A stretch of 64,000 nucleotides of DNA from Ranitomeya imitator (lineage: Eukaryota), in NCBI RefSeq assembly GCF_032444005.1, contig NC_091288.1, positions 201,748,001 through 201,812,000 of the forward strand, read 5' to 3'. Shown one piece after another: positions 1-64,000 of this stretch. Position 1 is the first letter of the stretch. Every line of letters begins with the position of its first letter. The notes under the pieces are model-generated. The model made no database searches and had not been told where the DNA came from. It was given only the letters and a program-made list of their open reading frames with translations. A program made the translations under genes and the position numbers.

Positions 1-168
1 CAGGTGAGTAGCGTACGTATTTTCTATTTTATTTTGAATGGGGCGAAATGGGGTTTGATTTTAACTTTTATATATATATGTTTAAGATTTTTAAATACTT
101 TTTTTTTTTTTTAGTTTTGCATGCTTCAATAGTCTCCATGGGAGACTAGAAGCTGCAGTTGTCTAATC

Positions 169-330
169 CAGAGGTCCCCAACTCCAGTCCTCAAGGCCCA
201 CCAACATGTCATGTTTTCAGGATTTCCTTAGTCTTGCCCAGGTAATAATTGCATCACCTGTGCAATGCAAAGGAAATCCTGAAAAAATGACCTGTTGGTG
301 GGCCTTGAGGACTGGAGTTGGGGACCTCTG
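169..330. mobile_element. hAT-type MITE (palindromic)
   Basis: Long terminal inverted repeat CAGAGGTCCCCAACTCCAG...CTGGAGTTGGGGACCTCTG; 8-bp target duplication GTCTAATC at 161-168 and 331-338. Confidence 0.85.
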
Positions 331-1106
331 GTCTAATCGGCTCTGCTACACACAGGCAATGAATATTGATTGCCTGTGTGTATCAGAAATGCTCACATGT
401 GATGAGCGCCAACCACTGGGAGGCGCTCATAGCAATCCGGCTATGACAACCATAGAGGTCTGATGGAGACCTCTGGTTGGCATGCCAACCCATTGGTGAC
501 CCGCGATCACATGACAGGGTCACTGATGGGCAGGATTTCAGTAAACCCCAGTTAAATGCCGCTGTCAGAGATTTACAGCAACATTTAACTGGTCAACAAC
601 AGCGGGTGGATCATGATTCCACGTGCGGCTGTTAGAGGCACATGTCAGCTGTTAAAAACAGCTGACATGTGGCGGGAAAAATGTGGGCTCAGCGCAGGAC
701 TCCCATCGAAGGAAGGGATTCCGACGTGGGCGTACTATTACTCCCAACGTCGGAAAGGGGTTAAAAATAACAAATACAGTTATAATTACCTTACGCCTAT
801 TTCATAGAAGCCATGGTCTCCTGTAAAAAAGGCTGTCAAGTTTGGGGCAGGAGACCTGGGACCAGTCCATGCAACACACAAATGTATCAATCGGGCATAT
901 GGTAAGTTCAGGTGGTGGCAGATTCTTTATGGCAATAATATAAGGAACATTTTCTGCACAGAATAATGGCCATGCATAGTAAGATTCTGCACCACAAATC
1001 CACACTAAATGTACATATTGCGCCTCCTGACAGCTGCTGGCCTGGACACTTCAAAAAGCACCACAAAAAAATATATTAGATAGATAGATAATGTTGGGGT
1101 ACTCAC

Positions 1107-1222
1107 CGAAATGGGCGCTGAGCCACGCTCTTCGTCACGGCACATACATGCTGCCCGAGCTGCTTCCAAGTGTCTAGGTTTAACACCTCCATGTTGTAAT
1201 ACAGCTGTAGAAACACAAGGGC
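1107..1222 (-). CDS. EME2: EME2 coding exon 6 (ALVFLQLYYNMEVLNLDTWKQLGQHVCAVTKSVAQRPF)
   Basis: AG/GT bounded, phase-compatible with exon 5; resembles human EME2 ALVLLQLWANLDVLLVASWQELSRHVCAVTKALAQYP (recalled). Later exons not found in window. Confidence 0.9.
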
Positions 1223-1689
1223 CTGACCTCCCAGAGCGCAACAAGGAGAAGACAAATGTATTACACAATTAACCTTCATTTATATTGAGAATCAGCGCTG
1301 AACTGCCTGTTCCTCAAGCACTGAACGCAGAGAGCTGAGCGGTCCCTGACGCCATGATTTCACTTCTGCCGTATTTCTAGAGAACCTGTGGTCCTTAAAT
1401 AAGCATATTATTAGCCCTGAACCTAATACCCTCATGAAATAAAACGGTCAGTGTTGCCAATAACAACCAATCTGATCTCAGCTTTCGTTTTTTAAACTGC
1501 TCTGGAAAGAAGAAAGCTGCACTGCGATTGGTTGCTCGGGGAAAGGGCTAGTTTTTACTATTTTGATAAATGAGGCCTAAGGTCTCTTACTCATCCTGTG
1601 TCATTATAACCTCAAAGATGGGGTTGGCTAAATATATTATTAATTAATATTACATATGGTGAAATATAGAAAACAACCAATTAGCTCAC

Positions 1690-1789
1690 CTCATCTATTT
1701 GTCTCCAGGTTACCCAACCATCTTCCTCATCGGGCTTTGATTTCACCTCCAGCGAATGCCTCTCCATTTTGTGAGACAGCCTTTGACAT
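1690..1789 (-). CDS. EME2: EME2 coding exon 5 (CQRLSHKMERHSLEVKSKPDEEDGWVTWRQIDE)
   Basis: AG/GT bounded, 100 nt, phase 2 to 0; VTWRQIDE matches EME2 VSWPEVEE. Confidence 0.85.
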
Positions 1790-1940
1790 CTACGAGTGTG
1801 AATAAACATCTAATGGAAGAGTCTGGACACTCACTGTACGCGGTTTTATTAAGAGACCTGCCCCCAAAATTCTCAACGTCACAATGTTAAAAAGGTGAAA
1901 ACCTTTAGGATATATTTCTTCTTGGCTGCAATACGACAAT

Positions 1941-2227
1941 TTAAGGCTTTGTTCACATTTGCGTTGTGCGGTGCTGCGTCGGCGACGCAACGCATGCAAA
2001 ACGCAGCTTTTTGTGACGCATGCGTTCATTTTTTCATGATTTTTGGCGCAGAAAAAACTGCATCATGCAGCGTTTTCTGTTGCGCCAAAAAGATGCATGC
2101 GTCACAAAACGCAAGACAACGCATGTCCATGCGCCCCCCATGTTAAATAGAAGGGCGCATGGCGCATGCGTCACCGCGGCTGCGCCTGACGCAGCCCCAC
2201 AAAACGCTAATGTGAACGTAGCCATAA
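1941..2227. mobile_element. T2/Kolobok-like MITE
   Basis: TTAAGGC..TTCACATT terminal repeat with inverted AATGTGAAC..GCCATAA; internally palindromic with GCATGCG motifs. Confidence 0.65.
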
Positions 2228-3086
2228 AGGGGTTTTCCTGTACTTTGAAATTGATGGTAAAGAAAAGATACGGCCATAATGGCCCCATTAGACTGATTTA
2301 ATGGATATCTGTAATGAAAAGAATCCGTAGCCTGGTTCTTGTTTAATTCACCTTAGAAATGTTGGTGCAATTATTATTATTATCATTATTATTTATTATT
2401 ATAGCGCCATTTATTCCATGGCGCTTTACATGTGAGGAGGGGTATACATAATAACCTCTTTGTGCATCAGGGACTATGAAGAATATTTTTCTTTGCTGTG
2501 GCCCCTCTGCATTTGTATGTTCCTCATTTTTTAAATTTTGCGCTAGTGCTGCAATTGGCACCGGTGGCGCTTGCGCACATTCTTGTCCCTGTGGTCTCCA
2601 GCAAAATGGTGCCGCTGACAGCACATGCACAGATTGAGATCTCAGGTTGTCATTGAGCCAAGATTTCAATCTGCACATAGACAGCCACCAGTGCCATTTT
2701 GCTGACCTGAGCATGTGCTGCCTCCGGGGCCATTTTGTTGGAGCCTGCCAAAGGCTGACCTGAGCATGTGCTGCCTCCGGGGCCATTTTGTTAGAGAACA
2801 CCGGGACATTAATGTGCACAAATGCCGCCCATGGCAAGAGAGACGCTAGCACAAACTTTAAAGAAGGAGCCCAATACATATGTTGAGGTGCTACATCACA
2901 GTCGAAGACCCTAGCCATAGTCCTGCCCCGATGCACAAAGTGGCTATTGCACCAAAACTTCTAATGTGAATAAAACAAGTACCAGAATACCATTTTTTTC
3001 AGTACAGGTATCCATTAAATCAGTATATCAGGGGCATCATGGCCACACCTATACACAGGTTATATTGCAATGACTGATTCTCTTTA

Positions 3087-3287
3087 TAAGGCTACCGTCA
3101 CACTAGCAGTATTTGGTCAGTATTTTACATCAGTATTTCTCAGCCAAAACCAGGAGTGGGTGATAAATGCTGAAGTGGTGCAGATGTTTCTAGGATACTT
3201 TTCCTCTAATTGTTCCACTCCTGCTTTTGGCTGAGAAATACTGATGTAAAATACTGACCGAATACTGCTAGTGTGACGGCAGCCTAA
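3087..3287. mobile_element. T2/Kolobok-like MITE
   Basis: TAAGGCTACCGTCACACTAGCAGTATT ... AATACTGCTAGTGTGACGGCAGCCTAA near-perfect hairpin. Confidence 0.7.
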
Positions 3288-3596
3288 CAGTGAACAGACC
3301 CTGGAGTGTCCACCCTCAAATACTGCAGCTCAGCTCTTATTGAAGTGAATGGGAGCCGAGCTGTAGTACCCGAGGAAGCCCCTGACGATGCACACAGGTG
3401 TGCCGTTCTGCTTTGTACAGCATTTGCATCTAGCCACAGCAGTACCTGCTAACACAGCTGGTGAGCGAGGGTGCCAGGAGTCAGACCCCCATTGCCCTCA
3501 TATTGACGACCTAACCTATGGATCTGTCAATTGCTAAAGTCCCGCAAAACCCCTTTAAATTAATTACAAAGGACCTATGAAAATAATAGCACTTGC

Positions 3597-3709
3597 CTAC
3601 GATAGTCTCGGAGTCCCAAAATGACCAATGTGATTTTCTTATCAGGGTACTTCTTGGCAAATCCAAACACAGAACCTGGGGTCTCTTCATTACTGGAGGT
3701 TTCTGGAGC
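3597..3709 (-). CDS. EME2: EME2 coding exon 4 (APETSSNEETPGSVFGFAKKYPDKKITLVILGLRDYR)
   Basis: CAG acceptor; 113 nt, phase 0 to 2, fits exons 3 and 5; ITLVILGLRDY resembles EME2 HLAVIGLDAY; donor is AG|GCAAGT. Confidence 0.85.
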
Positions 3710-4005
3710 CTGCGGTGTACAGCACGATAATTTAAATATACAGATAAGCCAAGTGGGTGTGGTTCTTAAGGAAATGCCCGCACTAAACAGTTAATGATCA
3801 CGCCCACTGCGTAAAAAGATGTAAATTACACACAGAGGGGGAAAAAGGCCACAACTCTGATACGGAGAGGGACAGGAACAAAAGAAAAACAAAGTCAGAT
3901 TCAGGAGATCAGCGGCATTTACTCCAGGTTAAAAAAAAAAACTACAACATTTATGCCAAGTAATAAATGTATGTATGTATGTATGTATGTATGTATATAT
4001 ATATA

Positions 4006-4819
4006 CTAGATTGTGGCCCGATTCTAACGCATCGGGTATTCTAGAATATGCATGTCCCCGTAGTATATGGACAATGATGATTCCAGAATTTGCGGCAGAC
4101 TGTGCCCGTCGCTGATTGTTTGAGGCAACCTTTATGACATCATCGTCGCCATGGCAACCATTATGACATCTACGTCAATACTGTGCCCGTCGCTGAATCA
4201 GAAACGTGAGATGTCTACGTCCTTTATGACATCATCGTCGCTGTGCCCGTCGCTGATTGGTCGAGGCCTGGCGGCCTCGACCAATCAGAGACGCGGGATT
4301 TCTACGTCGATGCTGTGCTGGTCTCTGATTGGTTGAGGCCTGGTGGCCTCGACCAATCAGAGAGCCGGGATTTCCAGGACAGACAGACAGACAGACAGAC
4401 AGACGGAAAAACCCTTAGACAATTATATATATACTAGATTGTGGCCCGATTCTAACGCATCGGGTTTTCTAGAATCTGCATGTCCCCGTAGTATATGGAC
4501 AATGATGATTCCAGAATTCGCGGCAGACTGTGCCCGTCGCTGATTGGTCGAGGCAACCTTTATGACATCATCGTCGCCATGGCAACCATTATGACATCTA
4601 CGTCGATACTGTGCCCGTCGCTGAATCAGAAACGTGAGATGTCTATGTCCTTTATGACATCATCGTCGCTGTGCCCGTTGCTGATTGGTCGAGGCCTGAC
4701 GGCCTCGACCAATCAGACGCGGGATTTCTACGTCCTTTATGACATCATCGTCGCCTCGACCAATCAGAGAGCCGGGATTTCCAGGACAGACAGACAGAAA
4801 GACAGACAGACAGACGGAA
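4006..4819 (-). mobile_element. Two head-to-tail non-autonomous Helitron-like copies (4006-4430; 4434 into gap)
   Basis: 3' end hairpin CCCGATGCGTTAGAATCGGG followed by CTAG, inserted in (TA)n; same termini as the element at 23836-26481. Confidence 0.75.
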
Positions 4820-4949
4820 NNNNNNNNNNNNNNNNNNNNNNNNNNNNNNNNNNNNNNNNNNNNNNNNNNNNNNNNNNNNNNNNNNNNNNNNNNNNNNNNN
4901 NNNNNNNNNNNNNNNNNNNNNNNNNNNNNNNNNNNNNNNNNNNNNNNNN
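4820..4949. other. Assembly gap
   Basis: Run of N. Confidence 0.99.
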
Positions 4950-5082
4950 ACTACTCTTGGAATATCTCCAGATAACCCCTTTGATTTTTGCATAATTAAG
5001 TGATTTGAAACTTTAATATAATTTATATTCATGAATAATTATCGTGTTTTTTTCTAGTAAATGAATGGTACACATGTATGTA

Positions 5083-6981
5083 CAGTTGAAATCAAACTAT
5101 ATAAAATGACACTACATGTGTTCCTCAATATCTGACATAGAGAGAGAGACAGAGAGAGAGAGGAAGAGAGCATCTGAGTGAATTAGTGTTACGGAACTGC
5201 AACACGAGACTAGGGTAGAAGGGGGAAAACTGACCCTGCATTATGAATAGGCTGATACCCTACATGTCTTGTGAATAGACCCACCAACGATCCTAGGCTA
5301 ATCTTAAGCGAAGACCTATAGATAGGGGGAAGGGGGTCCCTAAAAGATATAATGACTGGGTACAAAAAATGGGTCACCTCCTAGTAGAAAACAAAGAGAA
5401 GGCTGCAGATACCAACTGAAAACAGAAACTAAGAGTAGCAGAACCAAAGGTCCCAGTACTGCACTAATTAAACACACAGAAGACTAAGCAAAGGACCAAG
5501 CCAGAACTCAAGCAGATTAGCACTGTTGTCCAGCAAGGGCTGGGAGGCAGGTGCTGGTTAATAAACAGTTATACAAACACCTGACCCAAGACAAACCCAG
5601 CACCAGAGTAAAAAGACCAGCTGCCAGAACACCGTAAGAAAATGGCGGATATTCACAAACTAAACAGATACTAACAATTAGAGACACACTTGTGGATGTA
5701 TTTTAATGCACACCTGAAACACACTGCTTCTTTGTGTAGCATCATGGGAAAGTCTCAAGAAATCAGCCAAGATATCAAGAAGAGAATGGTGGACTTGCAC
5801 AAGTCTGGCTCATCCTTGGGTACAATTACAAGATACCTGAAGGTGCCTCATTAATTTCTACAAACAATTATACAAAAGTACAAACAAGATGGGAATGTCC
5901 AGCCATCATACCGCTCAGGAAGGAGATGGGTTCTGTGTCCCAGAAATTAACGTGCTTTGGTCAGACATGTGCATATAAACAAGGACAAAAGCAAAAGACC
6001 TTGTGAAGATGATGGTTGAAGCTGGTAAGATTGTGTCAATAGCCACAGTGAAATAAGTACTGTATCAACATGGGCTGAAAGGCCACTCTGCCAGGAAGAA
6101 CCCATTACTCCAAAGAAACATAAAAAAAGCCAGATTAATGTTTGCAAATGAACACAGGAACAAAAACCATCATTACTGGAGACATGTCCTGTGGTCTGAT
6201 GAAACTAAAATTGAACTTTCTGGGCATAATGACCATCGTTACGTTTGGAGGAAAAAGGGAGAAGCTTGGAAGCCTAAGAACGCCATCCCAACTATGAAAC
6301 ACAGTGGTAGCAGCATCATGTTGTGGGGTTATTTTGCTGTAGGAGGGACTGGTGGACGTCACAAAATAGATGGCATCATGAGAAAAGAAGATTATGTAGA
6401 AATACTGAAGCAACATCTCAAGACATCAGCCAGGAAGTTAAAGCTTGGGTGGAAATGTGTTTTCCAAAGGGCAATGACCAGAAGCACACTGCCAAAATGT
6501 TAACAAAGTGGCTTAAGGATAACAAAGTCAATGTTTTGGATTTGGAGTTGCCATCACAAAGCCCTGATCTCAATCCTATTGAAAATGTATGGGCAAAGTT
6601 GAAAAGGAGGGTGCGAGCAAAGGCAACCTACAAACCTCGATCAGTTACACCAGCTTTGTCAGGAGGAATAGGCCCAAATTCTGACCAACTATTGTGAGAA
6701 GCTTGTGGAAGGACATCCAACACATTTCGCCCAAGTCATTCAGTTAAGAACAATGATACCAAATACTAGTGAAATTGATGAAAACGTGTGACTTTGCAGT
6801 AAGTAAAAAAAATGCCTTAAAACATTCTCTCATTATTCTGGAATTTGGCAAATATTAATAATTATGGTAATCCTAATTGACCTAAAACAGGAAAGGTTTA
6901 TTCTGATTTAATGTCAGATATTGAGAAAAACATGTAGGCGTGCCATTTTATATAGTGGATGGAAACTTCTGGTTTCAACTG
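5083..6981 (+). mobile_element. Degenerate Tc1/mariner transposon
   Basis: TA|CAGTTGAAA...TTTCAACTG|TA ends; frameshifted transposase from MGKSQEISQD (5744) with WSDETKIEL and [11 protein letters not shown] motifs. Confidence 0.9.
5187..5639. mobile_element. Possible solo LTR inserted in the Tc1 left end
   Basis: TGTTACGG start and CCGTAAGA end resemble TG..CA LTR termini; interrupts the Tc1 inverted repeat. No target duplication seen. Confidence 0.35.
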
Positions 6982-7783
6982 TAAATAAGAAACTTTGTAA
7001 TATATCTTATTGAGAAATTGGCTTATTTCTCCTCCTGGACTGATCTTTCAATCTCAAAATTCTCAATTTACGGGTACAATGTGTCTTCCGTGAATACAGA
7101 TCTCCCATCACTAAGATAGGAGGAGACAGTTGGTGCTCCTAAACTTCTATGGAGAATTTGCAGCAGAATGTCTGGTTGTCTCTAGCTACTCTCTACATAG
7201 AATTTTAAAAGCAACAACTATCATCTCTTAAATCAGTAATGGGAAATAAGTCTATATTGACTACAGATTTTACTCATAAATTGAGAATGAACGATCACTC
7301 CAGGAGGAGAAAGAAGCAGTTTACTCTGAGAAGATATATTACACAGTTGCTTATTTTAATGTGTGCTATGGATTTATGAAATAAAAATGAAAACAGTGAT
7401 TACTCTTTTAGAACATATTTCAACTTACAGTCATTTTCAAGATCACTGTTTGCTGTTAATGAATCGCATAGAGGCCTTCTACTTTCCATAGCTTGTATAC
7501 AGTCTAAAATATTTAGCCTGAACCCAGTGCTGATACATTTCACCTGTGCTGATACATTGTAGCATACCACCAGCACATAAGACATGTGTGTGCTGCTGAT
7601 TATATATGCAGAATACAGATGATTGTTTAGACTTCATATAATTGTAACAACAATTGAACTCCAGCAACGCGGTTACAAGATAGATCTGCAGAATTATACC
7701 ATTCACCAACAGCAAACCGAGATCTTGAAAATAGTAGTGGATCATGGACTGCTTATAACCCACTTCTCGCTCATCCCCTTTAC

Positions 7784-7876
7784 CTGATTGCAGCCACGAA
7801 CACTTAAGAGAAAGTCTTTAGGCTCCACAAGTATCAACATTTCACGTTCTTCTCCTCTGCAAAGCTCCAGACCCTC
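7784..7876 (-). CDS. EME2: EME2 coding exon 3 (EGLELCRGEEREMLILVEPKDFLLSVRGCNQ)
   Basis: AG/GT bounded, 93 nt, phase 0; resembles EME2 GEQELLLLLEPEEFLQGV. Confidence 0.9.
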
Positions 7877-7922
7877 CTGCAAAATAACACAAGAGGCAGA
7901 AAATGAGAGCAGCCCCAATATG

Positions 7923-8874
7923 AGAGCAAAAGAGGGGAGAAGCCAGCGCTGCCTAAGGTTAAGACGCGATACATAAAGTGCAAATGCACATATTGATTTC
8001 TAACTGTATTTTCAAAATGAGACATTTAGCAAACAATTGATCAATTCTTTGAGCCACCCCGCCACTTCACGGCATTCTCATAATGGGGCAGTCCTACACT
8101 ACGTTTTTTATATTCGCTGTGCCATAAAGGCCTCCTAAATGAACTAAAAACAAGACCACATTAAATGCAAGCTGTACCTGGAGCATTACTGAGTCACCCC
8201 CATGGTGCCAGAGGAGGCAAGCGAGGATAAAAGTTGACCAGGTCCAGACAGACATTTCAGATTCAAACTCCACACTGCCCATCCAGAGCCACAGATGAAG
8301 AGTGAGACAGGCTGAGACACAGGTGCATAATTAAACAAAGCGCAGGGCAGGGCTGCTGTGTGTGTGTACAGCAGCCTATCAATCACAGAAACACAGAAAG
8401 AATGGCACATGTAACCCGGCGCGTCGCACGGCAACAGTGGTGGTCAGCCACTTACCAATATCAGAGCAAAAGAGGGGAGAAGCCAGCGCTTTTTCTGTGG
8501 TGCTGGATGGGCAGTGTGGAGGTTGGATCTGAAATGTCTGTCTGGACCTGGTCAACCTTTATCCTCGCTTGTCTGCTTGTCTCCTCTGGCACCATGGGAG
8601 TCATTCAGTAATGCTCCAGGTACAGCTTCCATTTAATGTGGTCTTGCTTTTAGTTCATTTAGGAGGCCTTTATGGCAAAGCGAATATAAAAAACGTAGTG
8701 TAGGACTGCCCCAATATGAGACTGCCGTGAAGAGGCGGGGTGGCTCAAAGAATTGATCAATTGTTTGCTAAATGACTCATTTTGAAAATACAGTTAGAAA
8801 TCAATATGTGCATTTGCACTTTTATGTATTGCGTCTTAACCTTAGGCTGCGCTGGCTTCTCCCCTTTTTTGCTC
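7923..8874. mobile_element. Foldback (long-TIR) element
   Basis: Arms of several hundred bp are inverted copies; flanked by direct repeat AGCCCCAATATG (7911-7922, 8875-8886). Confidence 0.7.
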
Positions 8875-10214
8875 AGCCCCAATATGGACCCAAACCACAA
8901 GTGAAAAAATAATGCTGTAAAAAAAAAAGCGGAAACACTGCACAAAAATTAGGACTTGTATTGGTTGCTTGTTCACATTCCCATCTTTCTTTGGAGCTAG
9001 TTTTCAAAAATCTATAGTTTCACAGGGCTGACTCCAGGAATTTCAGGGCCTCATACTGGCAACATTTTCAGGCTTGCTTGAAAGCTCCTCAAAGGTTCCA
9101 CCACAGGCTCTACCTCCAAGACTCAAACCTTCCACAGTCCCACCGACCACTCTTGGAAAAACGTGCTTTCTGCATCACGTCCTCACATATCACACATTAA
9201 CAGTTTCCATCAAACATCACATACATAGTCATCAGCTTTTGGCCAAAATATTTTTTCAGCTGCTTCCACGACAAGGTAGACTCTGTTGGCCTGGCCCTAC
9301 TCTATTCTAGCCTATTAAAATATTTGGTAAAACACCCAATATTCATTTTAGGCATATTTACTTTTTTTTTTCTTTAAGGGAATGCATCAGATTAATTTTT
9401 TTTTAATGACCATTAATGCCGAATACATGGGACAAATACCATCACACCATGATAAGATCACATATTACCATCACATAGTGACTGTATTTGTCTCCTGTAT
9501 GTGGTATTATTCAGTCACTATGTGGTGGTAACATATGATCCGGCCATAGTATGACTGGATTTGTCCTTTGTACGTGGTATTATTCAGTCATACCATGGTC
9601 GGACCACATATTATCACTACACAATGATTAAATAATATGACATACACAGGACAAATAAAATCACACCATGACTAGATCACATATTAACACCATAGTGACC
9701 GAATACCACCTCATACATGGGAAAAATACCGTGACGCCTTGACCAGACCACACATCACCACCATATAGTGATCATACAATCATACAATACTGATCATTAA
9801 TAAAAAAAATAAAAATAAAAACACAATACTAATATTACCATAAGTGCCATTGTACACAGGAACTCTGTACATTGTATACAATGTATAGTGTTAGTGTACA
9901 GGTGACGCATTGACTCACTGATGACGTCTCAAGTTTAAGTCCTTCATCTTCACTGTTCTTCTTCATCCAGCACAGAAAACTATCACTTCTTCCAGCCTAG
10001 ACTCATCTCTGCAGAAATTAACACACATATCCAGATCACCGCTTCCAGAGCTCTTTCCCTGCTTTTTACCCAACTTCTACAATGCGCCAGATGAAGAAAA
10101 AAAAGTGACAGTGTCACCATGCACGGTAACCAGACCCTCTATTGAAATCAGTATCCTCAAAAATATAAAATAGATTACAGCAGTAATAATATCCCCCTGC
10201 AGTAATGTCTCACA

Positions 10215-10830
10215 TTTTATAATTCACCCCATAGCCATCCATAAAGTGCAATGCATCCCCATAGTCATCCATAGAGTATGATGCACACCCCCTAATTATC
10301 CATAGAGTATAATGCACCCCACAGTTATCCAAAGTATAATGTATCCTCATAGTTAGCCATAGAGTATAATGCCTCCCCATAGTTAGCCATAGAGTATAAT
10401 GCATCCCCATAGTTAGCCATAGAGTATAATGCATCCTCATTGTTAGCCATGGAGTATAATGCATCCCCATTGTTAGCCATAGAGTATAATGCATCCCCAT
10501 AGTTAACCATAGAGTATAATGCATCCTCATTGTTAGCCATAGAGTATAATGCATCCCCATAGTTAACCATAGAGTATAATGCATCCTCATTGTTAGCCAT
10601 AGAGTATAATGCATCCTCATTGTTAGCCATAGAGTATAATGCATCCCCATAGTTTCCCAGAGTATAATGCATCCCATATTTTGCCATAGAGTATAATGCA
10701 TCCCCATAGTTTGCCATAGAGTATAATGCATCCTCCTATCTAGCCATAGAGTAGAATACATCCTCCTACTTAGCCATAGAGAATAATGCATCCTCATAGT
10801 TAGCCATACAGAATAATGCTCAGCCACTAT
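10215..10830. repeat. 30-bp minisatellite (ATGCATCCCCATAGTTAGCCATAGAGTATA)n
   Basis: About 20 tandem units visible; gives 10-aa periodic spurious ORFs. Confidence 0.95.
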
Positions 10831-11222
10831 ATATGGCCACTGTATACTCACCAATTTAAATAAATAGCCTTCACTCCAGTCCCCCACTGTGCAGTTTCCT
10901 TTTCTGAAGCGGCAGCCCCGGTCATGTGGACGCCAACGTCAGCTGCTGGCCTGTGATTATCAGGTACCTTGTATTGCTATCCGTGCACGGGCCAGGGGCC
11001 TGATGGGTCATCATCTGTACACCACGGTCGTTACGCCACTGTCTGAAGCCTGATGAGCAGAAGCAAAAGAGAAGGGGCCTGGACCCAGTCTGGACCCCCT
11101 CCTCTAAGCTTCTGCTCACTGGACACCATACACCAGTACTGATAATAATGCACTCATAGCGGACATGAAGTGTCCATATATTCATTTTCATAAATGTGCA
11201 AATGCTATAAAACTCATCTTAC

Positions 11223-11359
11223 TACACATGTCCAGTCTCCGGGCATCTCTCTCCGCCAAGTGACACTATAGGGAATAGAGTGCGGCTCTATGGCGTAATT
11301 ATAGCTGGCTGTGCTTAAGGATTCCAGAAGATCTTCACATCCAACATCCTGGAGGAGAC
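11223..11359 (-). CDS. EME2: EME2 coding exon 2 (GLLQDVGCEDLLESLSTASYNYAIEPHSIPYSVTWRREMPGDWTCV)
   Basis: AG/GT bounded, phase 1 to 0; resembles EME2 AILEDAGADVLMEAL...IEPQRPARSLRW. Confidence 0.9.
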
Positions 11360-12494
11360 CTGTAGGAAATGCAGTAAGATACCATAGATTTAAACAGGAT
11401 CCATCCCATAGAGACATATTGGGTTCAAAATTTCTCTGCAGAATTGTCTGCAGATAACACTATGCAGAAAAAAAGCATACGTTATCCTTGTTGGAATGGA
11501 GAAACATGCCATAAGATGGCTCCCTGGTGGCCTTAAGCCCTACACTAGGGTCAACCTGAAAAAGCAGAGCCCAATTATAAAGAATGGTGAAGGGACAGTA
11601 TGTCTGTATAGCTGTGGGGGAACTGTAAGTCCTAGCATAGCTGAACTGCAGGTGTAAAGCTACACATTTCCTGGCTTTATACGACACTCCTCTAATCATA
11701 CATACTGCAATCCTATACTGTCACTATCCCAAGGTTTCTTCTGAAATGTTTCATAAAGCCATCCATACAAAGTCCAATGAAAATAAAAACTGGCCACTTT
11801 TAATCAATATTTTGGATCTTATTTGTATCATAATTTGGTACATGCCCCCATTTCTAACATCAGTGTGGCATCCGTTTTCTTGTATAAAAAAAAAAAAAAA
11901 AAAAAAATGAAGGCACTCAAATTACACATCGGTGGCATTGGTCACTGGTGTGTAGTTTTTTTTTTTTTCCCCCCACCGACGCACTGATATAAACAGACAA
12001 TTTAAGTTCATAACTCGGATGAAAACAGACACTTTTTTTTGTTGTTGCAGACACACAGTTTGCCAGAAAGTGAACATAAAGACATGCGAACAGTCCCATA
12101 GACTAATGGTTATGTATATTCAGTGACATAAATGAATAGAACACGTGTGAAAGATGGAGGTCTGAATGTGGTGTCACATACTCACTAGAGATGAGCACAT
12201 AGATTTGCAGAACCCTAGTTCAGCGGACACGTTAGTAGTCCTTGGCTGACAGGAGCCATGCGGGAAAAGCTTCTTACCTGCTGGTTTCCCACCGCCTCTT
12301 CTGATTAGTAGGCCCAGTACGACATCATGCTTATGTCAAGCGGCAACTATGACTTTGTGCTGGGCCTACAAATCCAAAGAGGATCCGGGAACATTAGCAG
12401 GCAGATGGAGGGTTCCTGTTCTGCAGCCACACACTTCAGAAAATTCCTTCCAGTCTCCGTACAGAAATCAGAGTAGCTCCCTGAATCAAAAAGC

Positions 12495-13060
12495 ATCATA
12501 GAATCCAGTGTCCATAACATGTAATGTGATATTTATCCAGAAAGGCATCCAGGCCCTTCTTGAATTTCAGTAGTGAATCTATAATTACAACATCATATGG
12601 GAGAGAGTTCCATAGTTTCACTACTCTTACAGTAAAGGGTCCATAGTCTCACTGTTCTTACAGCAAAGACTCCTTAGTCTCACTGCTCTTACAGTAAATA
12701 ATCCATTGTGTCAATGAACTTACAGTAAAATAATCCATAGTCTCACTGCTCTTACAGTAAATAATCCATAGTGTCACTGCTCTTACAGTAAAGAATTCAC
12801 AGTCTCACTGCTCTTACAGCAAAGAATTCACAGTCTCACTGCTCTTACAGCAAATAATTGTTCTATGTGATTATGAATAAACCTTCTTTTCGCTAGACAT
12901 AGAGGATGCCCCCTTATCAGGGTTACAGGTCTAAGTGTGTATTATAGGTCATTAGAAAGATCTCTGTACTGCCCCCTCATTATGTTTGTACATTGTAATA
13001 GATCACCCTTAAGCCTTCATCTTTCCAAACTGAATAACCCCAAGTTTAATATCCTGTCGT
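12495..13060 (-). mobile_element. Old degenerate CR1 3' fragment containing an internal ~36-bp minisatellite
   Basis: Aligns by eye to 14400-14750 (ATCCAGG..TCTTGAA, CTCACT..ACAGTAAAGAATCC, AATAACCCCAAGTTT). Confidence 0.7.
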
Positions 13061-13349
13061 GGTCGATTATCACATTTCTAATGCTTATGCAACATTCTTA
13101 TTTTATCAGCATCATATCTCTGCCTCTAGTGTGGAGGGAGAACTCTTTTTCTTGAGTTTGGTGGTGGTGAAACCCCTAATTGTCTCAGTTTTTTTTTTTT
13201 TTAAACCCATTGAACTCCATAAAAAGATATATCAAAACAACCATTAAAGACATCAACTAGAACTAATTCTGCTAGTTTCTATGGGCCACTTCCATTTTAT
13301 GTCTACACTATTCTCATCCATTGGATCGTTATGTCACAAAACGTCCTAC

Positions 13350-13869
13350 CGGCATCCAGCTGGACCATCATGTATTCCCCACACTGATCTGGTCTCAGGA
13401 GCTTCAGCGCCAGCGCAGATTCTTTTCGCTTCATCTTCTCCTCCTTCTCCTGGTTCCGGATCTTCTCTTTCTCCTGCCTTTTGGCTTCTTTTTCCTTCCT
13501 CTGCTCGTCCGCCCGTAACCTATGAGCTTCCAATTCATCAGGATTTTTTCTCCTCCTGGTTCTTTTAGTTGGACTGGGAGTTGTGGAACCAGATAGAGGC
13601 ACAGGTAATGTAGATATAGGGACCTCAGTGGAAAGTTGAACTTTAGTCTTCAGATCAAGATCCATCTGTTTATTCTGAGATATCTTAGAGGCTTCAAGTT
13701 CTTCATGAAGACTTTCCTTTCTTGGCAATTCCGCAGTCTTGTTATCCGTCTCAACATTAGTAGACTCTTCCTCAGTCTCGGAGTCGGATATCTCCCAGGT
13801 TTTAGCCCTTTTTAGTATTCTGATTGGCGACCTTGAAATAAATCCTTTGTTGTGTTCAGTTTCCATCAT
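13350..13869 (-). CDS. EME2: EME2 first coding exon (MMETEH...TWEISDSE...ALKLLRPDQCGEYMMVQLDA)
   Basis: TWEISDS and ALxLLRPxQ motifs recalled from human EME2; G|GTAGGA donor; head-to-head with MRPS34 as in human. A polypyrimidine/AG near 13980 suggests an upstream non-coding exon. Confidence 0.88.
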
Positions 13870-14022
13870 GAAATGCCGTTGTGAGACATTAGATTTACTA
13901 TTTGTCCATGAATTGTATCATCTTCCTTAAATTAGGAGGTCTGCTGTCACAGATCAAGGATGGCTAGAAGATAGGAAGACTATCAGAATAAGAAAAACAG
14001 GATATACAAGGACAACACAGAG

Positions 14023-14175
14023 NNNNNNNNNNNNNNNNNNNNNNNNNNNNNNNNNNNNNNNNNNNNNNNNNNNNNNNNNNNNNNNNNNNNNNNNNNNNNN
14101 NNNNNNNNNNNNNNNNNNNNNNNNNNNNNNNNNNNNNNNNNNNNNNNNNNNNNNNNNNNNNNNNNNNNNNNNNNN
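14023..14175. other. Assembly gap
   Basis: Run of N. Confidence 0.99.
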
Positions 14176-14301
14176 TTAGTATTACTCTTTAGTGCCAACA
14201 TATTCAGATGTCCATATTCAGTCTGGAGCTGTTCACATTTTTGTGTTTATTAGGGCCCAATTCATTATTTTATTTGTAAATTTGTTGCCTGTTTTTCATT
14301 T

Positions 14302-17258
14302 ACATAGTAACATAGTAACATAGTTAGTAAGGCCGAAAAAAGACATTTGTCCATCCAGTTCAGCCTATATTCCATCATAATAAATCCCCAGATCTACGTC
14401 CTTCTACAGAACCTAATAATTGTATGATACAATATTGTTCTGCTCCAGGAAGACATCCAGGCCTCTCTTGAACCCCTCGACTGAGTTCGCCATCACCACC
14501 TCCTCAGGCAAGCAATTCCAGATTCTCACTGCCCTAACAGTAAAGAATCCTCTTCTATGTTGGTGGAAAAACCTTCTCTCCTCCAGACGCAAAGAATGCC
14601 CCCTTGTGCCCGTCACCTTCCTTGGTATAAACAGATCCTCAGCGAGATATTTGTATTGTCCCCTTATATACTTATACATGGTTATTAGATCGCCCCTCAG
14701 TCGTCTTTTTTCTAGACTAAATAATCCTAATTTCGCTAATCTATCTGGGTATTGTAGTTCTCCCATCCCCTTTATTAATTTTGTTGCCCTCCTTTGTACT
14801 CTCTCTAGTTCCATTATATCCTTCCTGAGCACCGGTGCCCAAAACTGGACACAGTACTCCATGTGCGGTCTAACTAGGGATTTGTACAGAGGCAGTATAA
14901 TGCTCTCATCATGTGTATCCAGACCTCTTTTAATGCACCCCATGATCCTGTTTGCCTTGGCAGCTGCTGCCTGGCACTGGCTGCTCCAGGTAAGTTTATC
15001 ATTAACTAGGATCCCCAAGTCCTTCTCCCTGTCAGATTTACCCAGTGGTTTCCCGTTCAGTGTGTAATGGTGATATTGATTCCCTCTTCCCATGTGTATA
15101 ACCTTACATTTATCATTGTTAAACCTCATCTGCCACCTTTCAGCCCAAGTTTCCAACTTATCCAGATCCATCTGTAGCAGAATACTATCTTCTCTTGTAT
15201 TAACTGCTTTACATAGTTTTGTATCATCTGCAAATATCGATATTTTACTGTGTAAACCTTCTACCAGATCATTAATGAATATGTTGAAGAGAACAGGTCC
15301 CAATACTGACCCCTGCAGTACCCCACTGGTCACAGCGACCCAGTTAGAGACTATACCATTTATAACCACCCTCTGCTTTCTATCACTAAGCCAGTTACTA
15401 ACCCATTTACACACATTTTCCCCCAGACCAAGCATTCTCATTTTGTGTACCAACCTCTTGTGCGGCACGGTATCAAACGCTTTGGAAAAATCGAGATATA
15501 CCACGTCCAATGACTCACCGTGGTCCAGTCTATAGCTTACCTCTTCATAAAAACTGATTAGATTGGTTTGACAGGAGCGATTTCTCATAAACCCATGCTG
15601 ATATGGAGTTAAACAGTTATTCTCATTGAGATAATCCAGAATAACATCCCTCAGAAACCCTTCAAATATTTTACCAACAATAGAGGTTAGACTTACTGGC
15701 CTATAATTTCCAGGTTCACTTTTAGAGCCCTTTTTGAATATTGGCACCACATTTGCTATGCGCCAGTCCTGCGGAACAGACCCTGTCGCTATAGAGTCAC
15801 TAAAAATAAGAAATAATGGTTTATCTATTACATTACTTAGTTCTCTTAGTACTCGTGGGTGTATGCCATCCGGACCCGGAGATTTATCTATTTTAATCTT
15901 ATTTAGCCGGTTTCGCACCTCTTCTTGGGTTAGATTGGTGACCCTTAATATAGGGTTTTCATTGTTTCTTGGGATTTCACCTAGCATTTCATTTTCCACC
16001 GTGAATACCGTGGAGAAGAAGGTGTTTAATATGTTAGCTTTTTCCTCGTCATCTACAACCATTCTTTCCTCACTATTTTTTAAGGGGCCTACATTTTCAG
16101 TTTTTATTCTTTTACTATTGATATAGTTGAAGAACAGTTTGGGATTAGTTTTACTCTCCTTAGCAATGTGCTTCTCTGTTTCCTTTTTGGCAGCTTTAAT
16201 TAGTTTTTTAGATAAAGTATTTTTCTCCCTATAGTTTTTTAGAGCTTCAATGGTGCCATCCTGCTTTAGTAGTGCAAATGCTTTCTTTTTACTGTTAATT
16301 GCCTGTCTTACTTCTTTGTTTAGCCACATTGGGTTTTTCCTATTTCTAGTCCTTTTATTCCCACAAGGTATAAACCGCTTACACTGCCTATTTAGGATGT
16401 TCTTAAACATTTCCCATTTATTATCTGTATTCTCATTTCTGAGGATATTGTCCCAGTCTACCAGATTAAGGGCATCTCTAAGCTGTTCAAACTTTGCCTT
16501 CCTAAAGTTCAATGTTTTTGTGACTCCCTGACAAGTCCCCCTAGTGAAAGACAGGTGAAACTGCACAATATTGTGGTCGCTATTTCCTAAATGCCCAACC
16601 ACCTGCAGATTTGTTATTCTGTCAGGTCTATTAGATAGTATTAGGTCTAAAAGTGCTGCTCCTCTGGTTGGATTCTGCACCAATTGTGAAAGATAATTTT
16701 TCTTGGTTATTAGCAGAAACCTGTTGCCTTTATGGGTTTCACAGGTTTCTGTTTCCCAGTTAATATCCGGGTAGTTAAAGTCCCCCATAACCAGGACCTC
16801 ATTATGGGTTGCAGCTTCATCTATCTGCTTTAGAAGTAGACTTTCCATGCTTTCTGTTATATTTGGGGGTTTGTAACAGACCCCAATGAGAATTTTGTTA
16901 CCATTTTTCCCTCCATGAATTTCAACCCATATGGACTCGACATCCTCATTCCCTTCGCTAATATCCTCCCTTAAAGTGGACTTTAGACAAGACTTTACAT
17001 AGAGACAAACCCCTCCTCCTCTCCGATTTTTACGATCCTTTCTAAACAGACTGTAACCCTGTAACTTAACTGCCCAGTCATAGCTTTCATCTAACCATGT
17101 CTCGGTTATTCCCACTATGTCAAAGTTACCTGTAGATATTTCTGCTTCTAGTTCTTCCATCTTGTTTGTCAGGCTTCTGGCGTTTGCGAGCATGCAGTTT
17201 AGAGGATTTTGTTTTGTTCCAATCTCCTCACTGTGGATTGTTTTAGAAATGTTCTTAC
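14302..17258 (-). mobile_element. CR1 LINE, 5'-truncated, with uninterrupted ORF2
   Basis: 926-aa ORF plus 3' UTR ending in (TTACTATG)n tail; no ORF1 seen. Confidence 0.95.
14413..17193 (-). CDS. CR1 ORF2: APE endonuclease + reverse transcriptase
   Basis: ITETW, GDFNYPDINW, SDH endonuclease motifs; KSPGPDG, YLDFSKAFD, GVLQGSVLGP, FADD RT motifs. Confidence 0.93.
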   Translation of the reverse strand: MLANARSLTNKMEELEAEISTGNFDIVGITETWLDESYDWAVKLQGYSLFRKDRKNRRGGGVCLYVKSCLKSTLREDISEGNEDVESIWVEIHGGKNGNKILIGVCYKPPNITESMESLLLKQIDEAATHNEVLVMGDFNYPDINWETETCETHKGNRFLLITKKNYLSQLVQNPTRGAALLDLILSNRPDRITNLQVVGHLGNSDHNIVQFHLSFTRGTCQGVTKTLNFRKAKFEQLRDALNLVDWDNILRNENTDNKWEMFKNILNRQCKRFIPCGNKRTRNRKNPMWLNKEVRQAINSKKKAFALLKQDGTIEALKNYREKNTLSKKLIKAAKKETEKHIAKESKTNPKLFFNYINSKRIKTENVGPLKNSEERMVVDDEEKANILNTFFSTVFTVENEMLGEIPRNNENPILRVTNLTQEEVRNRLNKIKIDKSPGPDGIHPRVLRELSNVIDKPLFLIFSDSIATGSVPQDWRIANVVPIFKKGSKSEPGNYRPVSLTSIVGKIFEGFLRDVILDYLNENNCLTPYQHGFMRNRSCQTNLISFYEEVSYRLDHGESLDVVYLDFSKAFDTVPHKRLVHKMRMLGLGENVCKWVSNWLSDRKQRVVINGIVSNWVAVTSGVLQGSVLGPVLFNIFINDLVEGLHSKISIFADDTKLCKAVNTREDSILLQMDLDKLETWAERWQMRFNNDKCKVIHMGRGNQYHHYTLNGKPLGKSDREKDLGILVNDKLTWSSQCQAAAAKANRIMGCIKRGLDTHDESIILPLYKSLVRPHMEYCVQFWAPVLRKDIMELERVQRRATKLIKGMGELQYPDRLAKLGLFSLEKRRLRGDLITMYKYIRGQYKYLAEDLFIPRKVTGTRGHSLRLEERRFFHQHRRGFFTVRAVRIWNCLPEEVVMANSVEGFKRGLDVFLEQNNIVSYNY

Positions 17259-18144
17259 CTCCCTTTGGATTATGATCATCCTCCTTTTAATTTGTGCCTG
17301 CTTTTTTTTTTTTTTATTAGTGTTTATAATTGTGGGCAGGGTTTGGGATTTCCAGATGTTTTCAACAGATCTATCGAATATTTTTGCACAGATGTTTTTA
17401 AGGCATCTCACACTACCAAATCAAATCTCTTGCTTTGCACTTAGGAGGAGCAAACGCCCCGAAACACGTGTCTGCAAACAGAGTATCTGGTTTGGCTTTT
17501 ATCCTAAGTTATGTGGTCAATATTGACTTGTGGGATTGCTACATTCAATAGGAGGCGGTAGTGTCTAAATTATCTCTCTGAGGAGATTTTGCATATTTAA
17601 AGAGACTATCCACTGCTTTTACACCGACTCACTATTATTATGATAGGGCATCAATGTCGGATTGGCCGGGGTCCGCTAAGCTGTAATTGGTGGTGGCTGC
17701 CGACTGGACGTACTTACTTGCGGAGCTTGGCTGTCTACTTGTATGGTCCAGGGCTTGTTACTGCACATCCACCTCCTACTGAATTAAATAGGAGGCAGAG
17801 GTGTACAACCCCGGGGCTGCCACTACGAGTAGACAGCCAGACTCCATATTTAGGTACTACCAGCTGGCACCGACATTTAGCAGAACACGCCATTGTTTGG
17901 GCTAAACAGGCTAAGGACAGAAATAAACAGCATTGTTTACTTTGCGCAAAACTCTCATTATGTGCATCATTTTGAAGATTGTGGTGCAAACAACAAAAAA
18001 ATAAGACAGAAAAAAAAAATAAATAAAGACATTTAAAATAAACAGCAAAAAGTTAATCAGGCCCCAGAAAAAATAATTGTCAACTAAATGTGGCCTTCAA
18101 CCAGTTTCACATGCCCGATCCACGGTCGGTCCAGACAGCGAGGA

Positions 18145-18525
18145 CGTGTAAAGCCATCCCTAAGGTGGTGAAGGCCATCCCTAAGGTGGTGAAGGCCATC
18201 CCTAAGGTGGTGAAGGCCATCCCTAAGGTGGTGAAGGCCATCTCTAAGGTGGTGAAGGCCATCCCTAAGGTGGGGAGGGTCATCCCTAAGGTGGGGAGGG
18301 TCATCCCTAAGGTGGGGAGGGTCATCCCTAAGGTGGGGAGGGTCATCCCTAAGGTGGGGAGGGTCATCCCTAAGGTGGGGAGGGTCATCCCTAAGGTGGG
18401 GAGGGTCATCCCTAAGGTGGTGAGGGTCATCCCTAAGGTGGTGAAGGCCATCCCTAAGGTGGTGAAGGCCATCCCTAGGGTGGTGAAGGCCATCCCTAAG
18501 GTGGTGAAGATCATCCCTAAGAGCT
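18145..18525. repeat. 21-bp minisatellite (ATCCCTAAGGTGGTGAAGGCC)n
   Basis: About 18 tandem units with two variant types. Confidence 0.95.
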
Positions 18526-19229
18526 GACAAGTATGGCAGATGGTCTCTAATAAAGGAATAAGTTGTGATGACCATGTTATCAGCGGCCATGTTATTGGTG
18601 TCATCCTTTTATGATCATTTGAAGAAGACTGTCCATAATTAGGAAAATATAGTGTGTTTTGTTTTAATACTGAAACAGTGCCACCATTAACCACAGGTTG
18701 TGTCTGGTATTGCATCTCCTGAGTGTCCATTCCCATGGGATAGAGCTGTAATATCACACAGTGGACAGGTGTTTGGCCGTTTCCAGAAGAAAACGTTTCT
18801 AAATGTGCACAACCTCTCTAAACTGCACAACTATATCTCAGCAGTTACTTACATGACATCTGCAATTAAGCACCAGCCAGATTCTGCACTTTCTTCTTGG
18901 ATATCCCCCCATGTGCAAGGCAGGGTGTAGATTAGTCCCTCTGCCAAAACATGGCTCCGTCAAAACGTCTCCTTCATAAAGACAACTTCATTCTCATTTC
19001 CTAAACACAGGGTCACATGACCAGCAGGAAACGTCACATGGGAGGGCTGTCAGCGTCCATTCTTCTTTCGGGCAGCCCGTTTTTAACCTATTACGACAAT
19101 TAACATCATTGTTATTCTTTTATATTCCGGATACAACTCAGAATGAACACAATGCAGACACCAATGACGGATTCTAAATGCATCTGCCCAGTGCTAATGC
19201 AGTTTAACTTGTTGTAAATAAAGTTAATT

Positions 19230-19374
19230 GAAAAAAAAAAAATCTTCTTTGCCGGAATGCGCGTCGCTCGGATCACGTGACTGTGTTGACAGCGCTCTGA
19301 CGTCATCAGACCGCGACATTTGCTGGAGATTCTGGGGTCACCCTCACGTGTTTGCGTTTCTGCAGTGCGGGAAC
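19230..19374. promoter_or_regulatory. CpG-rich putative bidirectional promoter for MRPS34/EME2
   Basis: CpG-dense; E-box TCACGTGA 19273-19280, CRE TGACGTCA 19298-19305, second CACGTG near 19346; directly upstream of the MRPS34 ATG. Confidence 0.6.
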
Positions 19375-19488
19375 ATGGCCAAGAAAAAGCAGTTAGGGCG
19401 CATTGCCGAGATGGCCCGAAAGATCCGGGCTTACAGGGAGCTGAAGAACCGGCCGCGGGACAACCAGCGCTATGCTTTGGATTATGAG
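19375..19488 (+). CDS. MRPS34: MRPS34 exon 1 (MAKKKQLGRIAEMARKIRAYRELKNRPRDNQRYALDYE)
   Basis: Resembles human [39 protein letters not shown]; GT donor at 19489. Confidence 0.93.
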
Positions 19489-19718
19489 GTTATTGCGTCT
19501 TCTGCAGTGCGGAATAAAAGTCGCATGCGATTTGTTTACCCTCCTAATAGAAGTATTGTGTCGCATTGTATGCAGCTGCTGATTGCACTAGTGTTGCTGC
19601 TTTACTGTGACACCTTATTCCATTCATTACAGTGAGATGTATGAGTTATTACAGTACCACAATCCCATAGATTAGGTCTCTAGTCCAAGGTTCTGATTCT
19701 CACCATTTCTGTTTTCAG

Positions 19719-19922
19719 ACCATGACCAGACCCTTCAGTGGGAAACGCCTGCCAGTTCTCGCATGGGAAGATGTAAAGAACGAGAAGAGACTTTTCACTC
19801 TGCTCTCTGGGCTGCGGGCATTTGGAGTGGGGCGAATGGTGACGAGGAAGTCGTGGCTGGAGGAATGTAATGAGCCCTGTTACTGGATCATAACTAAGGT
19901 CAAAGTGGATTACACAGCCGAG
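19719..19922 (+). CDS. MRPS34: MRPS34 exon 2
   Basis: [11 protein letters not shown]...[11 protein letters not shown]...EPCYW...DYTAE; AG/GT bounded. Confidence 0.95.
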
Positions 19923-21081
19923 GTGAGGACGGTGGGATTCATTGGGGTATTCCAGGGCCTGACATTTATTTTCTATCCATGGGATTGATGTTAGATCTCC
20001 AGGAGACAGACCACCGGAGCCCCTCATCTGCTAGACTCTGTTTTCCATAAAGTTGTGTGTAGCAGATGTGGGCAAGACTGAACTCTCTTTGGTGTCTCTC
20101 GTAGTGATGATTTGGGCATCTGGAATTTCTATATTTAAGGCTGAAATATCGCTTCAAAAGGCATTTCAGAGCAAAGGAGTTATTACTCATCCACAGGATA
20201 GGTGATACTATTTAGATTAGTGGGGTCTGAGTCCCCCATCCCCACTCCATTCATTGTTTCTGGGACTGCCAAAGCCCTGTAATACATTTTCCCCAGCAGT
20301 CTCATAGGGAATAAACAGTGCAGTGGTCGAGCATATGCAGCTCCACTCCATTGTAACTGGGATCCAGGGCCGGCGTCAGCACCCGGCGTACCAGGGCAAG
20401 TACCGGGGCCCTGAACAAATGGGGGGGCCCACTCATGGCCGGGATACCAAGGGGCCCGGGCCGCTCCCCCAGCAGCTTCGGCACTATTTGAGCTCAGCCG
20501 TCACTTAAATAAACATGGCCGCGCACAGTGCACTCTGCAGTGATGTCTCTGCTAGTAATGACGCGGACGGGCAGACACACAAGCAAAGTTAAAGGCACAG
20601 TGTCTGCCTGACCGCATCATTAGCACTGTGAGTGGCCATGTCTGTTTAACAGGTGTGGAACAGTGCACAAAGAGCTTGGCCACACCACAGCTAAAATTAA
20701 AGGCTTTGTCCAGGATCAGAAACACGTGGCTGCTTCCTAAAACAGCATCCCTTGAATTTGTTCAATCCTTGAAACCACTATGCAGAAATGGTCGGCACAC
20801 CAGACGCTGGTCTGCTCCTGCGTTAGCGTGCACAGCAGTGTTTGTACTCCTAGATTTTCTGTTGTGCCTGTAGTTAACTGAGCACTTCTGACCTGTGATT
20901 TTAGCAATCAGTGGGAACCACAAGACCTGCACCCCCACCAAACTACAGTTTGAGAGAAATTCTAAAAAAATCTACTGAAAATGTAGTTATACCTTACTGT
21001 GTGATAACTGACCTTATAAAGACAGAGATGTCAAGGTGACTTTATATATGGGCACATGAAAATCTCATTTTCTTCTTATAG

Positions 21082-21124
21082 AATATGGACTTTGGTCAGG
21101 CTTGGGGTTACTTAACATTTAGAG
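21082..21124 (+). CDS. MRPS34: MRPS34 exon 3 (NMDFGQAWGYLTFRG)
   Basis: Resembles NLDHGKAWGILTFKG; AG/GT bounded, phase 0 to 1. Confidence 0.92.
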
Positions 21125-21555
21125 GTAAGTGTTTACATAATACATCTCTCCACCCCAGTAATGATGCACAATAAACTTTTTCTTAATTCTGCTAATACCC
21201 AAAAACATATTAAGTGTAGAAACTAGTTACTAACGGATGTGCTTGAATAAGGTATTATCGGAACATGCGTGTGTGCTAACAGTGTGTATTTGGCGTGCTC
21301 ATTTTCAAGGTAATCCCTGCATGTGTTGCAGCTGTCGAACAGCCACGAGACATTCAGCTGCAGGGACTCAAACATATTTTTCGGGCACGCCGGAGACACT
21401 CAGCCCCTGAGCATGCTCAGATAACACTTTATTCGAGTATGTTTGCTCATCACTAGTAGAAACGCTTCTTTGATTATTGGGTATAAATATAGCTGTGTGA
21501 CTGTTCTGATCATATTCCCCCTGGCACTTTCTTCCCTGTTATTTCTTCTAACCAG

Positions 21556-21842
21556 GTAAACAAGAGTCTGAGGAGACCGAGATAAGCAAAGTTATGTATC
21601 ACGACTGGCGTGTTGTACCTCGGCATGAAGAGGATGACTTTAAAAACTTTACCCCTATGCCCGAGCCGGAATCCTTGACCCATGTGCTGTACCCACCTCT
21701 CTTGAGAGCCATAATGTTGGCCGGAATGCAGAAAGAGGGAAAACAAATAACTGAACCTCTACTGGATCTCCAGAGAAGACGCATCTTCTCTAGAGAGAAG
21801 TTTGAAGAGGAACGAAAGGCCAGACTGGGGACACCGGTGTGA
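21556..21842 (+). CDS. MRPS34: MRPS34 exon 4 (terminal)
   Basis: VMYHDWRVVPRHEE...YPPLLRAIM...GTPV then stop. Confidence 0.95.
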
Positions 21843-22041
21843 TAATGACATTTTTGTCTTCAGAATCCAGCCTGTGTATAATGAACACTTATTGTAAAAG
21901 CAAAAAAGAGAAAAAGGATCACATCCGCACAGCTGCAGCCAAACTAACCACCTAGCATAGCAATCAAATAATGCTGAGAGTCCCACACGGCAGCTCCAGT
22001 GGTGCAGTATCCAAGAAAAACAAAACAAACAATGTCCAAAT

Positions 22042-22266
22042 GTATAAGAAGAGAGGAACGCACTCACCAGGCAGATAAAATCCAATCCTTTATTGCAGCA
22101 TGGACAAACTTAGCAGGGAGGGGAGTGGAGGATGACGGACGACGGGACCCGTAGAAGCGCTCGTAAGCGTGAAACGGCCGTCGTCCGTCATCCTCCACTC
22201 CCCTCCAAGCTGCAATAAAGGATTGGATTTTATCTGCCCGGTGAGTGCGTTCCTCTCTTCTTATAC
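22042..22266. mobile_element. Palindromic hairpin element
   Basis: GTATAAGAAGAGAGGAACGCACTCACC ... GGTGAGTGCGTTCCTCTCTTCTTATAC inverted arms. Confidence 0.7.
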
Positions 22267-23487
22267 GTTTGAACACTTATTGTGCCTAGGGTATGGTGTT
22301 GTGCCACAGGTCTGGCATCATATTTCTGGATCACGTGGAAATCCATAGACTGTGATCTATGTAGTCCTGTAAGTGTGTAGGGGGCGTTGTACCTGTTTAC
22401 TTGTATAAATGGATGTGCACTTTTTGGAGCTACTGGAATTGTGTTTGTCTTAAGTGGCACCAGGCACTAATTGGTTATCAAGGGTTAATGCACAGGTCAG
22501 TCATATTTACTGATCTGTATTAAACTCCACTTTTATTCTTATTCTGAGATGCCAGGTTGCATAATTTATGAACTGCTTATTTCCAATTCATTGTTTTGCA
22601 ATATGTTGTCTAAAGTTCATAAATGGGTAAAATTGCAAACTGCTTGTAAAAACAACTTTGAAATTTACTCCTTATTAAAAATCTTTTCCATTCTCCAGCG
22701 TGAATGGACTTTTATAGCATAAATATTGATTGGATTTCCGGCCAGCGCTGCAGTCCCAGCGTGGCCAATTACAAAGGCGAAATATATGTGGTAAGAGCTG
22801 GCTCTGTGCTTTACAAACTGTTTTTCATCTGACTGGATCCGATCAGCCTTCTTTCCTCTGCCTCATTCCTATGCTGCAGAGGTAAAGCTGCCTCTGCAGC
22901 CAAGGAGAGCGCACAGTTTGGACCAGCGGTGCAGACAAGACATTAGTCTTCACCATCAATCTTCAAGAGGACAACCGCCCTGAAAAGAAGGCAGCCGAGA
23001 ACTGTGTACGTCGGCATCATCATACAACCCTTCTAAAGGCATATTTTTATCTTATAAAGGTCTAAGGAGTACCGTTTCTGTTTGTAGAAACCTCCAGCTC
23101 AGAAAGGGAGACTTATAGGTGAGGCAAATCTTCCTGGGAGGGAAAATGTATACAAATGTTCACTCCTCCAAGTGGAAGAAAGCTGACTGCCTTGTATTAC
23201 CTATTGGGATGCCCAGCCATTAACAAGCATTGTCCGATAACTTAGGACAGGGAGTAGCAACATTTAGTGTTTGTATAATGGCCTACATGTGAATATATGC
23301 TCTAAATGGTCAGTGCTCCCTATTTAAACTGGGTTCACACTTTGTTGTTTTGAGATCCGTGTGAATGGATCGGCAATAGGTCTCCTGATCCATACTCAAC
23401 AGTCTCCTAGACATACATGAGATCTACTACAGGCCCAAAAATTACAGTGGATGATAAACGGACATGAATACTGCCTTATAAATTTAG

Positions 23488-23765
23488 TAGTGATGAGCAA
23501 ATATACTCGTTATTCGAGATTTATCGAGCATGCTCGGAGGTCCTCCGAGTATTTTTAGTGCTCGGAGACTGTTTTTCTTGTCACAGCTGAATGATTTACA
23601 TCTGTTAGCCAGCATAAGTACATGTGGGGGTTGCCTGGTTGCTAGGGAACCCCCACATGTAGTCAAGCTGGCTAACATGTAAATCATTCCACTGCGGCAA
23701 GAAAAACTAAATCTCTGTGCACTAAAAAATAAATCTCGAATAACGAGTATATTTGCTCATCACTA
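23488..23765. mobile_element. hAT-type MITE
   Basis: TAGTGATGAGCAAATATACTCGTTATTCGAG inverted termini; 8-bp target duplication AAATTTAG. Confidence 0.88.
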
Positions 23766-23835
23766 AAATTTAGTAATACATTTTGAGACAAAAGTTTTCT
23801 CACTTCCCTCCGAGATTTATATGGTAAGCCATTAA

Positions 23836-26481
<2,646 letters not shown>

Positions 26482-26515
26482 TGATGTTATAAAAGAGAAT
26501 CTGCCGAAATCCAAA

Positions 26516-28796
26516 TTTTTATTCAGTCTCCCATGACAGCACCATGAGAGAGGGGATCCGCCCTTCGGGGACAGGAAACCTACAGACATAAAAGGGTGTC
26601 ACCTCTCTCCCTCATCAGTCGGTTGCCTGTCCCTGACGGGAACTCCTTCAGACGTACCTCGTGAAGACAGATGACGTGCCCAGTCCTTGCAGGCCGGTCC
26701 TGGTAGCAGGGGTCCCTTGCCTTGGCCTGTCCAGTGCGCTGGAAGCGCCACACACCAGGGGTACTGCTTATGTAGGCTGACAGCAGAGGGAAGCAGCCTT
26801 CAGGAGGGGTGCTGCCTTCATGGTGGCCCATCGCCGCAGGTACTATTAAGTATTAGCTGTCTCCTGTAGTGTGCGATCCGGAGGCGGTAGACAGCGCAGA
26901 CCCCGGGGCTGTGGCGGGGGCACTCGTCTGGACCAATGGGAGGTCCACAATTCAGCTAAGGGTGCGGTTTTGGGGGGGGGGGGGGTGCCCAATAGCAGCA
27001 GCAGCATGCCTTGTAGTACCGGGCAAACCACCCGTATTTTCCTGCTGGCCCCGTCCGGGGGCTGTACCTTTGGGGTATTCAGCTATTTAGGAGACCTACA
27101 GTGGCTAACAAGTGCTTCGAGACCCATTCTTCAATATGGAGTCACCAGAGCAAGAAGTGCAGCAGCACTCGCCAGAGCAGCAGCATCAGCTCTCAGAGAA
27201 GCCCCACGGGAAAGTCTCCCAGCGATGGTCTAGTGGCAGTAGTGTTGGAGATAAAGCCTGACTGAACAAGTCCTCAGGCCATAGAGATATATCACCGGCT
27301 GGAAATGATCCCCCAAAGATGATGGTACTTCTCATTACACGTCTTGGGTAATTGATCTACAAGAAAGTTCACTTGGTTATGTACTGTTTTTTTCCTTATG
27401 TTCCCTCTCTCCTTATCTGTCAGGGGAGAAAGTGTTCAGCCAATGCTAAGCACAGAGAGTGTGCTAAGTGCGGAGTTCCACTTCCGGATGGCCATGAAAG
27501 GAAACTATGCAGGCTTTGTATACAACATTTAGTAGCAGAGGAGACGCCAGACTTTACTTCCAGCCTGAGGGACATGGTCAGACAAGAAGTCAGGAGTTCA
27601 GTTAAATCCTTATCCCAGGAGTTAGAATTCAAGGGAAAAGAGCCCAGATCCCCCATTTCAATTTCGGAGACTAACTCGGGAGAGCTAAGGTCAGACTTAT
27701 CCTCGTCATCTTTAGTAGTCGGATCAAGTTGTTCCTGTTTCTGCTTGATCAGGTAAATCGACTTGTAAAAGTAGAAAAGAGTACCATTGAGGAACCCTGG
27801 TCAGAATGCTCCATGCATGACATGATGTTTAAGGGGCTAGACCGGAAAGCTCGTAGATCCTTTTCCCGTAGTTGATAAAATAAGCTCTCTGATTACACGT
27901 GAATGGAAAAAGCCCAAGAGGAAGGGTTGTCTACCACCAGCCTTTAAAAAAAGGTACCCATTCAAGGAGGCAGCATCATCCTCTTGTGATAAAGCCCCAA
28001 AGCTGGACACGGCGGTCGCCAAGCCGTGTAAAAGAAGCCTCTCTACCATTTAAGGAATTATGGAGTTTGAAAGACCCGCAAGATAGAAAGCCTGACGTGT
28101 TTCTAAAGGGTACTTGGGAAACGTCGGCAGGGTCCCTTAGGCCAGCAATTGCAGCCACTTGCACAGCACGGTCACTAATGGTATGGCTAGACTGCCTGGA
28201 GGAGCAGCTTAGGGACAAAGTCTCTAGAGATGAGATCCTATCCTCCCTTCCTATGATCCAGGGAGCGGCGGCATTTCTTTAGGATGCGTCGGCAGACTCT
28301 GTAAATTTAGCTGCCAGATCATCTGCGCTTTCCAACGTGGCCTGCCCGAGCCTTGTGGCTGAAATGCTGGCCAGGAGACATGCAAGCCAGATCAAAACTA
28401 TGCGGCATTCCATGTGAAGGGGTACATTTATTTTGCTTAGTACTCGAACTGTTAGAGAAAGCGGCCGATAGTAAAAAAAATGATTCCCTTATCTGGGAAT
28501 ACCCTCATACAGGCGGGACTAAAATAGAGGGTGGTTCAACTGTACAAGGTCGACCAGGGAGAATACCAGATACTACAATAACAAGAAGAAAGGTGGAAGA
28601 TATATGTTCAATTCCTTTCGTAACCACAGAAAACCACAATGACTGCCGGACTAGGTGGGAGGCAGGCTTTCAGCCTTCTACCCTGCCTGGTTAAGTATTT
28701 CAAACAGCTCATGGATTCTCACTGTTATCAAAATGGGGCAAAAATATGAATTTCAGAGGACACCTCAGGATAAATTTTTCCTAACTCCCATCCGTT
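26516..28796 (+). mobile_element. DIRS1-like retrotransposon, 5' portion (terminal repeat, gag, start of RT), degenerate
   Basis: CxxC..CxxC (CAKCGVPLPDGHERKLCRLC), EWKKP, LKDPQDRK, LWLKCWPGD gag-like segments, then GGRLSAF RT start. Confidence 0.75.
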
Positions 28797-29640
28797 ATGC
28801 AGGCTGAAAGGTGGCAGATGAGGTTTAACAATGATAAATGTACGGTTATGCACATAGGAAGAAGGAATCAATATCACCATTACACGCTGAACGGGAAACC
28901 ACTGGGTAAATCTGACAGGGAGAAGGACTTGGGGATCCTAGTTAATGATAAACTTACCTGGAGCAGCCAGTGCCAGGCAGCAGCTGCCAAGGCAAACAGG
29001 ATCATGGGGTGCATTAAAAGAGGTCTGGATACACATGATGAGAGCATTATACTGCCTCTGTACAAATCCCTAGTTAGACCGCACATGGCGTACTGTGTCC
29101 AGTTTTGGGCACCGGTGCTCAGGAAGGATATAATGGAACTAGAGAGAGTACAAAGGAGGGCAACAAGATTAATAAAGGGAATGGGAGAACTACAATACCC
29201 AGATAGATTAGCGAAATTAGGATTATTTAGTCTAGCAAAAAGACGACTGAGGGGCGATCTAATAACCATGTATAAGTATATAAGGGGACAATACAAATAT
29301 CTCGCTGAGGATCTGTTTATACCAAGGAAGGTGGCGGGCACAAGGGGGCATTCTTTGCGTCTGGAAGAGAGAAGGTTTTTCCACCAACATAGAAGAGGAT
29401 TCTTTACTGTTAGGGCAGTGAGAATCTGGAATTGCTTGCCTGAAGAGGTGGTGATGGCGAACTCAGTCGTGGGGTTCAAGAGAGGCCTGATTGTCTTCCT
29501 GGAGCAGAACAATATTATATCATACAATTATTAGGTTCTGTAGAAGGACGTAGATCTGGGGATTTATTATGATGGCATATAGGCTGAACTGGATGGACAA
29601 ATGTCTTTTTTCGGCCTTACTAACTATGTTACTATGTTAC
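28797..29640 (+). mobile_element. CR1 3' fragment (same young family as 14302-17258)
   Basis: 245-aa ORF nearly identical to the C-terminus of the 926-aa ORF; (ACTATGTT)n tail. Confidence 0.95.
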
Positions 29641-30019
29641 ATAGTTATTAATGTTGAAGGAAGACTTTAAGGCTGGTTTCACATTTGCGTTTTTTGCCGC
29701 TGCGTTTAAACGCATGCGTTTTATTTTTCCTATATTTAACATTAAAAACGCATGCATTTTTTTTGTACGCGTTTGGCTGCGTTTGACGACACATGCGTTG
29801 TTTCTATGCTTGTGTTTTTTTTTTTCGGAAATGCAACATGTAGTAATTTCTAGAGGAGTTTTTTTGCCGCAAAAAAACATATTGCTGTCTATGTAAACAC
29901 ATGCGTTTTTAAGCACATGCGTTTGGTTGCGTTTTTAAACGCATGCGTTTCAATAGAAAAAAAACAAGTCTACACACTGATAAGCCACCCCCCACCATCA
30001 AGGTGATAAAGGGATCAAA

Positions 30020-30352
30020 ACCCTAACCCTAGCCCTAACCCTACCCCTAAGGATCCAAACCCTAACCCTACCCCTAACCATAACCCTAGGGATCCAAACC
30101 CTAGCCATAACCATAACCCTAGGGATCCAAACCCTAACCCTAGCCCTAACCCTTGCCCTAACCCTACCTCTAACCCTAGGGATCCAAACCCTAACCCTAG
30201 CCCTAACCCTACCCCTAAGGCTAGGGATCCAAACCCTAACCCTACCCCTAACCCTAGGGATCCAAACCCTAACCCTAGCCCTAACCCTTGCCCTAACCCT
30301 ACCTCTAACCCTAGGGATCCAAACCCTAACCCTAGCCCTAACCCTACCCCTA
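30020..30352. repeat. Degenerate (CCCTAA)n telomere-like block
   Basis: CCCTAA/CCCTAG/CCCTAC hexamers punctuated by GGGATCCAAA. Confidence 0.85.
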
Positions 30353-31109
30353 AGGCTAGTTTCACATTTGCGTTTAAAAACACAGCGTTTAAAACGCATC
30401 TGCGGGTGGTGAAAAAACGCATGTAAACGCATACAAACGCTGCGGTTTCGTATGCGGTAAAAAAATTATGCGTTTTTATGCGTTTACATGCGTTTTTTCC
30501 TGCGTTTGCGTTTTTGATACGCATGATGAGAAATTTCACAAGAGAAAAATCAAGATCCAGACACCGCCAATGGGACTACAGAGGGCGTGTGACATGACTC
30601 TGTGGACCAAAATATGGAAAAATTGTAGCTCTCAAAATGTGGTAACGCAAAAAATATTTTTTGGAATAAAAAGCGTCTTTAGTGTGTGACATCTGACAAT
30701 CATAAAAATCAACTAGAAAACCCACTATAAATTGAAATGGCTATGGTTAGGATTAGGGTTAGGCTGGTTTCACATTTGTGTTTTTTGCCGCAGTGTTTGT
30801 ACCACATATAAACGCATGCGTCGTGTTTTTCTATATTTAACATTAAAAACGCATGTGTTTTTTTGTTCTCGTTTTGCCGCGTTTGACGACGCATGCGTCT
30901 TTTTGTCGCTTGCGGCTTGGCGCGGAAATGCAACATGTAGTAATTTCTAGAGGTGTCGCCAGGAAACACATGCGTTCGATTGTGCACGGTTTGCGTAAAA
31001 AAAAAGCATTGCTGTCTATGTAAACACATGCATTTTTAAGCACATGCGTTTGGTTGTGTTTTTGAACGCATGCGTTTCAATAGAGAAAAACAAGTCTAGA
31101 CACTGCTAA

Positions 31110-31693
31110 GCCACCCCCCCACCATCAAGGTGATAAAGGGATCCAAACCTTAACCCTAACCCACCATCAAGGTGATAAAGTGATCCAAGCCCTAACTCTA
31201 AACCTAACATTAACCCTAGCCATAAGCCACCATCAAGGTGATAAAGGGATCCAAAACCTAACCCTAGTCCTAGCTCTAACCCTAAGCCACCATCAAGGTG
31301 ATAAAGGGATCCAAACCCTAACCCTAGCCCTAACCATAACCCTAGCCCTAACCCTATCCCTAACCCTAAGTCACCATGAAGGTGATAAAGGGATCCAAAC
31401 CTTAACCCTAACCCACCATCAAGGTGATAAAGTGATCCAAACCCTAACTCTAAACCTAACACTAACCCTAGCCATAAGCCACCATCAAGGTGATAAAGGG
31501 ATCCAAAACCTAACCCTAGTCCTAGCTCTAACCCTAAGCCACCATCAAGGTGATAAAGGGATCCAAACCCTAACCCTAACCCTAGCCCTAACCATAACCC
31601 TAGCCCTAACCCTAACCCTATCCCTAACCCTAAGTCACCATGAAGGTGATAAAGGGATCCAAACTCTAACCCTAACCCTAGCCCTAACCCTAA
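31110..31693. repeat. Degenerate (CCCTAA)n telomere-like block with higher-order unit
   Basis: CCACCATCAAGGTGATAAAGGGATCCAAA alternating with CCCTAA runs. Confidence 0.85.
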
Positions 31694-32244
31694 TGGGGAA
31701 ATGGAAATAAATACATTTTTTTAATGTTTACATTATTCCCTAACTAAAAGGAGTTGATGAAGGGGGTTTGATTTCTATTTATAAGGGGTTTTCTAGTGGA
31801 TTTTTATGATTGGCAGCTGTCACACACTGAAAGACGCTTTTTATTCCAAAAAATATTTTTGGCATTACCACATTTTGAGAGCTACAATTTTTACATATTT
31901 TGGTCCACAGAGTCATGTGAGGTCTTGTTTTTTGCGGGAGGAGTTGACATTTTTATCGGTAACATTTTCAGGCACGTGACATTTTTGATTGCTTTTTATT
32001 CCGATTTTTGTGAAGCAGAATGAACAAAAGCCAGCTTGTGAAATTTCTCATCATGCGTACCAAAAGCCCAAACGCAGGAAAAAACGCATGTAAACGCGTA
32101 CAAACACGGCGTTTTTTTAACCGCATGCGGCAACGCATGCTTAAAAAACGCAGCGTTTGTACGCATTTACATGCGTTTTTTTCACCACTTGCAGAAGCGT
32201 TTTAAACGCTGCAGATTTAAACGCAAATGTGAAACCAGCCGGTG

Positions 32245-34790
32245 GTGTGTTTCAATGTCTGACAGCCACCGAGGTGCGTTTTGATATCCAATAGCCGTGG
32301 CAGTGCATTTCGAGGTTCGACAGCTACAGCAGTGCGTTTTGAGTTCCGACGGCCACTGTGGCGCATTTCGAGGTCTACGAGACGCAGAGATGCGTAATCG
32401 AGGTCAGACAGCCACGGCGGTGCATTTTGAGGTCCAACAGACGTGCAGGTCCATTTTGAGGTCTGACAGCCGCAGTGACACGTTTTGAGGTCTGACAGCC
32501 AAGACACTGTTTTTTGAGTCCCGACAGCCGCGGCAGAGCACTTCGAGATCTGACAGCAGAGACAGTGCGTTTCAAGGTACAACAGCCGCAGCAGCACATA
32601 AGTACAGCAGCCGTGGTTGCACTTTTTGATGTCCGACAGACGCAGAGGTGCGTTTCGCTGATGCACATTTCAAAGTCCGATAGCAACAGAGGTGTGTTTC
32701 AAAATACAACAGCCACAGCGGCGCATTTCAAGGTCCGAAAGCCGCGGAGGTACATTTTGAGGTCCAACAGCCTCAGTGTCGTGTTTCATGGTCCAACAGC
32801 CGAAGAGTTACATTTTGAGGTCTGACAGCTGCAGTGTCCTGTTTCAAGGTCAAAAACCACAGCAGTGCATTTCAATATACAACAGCCGCAGGGATGCGCT
32901 TCAAGGTCCGACAGCCACATAGGTGCATTTCTAGGCTCGACAGCCGCGCCAACACGTTTCCAGGTCCGACAGCCGTGGCGGTATGTTTCAATGTCCTACA
33001 GCAATGGAGGTGCATTTCTAGGTTCGATAGCAGCGGCGACACATTACAAGGTCCGACAGCCGCAGCAGCAGGCGGTGGATTTCAATGTCCGACATCCGCA
33101 ATGGTGCATTTCTAGGTCTCTAGCTAGGCAGCTGTGGTTGTGCTTTTTGAGATTCGACAGCTGTGGTGGCGTTTTTCGACTTCCGACAGCCACAGGGAAG
33201 CGTTTTGAGTTCTGACAGCCACAGGGAAGCGTTTTGAGGTCCGGCAGCCAAGACAACGCGGTTTGAGGTCCGACAGCTGCGGCGGTGCGTTTAGAGGTCC
33301 GACAGCTGCCGCGGTGCTTATTGAGGTCCGACAGTCGTGCAGGACCATTTTGAGGTCAGGCAGCTGCGATGGCGCGTTTCGACATCCGACACCCACGAAG
33401 GTCTGTTTTGAGGTCAGACAGCCACGGAGGTGTGTTTCGAGGTCCGACAGCCGCAGCGTGTTTTGAGGTCCGACAGCTGTGGCAGCCGCAATCGCATATG
33501 TGAATTTTGATTTCTGACAGCTGCGATGGTGCGTTTCAAGGTCCGACAGCAGCGGGTGCACATTTTGAAGTACGACAGCGGCGGTTGCGCTTTTCGGGGT
33601 CCAACAGCCACAGAGGTGCATTTCGATGTCTGACAGCCGCAGTGATGCATTTTGAGGTCCGACAGTCGCCACAACGCATTTTAAGGTCAGACAGCTGCCG
33701 TGGTGCGTTTTGAGGTCAGACAGCCGCAGATATGCGTTTTAACCAACAGCCGCGGCGGCGCGCTTCAAGATCTAGCAGTACAGTGAGTTTCAATGTACAA
33801 CAGCCGCAGCAGCGCTTTTTGAAGTACGACAGCTGTGGTTGCACATTTCAAGGTCCGACAACCGCGGAGGTGGGTTTTGATCTCCAACATCCGCTGCTGC
33901 ATGTTTTGAAGTCCGACAGCCACGGAGGTGCTCTTCGAGGTCCGACAGCTGTGACGGTGCATTTCGAGGTCTGAAAGCCATGGAGGTGCATTTCGATGTC
34001 CGACAGCCGTTTGGATGCGTTTTGAGGTCCGACAGCCACAGCGGCGTGGTTTGAGGTCCAACAGCCACAGAGGTAAGTTTCCAGGTCCGACAGCAATGGC
34101 GGCGTGGTTTGAGGTCCGACAGCCACAGAAGTGCGATTCGAGGTCCGACAGCCACGGAGGTGCGTTTCGATGTCCGACAGCGGCAGGGATGCAATTGGAG
34201 GTCCAACAACTGCAGCAGCGCTTTTTGATGTCTGACAGCCGAGGCGGTGCGATTCGACGTCCGACAGTTGTGGTGGTGTTTTCAAGATCCAACAACCTTG
34301 CTACGTTACGAGGTTCAACTGCCGTGTAGGTGCATTTCGATGTCTGACAGCCGTGGTGGTGCGATTCGAAGTTCGATAGCCGTGCCAGTGCGTTTTGTGG
34401 TCCGACAGCAGCAGAGATGCGTTTCAAAGTCCGACAGCCTCGGAGGTGCGTTACGATGTCCGACAGCCGCATAGGTGCATTTTGATGTCCGACAGTCGCA
34501 TAGTGAATTTCGATTTCTGACAGCTGCAAAGGCGCATTTCAAGGTCCCACAGCAGCGGGTGCACGTTTCGAGGTACGACAGCGGCGGCTGCGCGTTTCGG
34601 GGTCCAGCAGCCACATAGGTGCATTTCGATGTACGACAGCTGCATGGATGCGTTTTGAGGTCCGACAGTCGCGGTGGTGCGTATTGAGGTCAGACAGCCG
34701 CGGCGGTGCGTATTGAGGTCAGACAGCCGCGGCGGTGCGTATTGAGGTCAGACAGCCGCGGCGGTGCATATTGAGGTCAGACAGCCACAG
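32245..34790. repeat. ~31-bp degenerate satellite (core TTTGAGGTCCGACAGCCGC)
   Basis: Dozens of diverged tandem units; relics also at ~35250-35345 and ~56420-56610. Confidence 0.9.
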
Positions 34791-36171
34791 AGACGCATTT
34801 TACCCTAATTAATGACAGCGGATACGTCTTTTAACTGACCTGAGATATAAGAGAATAGCCTCCACATACAGGTGACAATCCAGCAGCTGTCGGCTGGTAC
34901 ACTATAGCTGACAACTTGCTGTATCAGCCATGATCACAGTTTGCACCATCCAAATCTGTTTAACCCCTTAGATGCTTCTGTCAATAGTTACTATTTCATT
35001 ATAAATGGTTAACAAAGTATGAGGGCTTCCTCTTTATCCCAATTGGTGCCCTCAGATCATGATTTTGTGGTCCTGATGTTTGCCATAGCTATTCACGACC
35101 AAATAGTGACCTTAGAGCCTGACAGCTATAGTAATCTAGAGACATTTAGGTGGTAAAAATGCACATTTTCATTTGTGTCATGCCACTTTGCATTAATTCC
35201 TGAAAAGCACCTGAAGAGTTAATAAACTGCTTACCGGCTGCGCTTTTCGAAGTAGGACTGTGGCTGCTGCACATTTGAGGTCCGATAGACATGGAAGTGC
35301 ATTTCAATGTTTGACAGCCTCGGAGGCGTGTTTCGAGGTCCTGTCATGTAGATATATCTCCAGTTTGTGCAGTGTATGGGGGGGGGGGGGGGACACAGAT
35401 GGGGGCTTCGCTCCCTGCAGTTCTTGTCCCGTAAATAAAGATCCAGTGTGTGCAGAGTATGGGGGTCACAGGTGTTGGTTCTGTTCCCTACAGCTCCTGT
35501 CCTGTATATGTATATACACCGCGTATACATTGTGTGCAGTGTATGGGGGACACAGCGCTGCCGGGGCCTGGGGTGAAGGTGCCGCATCTGTGGATACTCT
35601 GGAAAAGAAAAGATGCTGGAAAACGGCACGTAAGGAGTTAAACGGGAGAGGAAATACATCCATGTACATCACTGAAGGCTGAGCGTTACCAAGGTTTCTG
35701 CTCATTGTCTGATCACAGAATCCGTTGGTGGGGGGAGGGGGAATTTTAATTTCCCGCTCATAATCTCTGGAGGATTATTACCGGTCACTGCCGATAGCGG
35801 AGATCACAATCCGGTCACACCCGGAACAGCGCGGAGTCCTGTCCTCCAGAGCCGCCGCACACGGGATCGTCCTCCGAGAGAAGGCGCCGTCACTGATGTG
35901 GAGGAGAATCACCCGCCCGGTCCCGATACTCCGGGACCTGCTAACTACATGTAGACCTCAGCGCGGAGTATCAGACACTGAGGAGGGGACATTTCCTGCG
36001 AGCTTGGCAGACGACACTCCCACCTGAGGGGTCTGAGACTTCATGTGGGATTCATCTCCTATTATTCTGTGGATATGTGCACCAACAATGGCGGCAATGG
36101 TGTATGTACCATCAGCCTCATGTGAGGACCCCGAGATAGGCGGCGCCGGCTCTTGTGGTGACGGTGTGGGT

Positions 36172-36187
36172 GGCTCTTAGAAGAGCC
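36172..36187 (-). terminator. Histone 3' stem-loop (H2A copy 1)
   Basis: GGCTCTTCTAAGAGCC followed by ACCCA, and AAGAGCC 17 nt downstream. Confidence 0.95.
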
Positions 36188-36216
36188 TTTGGTTTTGTAG
36201 AGATTGGCGGCAGCGC

Positions 36217-36678
<462 letters not shown>

Positions 36679-37185
36679 TTATATAGTCTGCTGCTCCGCC
36701 CTCCTCTCCTGTCATTGGATGACTCTGAAGCTGGCCAATGGGGAAGAGTCTTGAGGAACCGCCAATGAGCTGCCGAGGGCGGAGCTTATTATTGCTCCTT
36801 GCTCAAATTAGTTTCTCACCCAATAGAAAACGTTCGCTTTGGACAGAATAGATAAGGGGTGAAAACAGATATTTGTCTTGGAGCAGAAGGAAATGCAGAA
36901 ATATTCTGTTGATTTGTAGTTTGCACTTGTTGAATTTGTGTCTACTATCAGCCATAAATTGCACTGACAGTCTGGTGGGTGAGGGGTTAATCCCTGTCAG
37001 TGCTTCTCCTCCGCTCCATCTGCACAGGAGGCGGCTCCTCACTCACCCGCTTATTACCCTGTGCAGATTCCCTGTGGTGTCCGCGCTGATCCTATCACAG
37101 CCTGACTGAGACAAGTCTCCTATGTTCTGCCCGGAGCCTGATGTGACGCTGCCGGGTCCCGGGTGGGGGAAGTCGCCGCTTCTGT

Positions 37186-37536
37186 ATTGTATGATACAAT
37201 ATTGTTCTGCTCCAGGAAGACATCCAGGCCTCTCTTGAACCCCTCGACTGAGTTCGCCATCACCACCTCCTCAGGCAAGCAATTCCAGATTCTCACCGCC
37301 CTAACAGTAAAGAATCCTCTTCTATGTTGGTGGAAAAACCTTCTCTCCTCCAGACGCAAAGAATGCCCCCTTGTGCCCGTGGCCTTGGTATAAACCTTGG
37401 TATAAACAGATCCTCAGCGAGATATTTCTATTGTCCCCTTATATACTTATACATGGTTATTAGATCGCCCCTCAGTCGTCTTTTTCTAGACTAAATAATC
37501 CTAATTTCGCTAATCTATCTGGGTATTGTAGTTCTC
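37186..37536 (-). mobile_element. Internal CR1 ORF2 fragment lacking its 3' tail
   Basis: Near-identical to 14420-14760; ends in a foldback 37515-37567. Confidence 0.9.
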
Positions 37537-38359
37537 AATAGAATTGTAGTTCTCAATACCCAGATAGTGGTAATGTTCTGAGCAGGGACACTCCGCAATC
37601 TTCTACACATGATCGTACATTTCCCATCACAGAGGGATCTGCTGGGAAGGGCAGAATTGGTCTTCCCTGAAATGTCTCTTGTAGGATACGTCCCTGACCA
37701 GTATATCGTCTCCACAGTACTGATTGTGACGGGAAAGGGACGATCTGATCGTCTCCAGGTCAGGCACACGGGCACATCACAGCATGTGGAGAACACGAAT
37801 CAGTCTCTATATCCATGAGTGGAAACAGGAGCGAATACTGCACCGCTAACCTGGAAATCTGCAGACTCCTGTGTGGGATGTAAGAGAGCAATGATCGCTC
37901 AACACAAGCAGATTTCCCGATATCGGTCCTGGGAGCACGTGTCATATGAAGACAAAGGACGGAAAAAAGCGGGATCTTTAAACTTTTTACCATTGGAAAC
38001 ATTAGCTCCTCCCTCTGCTGATTGGCTGAACACAGGACGGTTAGGGGGGTTTGAATTTCCCGCCGCTTCTAAATGTAATGACGTCATTTACACTGTAAAA
38101 AGAATTCAATTAGGCTCTAGATCAACTCCACCGACCACCACAAATGGCTCCTGTTAACGGAGAAAGGAGAGTAATGAACGAGACCCCAGAATGCCGAGAT
38201 CTGTGCAGCAAGGGGTTAAATAAGTCCCTGAATACACATCAACTCACTGAGCAATGCCCAGATTATTCCTGAGGTTTTCTCACCATCTCCCTCGTCATCA
38301 GACGCAGAGCCCCGGGCGGTGCGATCAGACACCTCGGGGAGACGGGAGAGGACACCGGA

Positions 38360-38458
38360 GCAGTGTGGGTGGCTCTTATAGTGAGGGTGTAGGTGGCTCT
38401 TATAGGGAGGGTGTGGGTGGCTCTTATAGGGAGGGTGTGGGTGGCTCTTAGAAGAGCC
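38360..38458 (-). terminator. H2B 3' stem-loop (38443-38458) followed by three 24-bp repeats of its 3' arm
   Basis: GGCTCTTCTAAGAGCC then (ACCCACACCCTCCCTATAAGAGCC)x3. Confidence 0.9.
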
Positions 38459-38483
38459 TTTGGGGTGAGGAGCGGAGCACGGA

Positions 38484-38768
38484 NNNNNNNNNNNNNNNNN
38501 NNNNNNNNNNNNNNNNNNNNNNNNNNNNNNNNNNNNNNNNNNNNNNNNNNNNNNNNNNNNNNNNNNNNNNNNNNNNNNNNNNNNNNNNNNNNNNNNNNNN
38601 NNNNNNNNNNNNNNNNNNNNNNNNNNNNNNNNNNNNNNNNNNNNNNNNNNNNNNNNNNNNNNNNNNNNNNNNNNNNNNNNNNNNNNNNNNNNNNNNNNNN
38701 NNNNNNNNNNNNNNNNNNNNNNNNNNNNNNNNNNNNNNNNNNNNNNNNNNNNNNNNNNNNNNNNNNNN
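38484..38768. other. Assembly gap covering most of H2B
   Basis: Run of N. Confidence 0.99.
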
Positions 38769-38887
<119 letters not shown>

Positions 38888-38937
38888 TCAGTACAAGTGA
38901 GCAGAATAATGATCCTGCTCCTCCAAGAGCGGAGGAA

Positions 38938-38962
38938 TTTATAGCCCGGCCATGCAGATGAG
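38938..38962 (-). promoter_or_regulatory. H2B promoter: TATA plus one-mismatch octamer
   Basis: CTCATCTGCAT-GGCCGGGC-TATAAA; canonical H2B element is ATTTGCAT. Confidence 0.65.
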
Positions 38963-39303
38963 CACTGCTGTCAGACCGCCGTGCTATTGGGTGATGATGT
39001 CATGTGACCAACGGGAACGTCAGACGCTCCGCCCACTGCAGCTGATTGGTGGTTCTCCAACTGATATTTCGCTTTTCAGCACCCTCCATATAGCGCTGTA
39101 AAACACGTATAATGCTGAATACATCTAAATAGTGCTGTGAAGCGCCATATACCGCAGTGCACCCTCATATAGTGCTCTATGTGTTAATGTAGCTCTGTTT
39201 ACCCTTCATGTGCTGCAGTATACTCCAATATAGTGCTGCTATTCATCTGTATAGTGCAGAGTGCCCCCATATACTGCAACTTACTGACAAATGACTGTGC
39301 CAC

Positions 39304-39354
39304 TTCCAGAGCTCGGCCGTCATGGCCCTGCAGGAGGCCAGCGAGGCTTATCTG
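39304..39354 (+). pseudogene. H3: Histone H3 internal relic ([17 protein letters not shown])
   Basis: 51 nt nearly identical to the H3 genes, opposite orientation. Confidence 0.85.
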
Positions 39355-39368
39355 CTGGGGAGTCTGGG

Positions 39369-41507
39369 GATGTACTAGATTTTCTCGGCACCACCATCCG
39401 CATGTGGGGTGCTGCTGTAATCCCGTTCATTATCCTCATTTTTCCTCTGCACATTCCCACATCCAGCCAAGTGATCGCGGGGTCCAGTATACTCATCAGC
39501 ATTGCCAATACTTCGATATGTAGCAAAGAAGGAGTGGTGTAAAAATTTGGGGGGCATTTTGAGGGCAACCCAAACGTTGTGCCCCACCAAAAAATGCCCC
39601 GGTTGACCCAAAACATTCTGAAAAAAATTACCACACACTCTTATAGTGTTCCTCTACACACCCTGAGAATTTGTGGTCGACAGACCCAAACCGGGCTTAG
39701 CAGTGACCTTGCGCACCACAGACTTCAATGGGCAGGGTCACTTTGGGGAGTCTCTGCTCAGCCCAGTTTGTGGCTATCATCAACCCCAAATGTTCAGGGT
39801 GTGTAGCTCTAGTGGACCAGTGCTGTAAAAATTTAGGGGGCATTTTGAGATGACCCAAAACATATGCCCCTCCCCACCCCCAAACTTCTGAACAAATTAC
39901 CCGACACTCTTGAATTGTTCCTCTACACACCCTGAACATTTGGGGTCGATGGGCACAAACTAGGCTGAGCAGTGACCCTGCGCGCGATAGGCTTCCATGG
40001 GCAGGGCAGCTTTGGGGGGTAACTGCTCAGCACAGATTGGGGCTATCGACTTCAAATTTTCATAGTGTGTAGAGGAATAATTCATGAGTGTGGGCTATTT
40101 TTTTCTGAATACCTTGCTCTATATACTGTACACACTGCTCTAGATATTGTACACTGCTCTATATACTGTACACACTGCTCTATATATTGTATACTGCTCT
40201 ATATACTGTACACTGATTTACATACTGTACCCTCTCCTGTATATACTGTACACACTGCTACTGTACACTCTGGTCTATATACTGTGTACTCTGCTGTATA
40301 TACTGTACACACTGCTCTATATACTGTACGCTCTGGTCTATAATACTGTACACTGCTGTATATACTGTTCACACTGCTCTATATACTGTACACTGCTCTA
40401 AATACTGTACACACTGCTCTATATACTGTATATACTGTATATATTGCTGTATATATACTGTATATACTGTATATATACTGTATATATTGCTGTATATACT
40501 GTACAATCTGTTGCACAGTCTGTATACACTGCTGTATATACTGTATACTCTGCTCTATATACTGTACACACGGCACTATGCTATACACTGCTCTATATAC
40601 TGTACACTCTGGTCTATAAACTGGACACTGCTGTATATACTGTACTCTGCTTTATATACTGTACACACTGTTGTATATACTGTAGACTCTCCTCTATTAT
40701 CTGTGACACTTATTACACTGCTGATCTGGGCTGTGCAGATGTGATGTTGTGCACTATATATACTATATACAGCTGTGTTCTCTGTGTAGACGCTGGATTT
40801 TGTGTCTCCGCTTTTCTCCCAATATTCCCCTTTTGCACAACAGTGGGGGTCACATACATGCATGAATATTTCAGTTTTCTCCCGAGATGTTCATGTGTTT
40901 GGTTGGGGAGTCGCGCTGTGCAGCTGTCGCCTCATCATCAGAGCTCTTCCCTCCATTACAGGCCGCAGCGGTCACAGCTTCACACTGGGTAAGACACGAT
41001 ATCAGGCAGGTGATTGCAATCAGCCCCCGATATGGATCATCTACTGATGTGGAACACGTGTCCCCCCAATACTCTGCACATACGGGGTAGAGTGATATCA
41101 CAGGTCAGGGAGGTGGCAGTCAGCGGAGGCCGTCGCCTGTGTTACCCTTCTGGGTTCTCAGCAGCTCCAGCTGGTCCCCACATCGTACAATCAGCTTCCT
41201 GTGCGATAGACACTGGAGTAAAGATCCCTGTGATGGTGACAAGAGCCGGGAATAGGAGGAACGAGCTCCCGCAGCAGATTTATCTACCCGGACACACAGT
41301 GATGTGCAGATCGGGAGGACGGCGGCGATGATCCCGGGATTTCCTCTCCGCAATTTCTAGGCGTTTCCACTAGTGACGGCTACAAACGGTCGGTGGAGAT
41401 GATGGAGAAGGAGAAGCGACGGAGGAATCGCGCTCTGCTGTCCGGTGTTAGCCGGTAAAGGGTTTTTATCCCGGGCAGGGAAGCACAAGGGGAGAGCGGA
41501 GCTTCAC
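39369..41507 (+). repeat. Inverted, more diverged copy of the H1 upstream spacer (50513-53107)
   Basis: Colinear reverse-complement match up to GCTTCAC, just before the H1 core promoter. Confidence 0.9.
40100..40700. repeat. AT-rich satellite (TATATACTGTACAC)n variants
   Basis: Low-complexity tandem array; inverted copies at 51290-51970 and 63730-64000. Confidence 0.9.
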
Positions 41508-41559
41508 TACCTGCCAGCCCTTATGCCGAAGTGATCAGATTCTATTCTGTGTAATCCGC

Positions 41560-41620
41560 TCATGTAACCAATATTGGCGGAGGCTGCGGGGAGTTATAGA
41601 TTTCATGTCTTATAAAAGCA
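41560..41620 (+). promoter_or_regulatory. Histone-style promoter motifs without a downstream ORF
   Basis: CCAATATTGG 41568-41577, GGCGGG, TATAAAA 41611-41617. Confidence 0.45.
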
Positions 41621-41877
41621 GCTCAGCGGGTTATCGATTGTGCAGAGGTGTCAGTATGTGCATGTATATATGTGTATGTACATACCCCATACACCCTTGT
41701 ATCATTTACCAAATAGTACCGTAACAATGAACAGCATCAGCGGTTCCAGCTCCATAATGCAAACAGGGGGCAGCACAATAAGATGGGGGCAAACACCAGT
41801 ATATGTCAGGACTCGGGAGACTTAATGTTAGTCAGATAGGAGCTCTGCACTTCCGCAGCCATTTAATCTCATTCAAT

Positions 41878-42692
41878 GAGCCACCACCTCCTCCCCGCAG
41901 AGCTGTATGATCAGTGCCACCACCTTCTCCCAACAGAGCTGTATGATCAGTGCCACCACCTCCTCCTCGCAGAGCTGTATGATCAGTGCCACCACCTCCT
42001 CCCCGCAGAGCTGTATGATCAGAGCAACCACCTTCTCCCCACAGAGCTGTATGATCAGTGCCATCACCCACTCCCCGCAGAGCTGTATGATCAGTGCCAC
42101 CACCTCCTCGCAGAGCTGTATGATCAGTGCCACCACCTCCTCCCCACGGAACTGTATGATCAGTGCCACCGCCTCCTCCCCGCAGAGCTGTATGATCAGT
42201 GCCACCACCTCCTCCTCGCAGAGCTGTATGATCAGTGCCACCACCTCCTCCCCGCAGAGCTGTATGATCAGAGCAACCACCTTCTCCCCACAGAGCTGTA
42301 TGATCAGTGCCATCACCCACTCCCCGCAGAGCTGTATGATCAGTGCCACCACCTCCTCGCAGAGCTGTATGATCAGTGCCACCACCTCCTCCCCACGGAA
42401 CTGTATGATCAGTGCCACCGCCTCCTCCCCGCAGAGCTGTATGATCAGTGCCACCACCTCCTCCTCCCTGCAGAGCTGTATGATCAGTGCCACCACCTCC
42501 TCCTCCCTGCAGAGCTGTATGATCAGTGCCACCACCTCCTCCTCCCCGCAGAGCTGTATGATCAGTGCCACTACCTCCTCCCCGCAGAGCTGTATGATCA
42601 GAGCAACCACTTCCTCCCCAGCAGAGCTATATGATCAGTGCCACCACCTTCTCCCCACAGAGCTGTATGATCAGTGCCACCACCTTCTCCCC
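41878..42692 (+). repeat. 36-bp HDE-containing array, orphan inverted copy (~22 units)
   Basis: (GCCACCACCTCCTCCCCGCAGAGCTGTATGATCAGT)n; internal 249-bp duplication. Confidence 0.95.
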
Positions 42693-44992
42693 TTCATTGT
42701 CTGTTCTAGTTATATGGAGATAATGGTCCTTGTATGCAATGTCCAGTAATGATTCCCGAGAGCAGCAGACGCTCCCTGAGGACCCATCTATGCCCAGCAG
42801 AGGACACTCATAGCCAGAGACCGGTACCGGGAGTTCCCTCTCCTCACGCTGCAGAACAGCAGAGCGGGCTGGGGACTAGTGACCGGTGTCACCCGCACTC
42901 AGAGCAGCCTGCAGCTGAAGGAGGAATCCCCCCTAACAAGGAATGTGCCAGTGACACCCTGACAGCGGAGAAAGGACAGGCAGAACACGCAGCAGCCGGG
43001 ACTCTCCTCGCTGCGAGCTCCGGTACACAGAGGGGGGCAGGAAGTTCCGGGCTCAGGAGACGGGGACATCACCTGCCATGGGGTGTAAGGGGATGATCTG
43101 TAGCGCTGCATCTAATTATTGGGGGAAGCTCATTATCACTTACCAGACGCATTCAGGTGACATTAATGAGCCGCAGGCAGCGAGGCCGCCGAGTACTGTC
43201 CTCAATGGGGAGCAGCATTATAACAATGAGAATAACTTGCCCCCACTGTGATTTTCTTGTTATACGAATTGACGGTTTACTTTATTTTAATAACACTTGT
43301 ATTGCAAATGACAGAGATCATAAAACTTAGATATAACCTGTTTCTTCATATGAAGATTTACATTCACAGAACATTTATTATCTTCCCGTAGAAGATAATG
43401 ACAACAGCTTAGATGGATAAAACCATAAGCAATGGAGAAAGAACACAGAGAAAGAATTCCAAAACCTGTCATTCCTCAGTTGCTGGAGCTGTAGAATGAT
43501 GGGCTGCACAGATTTTAGAGGATCATCTCTTCATTGTAATAGCTGAATCATTGGAATAGTGATATCCAGCAGGAGACATATGTCAGGACTAATAGTAACA
43601 ATGCAACAATGAGGCAGACTGAGGTGTGCACTGACTTGCAGAGAAGCAGCAGTAGTCTGAAGAAGCTGACAATTAAGAACAGCTGTGTACAACCATCTCC
43701 TATCTGTAAGCCGCTAGGAAATTAATTGTTAAACACTTATCTGCTTTTGGAGGCAAAAAAAGACGCTAAATGCTCCTGAGTAACCTCATATCTTGTATTT
43801 TACTAACATGTTTTTCTTTTCCCTTATTTAGGCTATTCAATTTTAGTTACCATATTACATTTCTCCTGTAACTCTGACCTGCTTGGACTGTTGTCTTTTC
43901 CTACACTTTTATCATATTTGATCCTTTTTCTTACCCTATTAAAATTTATATTTACCGTCCCTCTTTTATTTATGTCTGATATAAAACTGTTTGTGTGTAT
44001 TGATTATACTTTAAAAAACAAAAAAAACTACAAATCGCTCTGAGTTCAGTGGCTTTTTATTCCAGCTCTTGCTCCATGGATCGTCCGATACTTTGTGGTC
44101 TCGTATTAATTGAAGTTTATGATTCTCACTTTGTTTCTCCAAAGAAAACATTTATTTATTAAATGACTCCACGGTGATTTGGAAGGTGATTACAGGAGAT
44201 TGCTGTTGGTGGACTTTATATCACATCACAAGAAGCTGCGGAAACTACAACAAGCGGGAAATTCAAAATTCCTACCCGCCCTGTGTGCAGCCAATCTGCA
44301 GAGGAAGGGGAGGGGCTAACGTTAACCGTTTAGGAACGTGGAGTTCCCGCTGAGTGGCTGATGAATTTTCCGTTTTTTGTCTTTCTGTAGTTTCAGGACG
44401 ATCAGATGTCCGAAAAGTGTTTGTGTGGAGCGATCAATGGTCACTTGTGTCCCATACAGGAGTTTATATATTTCCAGGATCAAGGGAGAAGTATCCGCTT
44501 TCTATAATAGAAGGTGCAGAACTTTGCGACTATAGTGACTCCATCAGACCAGCAATATTCAGTGCAGGGAATATACAGAAACGAGGTCATGCAGATTAGA
44601 AACAATCTTAAAATTGGGGTGGGGAGTCTAAAATGCTGATTAATGTTATCTAGGGAAACCTACTATAGAACTGTAAACTCCTGCAGTGAGAAGAATAACA
44701 GGAAATATCGCAGAGTAGATGGGCGCCCTGTATGGTCACATATGAGCATTCTTGCCGCATCCAGTCCCATCACACATCAATATCTTTGCGGATTATTCTA
44801 GTATTGGTCCTGATCAGGGCGCACAGGGAAGGGGGGATGAGATTATTACATTTCCGCATATATGTATTTACTCCCCCACACACTGCAGACTGAGCCGCGA
44901 GTGACCCAGAGACCAGATGTTACCGAGCACAAGTGATCCCTCCGGGCATAATTATATGTGAGGAATGAGCTCGTCTTGAGGGAGGATTTGGT

Positions 44993-45067
44993 GGCTCTGA
45001 AAAGAGCCTTTGTGTTGTGGTCGGTGCCGGGGCAGATCTAAGCTCTCTCCCCACGGATCCGGCGGGC
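44993..45067 (-). pseudogene. H3: H3 3' relic (ARRIRGERA stop + 3' UTR + intact stem-loop)
   Basis: Matches 46886-46960; stem-loop at 44993-45008. Confidence 0.9.
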
Positions 45068-45297
45068 TTGGGAAAACCAGGTTTGTCTTTCTAGGTCAAA
45101 ATATTGGAAAAGACTCTGGTCCCAGATCACACACTGCGGGCACATCCCAGAATCTGGATAATGCGGCTTCATTCCTTCGACCGGGAACCCACAGCATTAG
45201 TGGCTCAGTAAAGGTTCTAAACGATATATTAACTTTAAAACCACCAGGAACAAGAGCGCAGGAATAGGAAGGTGCAGCCTCTCACTGAGATGTGGGT

Positions 45298-45313
45298 GGC
45301 TCTGAAAAGAGCC
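45298..45313 (-). terminator. Histone 3' stem-loop (H4 copy 1)
   Basis: GGCTCTTTTCAGAGCC-ACCCA. Confidence 0.95.
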
Positions 45314-45343
45314 TTTGGGTTGTGAGGACAGAAGAGAACACAA

Positions 45344-45706
<363 letters not shown>

Positions 45707-46885
45707 TTATATAGAGAGTGAGCGGACCGGAGCGAGAACTGTACAGATGACGCGTTTCCGGGGCGAGATTTCTGGTACTGAATTTGCAGTTAGCCCCTCC
45801 CTTTAGTCTCTGATTGGTTGAGCACAGAACAGTTGCTAATTTTGAATTTCCCGCTTATTGTGCTCTTATTTCCCCGCTTCTCTATTCTTCTCATCTCGGC
45901 GCCGCTGCTAGATCTGTTGGTTATTTCGATTTTTTTTCATTGTTATTTATGTTGCTAGTTTCCAGCTTCTGCCAAATGTTAGCTAGTAGAATAAAAAATA
46001 TATTCTAGGGACAATAATCTACAGAAAACTCGTGATCCCCGGCAGTCACTCATCATTACACGTGGTGCCGGACTGGCGGCCATTACCGGTCCCTCAGAGC
46101 AGGGAGCTGCATGTAACCAGTCACCCTGCGGCTCCAGCCCTGGAGAAGATGGGAAAAGTCAAATATACGAGAATTGCTTAACGACCCACCCACCACAAAT
46201 GCGACCATCGCAGCACACGGGGGAGGGATCTGCTCAGACCAGTGTCAGGCAGAATAGATCACATAAAGGCGTCATCACCGATCTGAGGGACAAATGAGGT
46301 TATTAACAGAAACTAAGCGCAGAGATCTCCGATCCGAACAAAAGAGAACAACCTAAAGCCGCAAGACTGAGGAGGCGGCACTAGGACCCAGCGCGTGCGA
46401 CAGCAGATTGTGATCGGTTATGATCCTCAGGAGCGCGAGCAGCAAATGAGCGGGAATTTCAAATCCACCAGCGGATCGGTAAATGACCACAAAACATCAG
46501 CATAAAGAACCGTTCTCAGGAACCGACCAATCACCGATTACTTTTACTCCATTAACTCAATAGTGACCGCGTTCCTGCAGATCCACCCCATTTACGTCTG
46601 CACTGTATAGGAACCGCACATCCACCACCGCAAACCCGGTTGTGCACTGTACACACTTTACGCGGTCCTTATAACACGTCGGTTTTGTTATAGATGTCGG
46701 ACACTTTTGGACTGGGCGAGAATAGAGAATGTGCAGAGCGATAACCAATATCGCTGATCACCTGCAATATCGGAAGCAGCAGCCTCCGTCCATTAACTGA
46801 TCGACCGTGCCTGCGCTTCGTACACGGAGAATACGCGCAGAAAAGGGACTGCTCAGGAATCGGCTCATTTGGGAGAGACTTTGGT

Positions 46886-46901
46886 GGCTCTGAAAAGAGC
46901 C
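46886..46901 (-). terminator. Histone 3' stem-loop (H3 copy 1)
   Basis: GGCTCTTTTCAGAGCC-ACCA. Confidence 0.95.
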
Positions 46902-46930
46902 TTTGTGTTGTGGTCGCAGCCGGGGCAGAT

Positions 46931-47341
<411 letters not shown>

Positions 47342-47749
47342 GGCTCCGTATAGACGTGTCGGGCACAGATGTGATAAGAGGAGCGGCGGGAGCAGGGTAT
47401 TTATGCTCCGGGGCGCGTCCTCATTGGTCTCTGGGAAACACGCCCCCTGCGCTCCACTGGCTCTTTCATGAAATAAAGTGGCCAATAAGGGTTGATTTGT
47501 TTGACCAGTCATTGTTATTATTCCCGCCCACTAATCCCGCCCCTGAAGTCCCCGCCTCTTCCGTGATGCGTCTGTCCTCAGATCACTCATTTGCCGCTTG
47601 CTGGAGCAGCTGATGTATTTGCGTTCAAATGTCCCCGTGTATAGCGCTGTACAGTGCAGCTCCCGCAATATCGACAGATCACACAAACCCCCCATCCTGA
47701 GACTGCGCCCAGCATCAGTTATATTACAAACATTAGAAGTCCGAGAACT

Positions 47750-49647
47750 AATCATACAGCTCTGCGGGGAGGAGGCGGTGGCACTGATCATACAGCTCTG
47801 CGGGGAGGAGGTAGTGGCTCTGATCATACAGCTCTGCGGGGAGAATGTGATGGCTCTGATCATACAGCTCTGCTGGGGAGGAGGTGGTGGCTCTGATCAT
47901 ACAGCTCTGTGGGGAGAAGGTGGTTGCTCTGATCATACAGCTCTGCGGGGAGGAGGTAGTGGCACTGATAATACAGCTCTGCGGGGAGGAGGTAGTGGCA
48001 CTGATCATACAGCTCTGTGGGGAGAAGGTGGTTGCTCTGATCATACAGCTCTGCGAGGAGGAGGTGATGGCACTGATCATACAGCTCTGCGGGGAGGAGG
48101 TGGTGGCTCTGATCATACAGCTCTGCGGGGAGGAGGCGGTGGCACTGATCATACAGCTCTGTGGGGAGGAGGTGGTGGCTCTGATCATACAGCTCTGCGG
48201 GGAGGAGGTGGTGGCTCTGATCATACAGCTCTGTGGGGAGAAGGTGGTGGCACTGATCAAACAGCTCTGCTGGGGAGGAGGTGGCTCTGATCATACAGCT
48301 CTGTGGGGAGAGGTGGTGGCACTGATCATACAGCTCTGCTGGGGAGGAGGTGGTTGCTCTGATCATACAGCTCTGCGGGGAGGAGGTAGTGGCACTGATC
48401 ATACAGCTCTGCGGGGAGGAGGTAGTGGCTCTGATCATACAGCTCTGCGGGGAGAATGTGATGGCTCTGATCATACAGCTCTGCTGGGGAGGAGGTGGTG
48501 GCTCTGATCATACAGCTCTGTGGGGAGAAGGTGGTTGCTCTGATCATACAGCTCTGCGGGGAGGAGGTGGTGGCACTGATCATACAGCTCTGTGGGGAGA
48601 AGGTGGTTGCTCTGATCATACAGCTCTGCGGGGAGGAGGTGGTGGCACTGATCATACAGCTCTGCGGGGAGGAGGTGGTGGCACTGATCATACAGCTCTG
48701 CGAGGAGGAGGTAGTGGCACTGATCATACAGCTCTGCGGGGAGGAGGTGGTGGCACTGATCATACAGCTCTGCGAGGAGGAGGTGGTGGCACTGATCATA
48801 CAGCTCTGCGGGGAGTGGGTGATGGCACTGATCATACAGCTCTGCTGGGAGAAGGTGGTGGCACTGATCAAACAGCTCTGCTGGGGAGGAGGTGGCTCTG
48901 ATCATACAGCTCTGTGGGGAGAGGTGGTGGCACTGATCATACAGCTCTGCTGGGGAGGAGGTGGTTGCTCTGATCATACAGCTCTGCGGGGAGGAGGTAG
49001 TGGCACTGATCATACAGCTCTGCGGGGAGGAGGTAGTGGCTCTGATCATACAGCTCTGCGGGGAGAATGTGATGGCTCTGATCATACAGCTCTGCTGGGG
49101 AGGAGGTGGTGGCTCTGATCATACAGCTCTGTGGGGAGAAGGTGGTTGCTCTGATCATACAGCTCTGCGGGGAGGAGGTAGTGGCACTGATAATACAGCT
49201 CTGCGGGGAGGAGGTAGTGGCACTGATCATACAGCTCTGTGGGGAGAAGGTGGTTGCTCTGATCATACAGCTCTGCGAGGAGGAGGTGATGGCACTGATC
49301 ATACAGCTCTGCGGGGAGGAGGTGGTGGCACTGATCATACAGCTCTGTGGGGAGAAGGTGGTTGCTCTGATCATACAGCTCTGCGGGGAGGAGGTGGTGG
49401 CACTGATCATACAGCTCTGCGGGGAGGAGGTGGTGGCACTGATCATACAGCTCTGCGAGGAGGAGGTAGTGGCACTGATCATACAGCTCTGCGGGGAGGA
49501 GGTGGTGGCACTGATCATACAGCTCTGCGAGGAGGTGGTGGCACTGATCATACAGCTCTGCGGGGAGTGGGTGATGGCACTGATCATACAGCTCTGCTGG
49601 GAGGAGGTGTTGGCACTGATCATACAGCTCTGCGGGGAGGAGGTGGT
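47750..49647 (-). repeat. 36-bp HDE-containing array directly 3' of H1 copy 1 (~50 units)
   Basis: Begins at the stem-loop; 611-bp higher-order period (GAGAATG variant at 47841, 48452, 49063). Confidence 0.97.
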
Positions 49648-49663
49648 GGCTCTTATAAGAGCC
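49648..49663 (-). terminator. Histone 3' stem-loop (H1 copy 1)
   Basis: GGCTCTTATAAGAGCC-ACCA, then AGAGCTGTA 16 nt downstream. Confidence 0.93.
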
Positions 49664-49691
49664 TTTGTGGTATCAGAACAGGGGCTGCAGC

Positions 49692-50330
49692 TTATTTCTT
49701 AGCCGCGGGCTTCTTGGCTTTCGCAGCCTTCTTAGCCGGACTCTTGGCGGGTTTGGCCGCCTTCTTAGCCGGACTCTTCGTCACCTTCTTGGGCTTGGGA
49801 GCGGCTTTCGGCTTTTTGGGGCTCTTGGCCGCTTTCTTGGCAGCTGCGGGCTTCTTGGCCTTTTTCGGGCTCTTCTTGGCCGCGGTCGGAGCCTTCTTGG
49901 GCTTCTTCGGAGATTTGGCGGCTTTCTTGGCAGCAGCGGGTTTCTTAGGTTTGGCCGCAGCTGCTGGCTTCTTCTTGGCCACTTTGTCCTTCGTCTCCTG
50001 CTTCTTGTTCAGCTTGAAGGACCCGGAGGCGCCGCTGCCTTTCACCTGGAGGAGGGCGCCCTTGGTGACCAGAGACTTGACGGCCAGCTTCAGGCGGCTG
50101 TTGTTCTTCTCTACATCGTATCCTCCGGCAGACAGAGCCTTCTTCAGGGCGGCCAGAGACACCCCGCTGCGCTCCTTGGAGGCGGACACGGCTTTCACGA
50201 TCAGCTCGGAGACGCTGGGGCCGGAGGGTTTATTGCTCTTCTTGGCAGCAGATTTCTTCGGCTGCTTCTTGGATTTGGCGGCCGGTTCTGCGGGAGGGGG
50301 AGCGGCGGCTGGCGCGGTCTCTGCCATCAT
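49692..50330 (-). CDS. H1: Linker histone H1 (replication-dependent type), copy 1
   Basis: (M)[10 protein letters not shown]...[30 protein letters not shown]...[13 protein letters not shown]-rich tail; GC box and two CCAAT upstream. Confidence 0.97.
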
Positions 50331-51289
50331 GTGCTGCGGAAAAACAAGATGAAAATATTTCCTGGTAGGAAGGAAAACACTGAGGCCGGAGCTGGAGGCG
50401 CCTGTTATATGTACAGGCTTACTGCGCACTGATTGGCTGCTGAGCTGCACCGTTCTGAGCTTCTATTGGCTGACACTGGACATAAACCCCGCCTCCTCCC
50501 AGCTGAGTCCGGGTGAAGCACCGCTCTCTCCTTGTGCTTCCCTGCCCGGGATAAAAGCCCTTTACCGGCTAACACCGGACAGCAGAGCGCGCTTCCTCCA
50601 TCGCCTCTCCTTCTCCAACATCTCCACCGGCCATTTGTAGCCGTCACTAGCAGAGATGCCGGGAAAGAGCGGAGAACAAATCCCGGGATTATCGCCGCCG
50701 TCCTCCCGATCTGCACCTCACTGTGTATCCGGGGAGATAAATCTGCTGCGGGAGCTCGTTCCTCCTATTCCCGGCTCTTGTCACCATCACAGGGATCTTT
50801 ACTCCAATGTCTATCGTACAGGGAGCTGATTGTACGATGTGGGGACGAGCTGGAGCTGCTGAGAACCCAGAAGGGTAACACAGGCGACGGCCTCCGCTGA
50901 CTGCCCCCTCCCTGACCTGTGATATCACTGTACCCCGTATGTGCAGAGGATTGGGGGGACACGTGTTCCACACCAGTAGATGATCCACATCGGTGGCTGA
51001 GTGCAATCACCTGCCTGATATCTTGTCTTAGTGGTGGGAAAGAGCTCTGATGAGGCGACAGCTGCACAGTGCGACTCCCCAACCAAACACATGAACATCT
51101 CAGGGGAGAAAACTGAAATATTAACGGATGTATATGACCCCCACTATTATGCAAAAGGGGAATATTGGGAGAAGAGCGGAGACACAAAATCCAGCGTCTA
51201 CACAGAGAACACAGCTGTATATAGTATATATAGTGCACAGCATCACATCTGCACAGCCCAGATCAGCAGTGTAATAAGTGCCACTGATA

Positions 51290-51970
51290 ATAGAGGAGAG
51301 GGTACAGTATATACAGCAGAGTGTACAGTATATAGAGCAGTGTATAGTATATACAGCAGTGTACAGTATATAGAGCAGTGTATAGTATAGTGCGGTGTGT
51401 ACAGTATATAGAGCGGTGTGTGCAGTATATACAGCAGAGTACACTGTATGTAGACCAGAGTGTACAGTATATACAGCAGAGTACACAGTATATAGACCAG
51501 AGTGTACAGTATACAGAGCAGTGTGTGCAGTATATGCAGCAGAGTACACAGTATATAGAGCAGTGTACAGTATATACAGCAGTGTACAGTATTTACAGCA
51601 ATGTACAGTAAATAGACCAGAGTGTACAGTATATAGAGCAGTGTACAGTAGTGCGGTGTGTGCAGTATATAGAGCAGAGTATACAGTATATACAGCAGAG
51701 TACAGTATATAGAGCAGAGTGCACAGTATAAAGAGCTGTGTGTACAGTATATACAGGAGAGGGTACAGTACATAGAGCAGTGTGTACAGTATATAGAGCA
51801 CTGTACACAGTATATACAGCAGTGTGTACAGTATGTAGAGGAGAGTGTAGAGTATGTACAGCAGTGTGTACAGTATATAGATCATTGTGTGCATTATATA
51901 GAGCAAAGCGTTCAGTATATAGAGCAGTGTGCAGTATAGTGCGGTGTATATAGAGCAGTGTATACAGTAT
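51290..51970. repeat. AT-rich satellite (GTGTACAGTATATA)n variants
   Basis: Low-complexity tandem array in the H1 upstream spacer. Confidence 0.9.
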
Positions 51971-54339
51971 ACTATTATTATTTTTTTATATAGCACCATT
52001 GATTCCATGGTGCTGTACATGAGCGGTGACCTCCCAAAGTGTAGAGGAACAATTCAAGAGTGTGGGGTACTTATTTCAGAATTCGGGGGGGGGGGGGGGG
52101 GGGGGGTTAACGGCCCGGGGGGGGGCATTTTTTTGAGGGGCATTACTTGTGGGCAAGGTCAATTTGGGGGGTCACAGCTCAACCCGGTTTTGGGCTATCA
52201 ACCCCAAATTTTCAGGGTGTGTAGAGTACCCCTAGCGAACCAATAGTGTAAAAAATTGAGGGTGGCACTTTGAGGGCACCCCAAAACTAATGCCCCCCCC
52301 CCCCCCAAAAAAAAAAAAAAAAAAAAAAATGCCCCCCTCCCATTAACCTAAAAATTCTGAAAAAAAAAATAGCCCAACTAATGAATTGTTCCTCTACACA
52401 CTATGAAAATTTGACGTCGATAGCCCCAATCTGGGCTGAGCAGTTACCCCCCAAAGCTGCCCTGCCCATTGAAGCTTATCGCGCGCAGGGTCACTGCCCA
52501 GCCTGGTTTGTGCCTACCGACCCCACATTTTCAGGGTGTGTAGAGGAACAATTCAAGAGTGTCGGGTAATTTGTTCAGAAGTTTGGGGGTCGGGAAGGGG
52601 GGCATATTTTTGGGGTGATCTCAAAATGCCCCCCACATTTTTGCAGCACTGGTCCACTAGAGCTATGGGTACGCTACACACCCTGAAAATGTGTGGTTGA
52701 TAGCCACAAACAGGGCTGAGCAGAGACTCCCCAAAGTGACCCTGCCCATTGAAGTCTATGGTGCGCAAGGTCACTGCTCAGCCCGATTTGGGTCTGTCGA
52801 CCACAAATTCTCAGGGTGTGTAGAGGAACACTTTAAGAGTGTGTGGTAATTTTTTTCAGAATGTTTTGGGTCAACCGGGGCATTTTTTGGTGGGGCACAA
52901 CGTTTGGGTTGCCCTCAAAAGCCCCCCAAAGTTTTACACCACACCTCCTTTGCTACATATCGAAGTATTGGCAATGCTGATGAGTATACTGGACCCCGCG
53001 ATCACTTGGCTGGATGTGGGAATGTGCAGAGGAAAAATGAGGATAATGAACGGGATTACAGCAGCACCCCACATGCGGATGGTGGTGCCGAGAAAATCTA
53101 GTACATCAGCCTCATTCTGGAGAGGTGCTGACATGAAGGATTGATCAGCTCTCCGTGAGAGAGAGCGAGAAAGAAAGAGAGAGAGAAAGCCTGATGTGAC
53201 GCTACCGGGTCTCGGGTGGGGGAAGTCGCCGGTTCTGTAAAGCGAGTGTGTAGTGGGGGTCAGCACACACACGGCGACTAAGGAGTTAAATGGAGGCGGA
53301 TATTCCTGTATCTGGGATTGGTCGGCGCCTGCGGATGTCTCTCGCTCATTGGCTGATTACAGATCCGTTGATGGTTTTGAATTTCCCGCTCAATATCTGT
53401 TCTTTGTCCGTCGGATTATTACCGGCCCCTCTGCTGGAGCGGCGATCGCCGATAATACCGGGTCCTGTCCTCCCAGCTGTCTGCCCCCAAACACGGGGAT
53501 CGGTTTGCTTATCGGTTGCCATTAATATTCTGGGGAGGTTATAATAGTCTTCAGAGGCGCCTTCCATCCGAAACATTAGTGTCCAGGACGTGGTCATCAC
53601 ATAGGAGTCTCCGTACCCGGTACACAGGGCGTCCGTCTATCCAGCTGCCTCAGACAGCCACATTCCCTGTGAATATTCGCTGCCCCCTGTTCAGTATAAC
53701 ATCAAGTAGCAGAATCAACACATTCATCTCACGGCAGGACTGTAGTAACCGCATCACTCCGGGGTTTGTACTGTGTGCATAGAGGGGCCTCCGGGAGGCA
53801 GTGTGCGGATATATCCCCCATAAATCTGTGAGGTTTGAGATCAATAAGAAGAAACCGCATCACCCGAAGTTTGCGGTGCCGGCTCTAGTATGGAAAGACG
53901 GGGAGGAAAATAAGAGGGGAGAGTATAGAAGACACGTCCCAGGCTGTGACCGATACTACAGGCAGCCGCACGGGGGATATTGTGCCCTGCAGAGACGCTG
54001 CGCCCGATACTAATCAGCGCCCAATAAAAGCAGGATCTTAGGACAACATCTTAACAGATTTAGAAAACGCCGGGAGTTGCTCCGTTATTAGAGCTGTAGA
54101 GGGATCTGCTTGGGAAAACCAGGTTAGTCTTTCTAGGTCAAAATATTGGAAAAGACCCTAGTCCCAGATCACACACTGCGGGCACATCCCAGAATCTGGA
54201 TAATGCGGCTTCATTCCTTCGACCGGGAACCCACAGCATTAGTGGCTCAGTAAAGGTTCTAAACGATATATTAACTTTATAACCACCAGGAACCAGAGCG
54301 CAGGAATAGGAAGGTGCAGCCTCTCACTGAGATGTGGGT

Positions 54340-54355
54340 GGCTCTGAAAAGAGCC
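54340..54355 (-). terminator. Histone 3' stem-loop (H4 copy 2)
   Basis: GGCTCTTTTCAGAGCC-ACCCA. Confidence 0.95.
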
Positions 54356-54385
54356 TTTGGGTTGTGAAGACAGAAGAGAACACAA

Positions 54386-54706
<321 letters not shown>

Positions 54707-57373
54707 TCAGTGAGCAAAAACTGATTCCTGGACAGCACGGACTGCTCCTTTATATGGAGGAAGAATGGACCAGAGAGAGAACTGCAGAGATGACGCACTT
54801 CCGGGACGGGTCTTCCAGAATCTACATTTGCCCCTCCCTTCCTCTGCTGATTGGCTGACCACAGAACTGTTGGGACGTTTGAGTTTCCCGCTCATTGGTC
54901 ATATTCTGCAATTATCTTCCCAGCTTGTATTTTATGCAATTTCTTTCCCTTGTGACTAAAGATATCCCACATATTTTCATCACCGTTCCAGATCATCGTG
55001 GTTCATACCATCCACAATGTATGATGCCCCCACTTATCCCGCACACAGTATGCTGCCCCCAAAGTTATCCTCCACATAGTATGATGCCCCCTACACAGCA
55101 AGATAACCACACAGTAGGATGCCCCCACAGTTACTGTTTAAGGGTATGATATCCCCAGTTACTCCGAAAACAGTATGATGCCCTAAGTTACCCCCCCCCC
55201 CCCCCCCCCCAACACACACACAGGAAATATGATGCACCCACAGTTACACCCTATACAATGTGATACCCCCAGAGCGACCCATCCTCAGTGTAATGTAATG
55301 ATTAACAATTGTTCATGTTATGGTGAAAGTCTTCCATTAATGGAGATTTGGAAGGGTGAAAGAAGCAAGAGAAATTAGAAGAGATATTTCATCAGATCAA
55401 CATCTGGTGATTAAATGTTCATTTTTGCCATTACCTCATGTACAAATCACAAACCAGAGAGACACATTTTTATGCAGTTTTTTATATATCATGTTATGCT
55501 TTAGTAATGCAAAATCACATGACTGGGCCTTTAATTGTAAAGTACAAATTATTAGGGGTTTTTTTGCTTCTTTTTCATTGTTTGTCTTAATGTGAAAACT
55601 GTACTGGCAGCAAAAGGGTTAAAAAACCAGTGTAACAGAAAAATGATCCCTACTACATTGCCCTCTATAGTGCCAGAGGCATTTACTCTCTTACAACCAG
55701 GACTTACTTCTTAGGCGTTAGGGCAGTGAACCCATTAAATGCTGCAGGTCAGTTACTGAGTAGCTGTATGATGGCTCCTGGGTCCCAGTAGGGCACTGTA
55801 TGAAATACCAGGTCGGATCCACTGCCAATTACAGCACAAAGCCATTTTTGGCAGTGAAATCTGATTAAGAAAAGTCCCTTCAACATCCACACCAGTAGCA
55901 ATATGCATCGTGCATCCCCCCATAAAGTGGTTTTGACGTCCTGCAGCAGTGACAGGGGAGTCTAGCGAAGATAATCGCTGTTTTTCGGCAAGGAACATTC
56001 CATGTTATCCAAATCAATTTTCTTTATGACCCCAGTGGCCCATTCTGGTGGGCGCTCCTGCCGGCCCCAACAACGTCCCCGCCTGCCATTTGCGTTTCTT
56101 TTATCGTGTGCTCCAGCCAGTCTCTTCCATGCTGTTCGGAGGGATCAGTGTCCCCATTGCAGTTTGGGCTACACAGCGAGAAGGATTTCACAAGCCTTTA
56201 ATGCCACTGGCCGGTCACAGTCACACAGACAAGTCAATAAGGCCGGAAAAAGCCCGACTCTTTCACATGTAACCAGAGCGTCGGAGATGGAACCTGAGCT
56301 TCTGCTAGATGGCAGCCCTATAGTGTAAGGGCACGTTAGGGACGGCCCCATCTCCAATATTTGTGACATATACACATATAGGAATCCTTAGCCAAACAGT
56401 AAACACCTTTACCAAAGTCACGGTTTGTTTAGAAGTCCGACAGCCGAGCAGGTGCGTTTGGAGGTCTGGCAGCAGGGCAGCGCATTTCGAGATCCAACAG
56501 CTGTGGAGGTGCGTTTCAAGATCCGACAGCCAACGAAGAGTATTTCGATGTCCGACAGCCGGGTAGATGTGCTTCGAGGTCCAGCAGCCGCGGCGGAGTG
56601 ATTCGAGGTCCTGTCACGTAGATATATATCCAGTTAGTGCAGTGTACGGGGGAACACAGGTGTTGGTTCTGCCCCGTATATATATATTTACAGTGTATAC
56701 ATTGTTTGCGGTGTATAGGGAACACAGCGCTACCGGGGCCTGGGGTGAAGGTGCCGCATCTTTGGATACTCTGATGAGAGATCAGCTGGAACACGGAAAA
56801 TAAGAAGTTAAATGGAGGAGACACGTCTGTGTACCTGATGTACGTAGATGTCTCTCCTCCATTTAACGTCCTATTTTCAAGGCTGAGCTTTCCCAAGGCT
56901 GCCCGCTCATTGTCTTATCACATGATCCTTTGGGGGATTTGAGTTTCCCGCTCATAATCTCTGGAGGATTATTACCGGTCACTGCCGATAGCGGAGATCA
57001 CAATCCGGTCACACCCGGAACAGCGCGGAGTCCTGTCCTCCAGAGCCGCCGCACACGGGATCGTCCTCCGAGAGAAGGCGCCGTCACTGATGTGGAGGAG
57101 AATCACCCGCCCGGTCCCCTTACTGCGGGACCTGCTAACTACATGTAGACCTCAGCGCGGAGTATCAGACACTAATGAGGGGACATTTCCTGCGAGCTTG
57201 GCAGACGACACTCCCACCTGAGGGGTCTGAGACTTCATGTGGGATTGACCCATTCATCTCCTATTATTCTGTGGATATGTGCACCAACAATGGCGGCAAA
57301 GGTGTATGTACCATCAGCCTCATGTGAGGACCCCGAGATAGGCGGCGCCGGCTCTTGTGGTGACGGTGTGGGT

Positions 57374-57389
57374 GGCTCTTAGAAGAGCC
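57374..57389 (-). terminator. Histone 3' stem-loop (H2A copy 2)
   Basis: GGCTCTTCTAAGAGCC-ACCCA. Confidence 0.95.
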
Positions 57390-57418
57390 TTTGGTTTTGT
57401 AGAGATTGGCGGCAGCGC

Positions 57419-57880
<462 letters not shown>

Positions 57881-58387
57881 TTATATAGTCTGCTGCTCCG
57901 CCCTCCTCTCCTGTCATTGGATGACTCTGAAGCTGGCCAATGGGGAAGAGTCTTGAGGAACCGCCAATGAGCTGCCGAGGGCGGAGCTTATTATTGCTCC
58001 TTGCTCAAATTAGTTTCTCACCCAATAGAAAACGTTCGCTTTGGACCGAATAGATAAGGGGTGAAAACAGATATTTGTCTTGGAGCAGAAGGAAGTGCAG
58101 AAATATTCTGTTGATTTGTAGTTTGCACTTGTTGAATTTGTGTCTACTATCAGCCATAAATTGCACTGACAGTCTGGTGGGTGAGGGGTTAATCCCTGTC
58201 AGTGCTTCTCCTCCGCTCCATCTGCACAGGAGGCGGCTCCTCACTCACCCGCTTATTACCCTGTGCAGATTCCCTGTGGTGTCCGCGCTGATCCTATCAC
58301 AGCCTGACTGAGACAAGTCTCCTATGTTCTGCCCGGAGCCTGATGTGACGCTGCCGGGTCCCGGGTGGGGGAAGTCGCCGCTTCTGT

Positions 58388-58726
58388 ATTGTATGATACA
58401 ATATTGTTCTGCTCCAGGAAGACATCCAGGCCTCTCTTGAACCCCTCGACTGAGTTCGCCATCACCACCTCCTCAGGCAAGCAATTCCAGATTCTCACCG
58501 CCCTAACAGTAAAGAATCCTCTTCTATGTTGGTGGAAAAACCTTCTCTCCTCCAGACGCAAAGAATGCCCCCTTGTGCCCGTGGCCTTGGTATAAACAGA
58601 TCCTCAGCGAGATATTTCTATTGTCCCCTTATATACTTATACATGGTTATTAGATCGCCCCTCAGTCGTCTTTTTCTAGACTAAATAATCCTAATTTCGC
58701 TAATCTATCTGGGTATTGTAGTTCTC
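58388..58726 (-). mobile_element. Internal CR1 ORF2 fragment (duplicate of 37186-37536)
   Basis: Same breakpoints; lacks the 12-bp CCTTGGTATAAA duplication present in the first copy. Confidence 0.9.
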
Positions 58727-59789
58727 AACAGAACAGTTGCTAATTTTTAATTTCCCGCTTATTGTGCTCTTATTTCCCCGCTTCTCTATTCTTCTCATCT
58801 CGGCGCCGCTGCTAGATCTGTTGGTTATTTCGATTTTTTTTCATTGTTATTTATGTTGCTAGTTTCCAGCTTCTGCCAAATGTTAGCTAGTAGAATAAAA
58901 AATATATTCTAGGGACAATAATCTACAGAAAACTCGTGATCCCCGGCAGTCACTCATCATTACACGTGGTGCCGGACTGGCGGCCATTACCGGTCCCTCA
59001 GAGCAGGGAGCTGCATGTAACCAGTCACCCTGCGGCTCCAGCCCTGGAGAAGATGGGAAAAGTCAAATATACGAGAATTGCTTAACGACCCACCCACCAC
59101 AAATGCGACCATCGCAGCACACGGGGGAGGGATCTGCTCAGACCAGTGTCAGGCAGAATAGATCACATAAAGGCGTCATCACCGATCTGAGGGACAAATG
59201 AGGTTATTAACAGAAACTAAGCGCAGAGATCTCCGATCCGAACAAAAGAGAACAACCTAAAGCCGCAAGACTGAGGAGGCGGCACTAGGACCCAGCGCGT
59301 GCGACAGCAGATTGTGATCGGTTATGATCCTCAGGAGCGCGAGCAGCAAATGAGCGGGAATTTCAAATCCACCAGCGGATCGGTAAATGACCACAAAACA
59401 TCAGCATAAAGAACCGTTCTCAGGAACCGACCAATCACCGATTACTTTTACTCCATTAACTCAATAGTGACCGCGTTCCTGCAGATCCACCCCATTTACG
59501 TCTGCACTGTATAGGAACCGCACATCCACCACCGCAAACCCGGTTGTGCACTGTACACACTTTACGCGGTCCTTATAACACGTCGGTTTTGTTATAGATG
59601 TCGGACACTTTTGGACTGGGCGAGAATAGAGAATGTGCAGAGCGATAACCAATATCGCTGATCACCTGCAATATCGGAAGCAGCAGCCTCCGTCCATTAA
59701 CTGATCGACCGTGCCTGCGCTTCGTACACGGAGAATACGCGCAGAAAAGGGACTGCTCAGGAATCGGCTCATTTGGGAGAGACTTTGGT

Positions 59790-59805
59790 GGCTCTGAAAA
59801 GAGCC
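59790..59805 (-). terminator. Histone 3' stem-loop (H3 copy 2)
   Basis: GGCTCTTTTCAGAGCC-ACCA. Confidence 0.95.
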
Positions 59806-59834
59806 TTTGTGTTGTGGTCGCAGCCGGGGCAGAT

Positions 59835-60434
<600 letters not shown>

Positions 60435-60653
60435 CTAATCCCGCCCCTGAAGTCCCCGCCTCTTCCGTGATGCGTCTGTCCTCAGATCACTCATTTGCCG
60501 CTTGCTGGAGCAGCTGATGTATTTGCGTTCAAATGTCCCCGTGTATAGCGCTGTACAGTGCAGCTCCCGCAATATCGACAGATCACACAAACCCCCCATC
60601 CTGAGACTGCGCCCAGCATCAGTTATATTACAAACATTAGAAGTCCGAGAACT

Positions 60654-62087
60654 AATCATACAGCTCTGCGGGGAGGAGGCGGTGGCACTGATCATACAGC
60701 TCTGCGGGGAGGAGGTAGTGGCTCTGATCATACAGCTCTGCGGGGAGAATGTGATGGCTCTGATCATACAGCTCTGCTGGGGAGGAGGTGGTGGCTCTGA
60801 TCATACAGCTCTGTGGGGAGAAGGTGGTTGCTCTGATCATACAGCTCTGCGGGGAGGAGGTAGTGGCACTGATAATACAGCTCTGCGGGGAGGAGGTAGT
60901 GGCACTGATCATACAGCTCTGTGGGGAGAAGGTGGTTGCTCTGATCATACAGCTCTGCGAGGAGGAGGTGATGGCACTGATCATACAGCTCTGCGGGGAG
61001 GAGGTGGTGGCACTGATCATACAGCTCTGTGGGGAGAAGGTGGTTGCTCTGATCATACAGCTCTGCGGGGAGGAGGTGGTGGCACTGATCATACAGCTCT
61101 GCGGGGAGGAGGTGGTGGCACTGATCATACAGCTCTGCGAGGAGGAGGTAGTGGCACTGATCATACAGCTCTGCGGGGAGGAGGTGGTGGCACTGATCAT
61201 ACAGCTCTGCGAGGAGGAGGTGGTGGCACTGATCATACAGCTCTGCGGGGAGTGGGTGATGGCACTGATCATACAGCTCTGCTGGGAGAAGGTGGTGGCA
61301 CTGATCAAACAGCTCTGCTGGGGAGGAGGTGGCTCTGATCATACAGCTCTGTGGGGAGAGGTGGTGGCACTGATCATACAGCTCTGCTGGGGAGGAGGTG
61401 GTTGCTCTGATCATACAGCTCTGCGGGGAGGAGGTAGTGGCACTGATCATACAGCTCTGCGGGGAGGAGGTAGTGGCTCTGATCATACAGCTCTGCGGGG
61501 AGAATGTGATGGCTCTGATCATACAGCTCTGCTGGGGAGGAGGTGGTGGCTCTGATCATACAGCTCTGTGGGGAGAAGGTGGTTGCTCTGATCATACAGC
61601 TCTGCGGGGAGGAGGTAGTGGCACTGATAATACAGCTCTGCGGGGAGGAGGTAGTGGCACTGATCATACAGCTCTGTGGGGAGAAGGTGGTTGCTCTGAT
61701 CATACAGCTCTGCGAGGAGGAGGTGATGGCACTGATCATACAGCTCTGCGGGGAGGAGGTGGTGGCACTGATCATACAGCTCTGTGGGGAGAAGGTGGTT
61801 GCTCTGATCATACAGCTCTGCGGGGAGGAGGTGGTGGCACTGATCATACAGCTCTGCGGGGAGGAGGTGGTGGCACTGATCATACAGCTCTGCGAGGAGG
61901 AGGTAGTGGCACTGATCATACAGCTCTGCGGGGAGGAGGTGGTGGCACTGATCATACAGCTCTGCGAGGAGGAGGTGGTGGCACTGATCATACAGCTCTG
62001 CGGGGAGTGGGTGATGGCACTGATCATACAGCTCTGCTGGGAGGAGGTGTTGGCACTGATCATACAGCTCTGCGGGGAGGAGGTGGT
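60654..62087 (-). repeat. 36-bp HDE-containing array directly 3' of H1 copy 2 (~40 units)
   Basis: Same unit and flanks as 47750-49647; 755-bp higher-order period. Confidence 0.97.
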
Positions 62088-62103
62088 GGCTCTTATAAGA
62101 GCC
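62088..62103 (-). terminator. Histone 3' stem-loop (H1 copy 2)
   Basis: GGCTCTTATAAGAGCC-ACCA. Confidence 0.93.
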
Positions 62104-62131
62104 TTTGTGGTATCAGAACAGGGGCTGCAGC

Positions 62132-62770
62132 TTATTTCTTAGCCGCGGGCTTCTTGGCTTTCGCAGCCTTCTTAGCCGGACTCTTGGCGGGTTTGGCCGC
62201 CTTCTTAGCCGGACTCTTCGTCACCTTCTTGGGCTTGGGAGCGGCTTTCGGCTTTTTGGGGCTCTTGGCCGCTTTCTTGGCAGCTGCGGGCTTCTTGGCC
62301 TTTTTCGGGCTCTTCTTGGCCGCGGTCGGAGCCTTCTTGGGCTTCTTCGGAGATTTGGCGGCTTTCTTGGCAGCAGCGGGTTTCTTAGGTTTGGCCGCAG
62401 CTGCTGGCTTCTTCTTGGCCACTTTGTCCTTCGTCTCCTGCTTCTTGTTCAGCTTGAAGGACCCGGAGGCGCCGCTGCCCTTCACCTGGAGGAGGGCGCC
62501 CTTGGTGACCAGAGACTTGACGGCCAGCTTCAGGCGGCTGTTGTTCTTCTCTACATCGTATCCTCCGGCAGACAGAGCCTTCTTCAGGGCGGCCAGAGAC
62601 ACCCCGCTGCGCTCCTTGGAGGCGGACACGGCTTTCACGATCAGCTCGGAGACGCTGGGGCCGGAGGGTTTATTGCTCTTCTTGGCAGCAGATTTCTTCG
62701 GCTGCTTCTTGGATTTGGCGGCCGGTTCTGCGGGAGGGGGAGCGGCGGCTGGCGCGGTCTCTGCCATCAT
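62132..62770 (-). CDS. H1: Linker histone H1, copy 2
   Basis: Protein identical to copy 1. Confidence 0.97.
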
Positions 62771-64000
62771 GTGCTGCGGAAAAACAAGATGAAAATATTT
62801 CCTGATAGGAAGGAAAACACTGAGGCCGGAGCTGGAGGCGCCTGTTATATGTACAGGCTTACTGCGCACTGATTGGCTGCTGAGCTGCACCGTTCTGAGC
62901 TTCTATTGGCTGACACTGGACATAAACCCCGCCTCCTCCCAGCTGAGTCCGGGTGAAGCACCGCTCTCTCCTTGTGCTTCCCTGCCCGGGATAAAAGCCC
63001 TTTACCGGCTAACACCGGACAGCAGAGCGCGCTTCCTCCATCGCCTCTCCTTCTCCAACATCTCCACCGGCCATTTGTAGCCGTCACTAGCAGAGATGCC
63101 GGGAAAGAGCGGAGAACAAATCCCGGGATCATCGCCGCCGTCCTCCCGATCTGCACCTCACTGTGTATCCGGGGAGATAAATCTGCTGCGGGAGCTCGTT
63201 CCTCCTATTCCCGGCTCTTGTCACCATCACAGGGATCTTTACTCCAATGTCTATCGTACAGGGAGCTGATTGTACGATGTGGGGACGAGCTGGAGCTGCT
63301 GAGAACCCAGAAGGGTAACACAGGCGACGGCCTCCGCTGACTGCCACCTCCCTGACCTGTGGTGTCACTGTACCCCGTATGTGCAGAGGATTGGGGGGAC
63401 ACGTGTTCCACACCAGTAGATGATCCACATCGGTGGCTGAGTGCAATCACCTGCCTGATATCTTGTCTTAGTGGTGGGAAAGAGCTCTGATGAGGCGACA
63501 GCTGCACAGTGCGACTCCCCAACCAAACACATGAACATCTCAGGGGAGAAAACTGAAATATTAACGGATGTATATGACCCCCACTATTATGCAAAAGGGG
63601 AATATTGGGAGAAGAGCGGAGACACAAAATCCAGCGTCTACACAGAGAACACAGCTGTATATAGTATATATAGTGCACAGCATCACATCTGCACAGCCCA
63701 GATCAGCAGTGTAATAAGTGCCACTGATAATAGAGGAGAGGGTACAGTATATACAGCAGAGTGTACAGTATATACAGCAGTGTATAGTATATACAGCAGT
63801 GTACAGTATATAGAGCAGTGTATAGTATAGTGCGGTGTGTACAGTATATAGAGCGGTGTGTGCAGTATATACAGCAGAGTACACTGTATGTAGACCAGAG
63901 TGTACAGTATATACAGCAGAGTACACAGTATATAGACCAGAGTGTACAGTATACAGAGCAGTGTGTGCAGTATATGCAGCAGAGTACACAGTATATAGAG

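Follow-up and report, generated by a model that had tools for sequence, protein, structure and literature searches.

As shown in Table 1, the window (the whole 64-kb stretch of Ranitomeya imitator DNA that was analysed) is a histone cluster in which every gene lies on the minus strand. Read along that strand from high coordinates, the order is H1 (62770-62132), array A2, H3, H2A, H4, H1 (50330-49692), array A1, H3 and H4. The protein of H1 copy a showed 96-98% identity to H1 proteins of Ranitomeya variabilis and R. imitator, and assembly GCA_032444005.1 contains an entry for precisely this 212-aa protein. Outside the arrays, the two H1-array-H3 units were 99.5-100% identical by segment-wise alignment. 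A value of 97-98.6% between cluster units, obtained by BLAST, was rejected as misleading because the array had been misaligned. Some 400 nt separate the end of A1 from the H3 start codon further downstream. If the array is removed, about 450 nt remain between the 3′ end of H1 and the H3 start codon, and the other intergenic gaps are 2-4 kb. An in-frame TAA was observed at codon 10 of H3 copy a.

Table 1. Positions of the arrays, H1 genes and neighbouring features in the window. TRF, Tandem Repeats Finder.
Feature	Position	Strand	Description
Array A1	47747..49650	(-)	53 units of 36-nt repeat, in multi-unit blocks; TRF 53.0 copies, 89% matches
Array A2	60651..62090	(-)	40 units of 36-nt repeat; TRF 40.0 copies, 90% matches
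Orphan array A3	41880..42692	(+)	22 units parsed (TRF 22.5 copies); 7-unit higher-order repeat
Unit 1 of A1	49615..49650	(-)	H1 processing signal; predicted U7 duplex -15.1 kcal/mol
Histone H1 copy a	49692..50330	(-)	ORF, 212 aa + stop; Pfam Linker_histone E=8e-23
H1 copy a stem-loop GGCTCT-TATA-AGAGCC	49648..49663	(-)	31 nt past stop codon
Histone H3 copy a	46931..47340	(-)	Next downstream gene after A1, same strand
Histone H1 copy b	62132..62770	(-)	ORF; one substitution vs copy a
H1 copy b stem-loop	62088..62103	(-)	Identified by sequence and Rfam
H2B stem-loop and 24-nt mini-array	38363..38458	(-)	About 3.7 units of ACCCA + spacer + AAGAGCC

The stem-loop of H1 copy a is 16 nt long (6-bp stem, 4-nt loop) and is placed as in the canonical histone 3′ signal. 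Against Rfam RF00032 it scored 29.9 bits (E=1.6e-4), which is under the gathering score of 34. Rfam detected one stem-loop per histone gene. No RF00032 match at E<=1 was found inside A1, A2 or A3, and in the interior units of the arrays the 5′ stem arm is always missing and no more than the 3′ arm (AGAGCC or GTGCC) remains. A U7 gene was not found in the 64-kb window by Rfam.

A preliminary description of this DNA had reported an H1 stem-loop followed by a cleavage site and a histone downstream element (HDE). This is the arrangement present on the sense (-) strand, where GGCTCTTATAAGAGCC is followed by ACCACCTCCTCCCCGC-AGAGCTGTA-TGATCAGT. The estimates made there, about 50 copies behind the first H1 and about 40 behind the second, agree with the 53 and 40 units obtained by Tandem Repeats Finder and unit-by-unit parsing. 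Unit 1 consists, in order, of the last 3 nt of the stem, ACCA, a 12-nt pyrimidine spacer, the HDE AGAGCTGTA and TGATCAGT; the repeat unit therefore starts with GCC, the final three bases of the 3′ arm of the stem-loop. Unit length in A1 and A2, as parsed unit by unit, ranges from 33 to 37 nt. The 16-mer AGAGCTGTATGATCAG occurs 115 times at up to 2 mismatches, against 0.10 occurrences expected by chance. In total, 115 units (53 in A1, 40 in A2 and 22 in A3) were sorted into 30 unit types. The identification of the 36-nt array as an amplified H1 cleavage-site and HDE segment holds.

The third array, A3, does not appear in the preliminary description. Its orientation is opposite to that of A1 and A2, and neither an H1 gene nor a stem-loop lies in front of it. 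A3 lies in an inverted partial copy of the cluster unit, in which 39369-41507 matches 53107-50513 at about 93%. Homology of this copy to the H1 unit stops at 41507; unique sequence of 370 nt (41508-41877) then stands in place of the H1 promoter, gene and stem-loop, and A3 follows it.

When each unit is written as the letter of its type, A1 reads ARENAKACBALBMDFGHIDOPQSEJAKACBCFGHIDOPQXCYZALBMDFGHIT, A2 reads AREJAKACBALBMDFGHIDOPQSEJAKACBALBMDFGHIT and A3 reads AaJCBENUVJCBENUVWWbDcd. The multi-unit blocks ALBMDFGHI, DOPQ and EJAKACB recur in these strings, and the 7-unit higher-order repeat of A3 corresponds to a 249-nt period in TRF. A1 differs from A2 by an extra 13-unit block and a single 3-nt indel; the 1437 aligned nt show 0 substitutions, and the flanks of the two arrays have diverged by 0.0-0.5%. 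Array length thus changes faster than sequence. Recurring blocks, together with length change that outruns substitution, are marks of unequal exchange or slippage. The arrays share with minisatellites head-to-tail units of 10-100 nt arranged in higher-order blocks and a copy number that outpaces point substitution. These comparisons are made within one haplotype, that of the window; a second assembly confirms at least two units and is silent on array length. With the arrays left out, other tandem repeats occupy a further 10.6% of the window, which marks the region as repeat-prone.

The perfect 9-nt U7 complement named in the preliminary description was confirmed, AGAGCTGTA being exactly complementary to UACAGCUCU of human and mouse U7 (PMC7026596). 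Human and mouse U7 start at the 5′ end with (C/A)AGUGUUACAGCUCUUUU (PMC7026596). In the RNA, AGAGCUGUA pairs with UACAGCUCU to give 9 contiguous base pairs with mouse or human U7, from which the frog's own U7 may differ. With mammalian U7, the duplex predicted for the standard unit has an energy of -14.0 kcal/mol, compared with -7.2 +/- 2.1 in shuffled units. Unit 1 of H1 gave a predicted -15.1 kcal/mol, against -6.8 to -12.8 at the 3′ ends of H2A, H2B, H3 and H4, and is thus the strongest predicted duplex with mammalian U7 among the histone 3′ ends of the window. The HDE starts 12 nt after ACCA, and the corresponding distance in the neighbouring H2A, H2B and H4 genes is 10-13 nt; a canonical element is expected about 10-15 nt past the cleavage site. 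Nearly every unit carries the U7 match at the distance of unit 1 from an ACCA-like site. A search for periodic RNA structure in the array found none: the sense RNA is predicted to fold worse than its shuffles (z=+1.25), and antisense folding was no better than shuffles. The U7 sites of a sense transcript would accordingly be accessible, as its predicted lack of structure suggests. In mammalian extracts, substrates forming a weak duplex need SLBP, and a strong duplex (16 bp in one example) is processed without it; the 9-bp duplex of the units belongs to the class that needs SLBP in such extracts (PMC7026596).

The HDE AGAGCTGTA is intact in 51 of 53 units in A1, 39 of 40 in A2 and 19 of 22 in A3. 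Of the earlier statement that the HDE is kept and the spacer varies, the first part stands, with 109/115 HDEs intact overall, but a U7-specific pattern does not follow from it, because TGATCAG is equally invariant (109/115 units, and 22/22 in A3) and yet has no pairing with mammalian U7. The most variable segment is ACCA, intact in 69/115 units. All five indel events fall in the low-complexity pyrimidine spacer and alter the ACCA-to-HDE distance in 21/115 units. The most polymorphic site is the CpG directly before the HDE. Substitutions were counted as distinct events, not as copies. Counted in this way, 4 of 22 events lie in the 9-nt HDE (9/36 positions; P=0.32); events in the HDE are not depleted, and the expectation that it is more conserved than other positions was not borne out. 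The 16-nt core holds 6/22 events (P=0.08). Ordinary mutation bias partly explains why the HDE appears conserved and the spacer variable.

The age of the variants gave a different contrast. Old variants, common to A3 and the H1-linked arrays, never fall in the 16-nt core AGAGCTGTATGATCAG (0/11), whereas 6/11 of the young, array-private variants do (Fisher P=0.012). The same contrast gave P=0.026 for the HDE alone and P=0.14 for TGATCAG alone. Core variants reach no more than 2 copies per array, and other variants up to 23 (Mann-Whitney P=0.018). The contrast between old and young variants and the low copy number indicate that core mutations arise at the normal rate and do not spread. Either array-level purifying selection or an amplification biased to units with an intact core would yield such a pattern, and the data hint at one of them. 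HDE-damaged units make up 3/22 in A3 and 3/93 in the H1-linked arrays, a difference that is not significant (P=0.08). As A1 and A2 are near-duplicates, the window holds effectively two independent arrays, and these numbers are small.

A like arrangement occurs at H2B. Its stem-loop lies at 38443-38458, and the 24-nt period of the mini-array is equal to the spacing from AAGAGCC in the 3′ arm of the stem to an identical, HDE-like AAGAGCC. This pair is a direct repeat built into the signal. The H2B mini-array is thus another case of an amplified histone 3′ signal, independent of the H1 arrays; two different genes of one cluster have had the stretch from the 3′ arm of the stem to the HDE multiplied at their 3′ ends.

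A second, independent R. imitator assembly contains the gene model P0004, a contiguous 615-nt gene of 204 aa on a 35.5-kb contig, which has lost its stop codon. Its translation runs on into the stem-loop (GSYKS), then unit 1 (HHLLPAELYDQC) and, in another frame, a second unit (PPPPPRRAV), so at least two units lie behind another H1 copy. The H1-to-H3 spacing on record in GCA_032444005.1 is 1887 nt and matches the second cluster unit of the window. Between H1 and H3 there are 883 nt in R. variabilis and 1042 nt in Phyllobates terribilis, compared with 448 non-array nt here; judged by gene spacing alone, these larger gaps are suggestive of room for shorter arrays. The C-terminal tail of the R. 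variabilis gene model P0002 was considered as a single-copy signal and rejected, as the model is spliced over 13.6 kb.

Two reading frames of the array, used as protein queries, had no match in a protein collection built from assemblies, and the exact 36-nt unit was not found in metagenome contigs. A sequence scan for tandem arrays holding the 9-mer three or more times returned at least 120 loci. These were rejected as relatives; they are unrelated satellites, and among the matches listed none has a histone stem-loop or gene. The 9-mer within a repeat is therefore not special by itself. Literature searches returned no description of repeated HDEs or of repeats behind histone stem-loops, and HDEs and satellites go unmentioned in a 2026 survey that covered the organisation of histone genes across more than 250 species. 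An iterated histone H1 3′-processing signal behind H1 genes is confirmed as real, and it is apparently undescribed.

We propose, with middling confidence, that the array is a minisatellite which arose from the H1 processing signal and which unequal exchange maintains, its interior units being redundant copies. The 3′ processing signal of the H1 gene itself would have been duplicated repeatedly in tandem, each time as a segment made of the last stem bases, ACCA, the pyrimidine spacer, the U7-complementary element and 8 nt beyond. Unit 1, the sole unit with a stem-loop, would be the working cleavage signal, to judge from its canonical layout; the remaining 39-52 units are copies that lack the stem-loop. 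Unequal exchange or slippage involving whole multi-unit blocks determines how long each array is and what it consists of, and when the cluster unit is duplicated the array goes with it. Given the 9-bp match, the canonical spacing and the predicted unstructured RNA in almost every unit, a polymerase that ran past the first site would transcribe further candidate U7 landing sites, probably weak ones. The role of the array would then go no further than that of a backup or decoy of low efficiency.

Several observations favour this origin. A3 keeps 19/22 HDEs in spite of having lost the H1 promoter, gene and stem-loop. The block structure of A1, A2 and A3 and the like amplification at H2B fit it; indels confined to the spacer and a polymorphic CpG are what ordinary mutation pressure would leave. 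Interior units have no stem-loop, ACCA is variable in them, and TGATCAG is invariant without U7 pairing. Against it count the best U7 match in the window, the proximity of H3 and the avoidance of the core by old variants (P=0.012), which speaks against pure neutrality. A backup terminator would be useful between H1 and H3, where the H3 start is only about 450 nt off without the array. The sequence gives weak backing to a role as U7 scaffold, termination ladder, locus-body nucleator or sponge. We judge a neutral origin of the array to be no less likely than its selection for a function.

The main rival, a selected fail-safe ladder for processing and termination, is possible, if rather unlikely. 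Polymerases missing the first H1 site would meet 40-50 more U7 sites, and one cleavage anywhere would let a 5′-3′ exonuclease catch the polymerase before the H3 promoter, about 0.4 kb past the array. Such a ladder would account for a 9-bp U7 match in 109/115 units, with a duplex energy well apart from that of shuffled units, for a spacing to the ACCA-like site equal to that of unit 1 and within the range of the neighbouring genes, for sense RNA that is predicted to be unstructured and for the exclusion of old variants from the core; H1 and H3 also lie in tandem on one strand, and histone processing is coupled to termination (PMC4896052). The interior units, however, have no stem-loop, and their weak duplexes would need SLBP; ACCA is not conserved, the spacing is changed in 21 units, TGATCAG is conserved to the same degree with no U7 rationale, and the orphan A3 persists without H1. 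It is unlikely that the array is a selected multivalent U7 landing pad, in which 40-53 HDEs would ensure cleavage and termination before H3 or concentrate U7 and FLASH, with the core under array-level selection. Very unlikely, in our judgement, is an explanation at the level of DNA, by which the 16-nt core would drive exchange or slippage, or would bind a protein as a boundary or an enhancer for the H3 promoter. The core contains two short palindromes, AGCT and TGATCA; AGAGCTGTATGATCAG is conserved as a block that extends beyond the U7 match, and TGATCAG is present in 22/22 units of A3 without H1. Moreover, selection on single redundant RNA sites would be very weak, and biased amplification would need no fitness effect. 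But the shortage of old variants in TGATCAG alone is not significant (P=0.14), the DNA-binding factor or motif is purely hypothetical, and the core is a derived HDE, so its origin needs no function at the DNA level.

A slimmer prospect still is a multivalent U7 snRNP scaffold, in which nascent array RNA would gather U7, FLASH and Lsm11 at the locus, helping a histone locus body to form or grow, or would titrate U7 as a sponge. Each transcript would offer 40-53 predicted accessible U7 sites. After cleavage, though, the array RNA would be part of the downstream product of histone 3′ processing, which is normally degraded, and no exact unit was found in the sequence collections searched. The known nucleation of the histone locus body in Drosophila is driven by promoter DNA and not by 3′ RNA. 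More favourable to a scaffold is the finding in Drosophila that concentrating factors in the locus body improves processing (PMC4896052), as is satellite read-through transcription on newt lampbrush chromosomes (PMC2114352). That the assembler inflated or duplicated a short repeat is extremely improbable: tandem arrays are hard to assemble and the cluster units are nearly identical outside the arrays, but the three arrays differ in length and their block structure is internally consistent, P0004 of the independent R. imitator assembly reads into units 1 and 2, and the H1-to-H3 spacing on record for GCA_032444005.1 agrees with the window.

If the units are functional, the array would be a naturally occurring construct in which a single nascent RNA carries dozens of U7 sites. 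It would then serve to test whether the U7 snRNP can act in vivo without a stem-loop at multivalent sites, how histone 3′ cleavage is coupled to Pol II termination between closely packed genes, and whether nascent RNA contributes to the assembly of the histone locus body. Should the 5′ end of frog U7 pair with TGAUCAG as well, the HDE would extend over the whole 16-nt core and be independent of SLBP. If instead the array is neutral, the direct repeat formed by the 3′ arm of the stem and the HDE would make histone 3′ ends prone to amplification, as seen twice in this cluster, and concerted evolution alone would suffice to keep a perfect small-RNA-binding motif intact while it is iterated.

Unit 1 matches the canonical vertebrate histone 3′ signal part for part, in order as well as in spacing, and includes AGAGCTGTA paired with UACAGCUCU. 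Known genes have one HDE, whereas here 40-53 copies of cleavage site and HDE are present without a stem-loop. Jeffreys-type GC-rich minisatellites have a higher-order repeat structure and a conserved core. The arrays resemble them in the 36-nt unit, the purine/pyrimidine strand bias, the blocks, the conserved core with a variable rest and the fast length change between paralogous arrays. They differ in that the unit comes from an RNA-processing signal and that the array is tied, to the exact base pair, to the 3′ stem-loop of a gene.

In newts, histone genes are said, from work of the Gall laboratory, to be read through into satellite 1. Read-through transcription of satellite 2 on newt lampbrush chromosomes was described by the same laboratory (PMC2114352). 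The likeness lies in tandem repeats that directly follow amphibian histone genes and are entered if 3′ processing fails. The newt satellites are unrelated to the processing signal, whereas the frog repeat is the signal itself and is known here from DNA alone. The Xenopus and newt cytology cited in the preliminary description belongs to other amphibians, and the host here is a dendrobatid frog (Ranitomeya).

Cryptic poly(A) sites downstream of histone genes are used in Drosophila when U7 processing fails (PMC4896052). As in that case, redundant downstream 3′-end signals in the frog could rescue missed processing or termination. The Drosophila backups are single poly(A) signals and those of the frog would be iterated U7 sites; no AATAAA was evident within or just past the array. 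The circular RNA CDR1as is a sponge with many miR-7 sites. Like sponges of this type, the array would place many tandem sites complementary to one small RNA on a single transcript, but its RNA, a downstream cleavage product, should be short-lived.

The two H3 coding sequences of the cluster differ at a single codon. Codon 10, read as TAA in copy a, is AAA (Lys9) in copy b (59835-60245), and this change is the sole difference between them. Either H3 copy a is a very young pseudogene, or the TAA is a base error. An orphan H3 3′ fragment was also found, with 95.6% identity to the 3′ ends of the H3 genes, which retains its stem-loop with no H3 coding sequence attached and is followed by a downstream element unlike that of the H3 3′ ends. 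At the H2B 3′ end, the distance from the 3′ arm of the stem to the identical heptamer resembling the histone downstream element (HDE) equals the period of the mini-array. No H2B gene was present between H2A and H3 in cluster unit 2 (53-64 kb).

Features of the histone cluster and of the surrounding sequence, with strand where assigned
Feature	Position	Strand	Description
H3 copy a, codon 10	47312-47314, inside 46931-47340	-	TAA
Orphan H3 3′ fragment	44968-45067	-	Intact stem-loop, Rfam 33.7 bits
H2B 3′ mini-array	38363-38458	-	Stem-loop, then a 24-nt repeat (ACCCA + spacer + AAGAGCC; ~3.7 copies)
H2B coding sequence, mostly N	38484-38768		285 nt written as N
21-nt minisatellite	40115-40710, 51290-51938, 63730-64000		~29-32 copies
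Partial copy of cluster unit, inverted	39369-42692		21-nt repeat array and H1 upstream region, unique piece, orphan 36-nt array
Non-LTR retrotransposon ORF, intact	14413-17193	-	926 aa; has an endonuclease domain and a reverse-transcriptase domain (RVT_1 in Pfam, E=2e-32)
Fragment of a non-LTR element	28797-29534	+	245 aa; near-identical to the element at 14413-17193
Broken Tc1/mariner-type transposase remnants	24788-25912 (-); 6138-6697 (+)		Pfam HTH_Tnp_Tc3_2, HTH_SB, DDE_3

The 21-nt minisatellite precedes each H1 gene by ~1 kb, is present in the inverted partial unit as well, and is a second fast-evolving array that forms part of the cluster unit. Within the inverted partial unit, the 21-nt array and the H1 upstream region show ~93% identity to 50513-53107. 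The H1 promoter, gene and stem-loop are replaced there by 370 nt of unique sequence, next to which the orphan 36-nt array is located. This unique piece contains a CArG-like CCAATATTGG at 41568-41577 and TATAAAAG at 41611-41618, both oriented toward the orphan array.

Tandem repeats were observed elsewhere in the window as well as transposon-derived sequences. Interstitial telomere-like (AACCCT)n tracts alternate with 42-135-nt higher-order repeats at 30019-31693, and a degenerate 29-nt tandem repeat of ~2.5 kb (63-72% matches) occupies 32300-34792, with higher-order periods of 58 and 87 nt.

On the antisense (+) strand, every unit of the 36-nt arrays behind the two H1 genes (47747-49650 and 60651-62090) carries TACAGCTCT, the same sequence as the HDE-pairing positions of U7. 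If the H3 promoter next to an array were to drive upstream-antisense transcription, the resulting RNA would therefore contain U7-like guide motifs by the dozen; this scenario is pure speculation.
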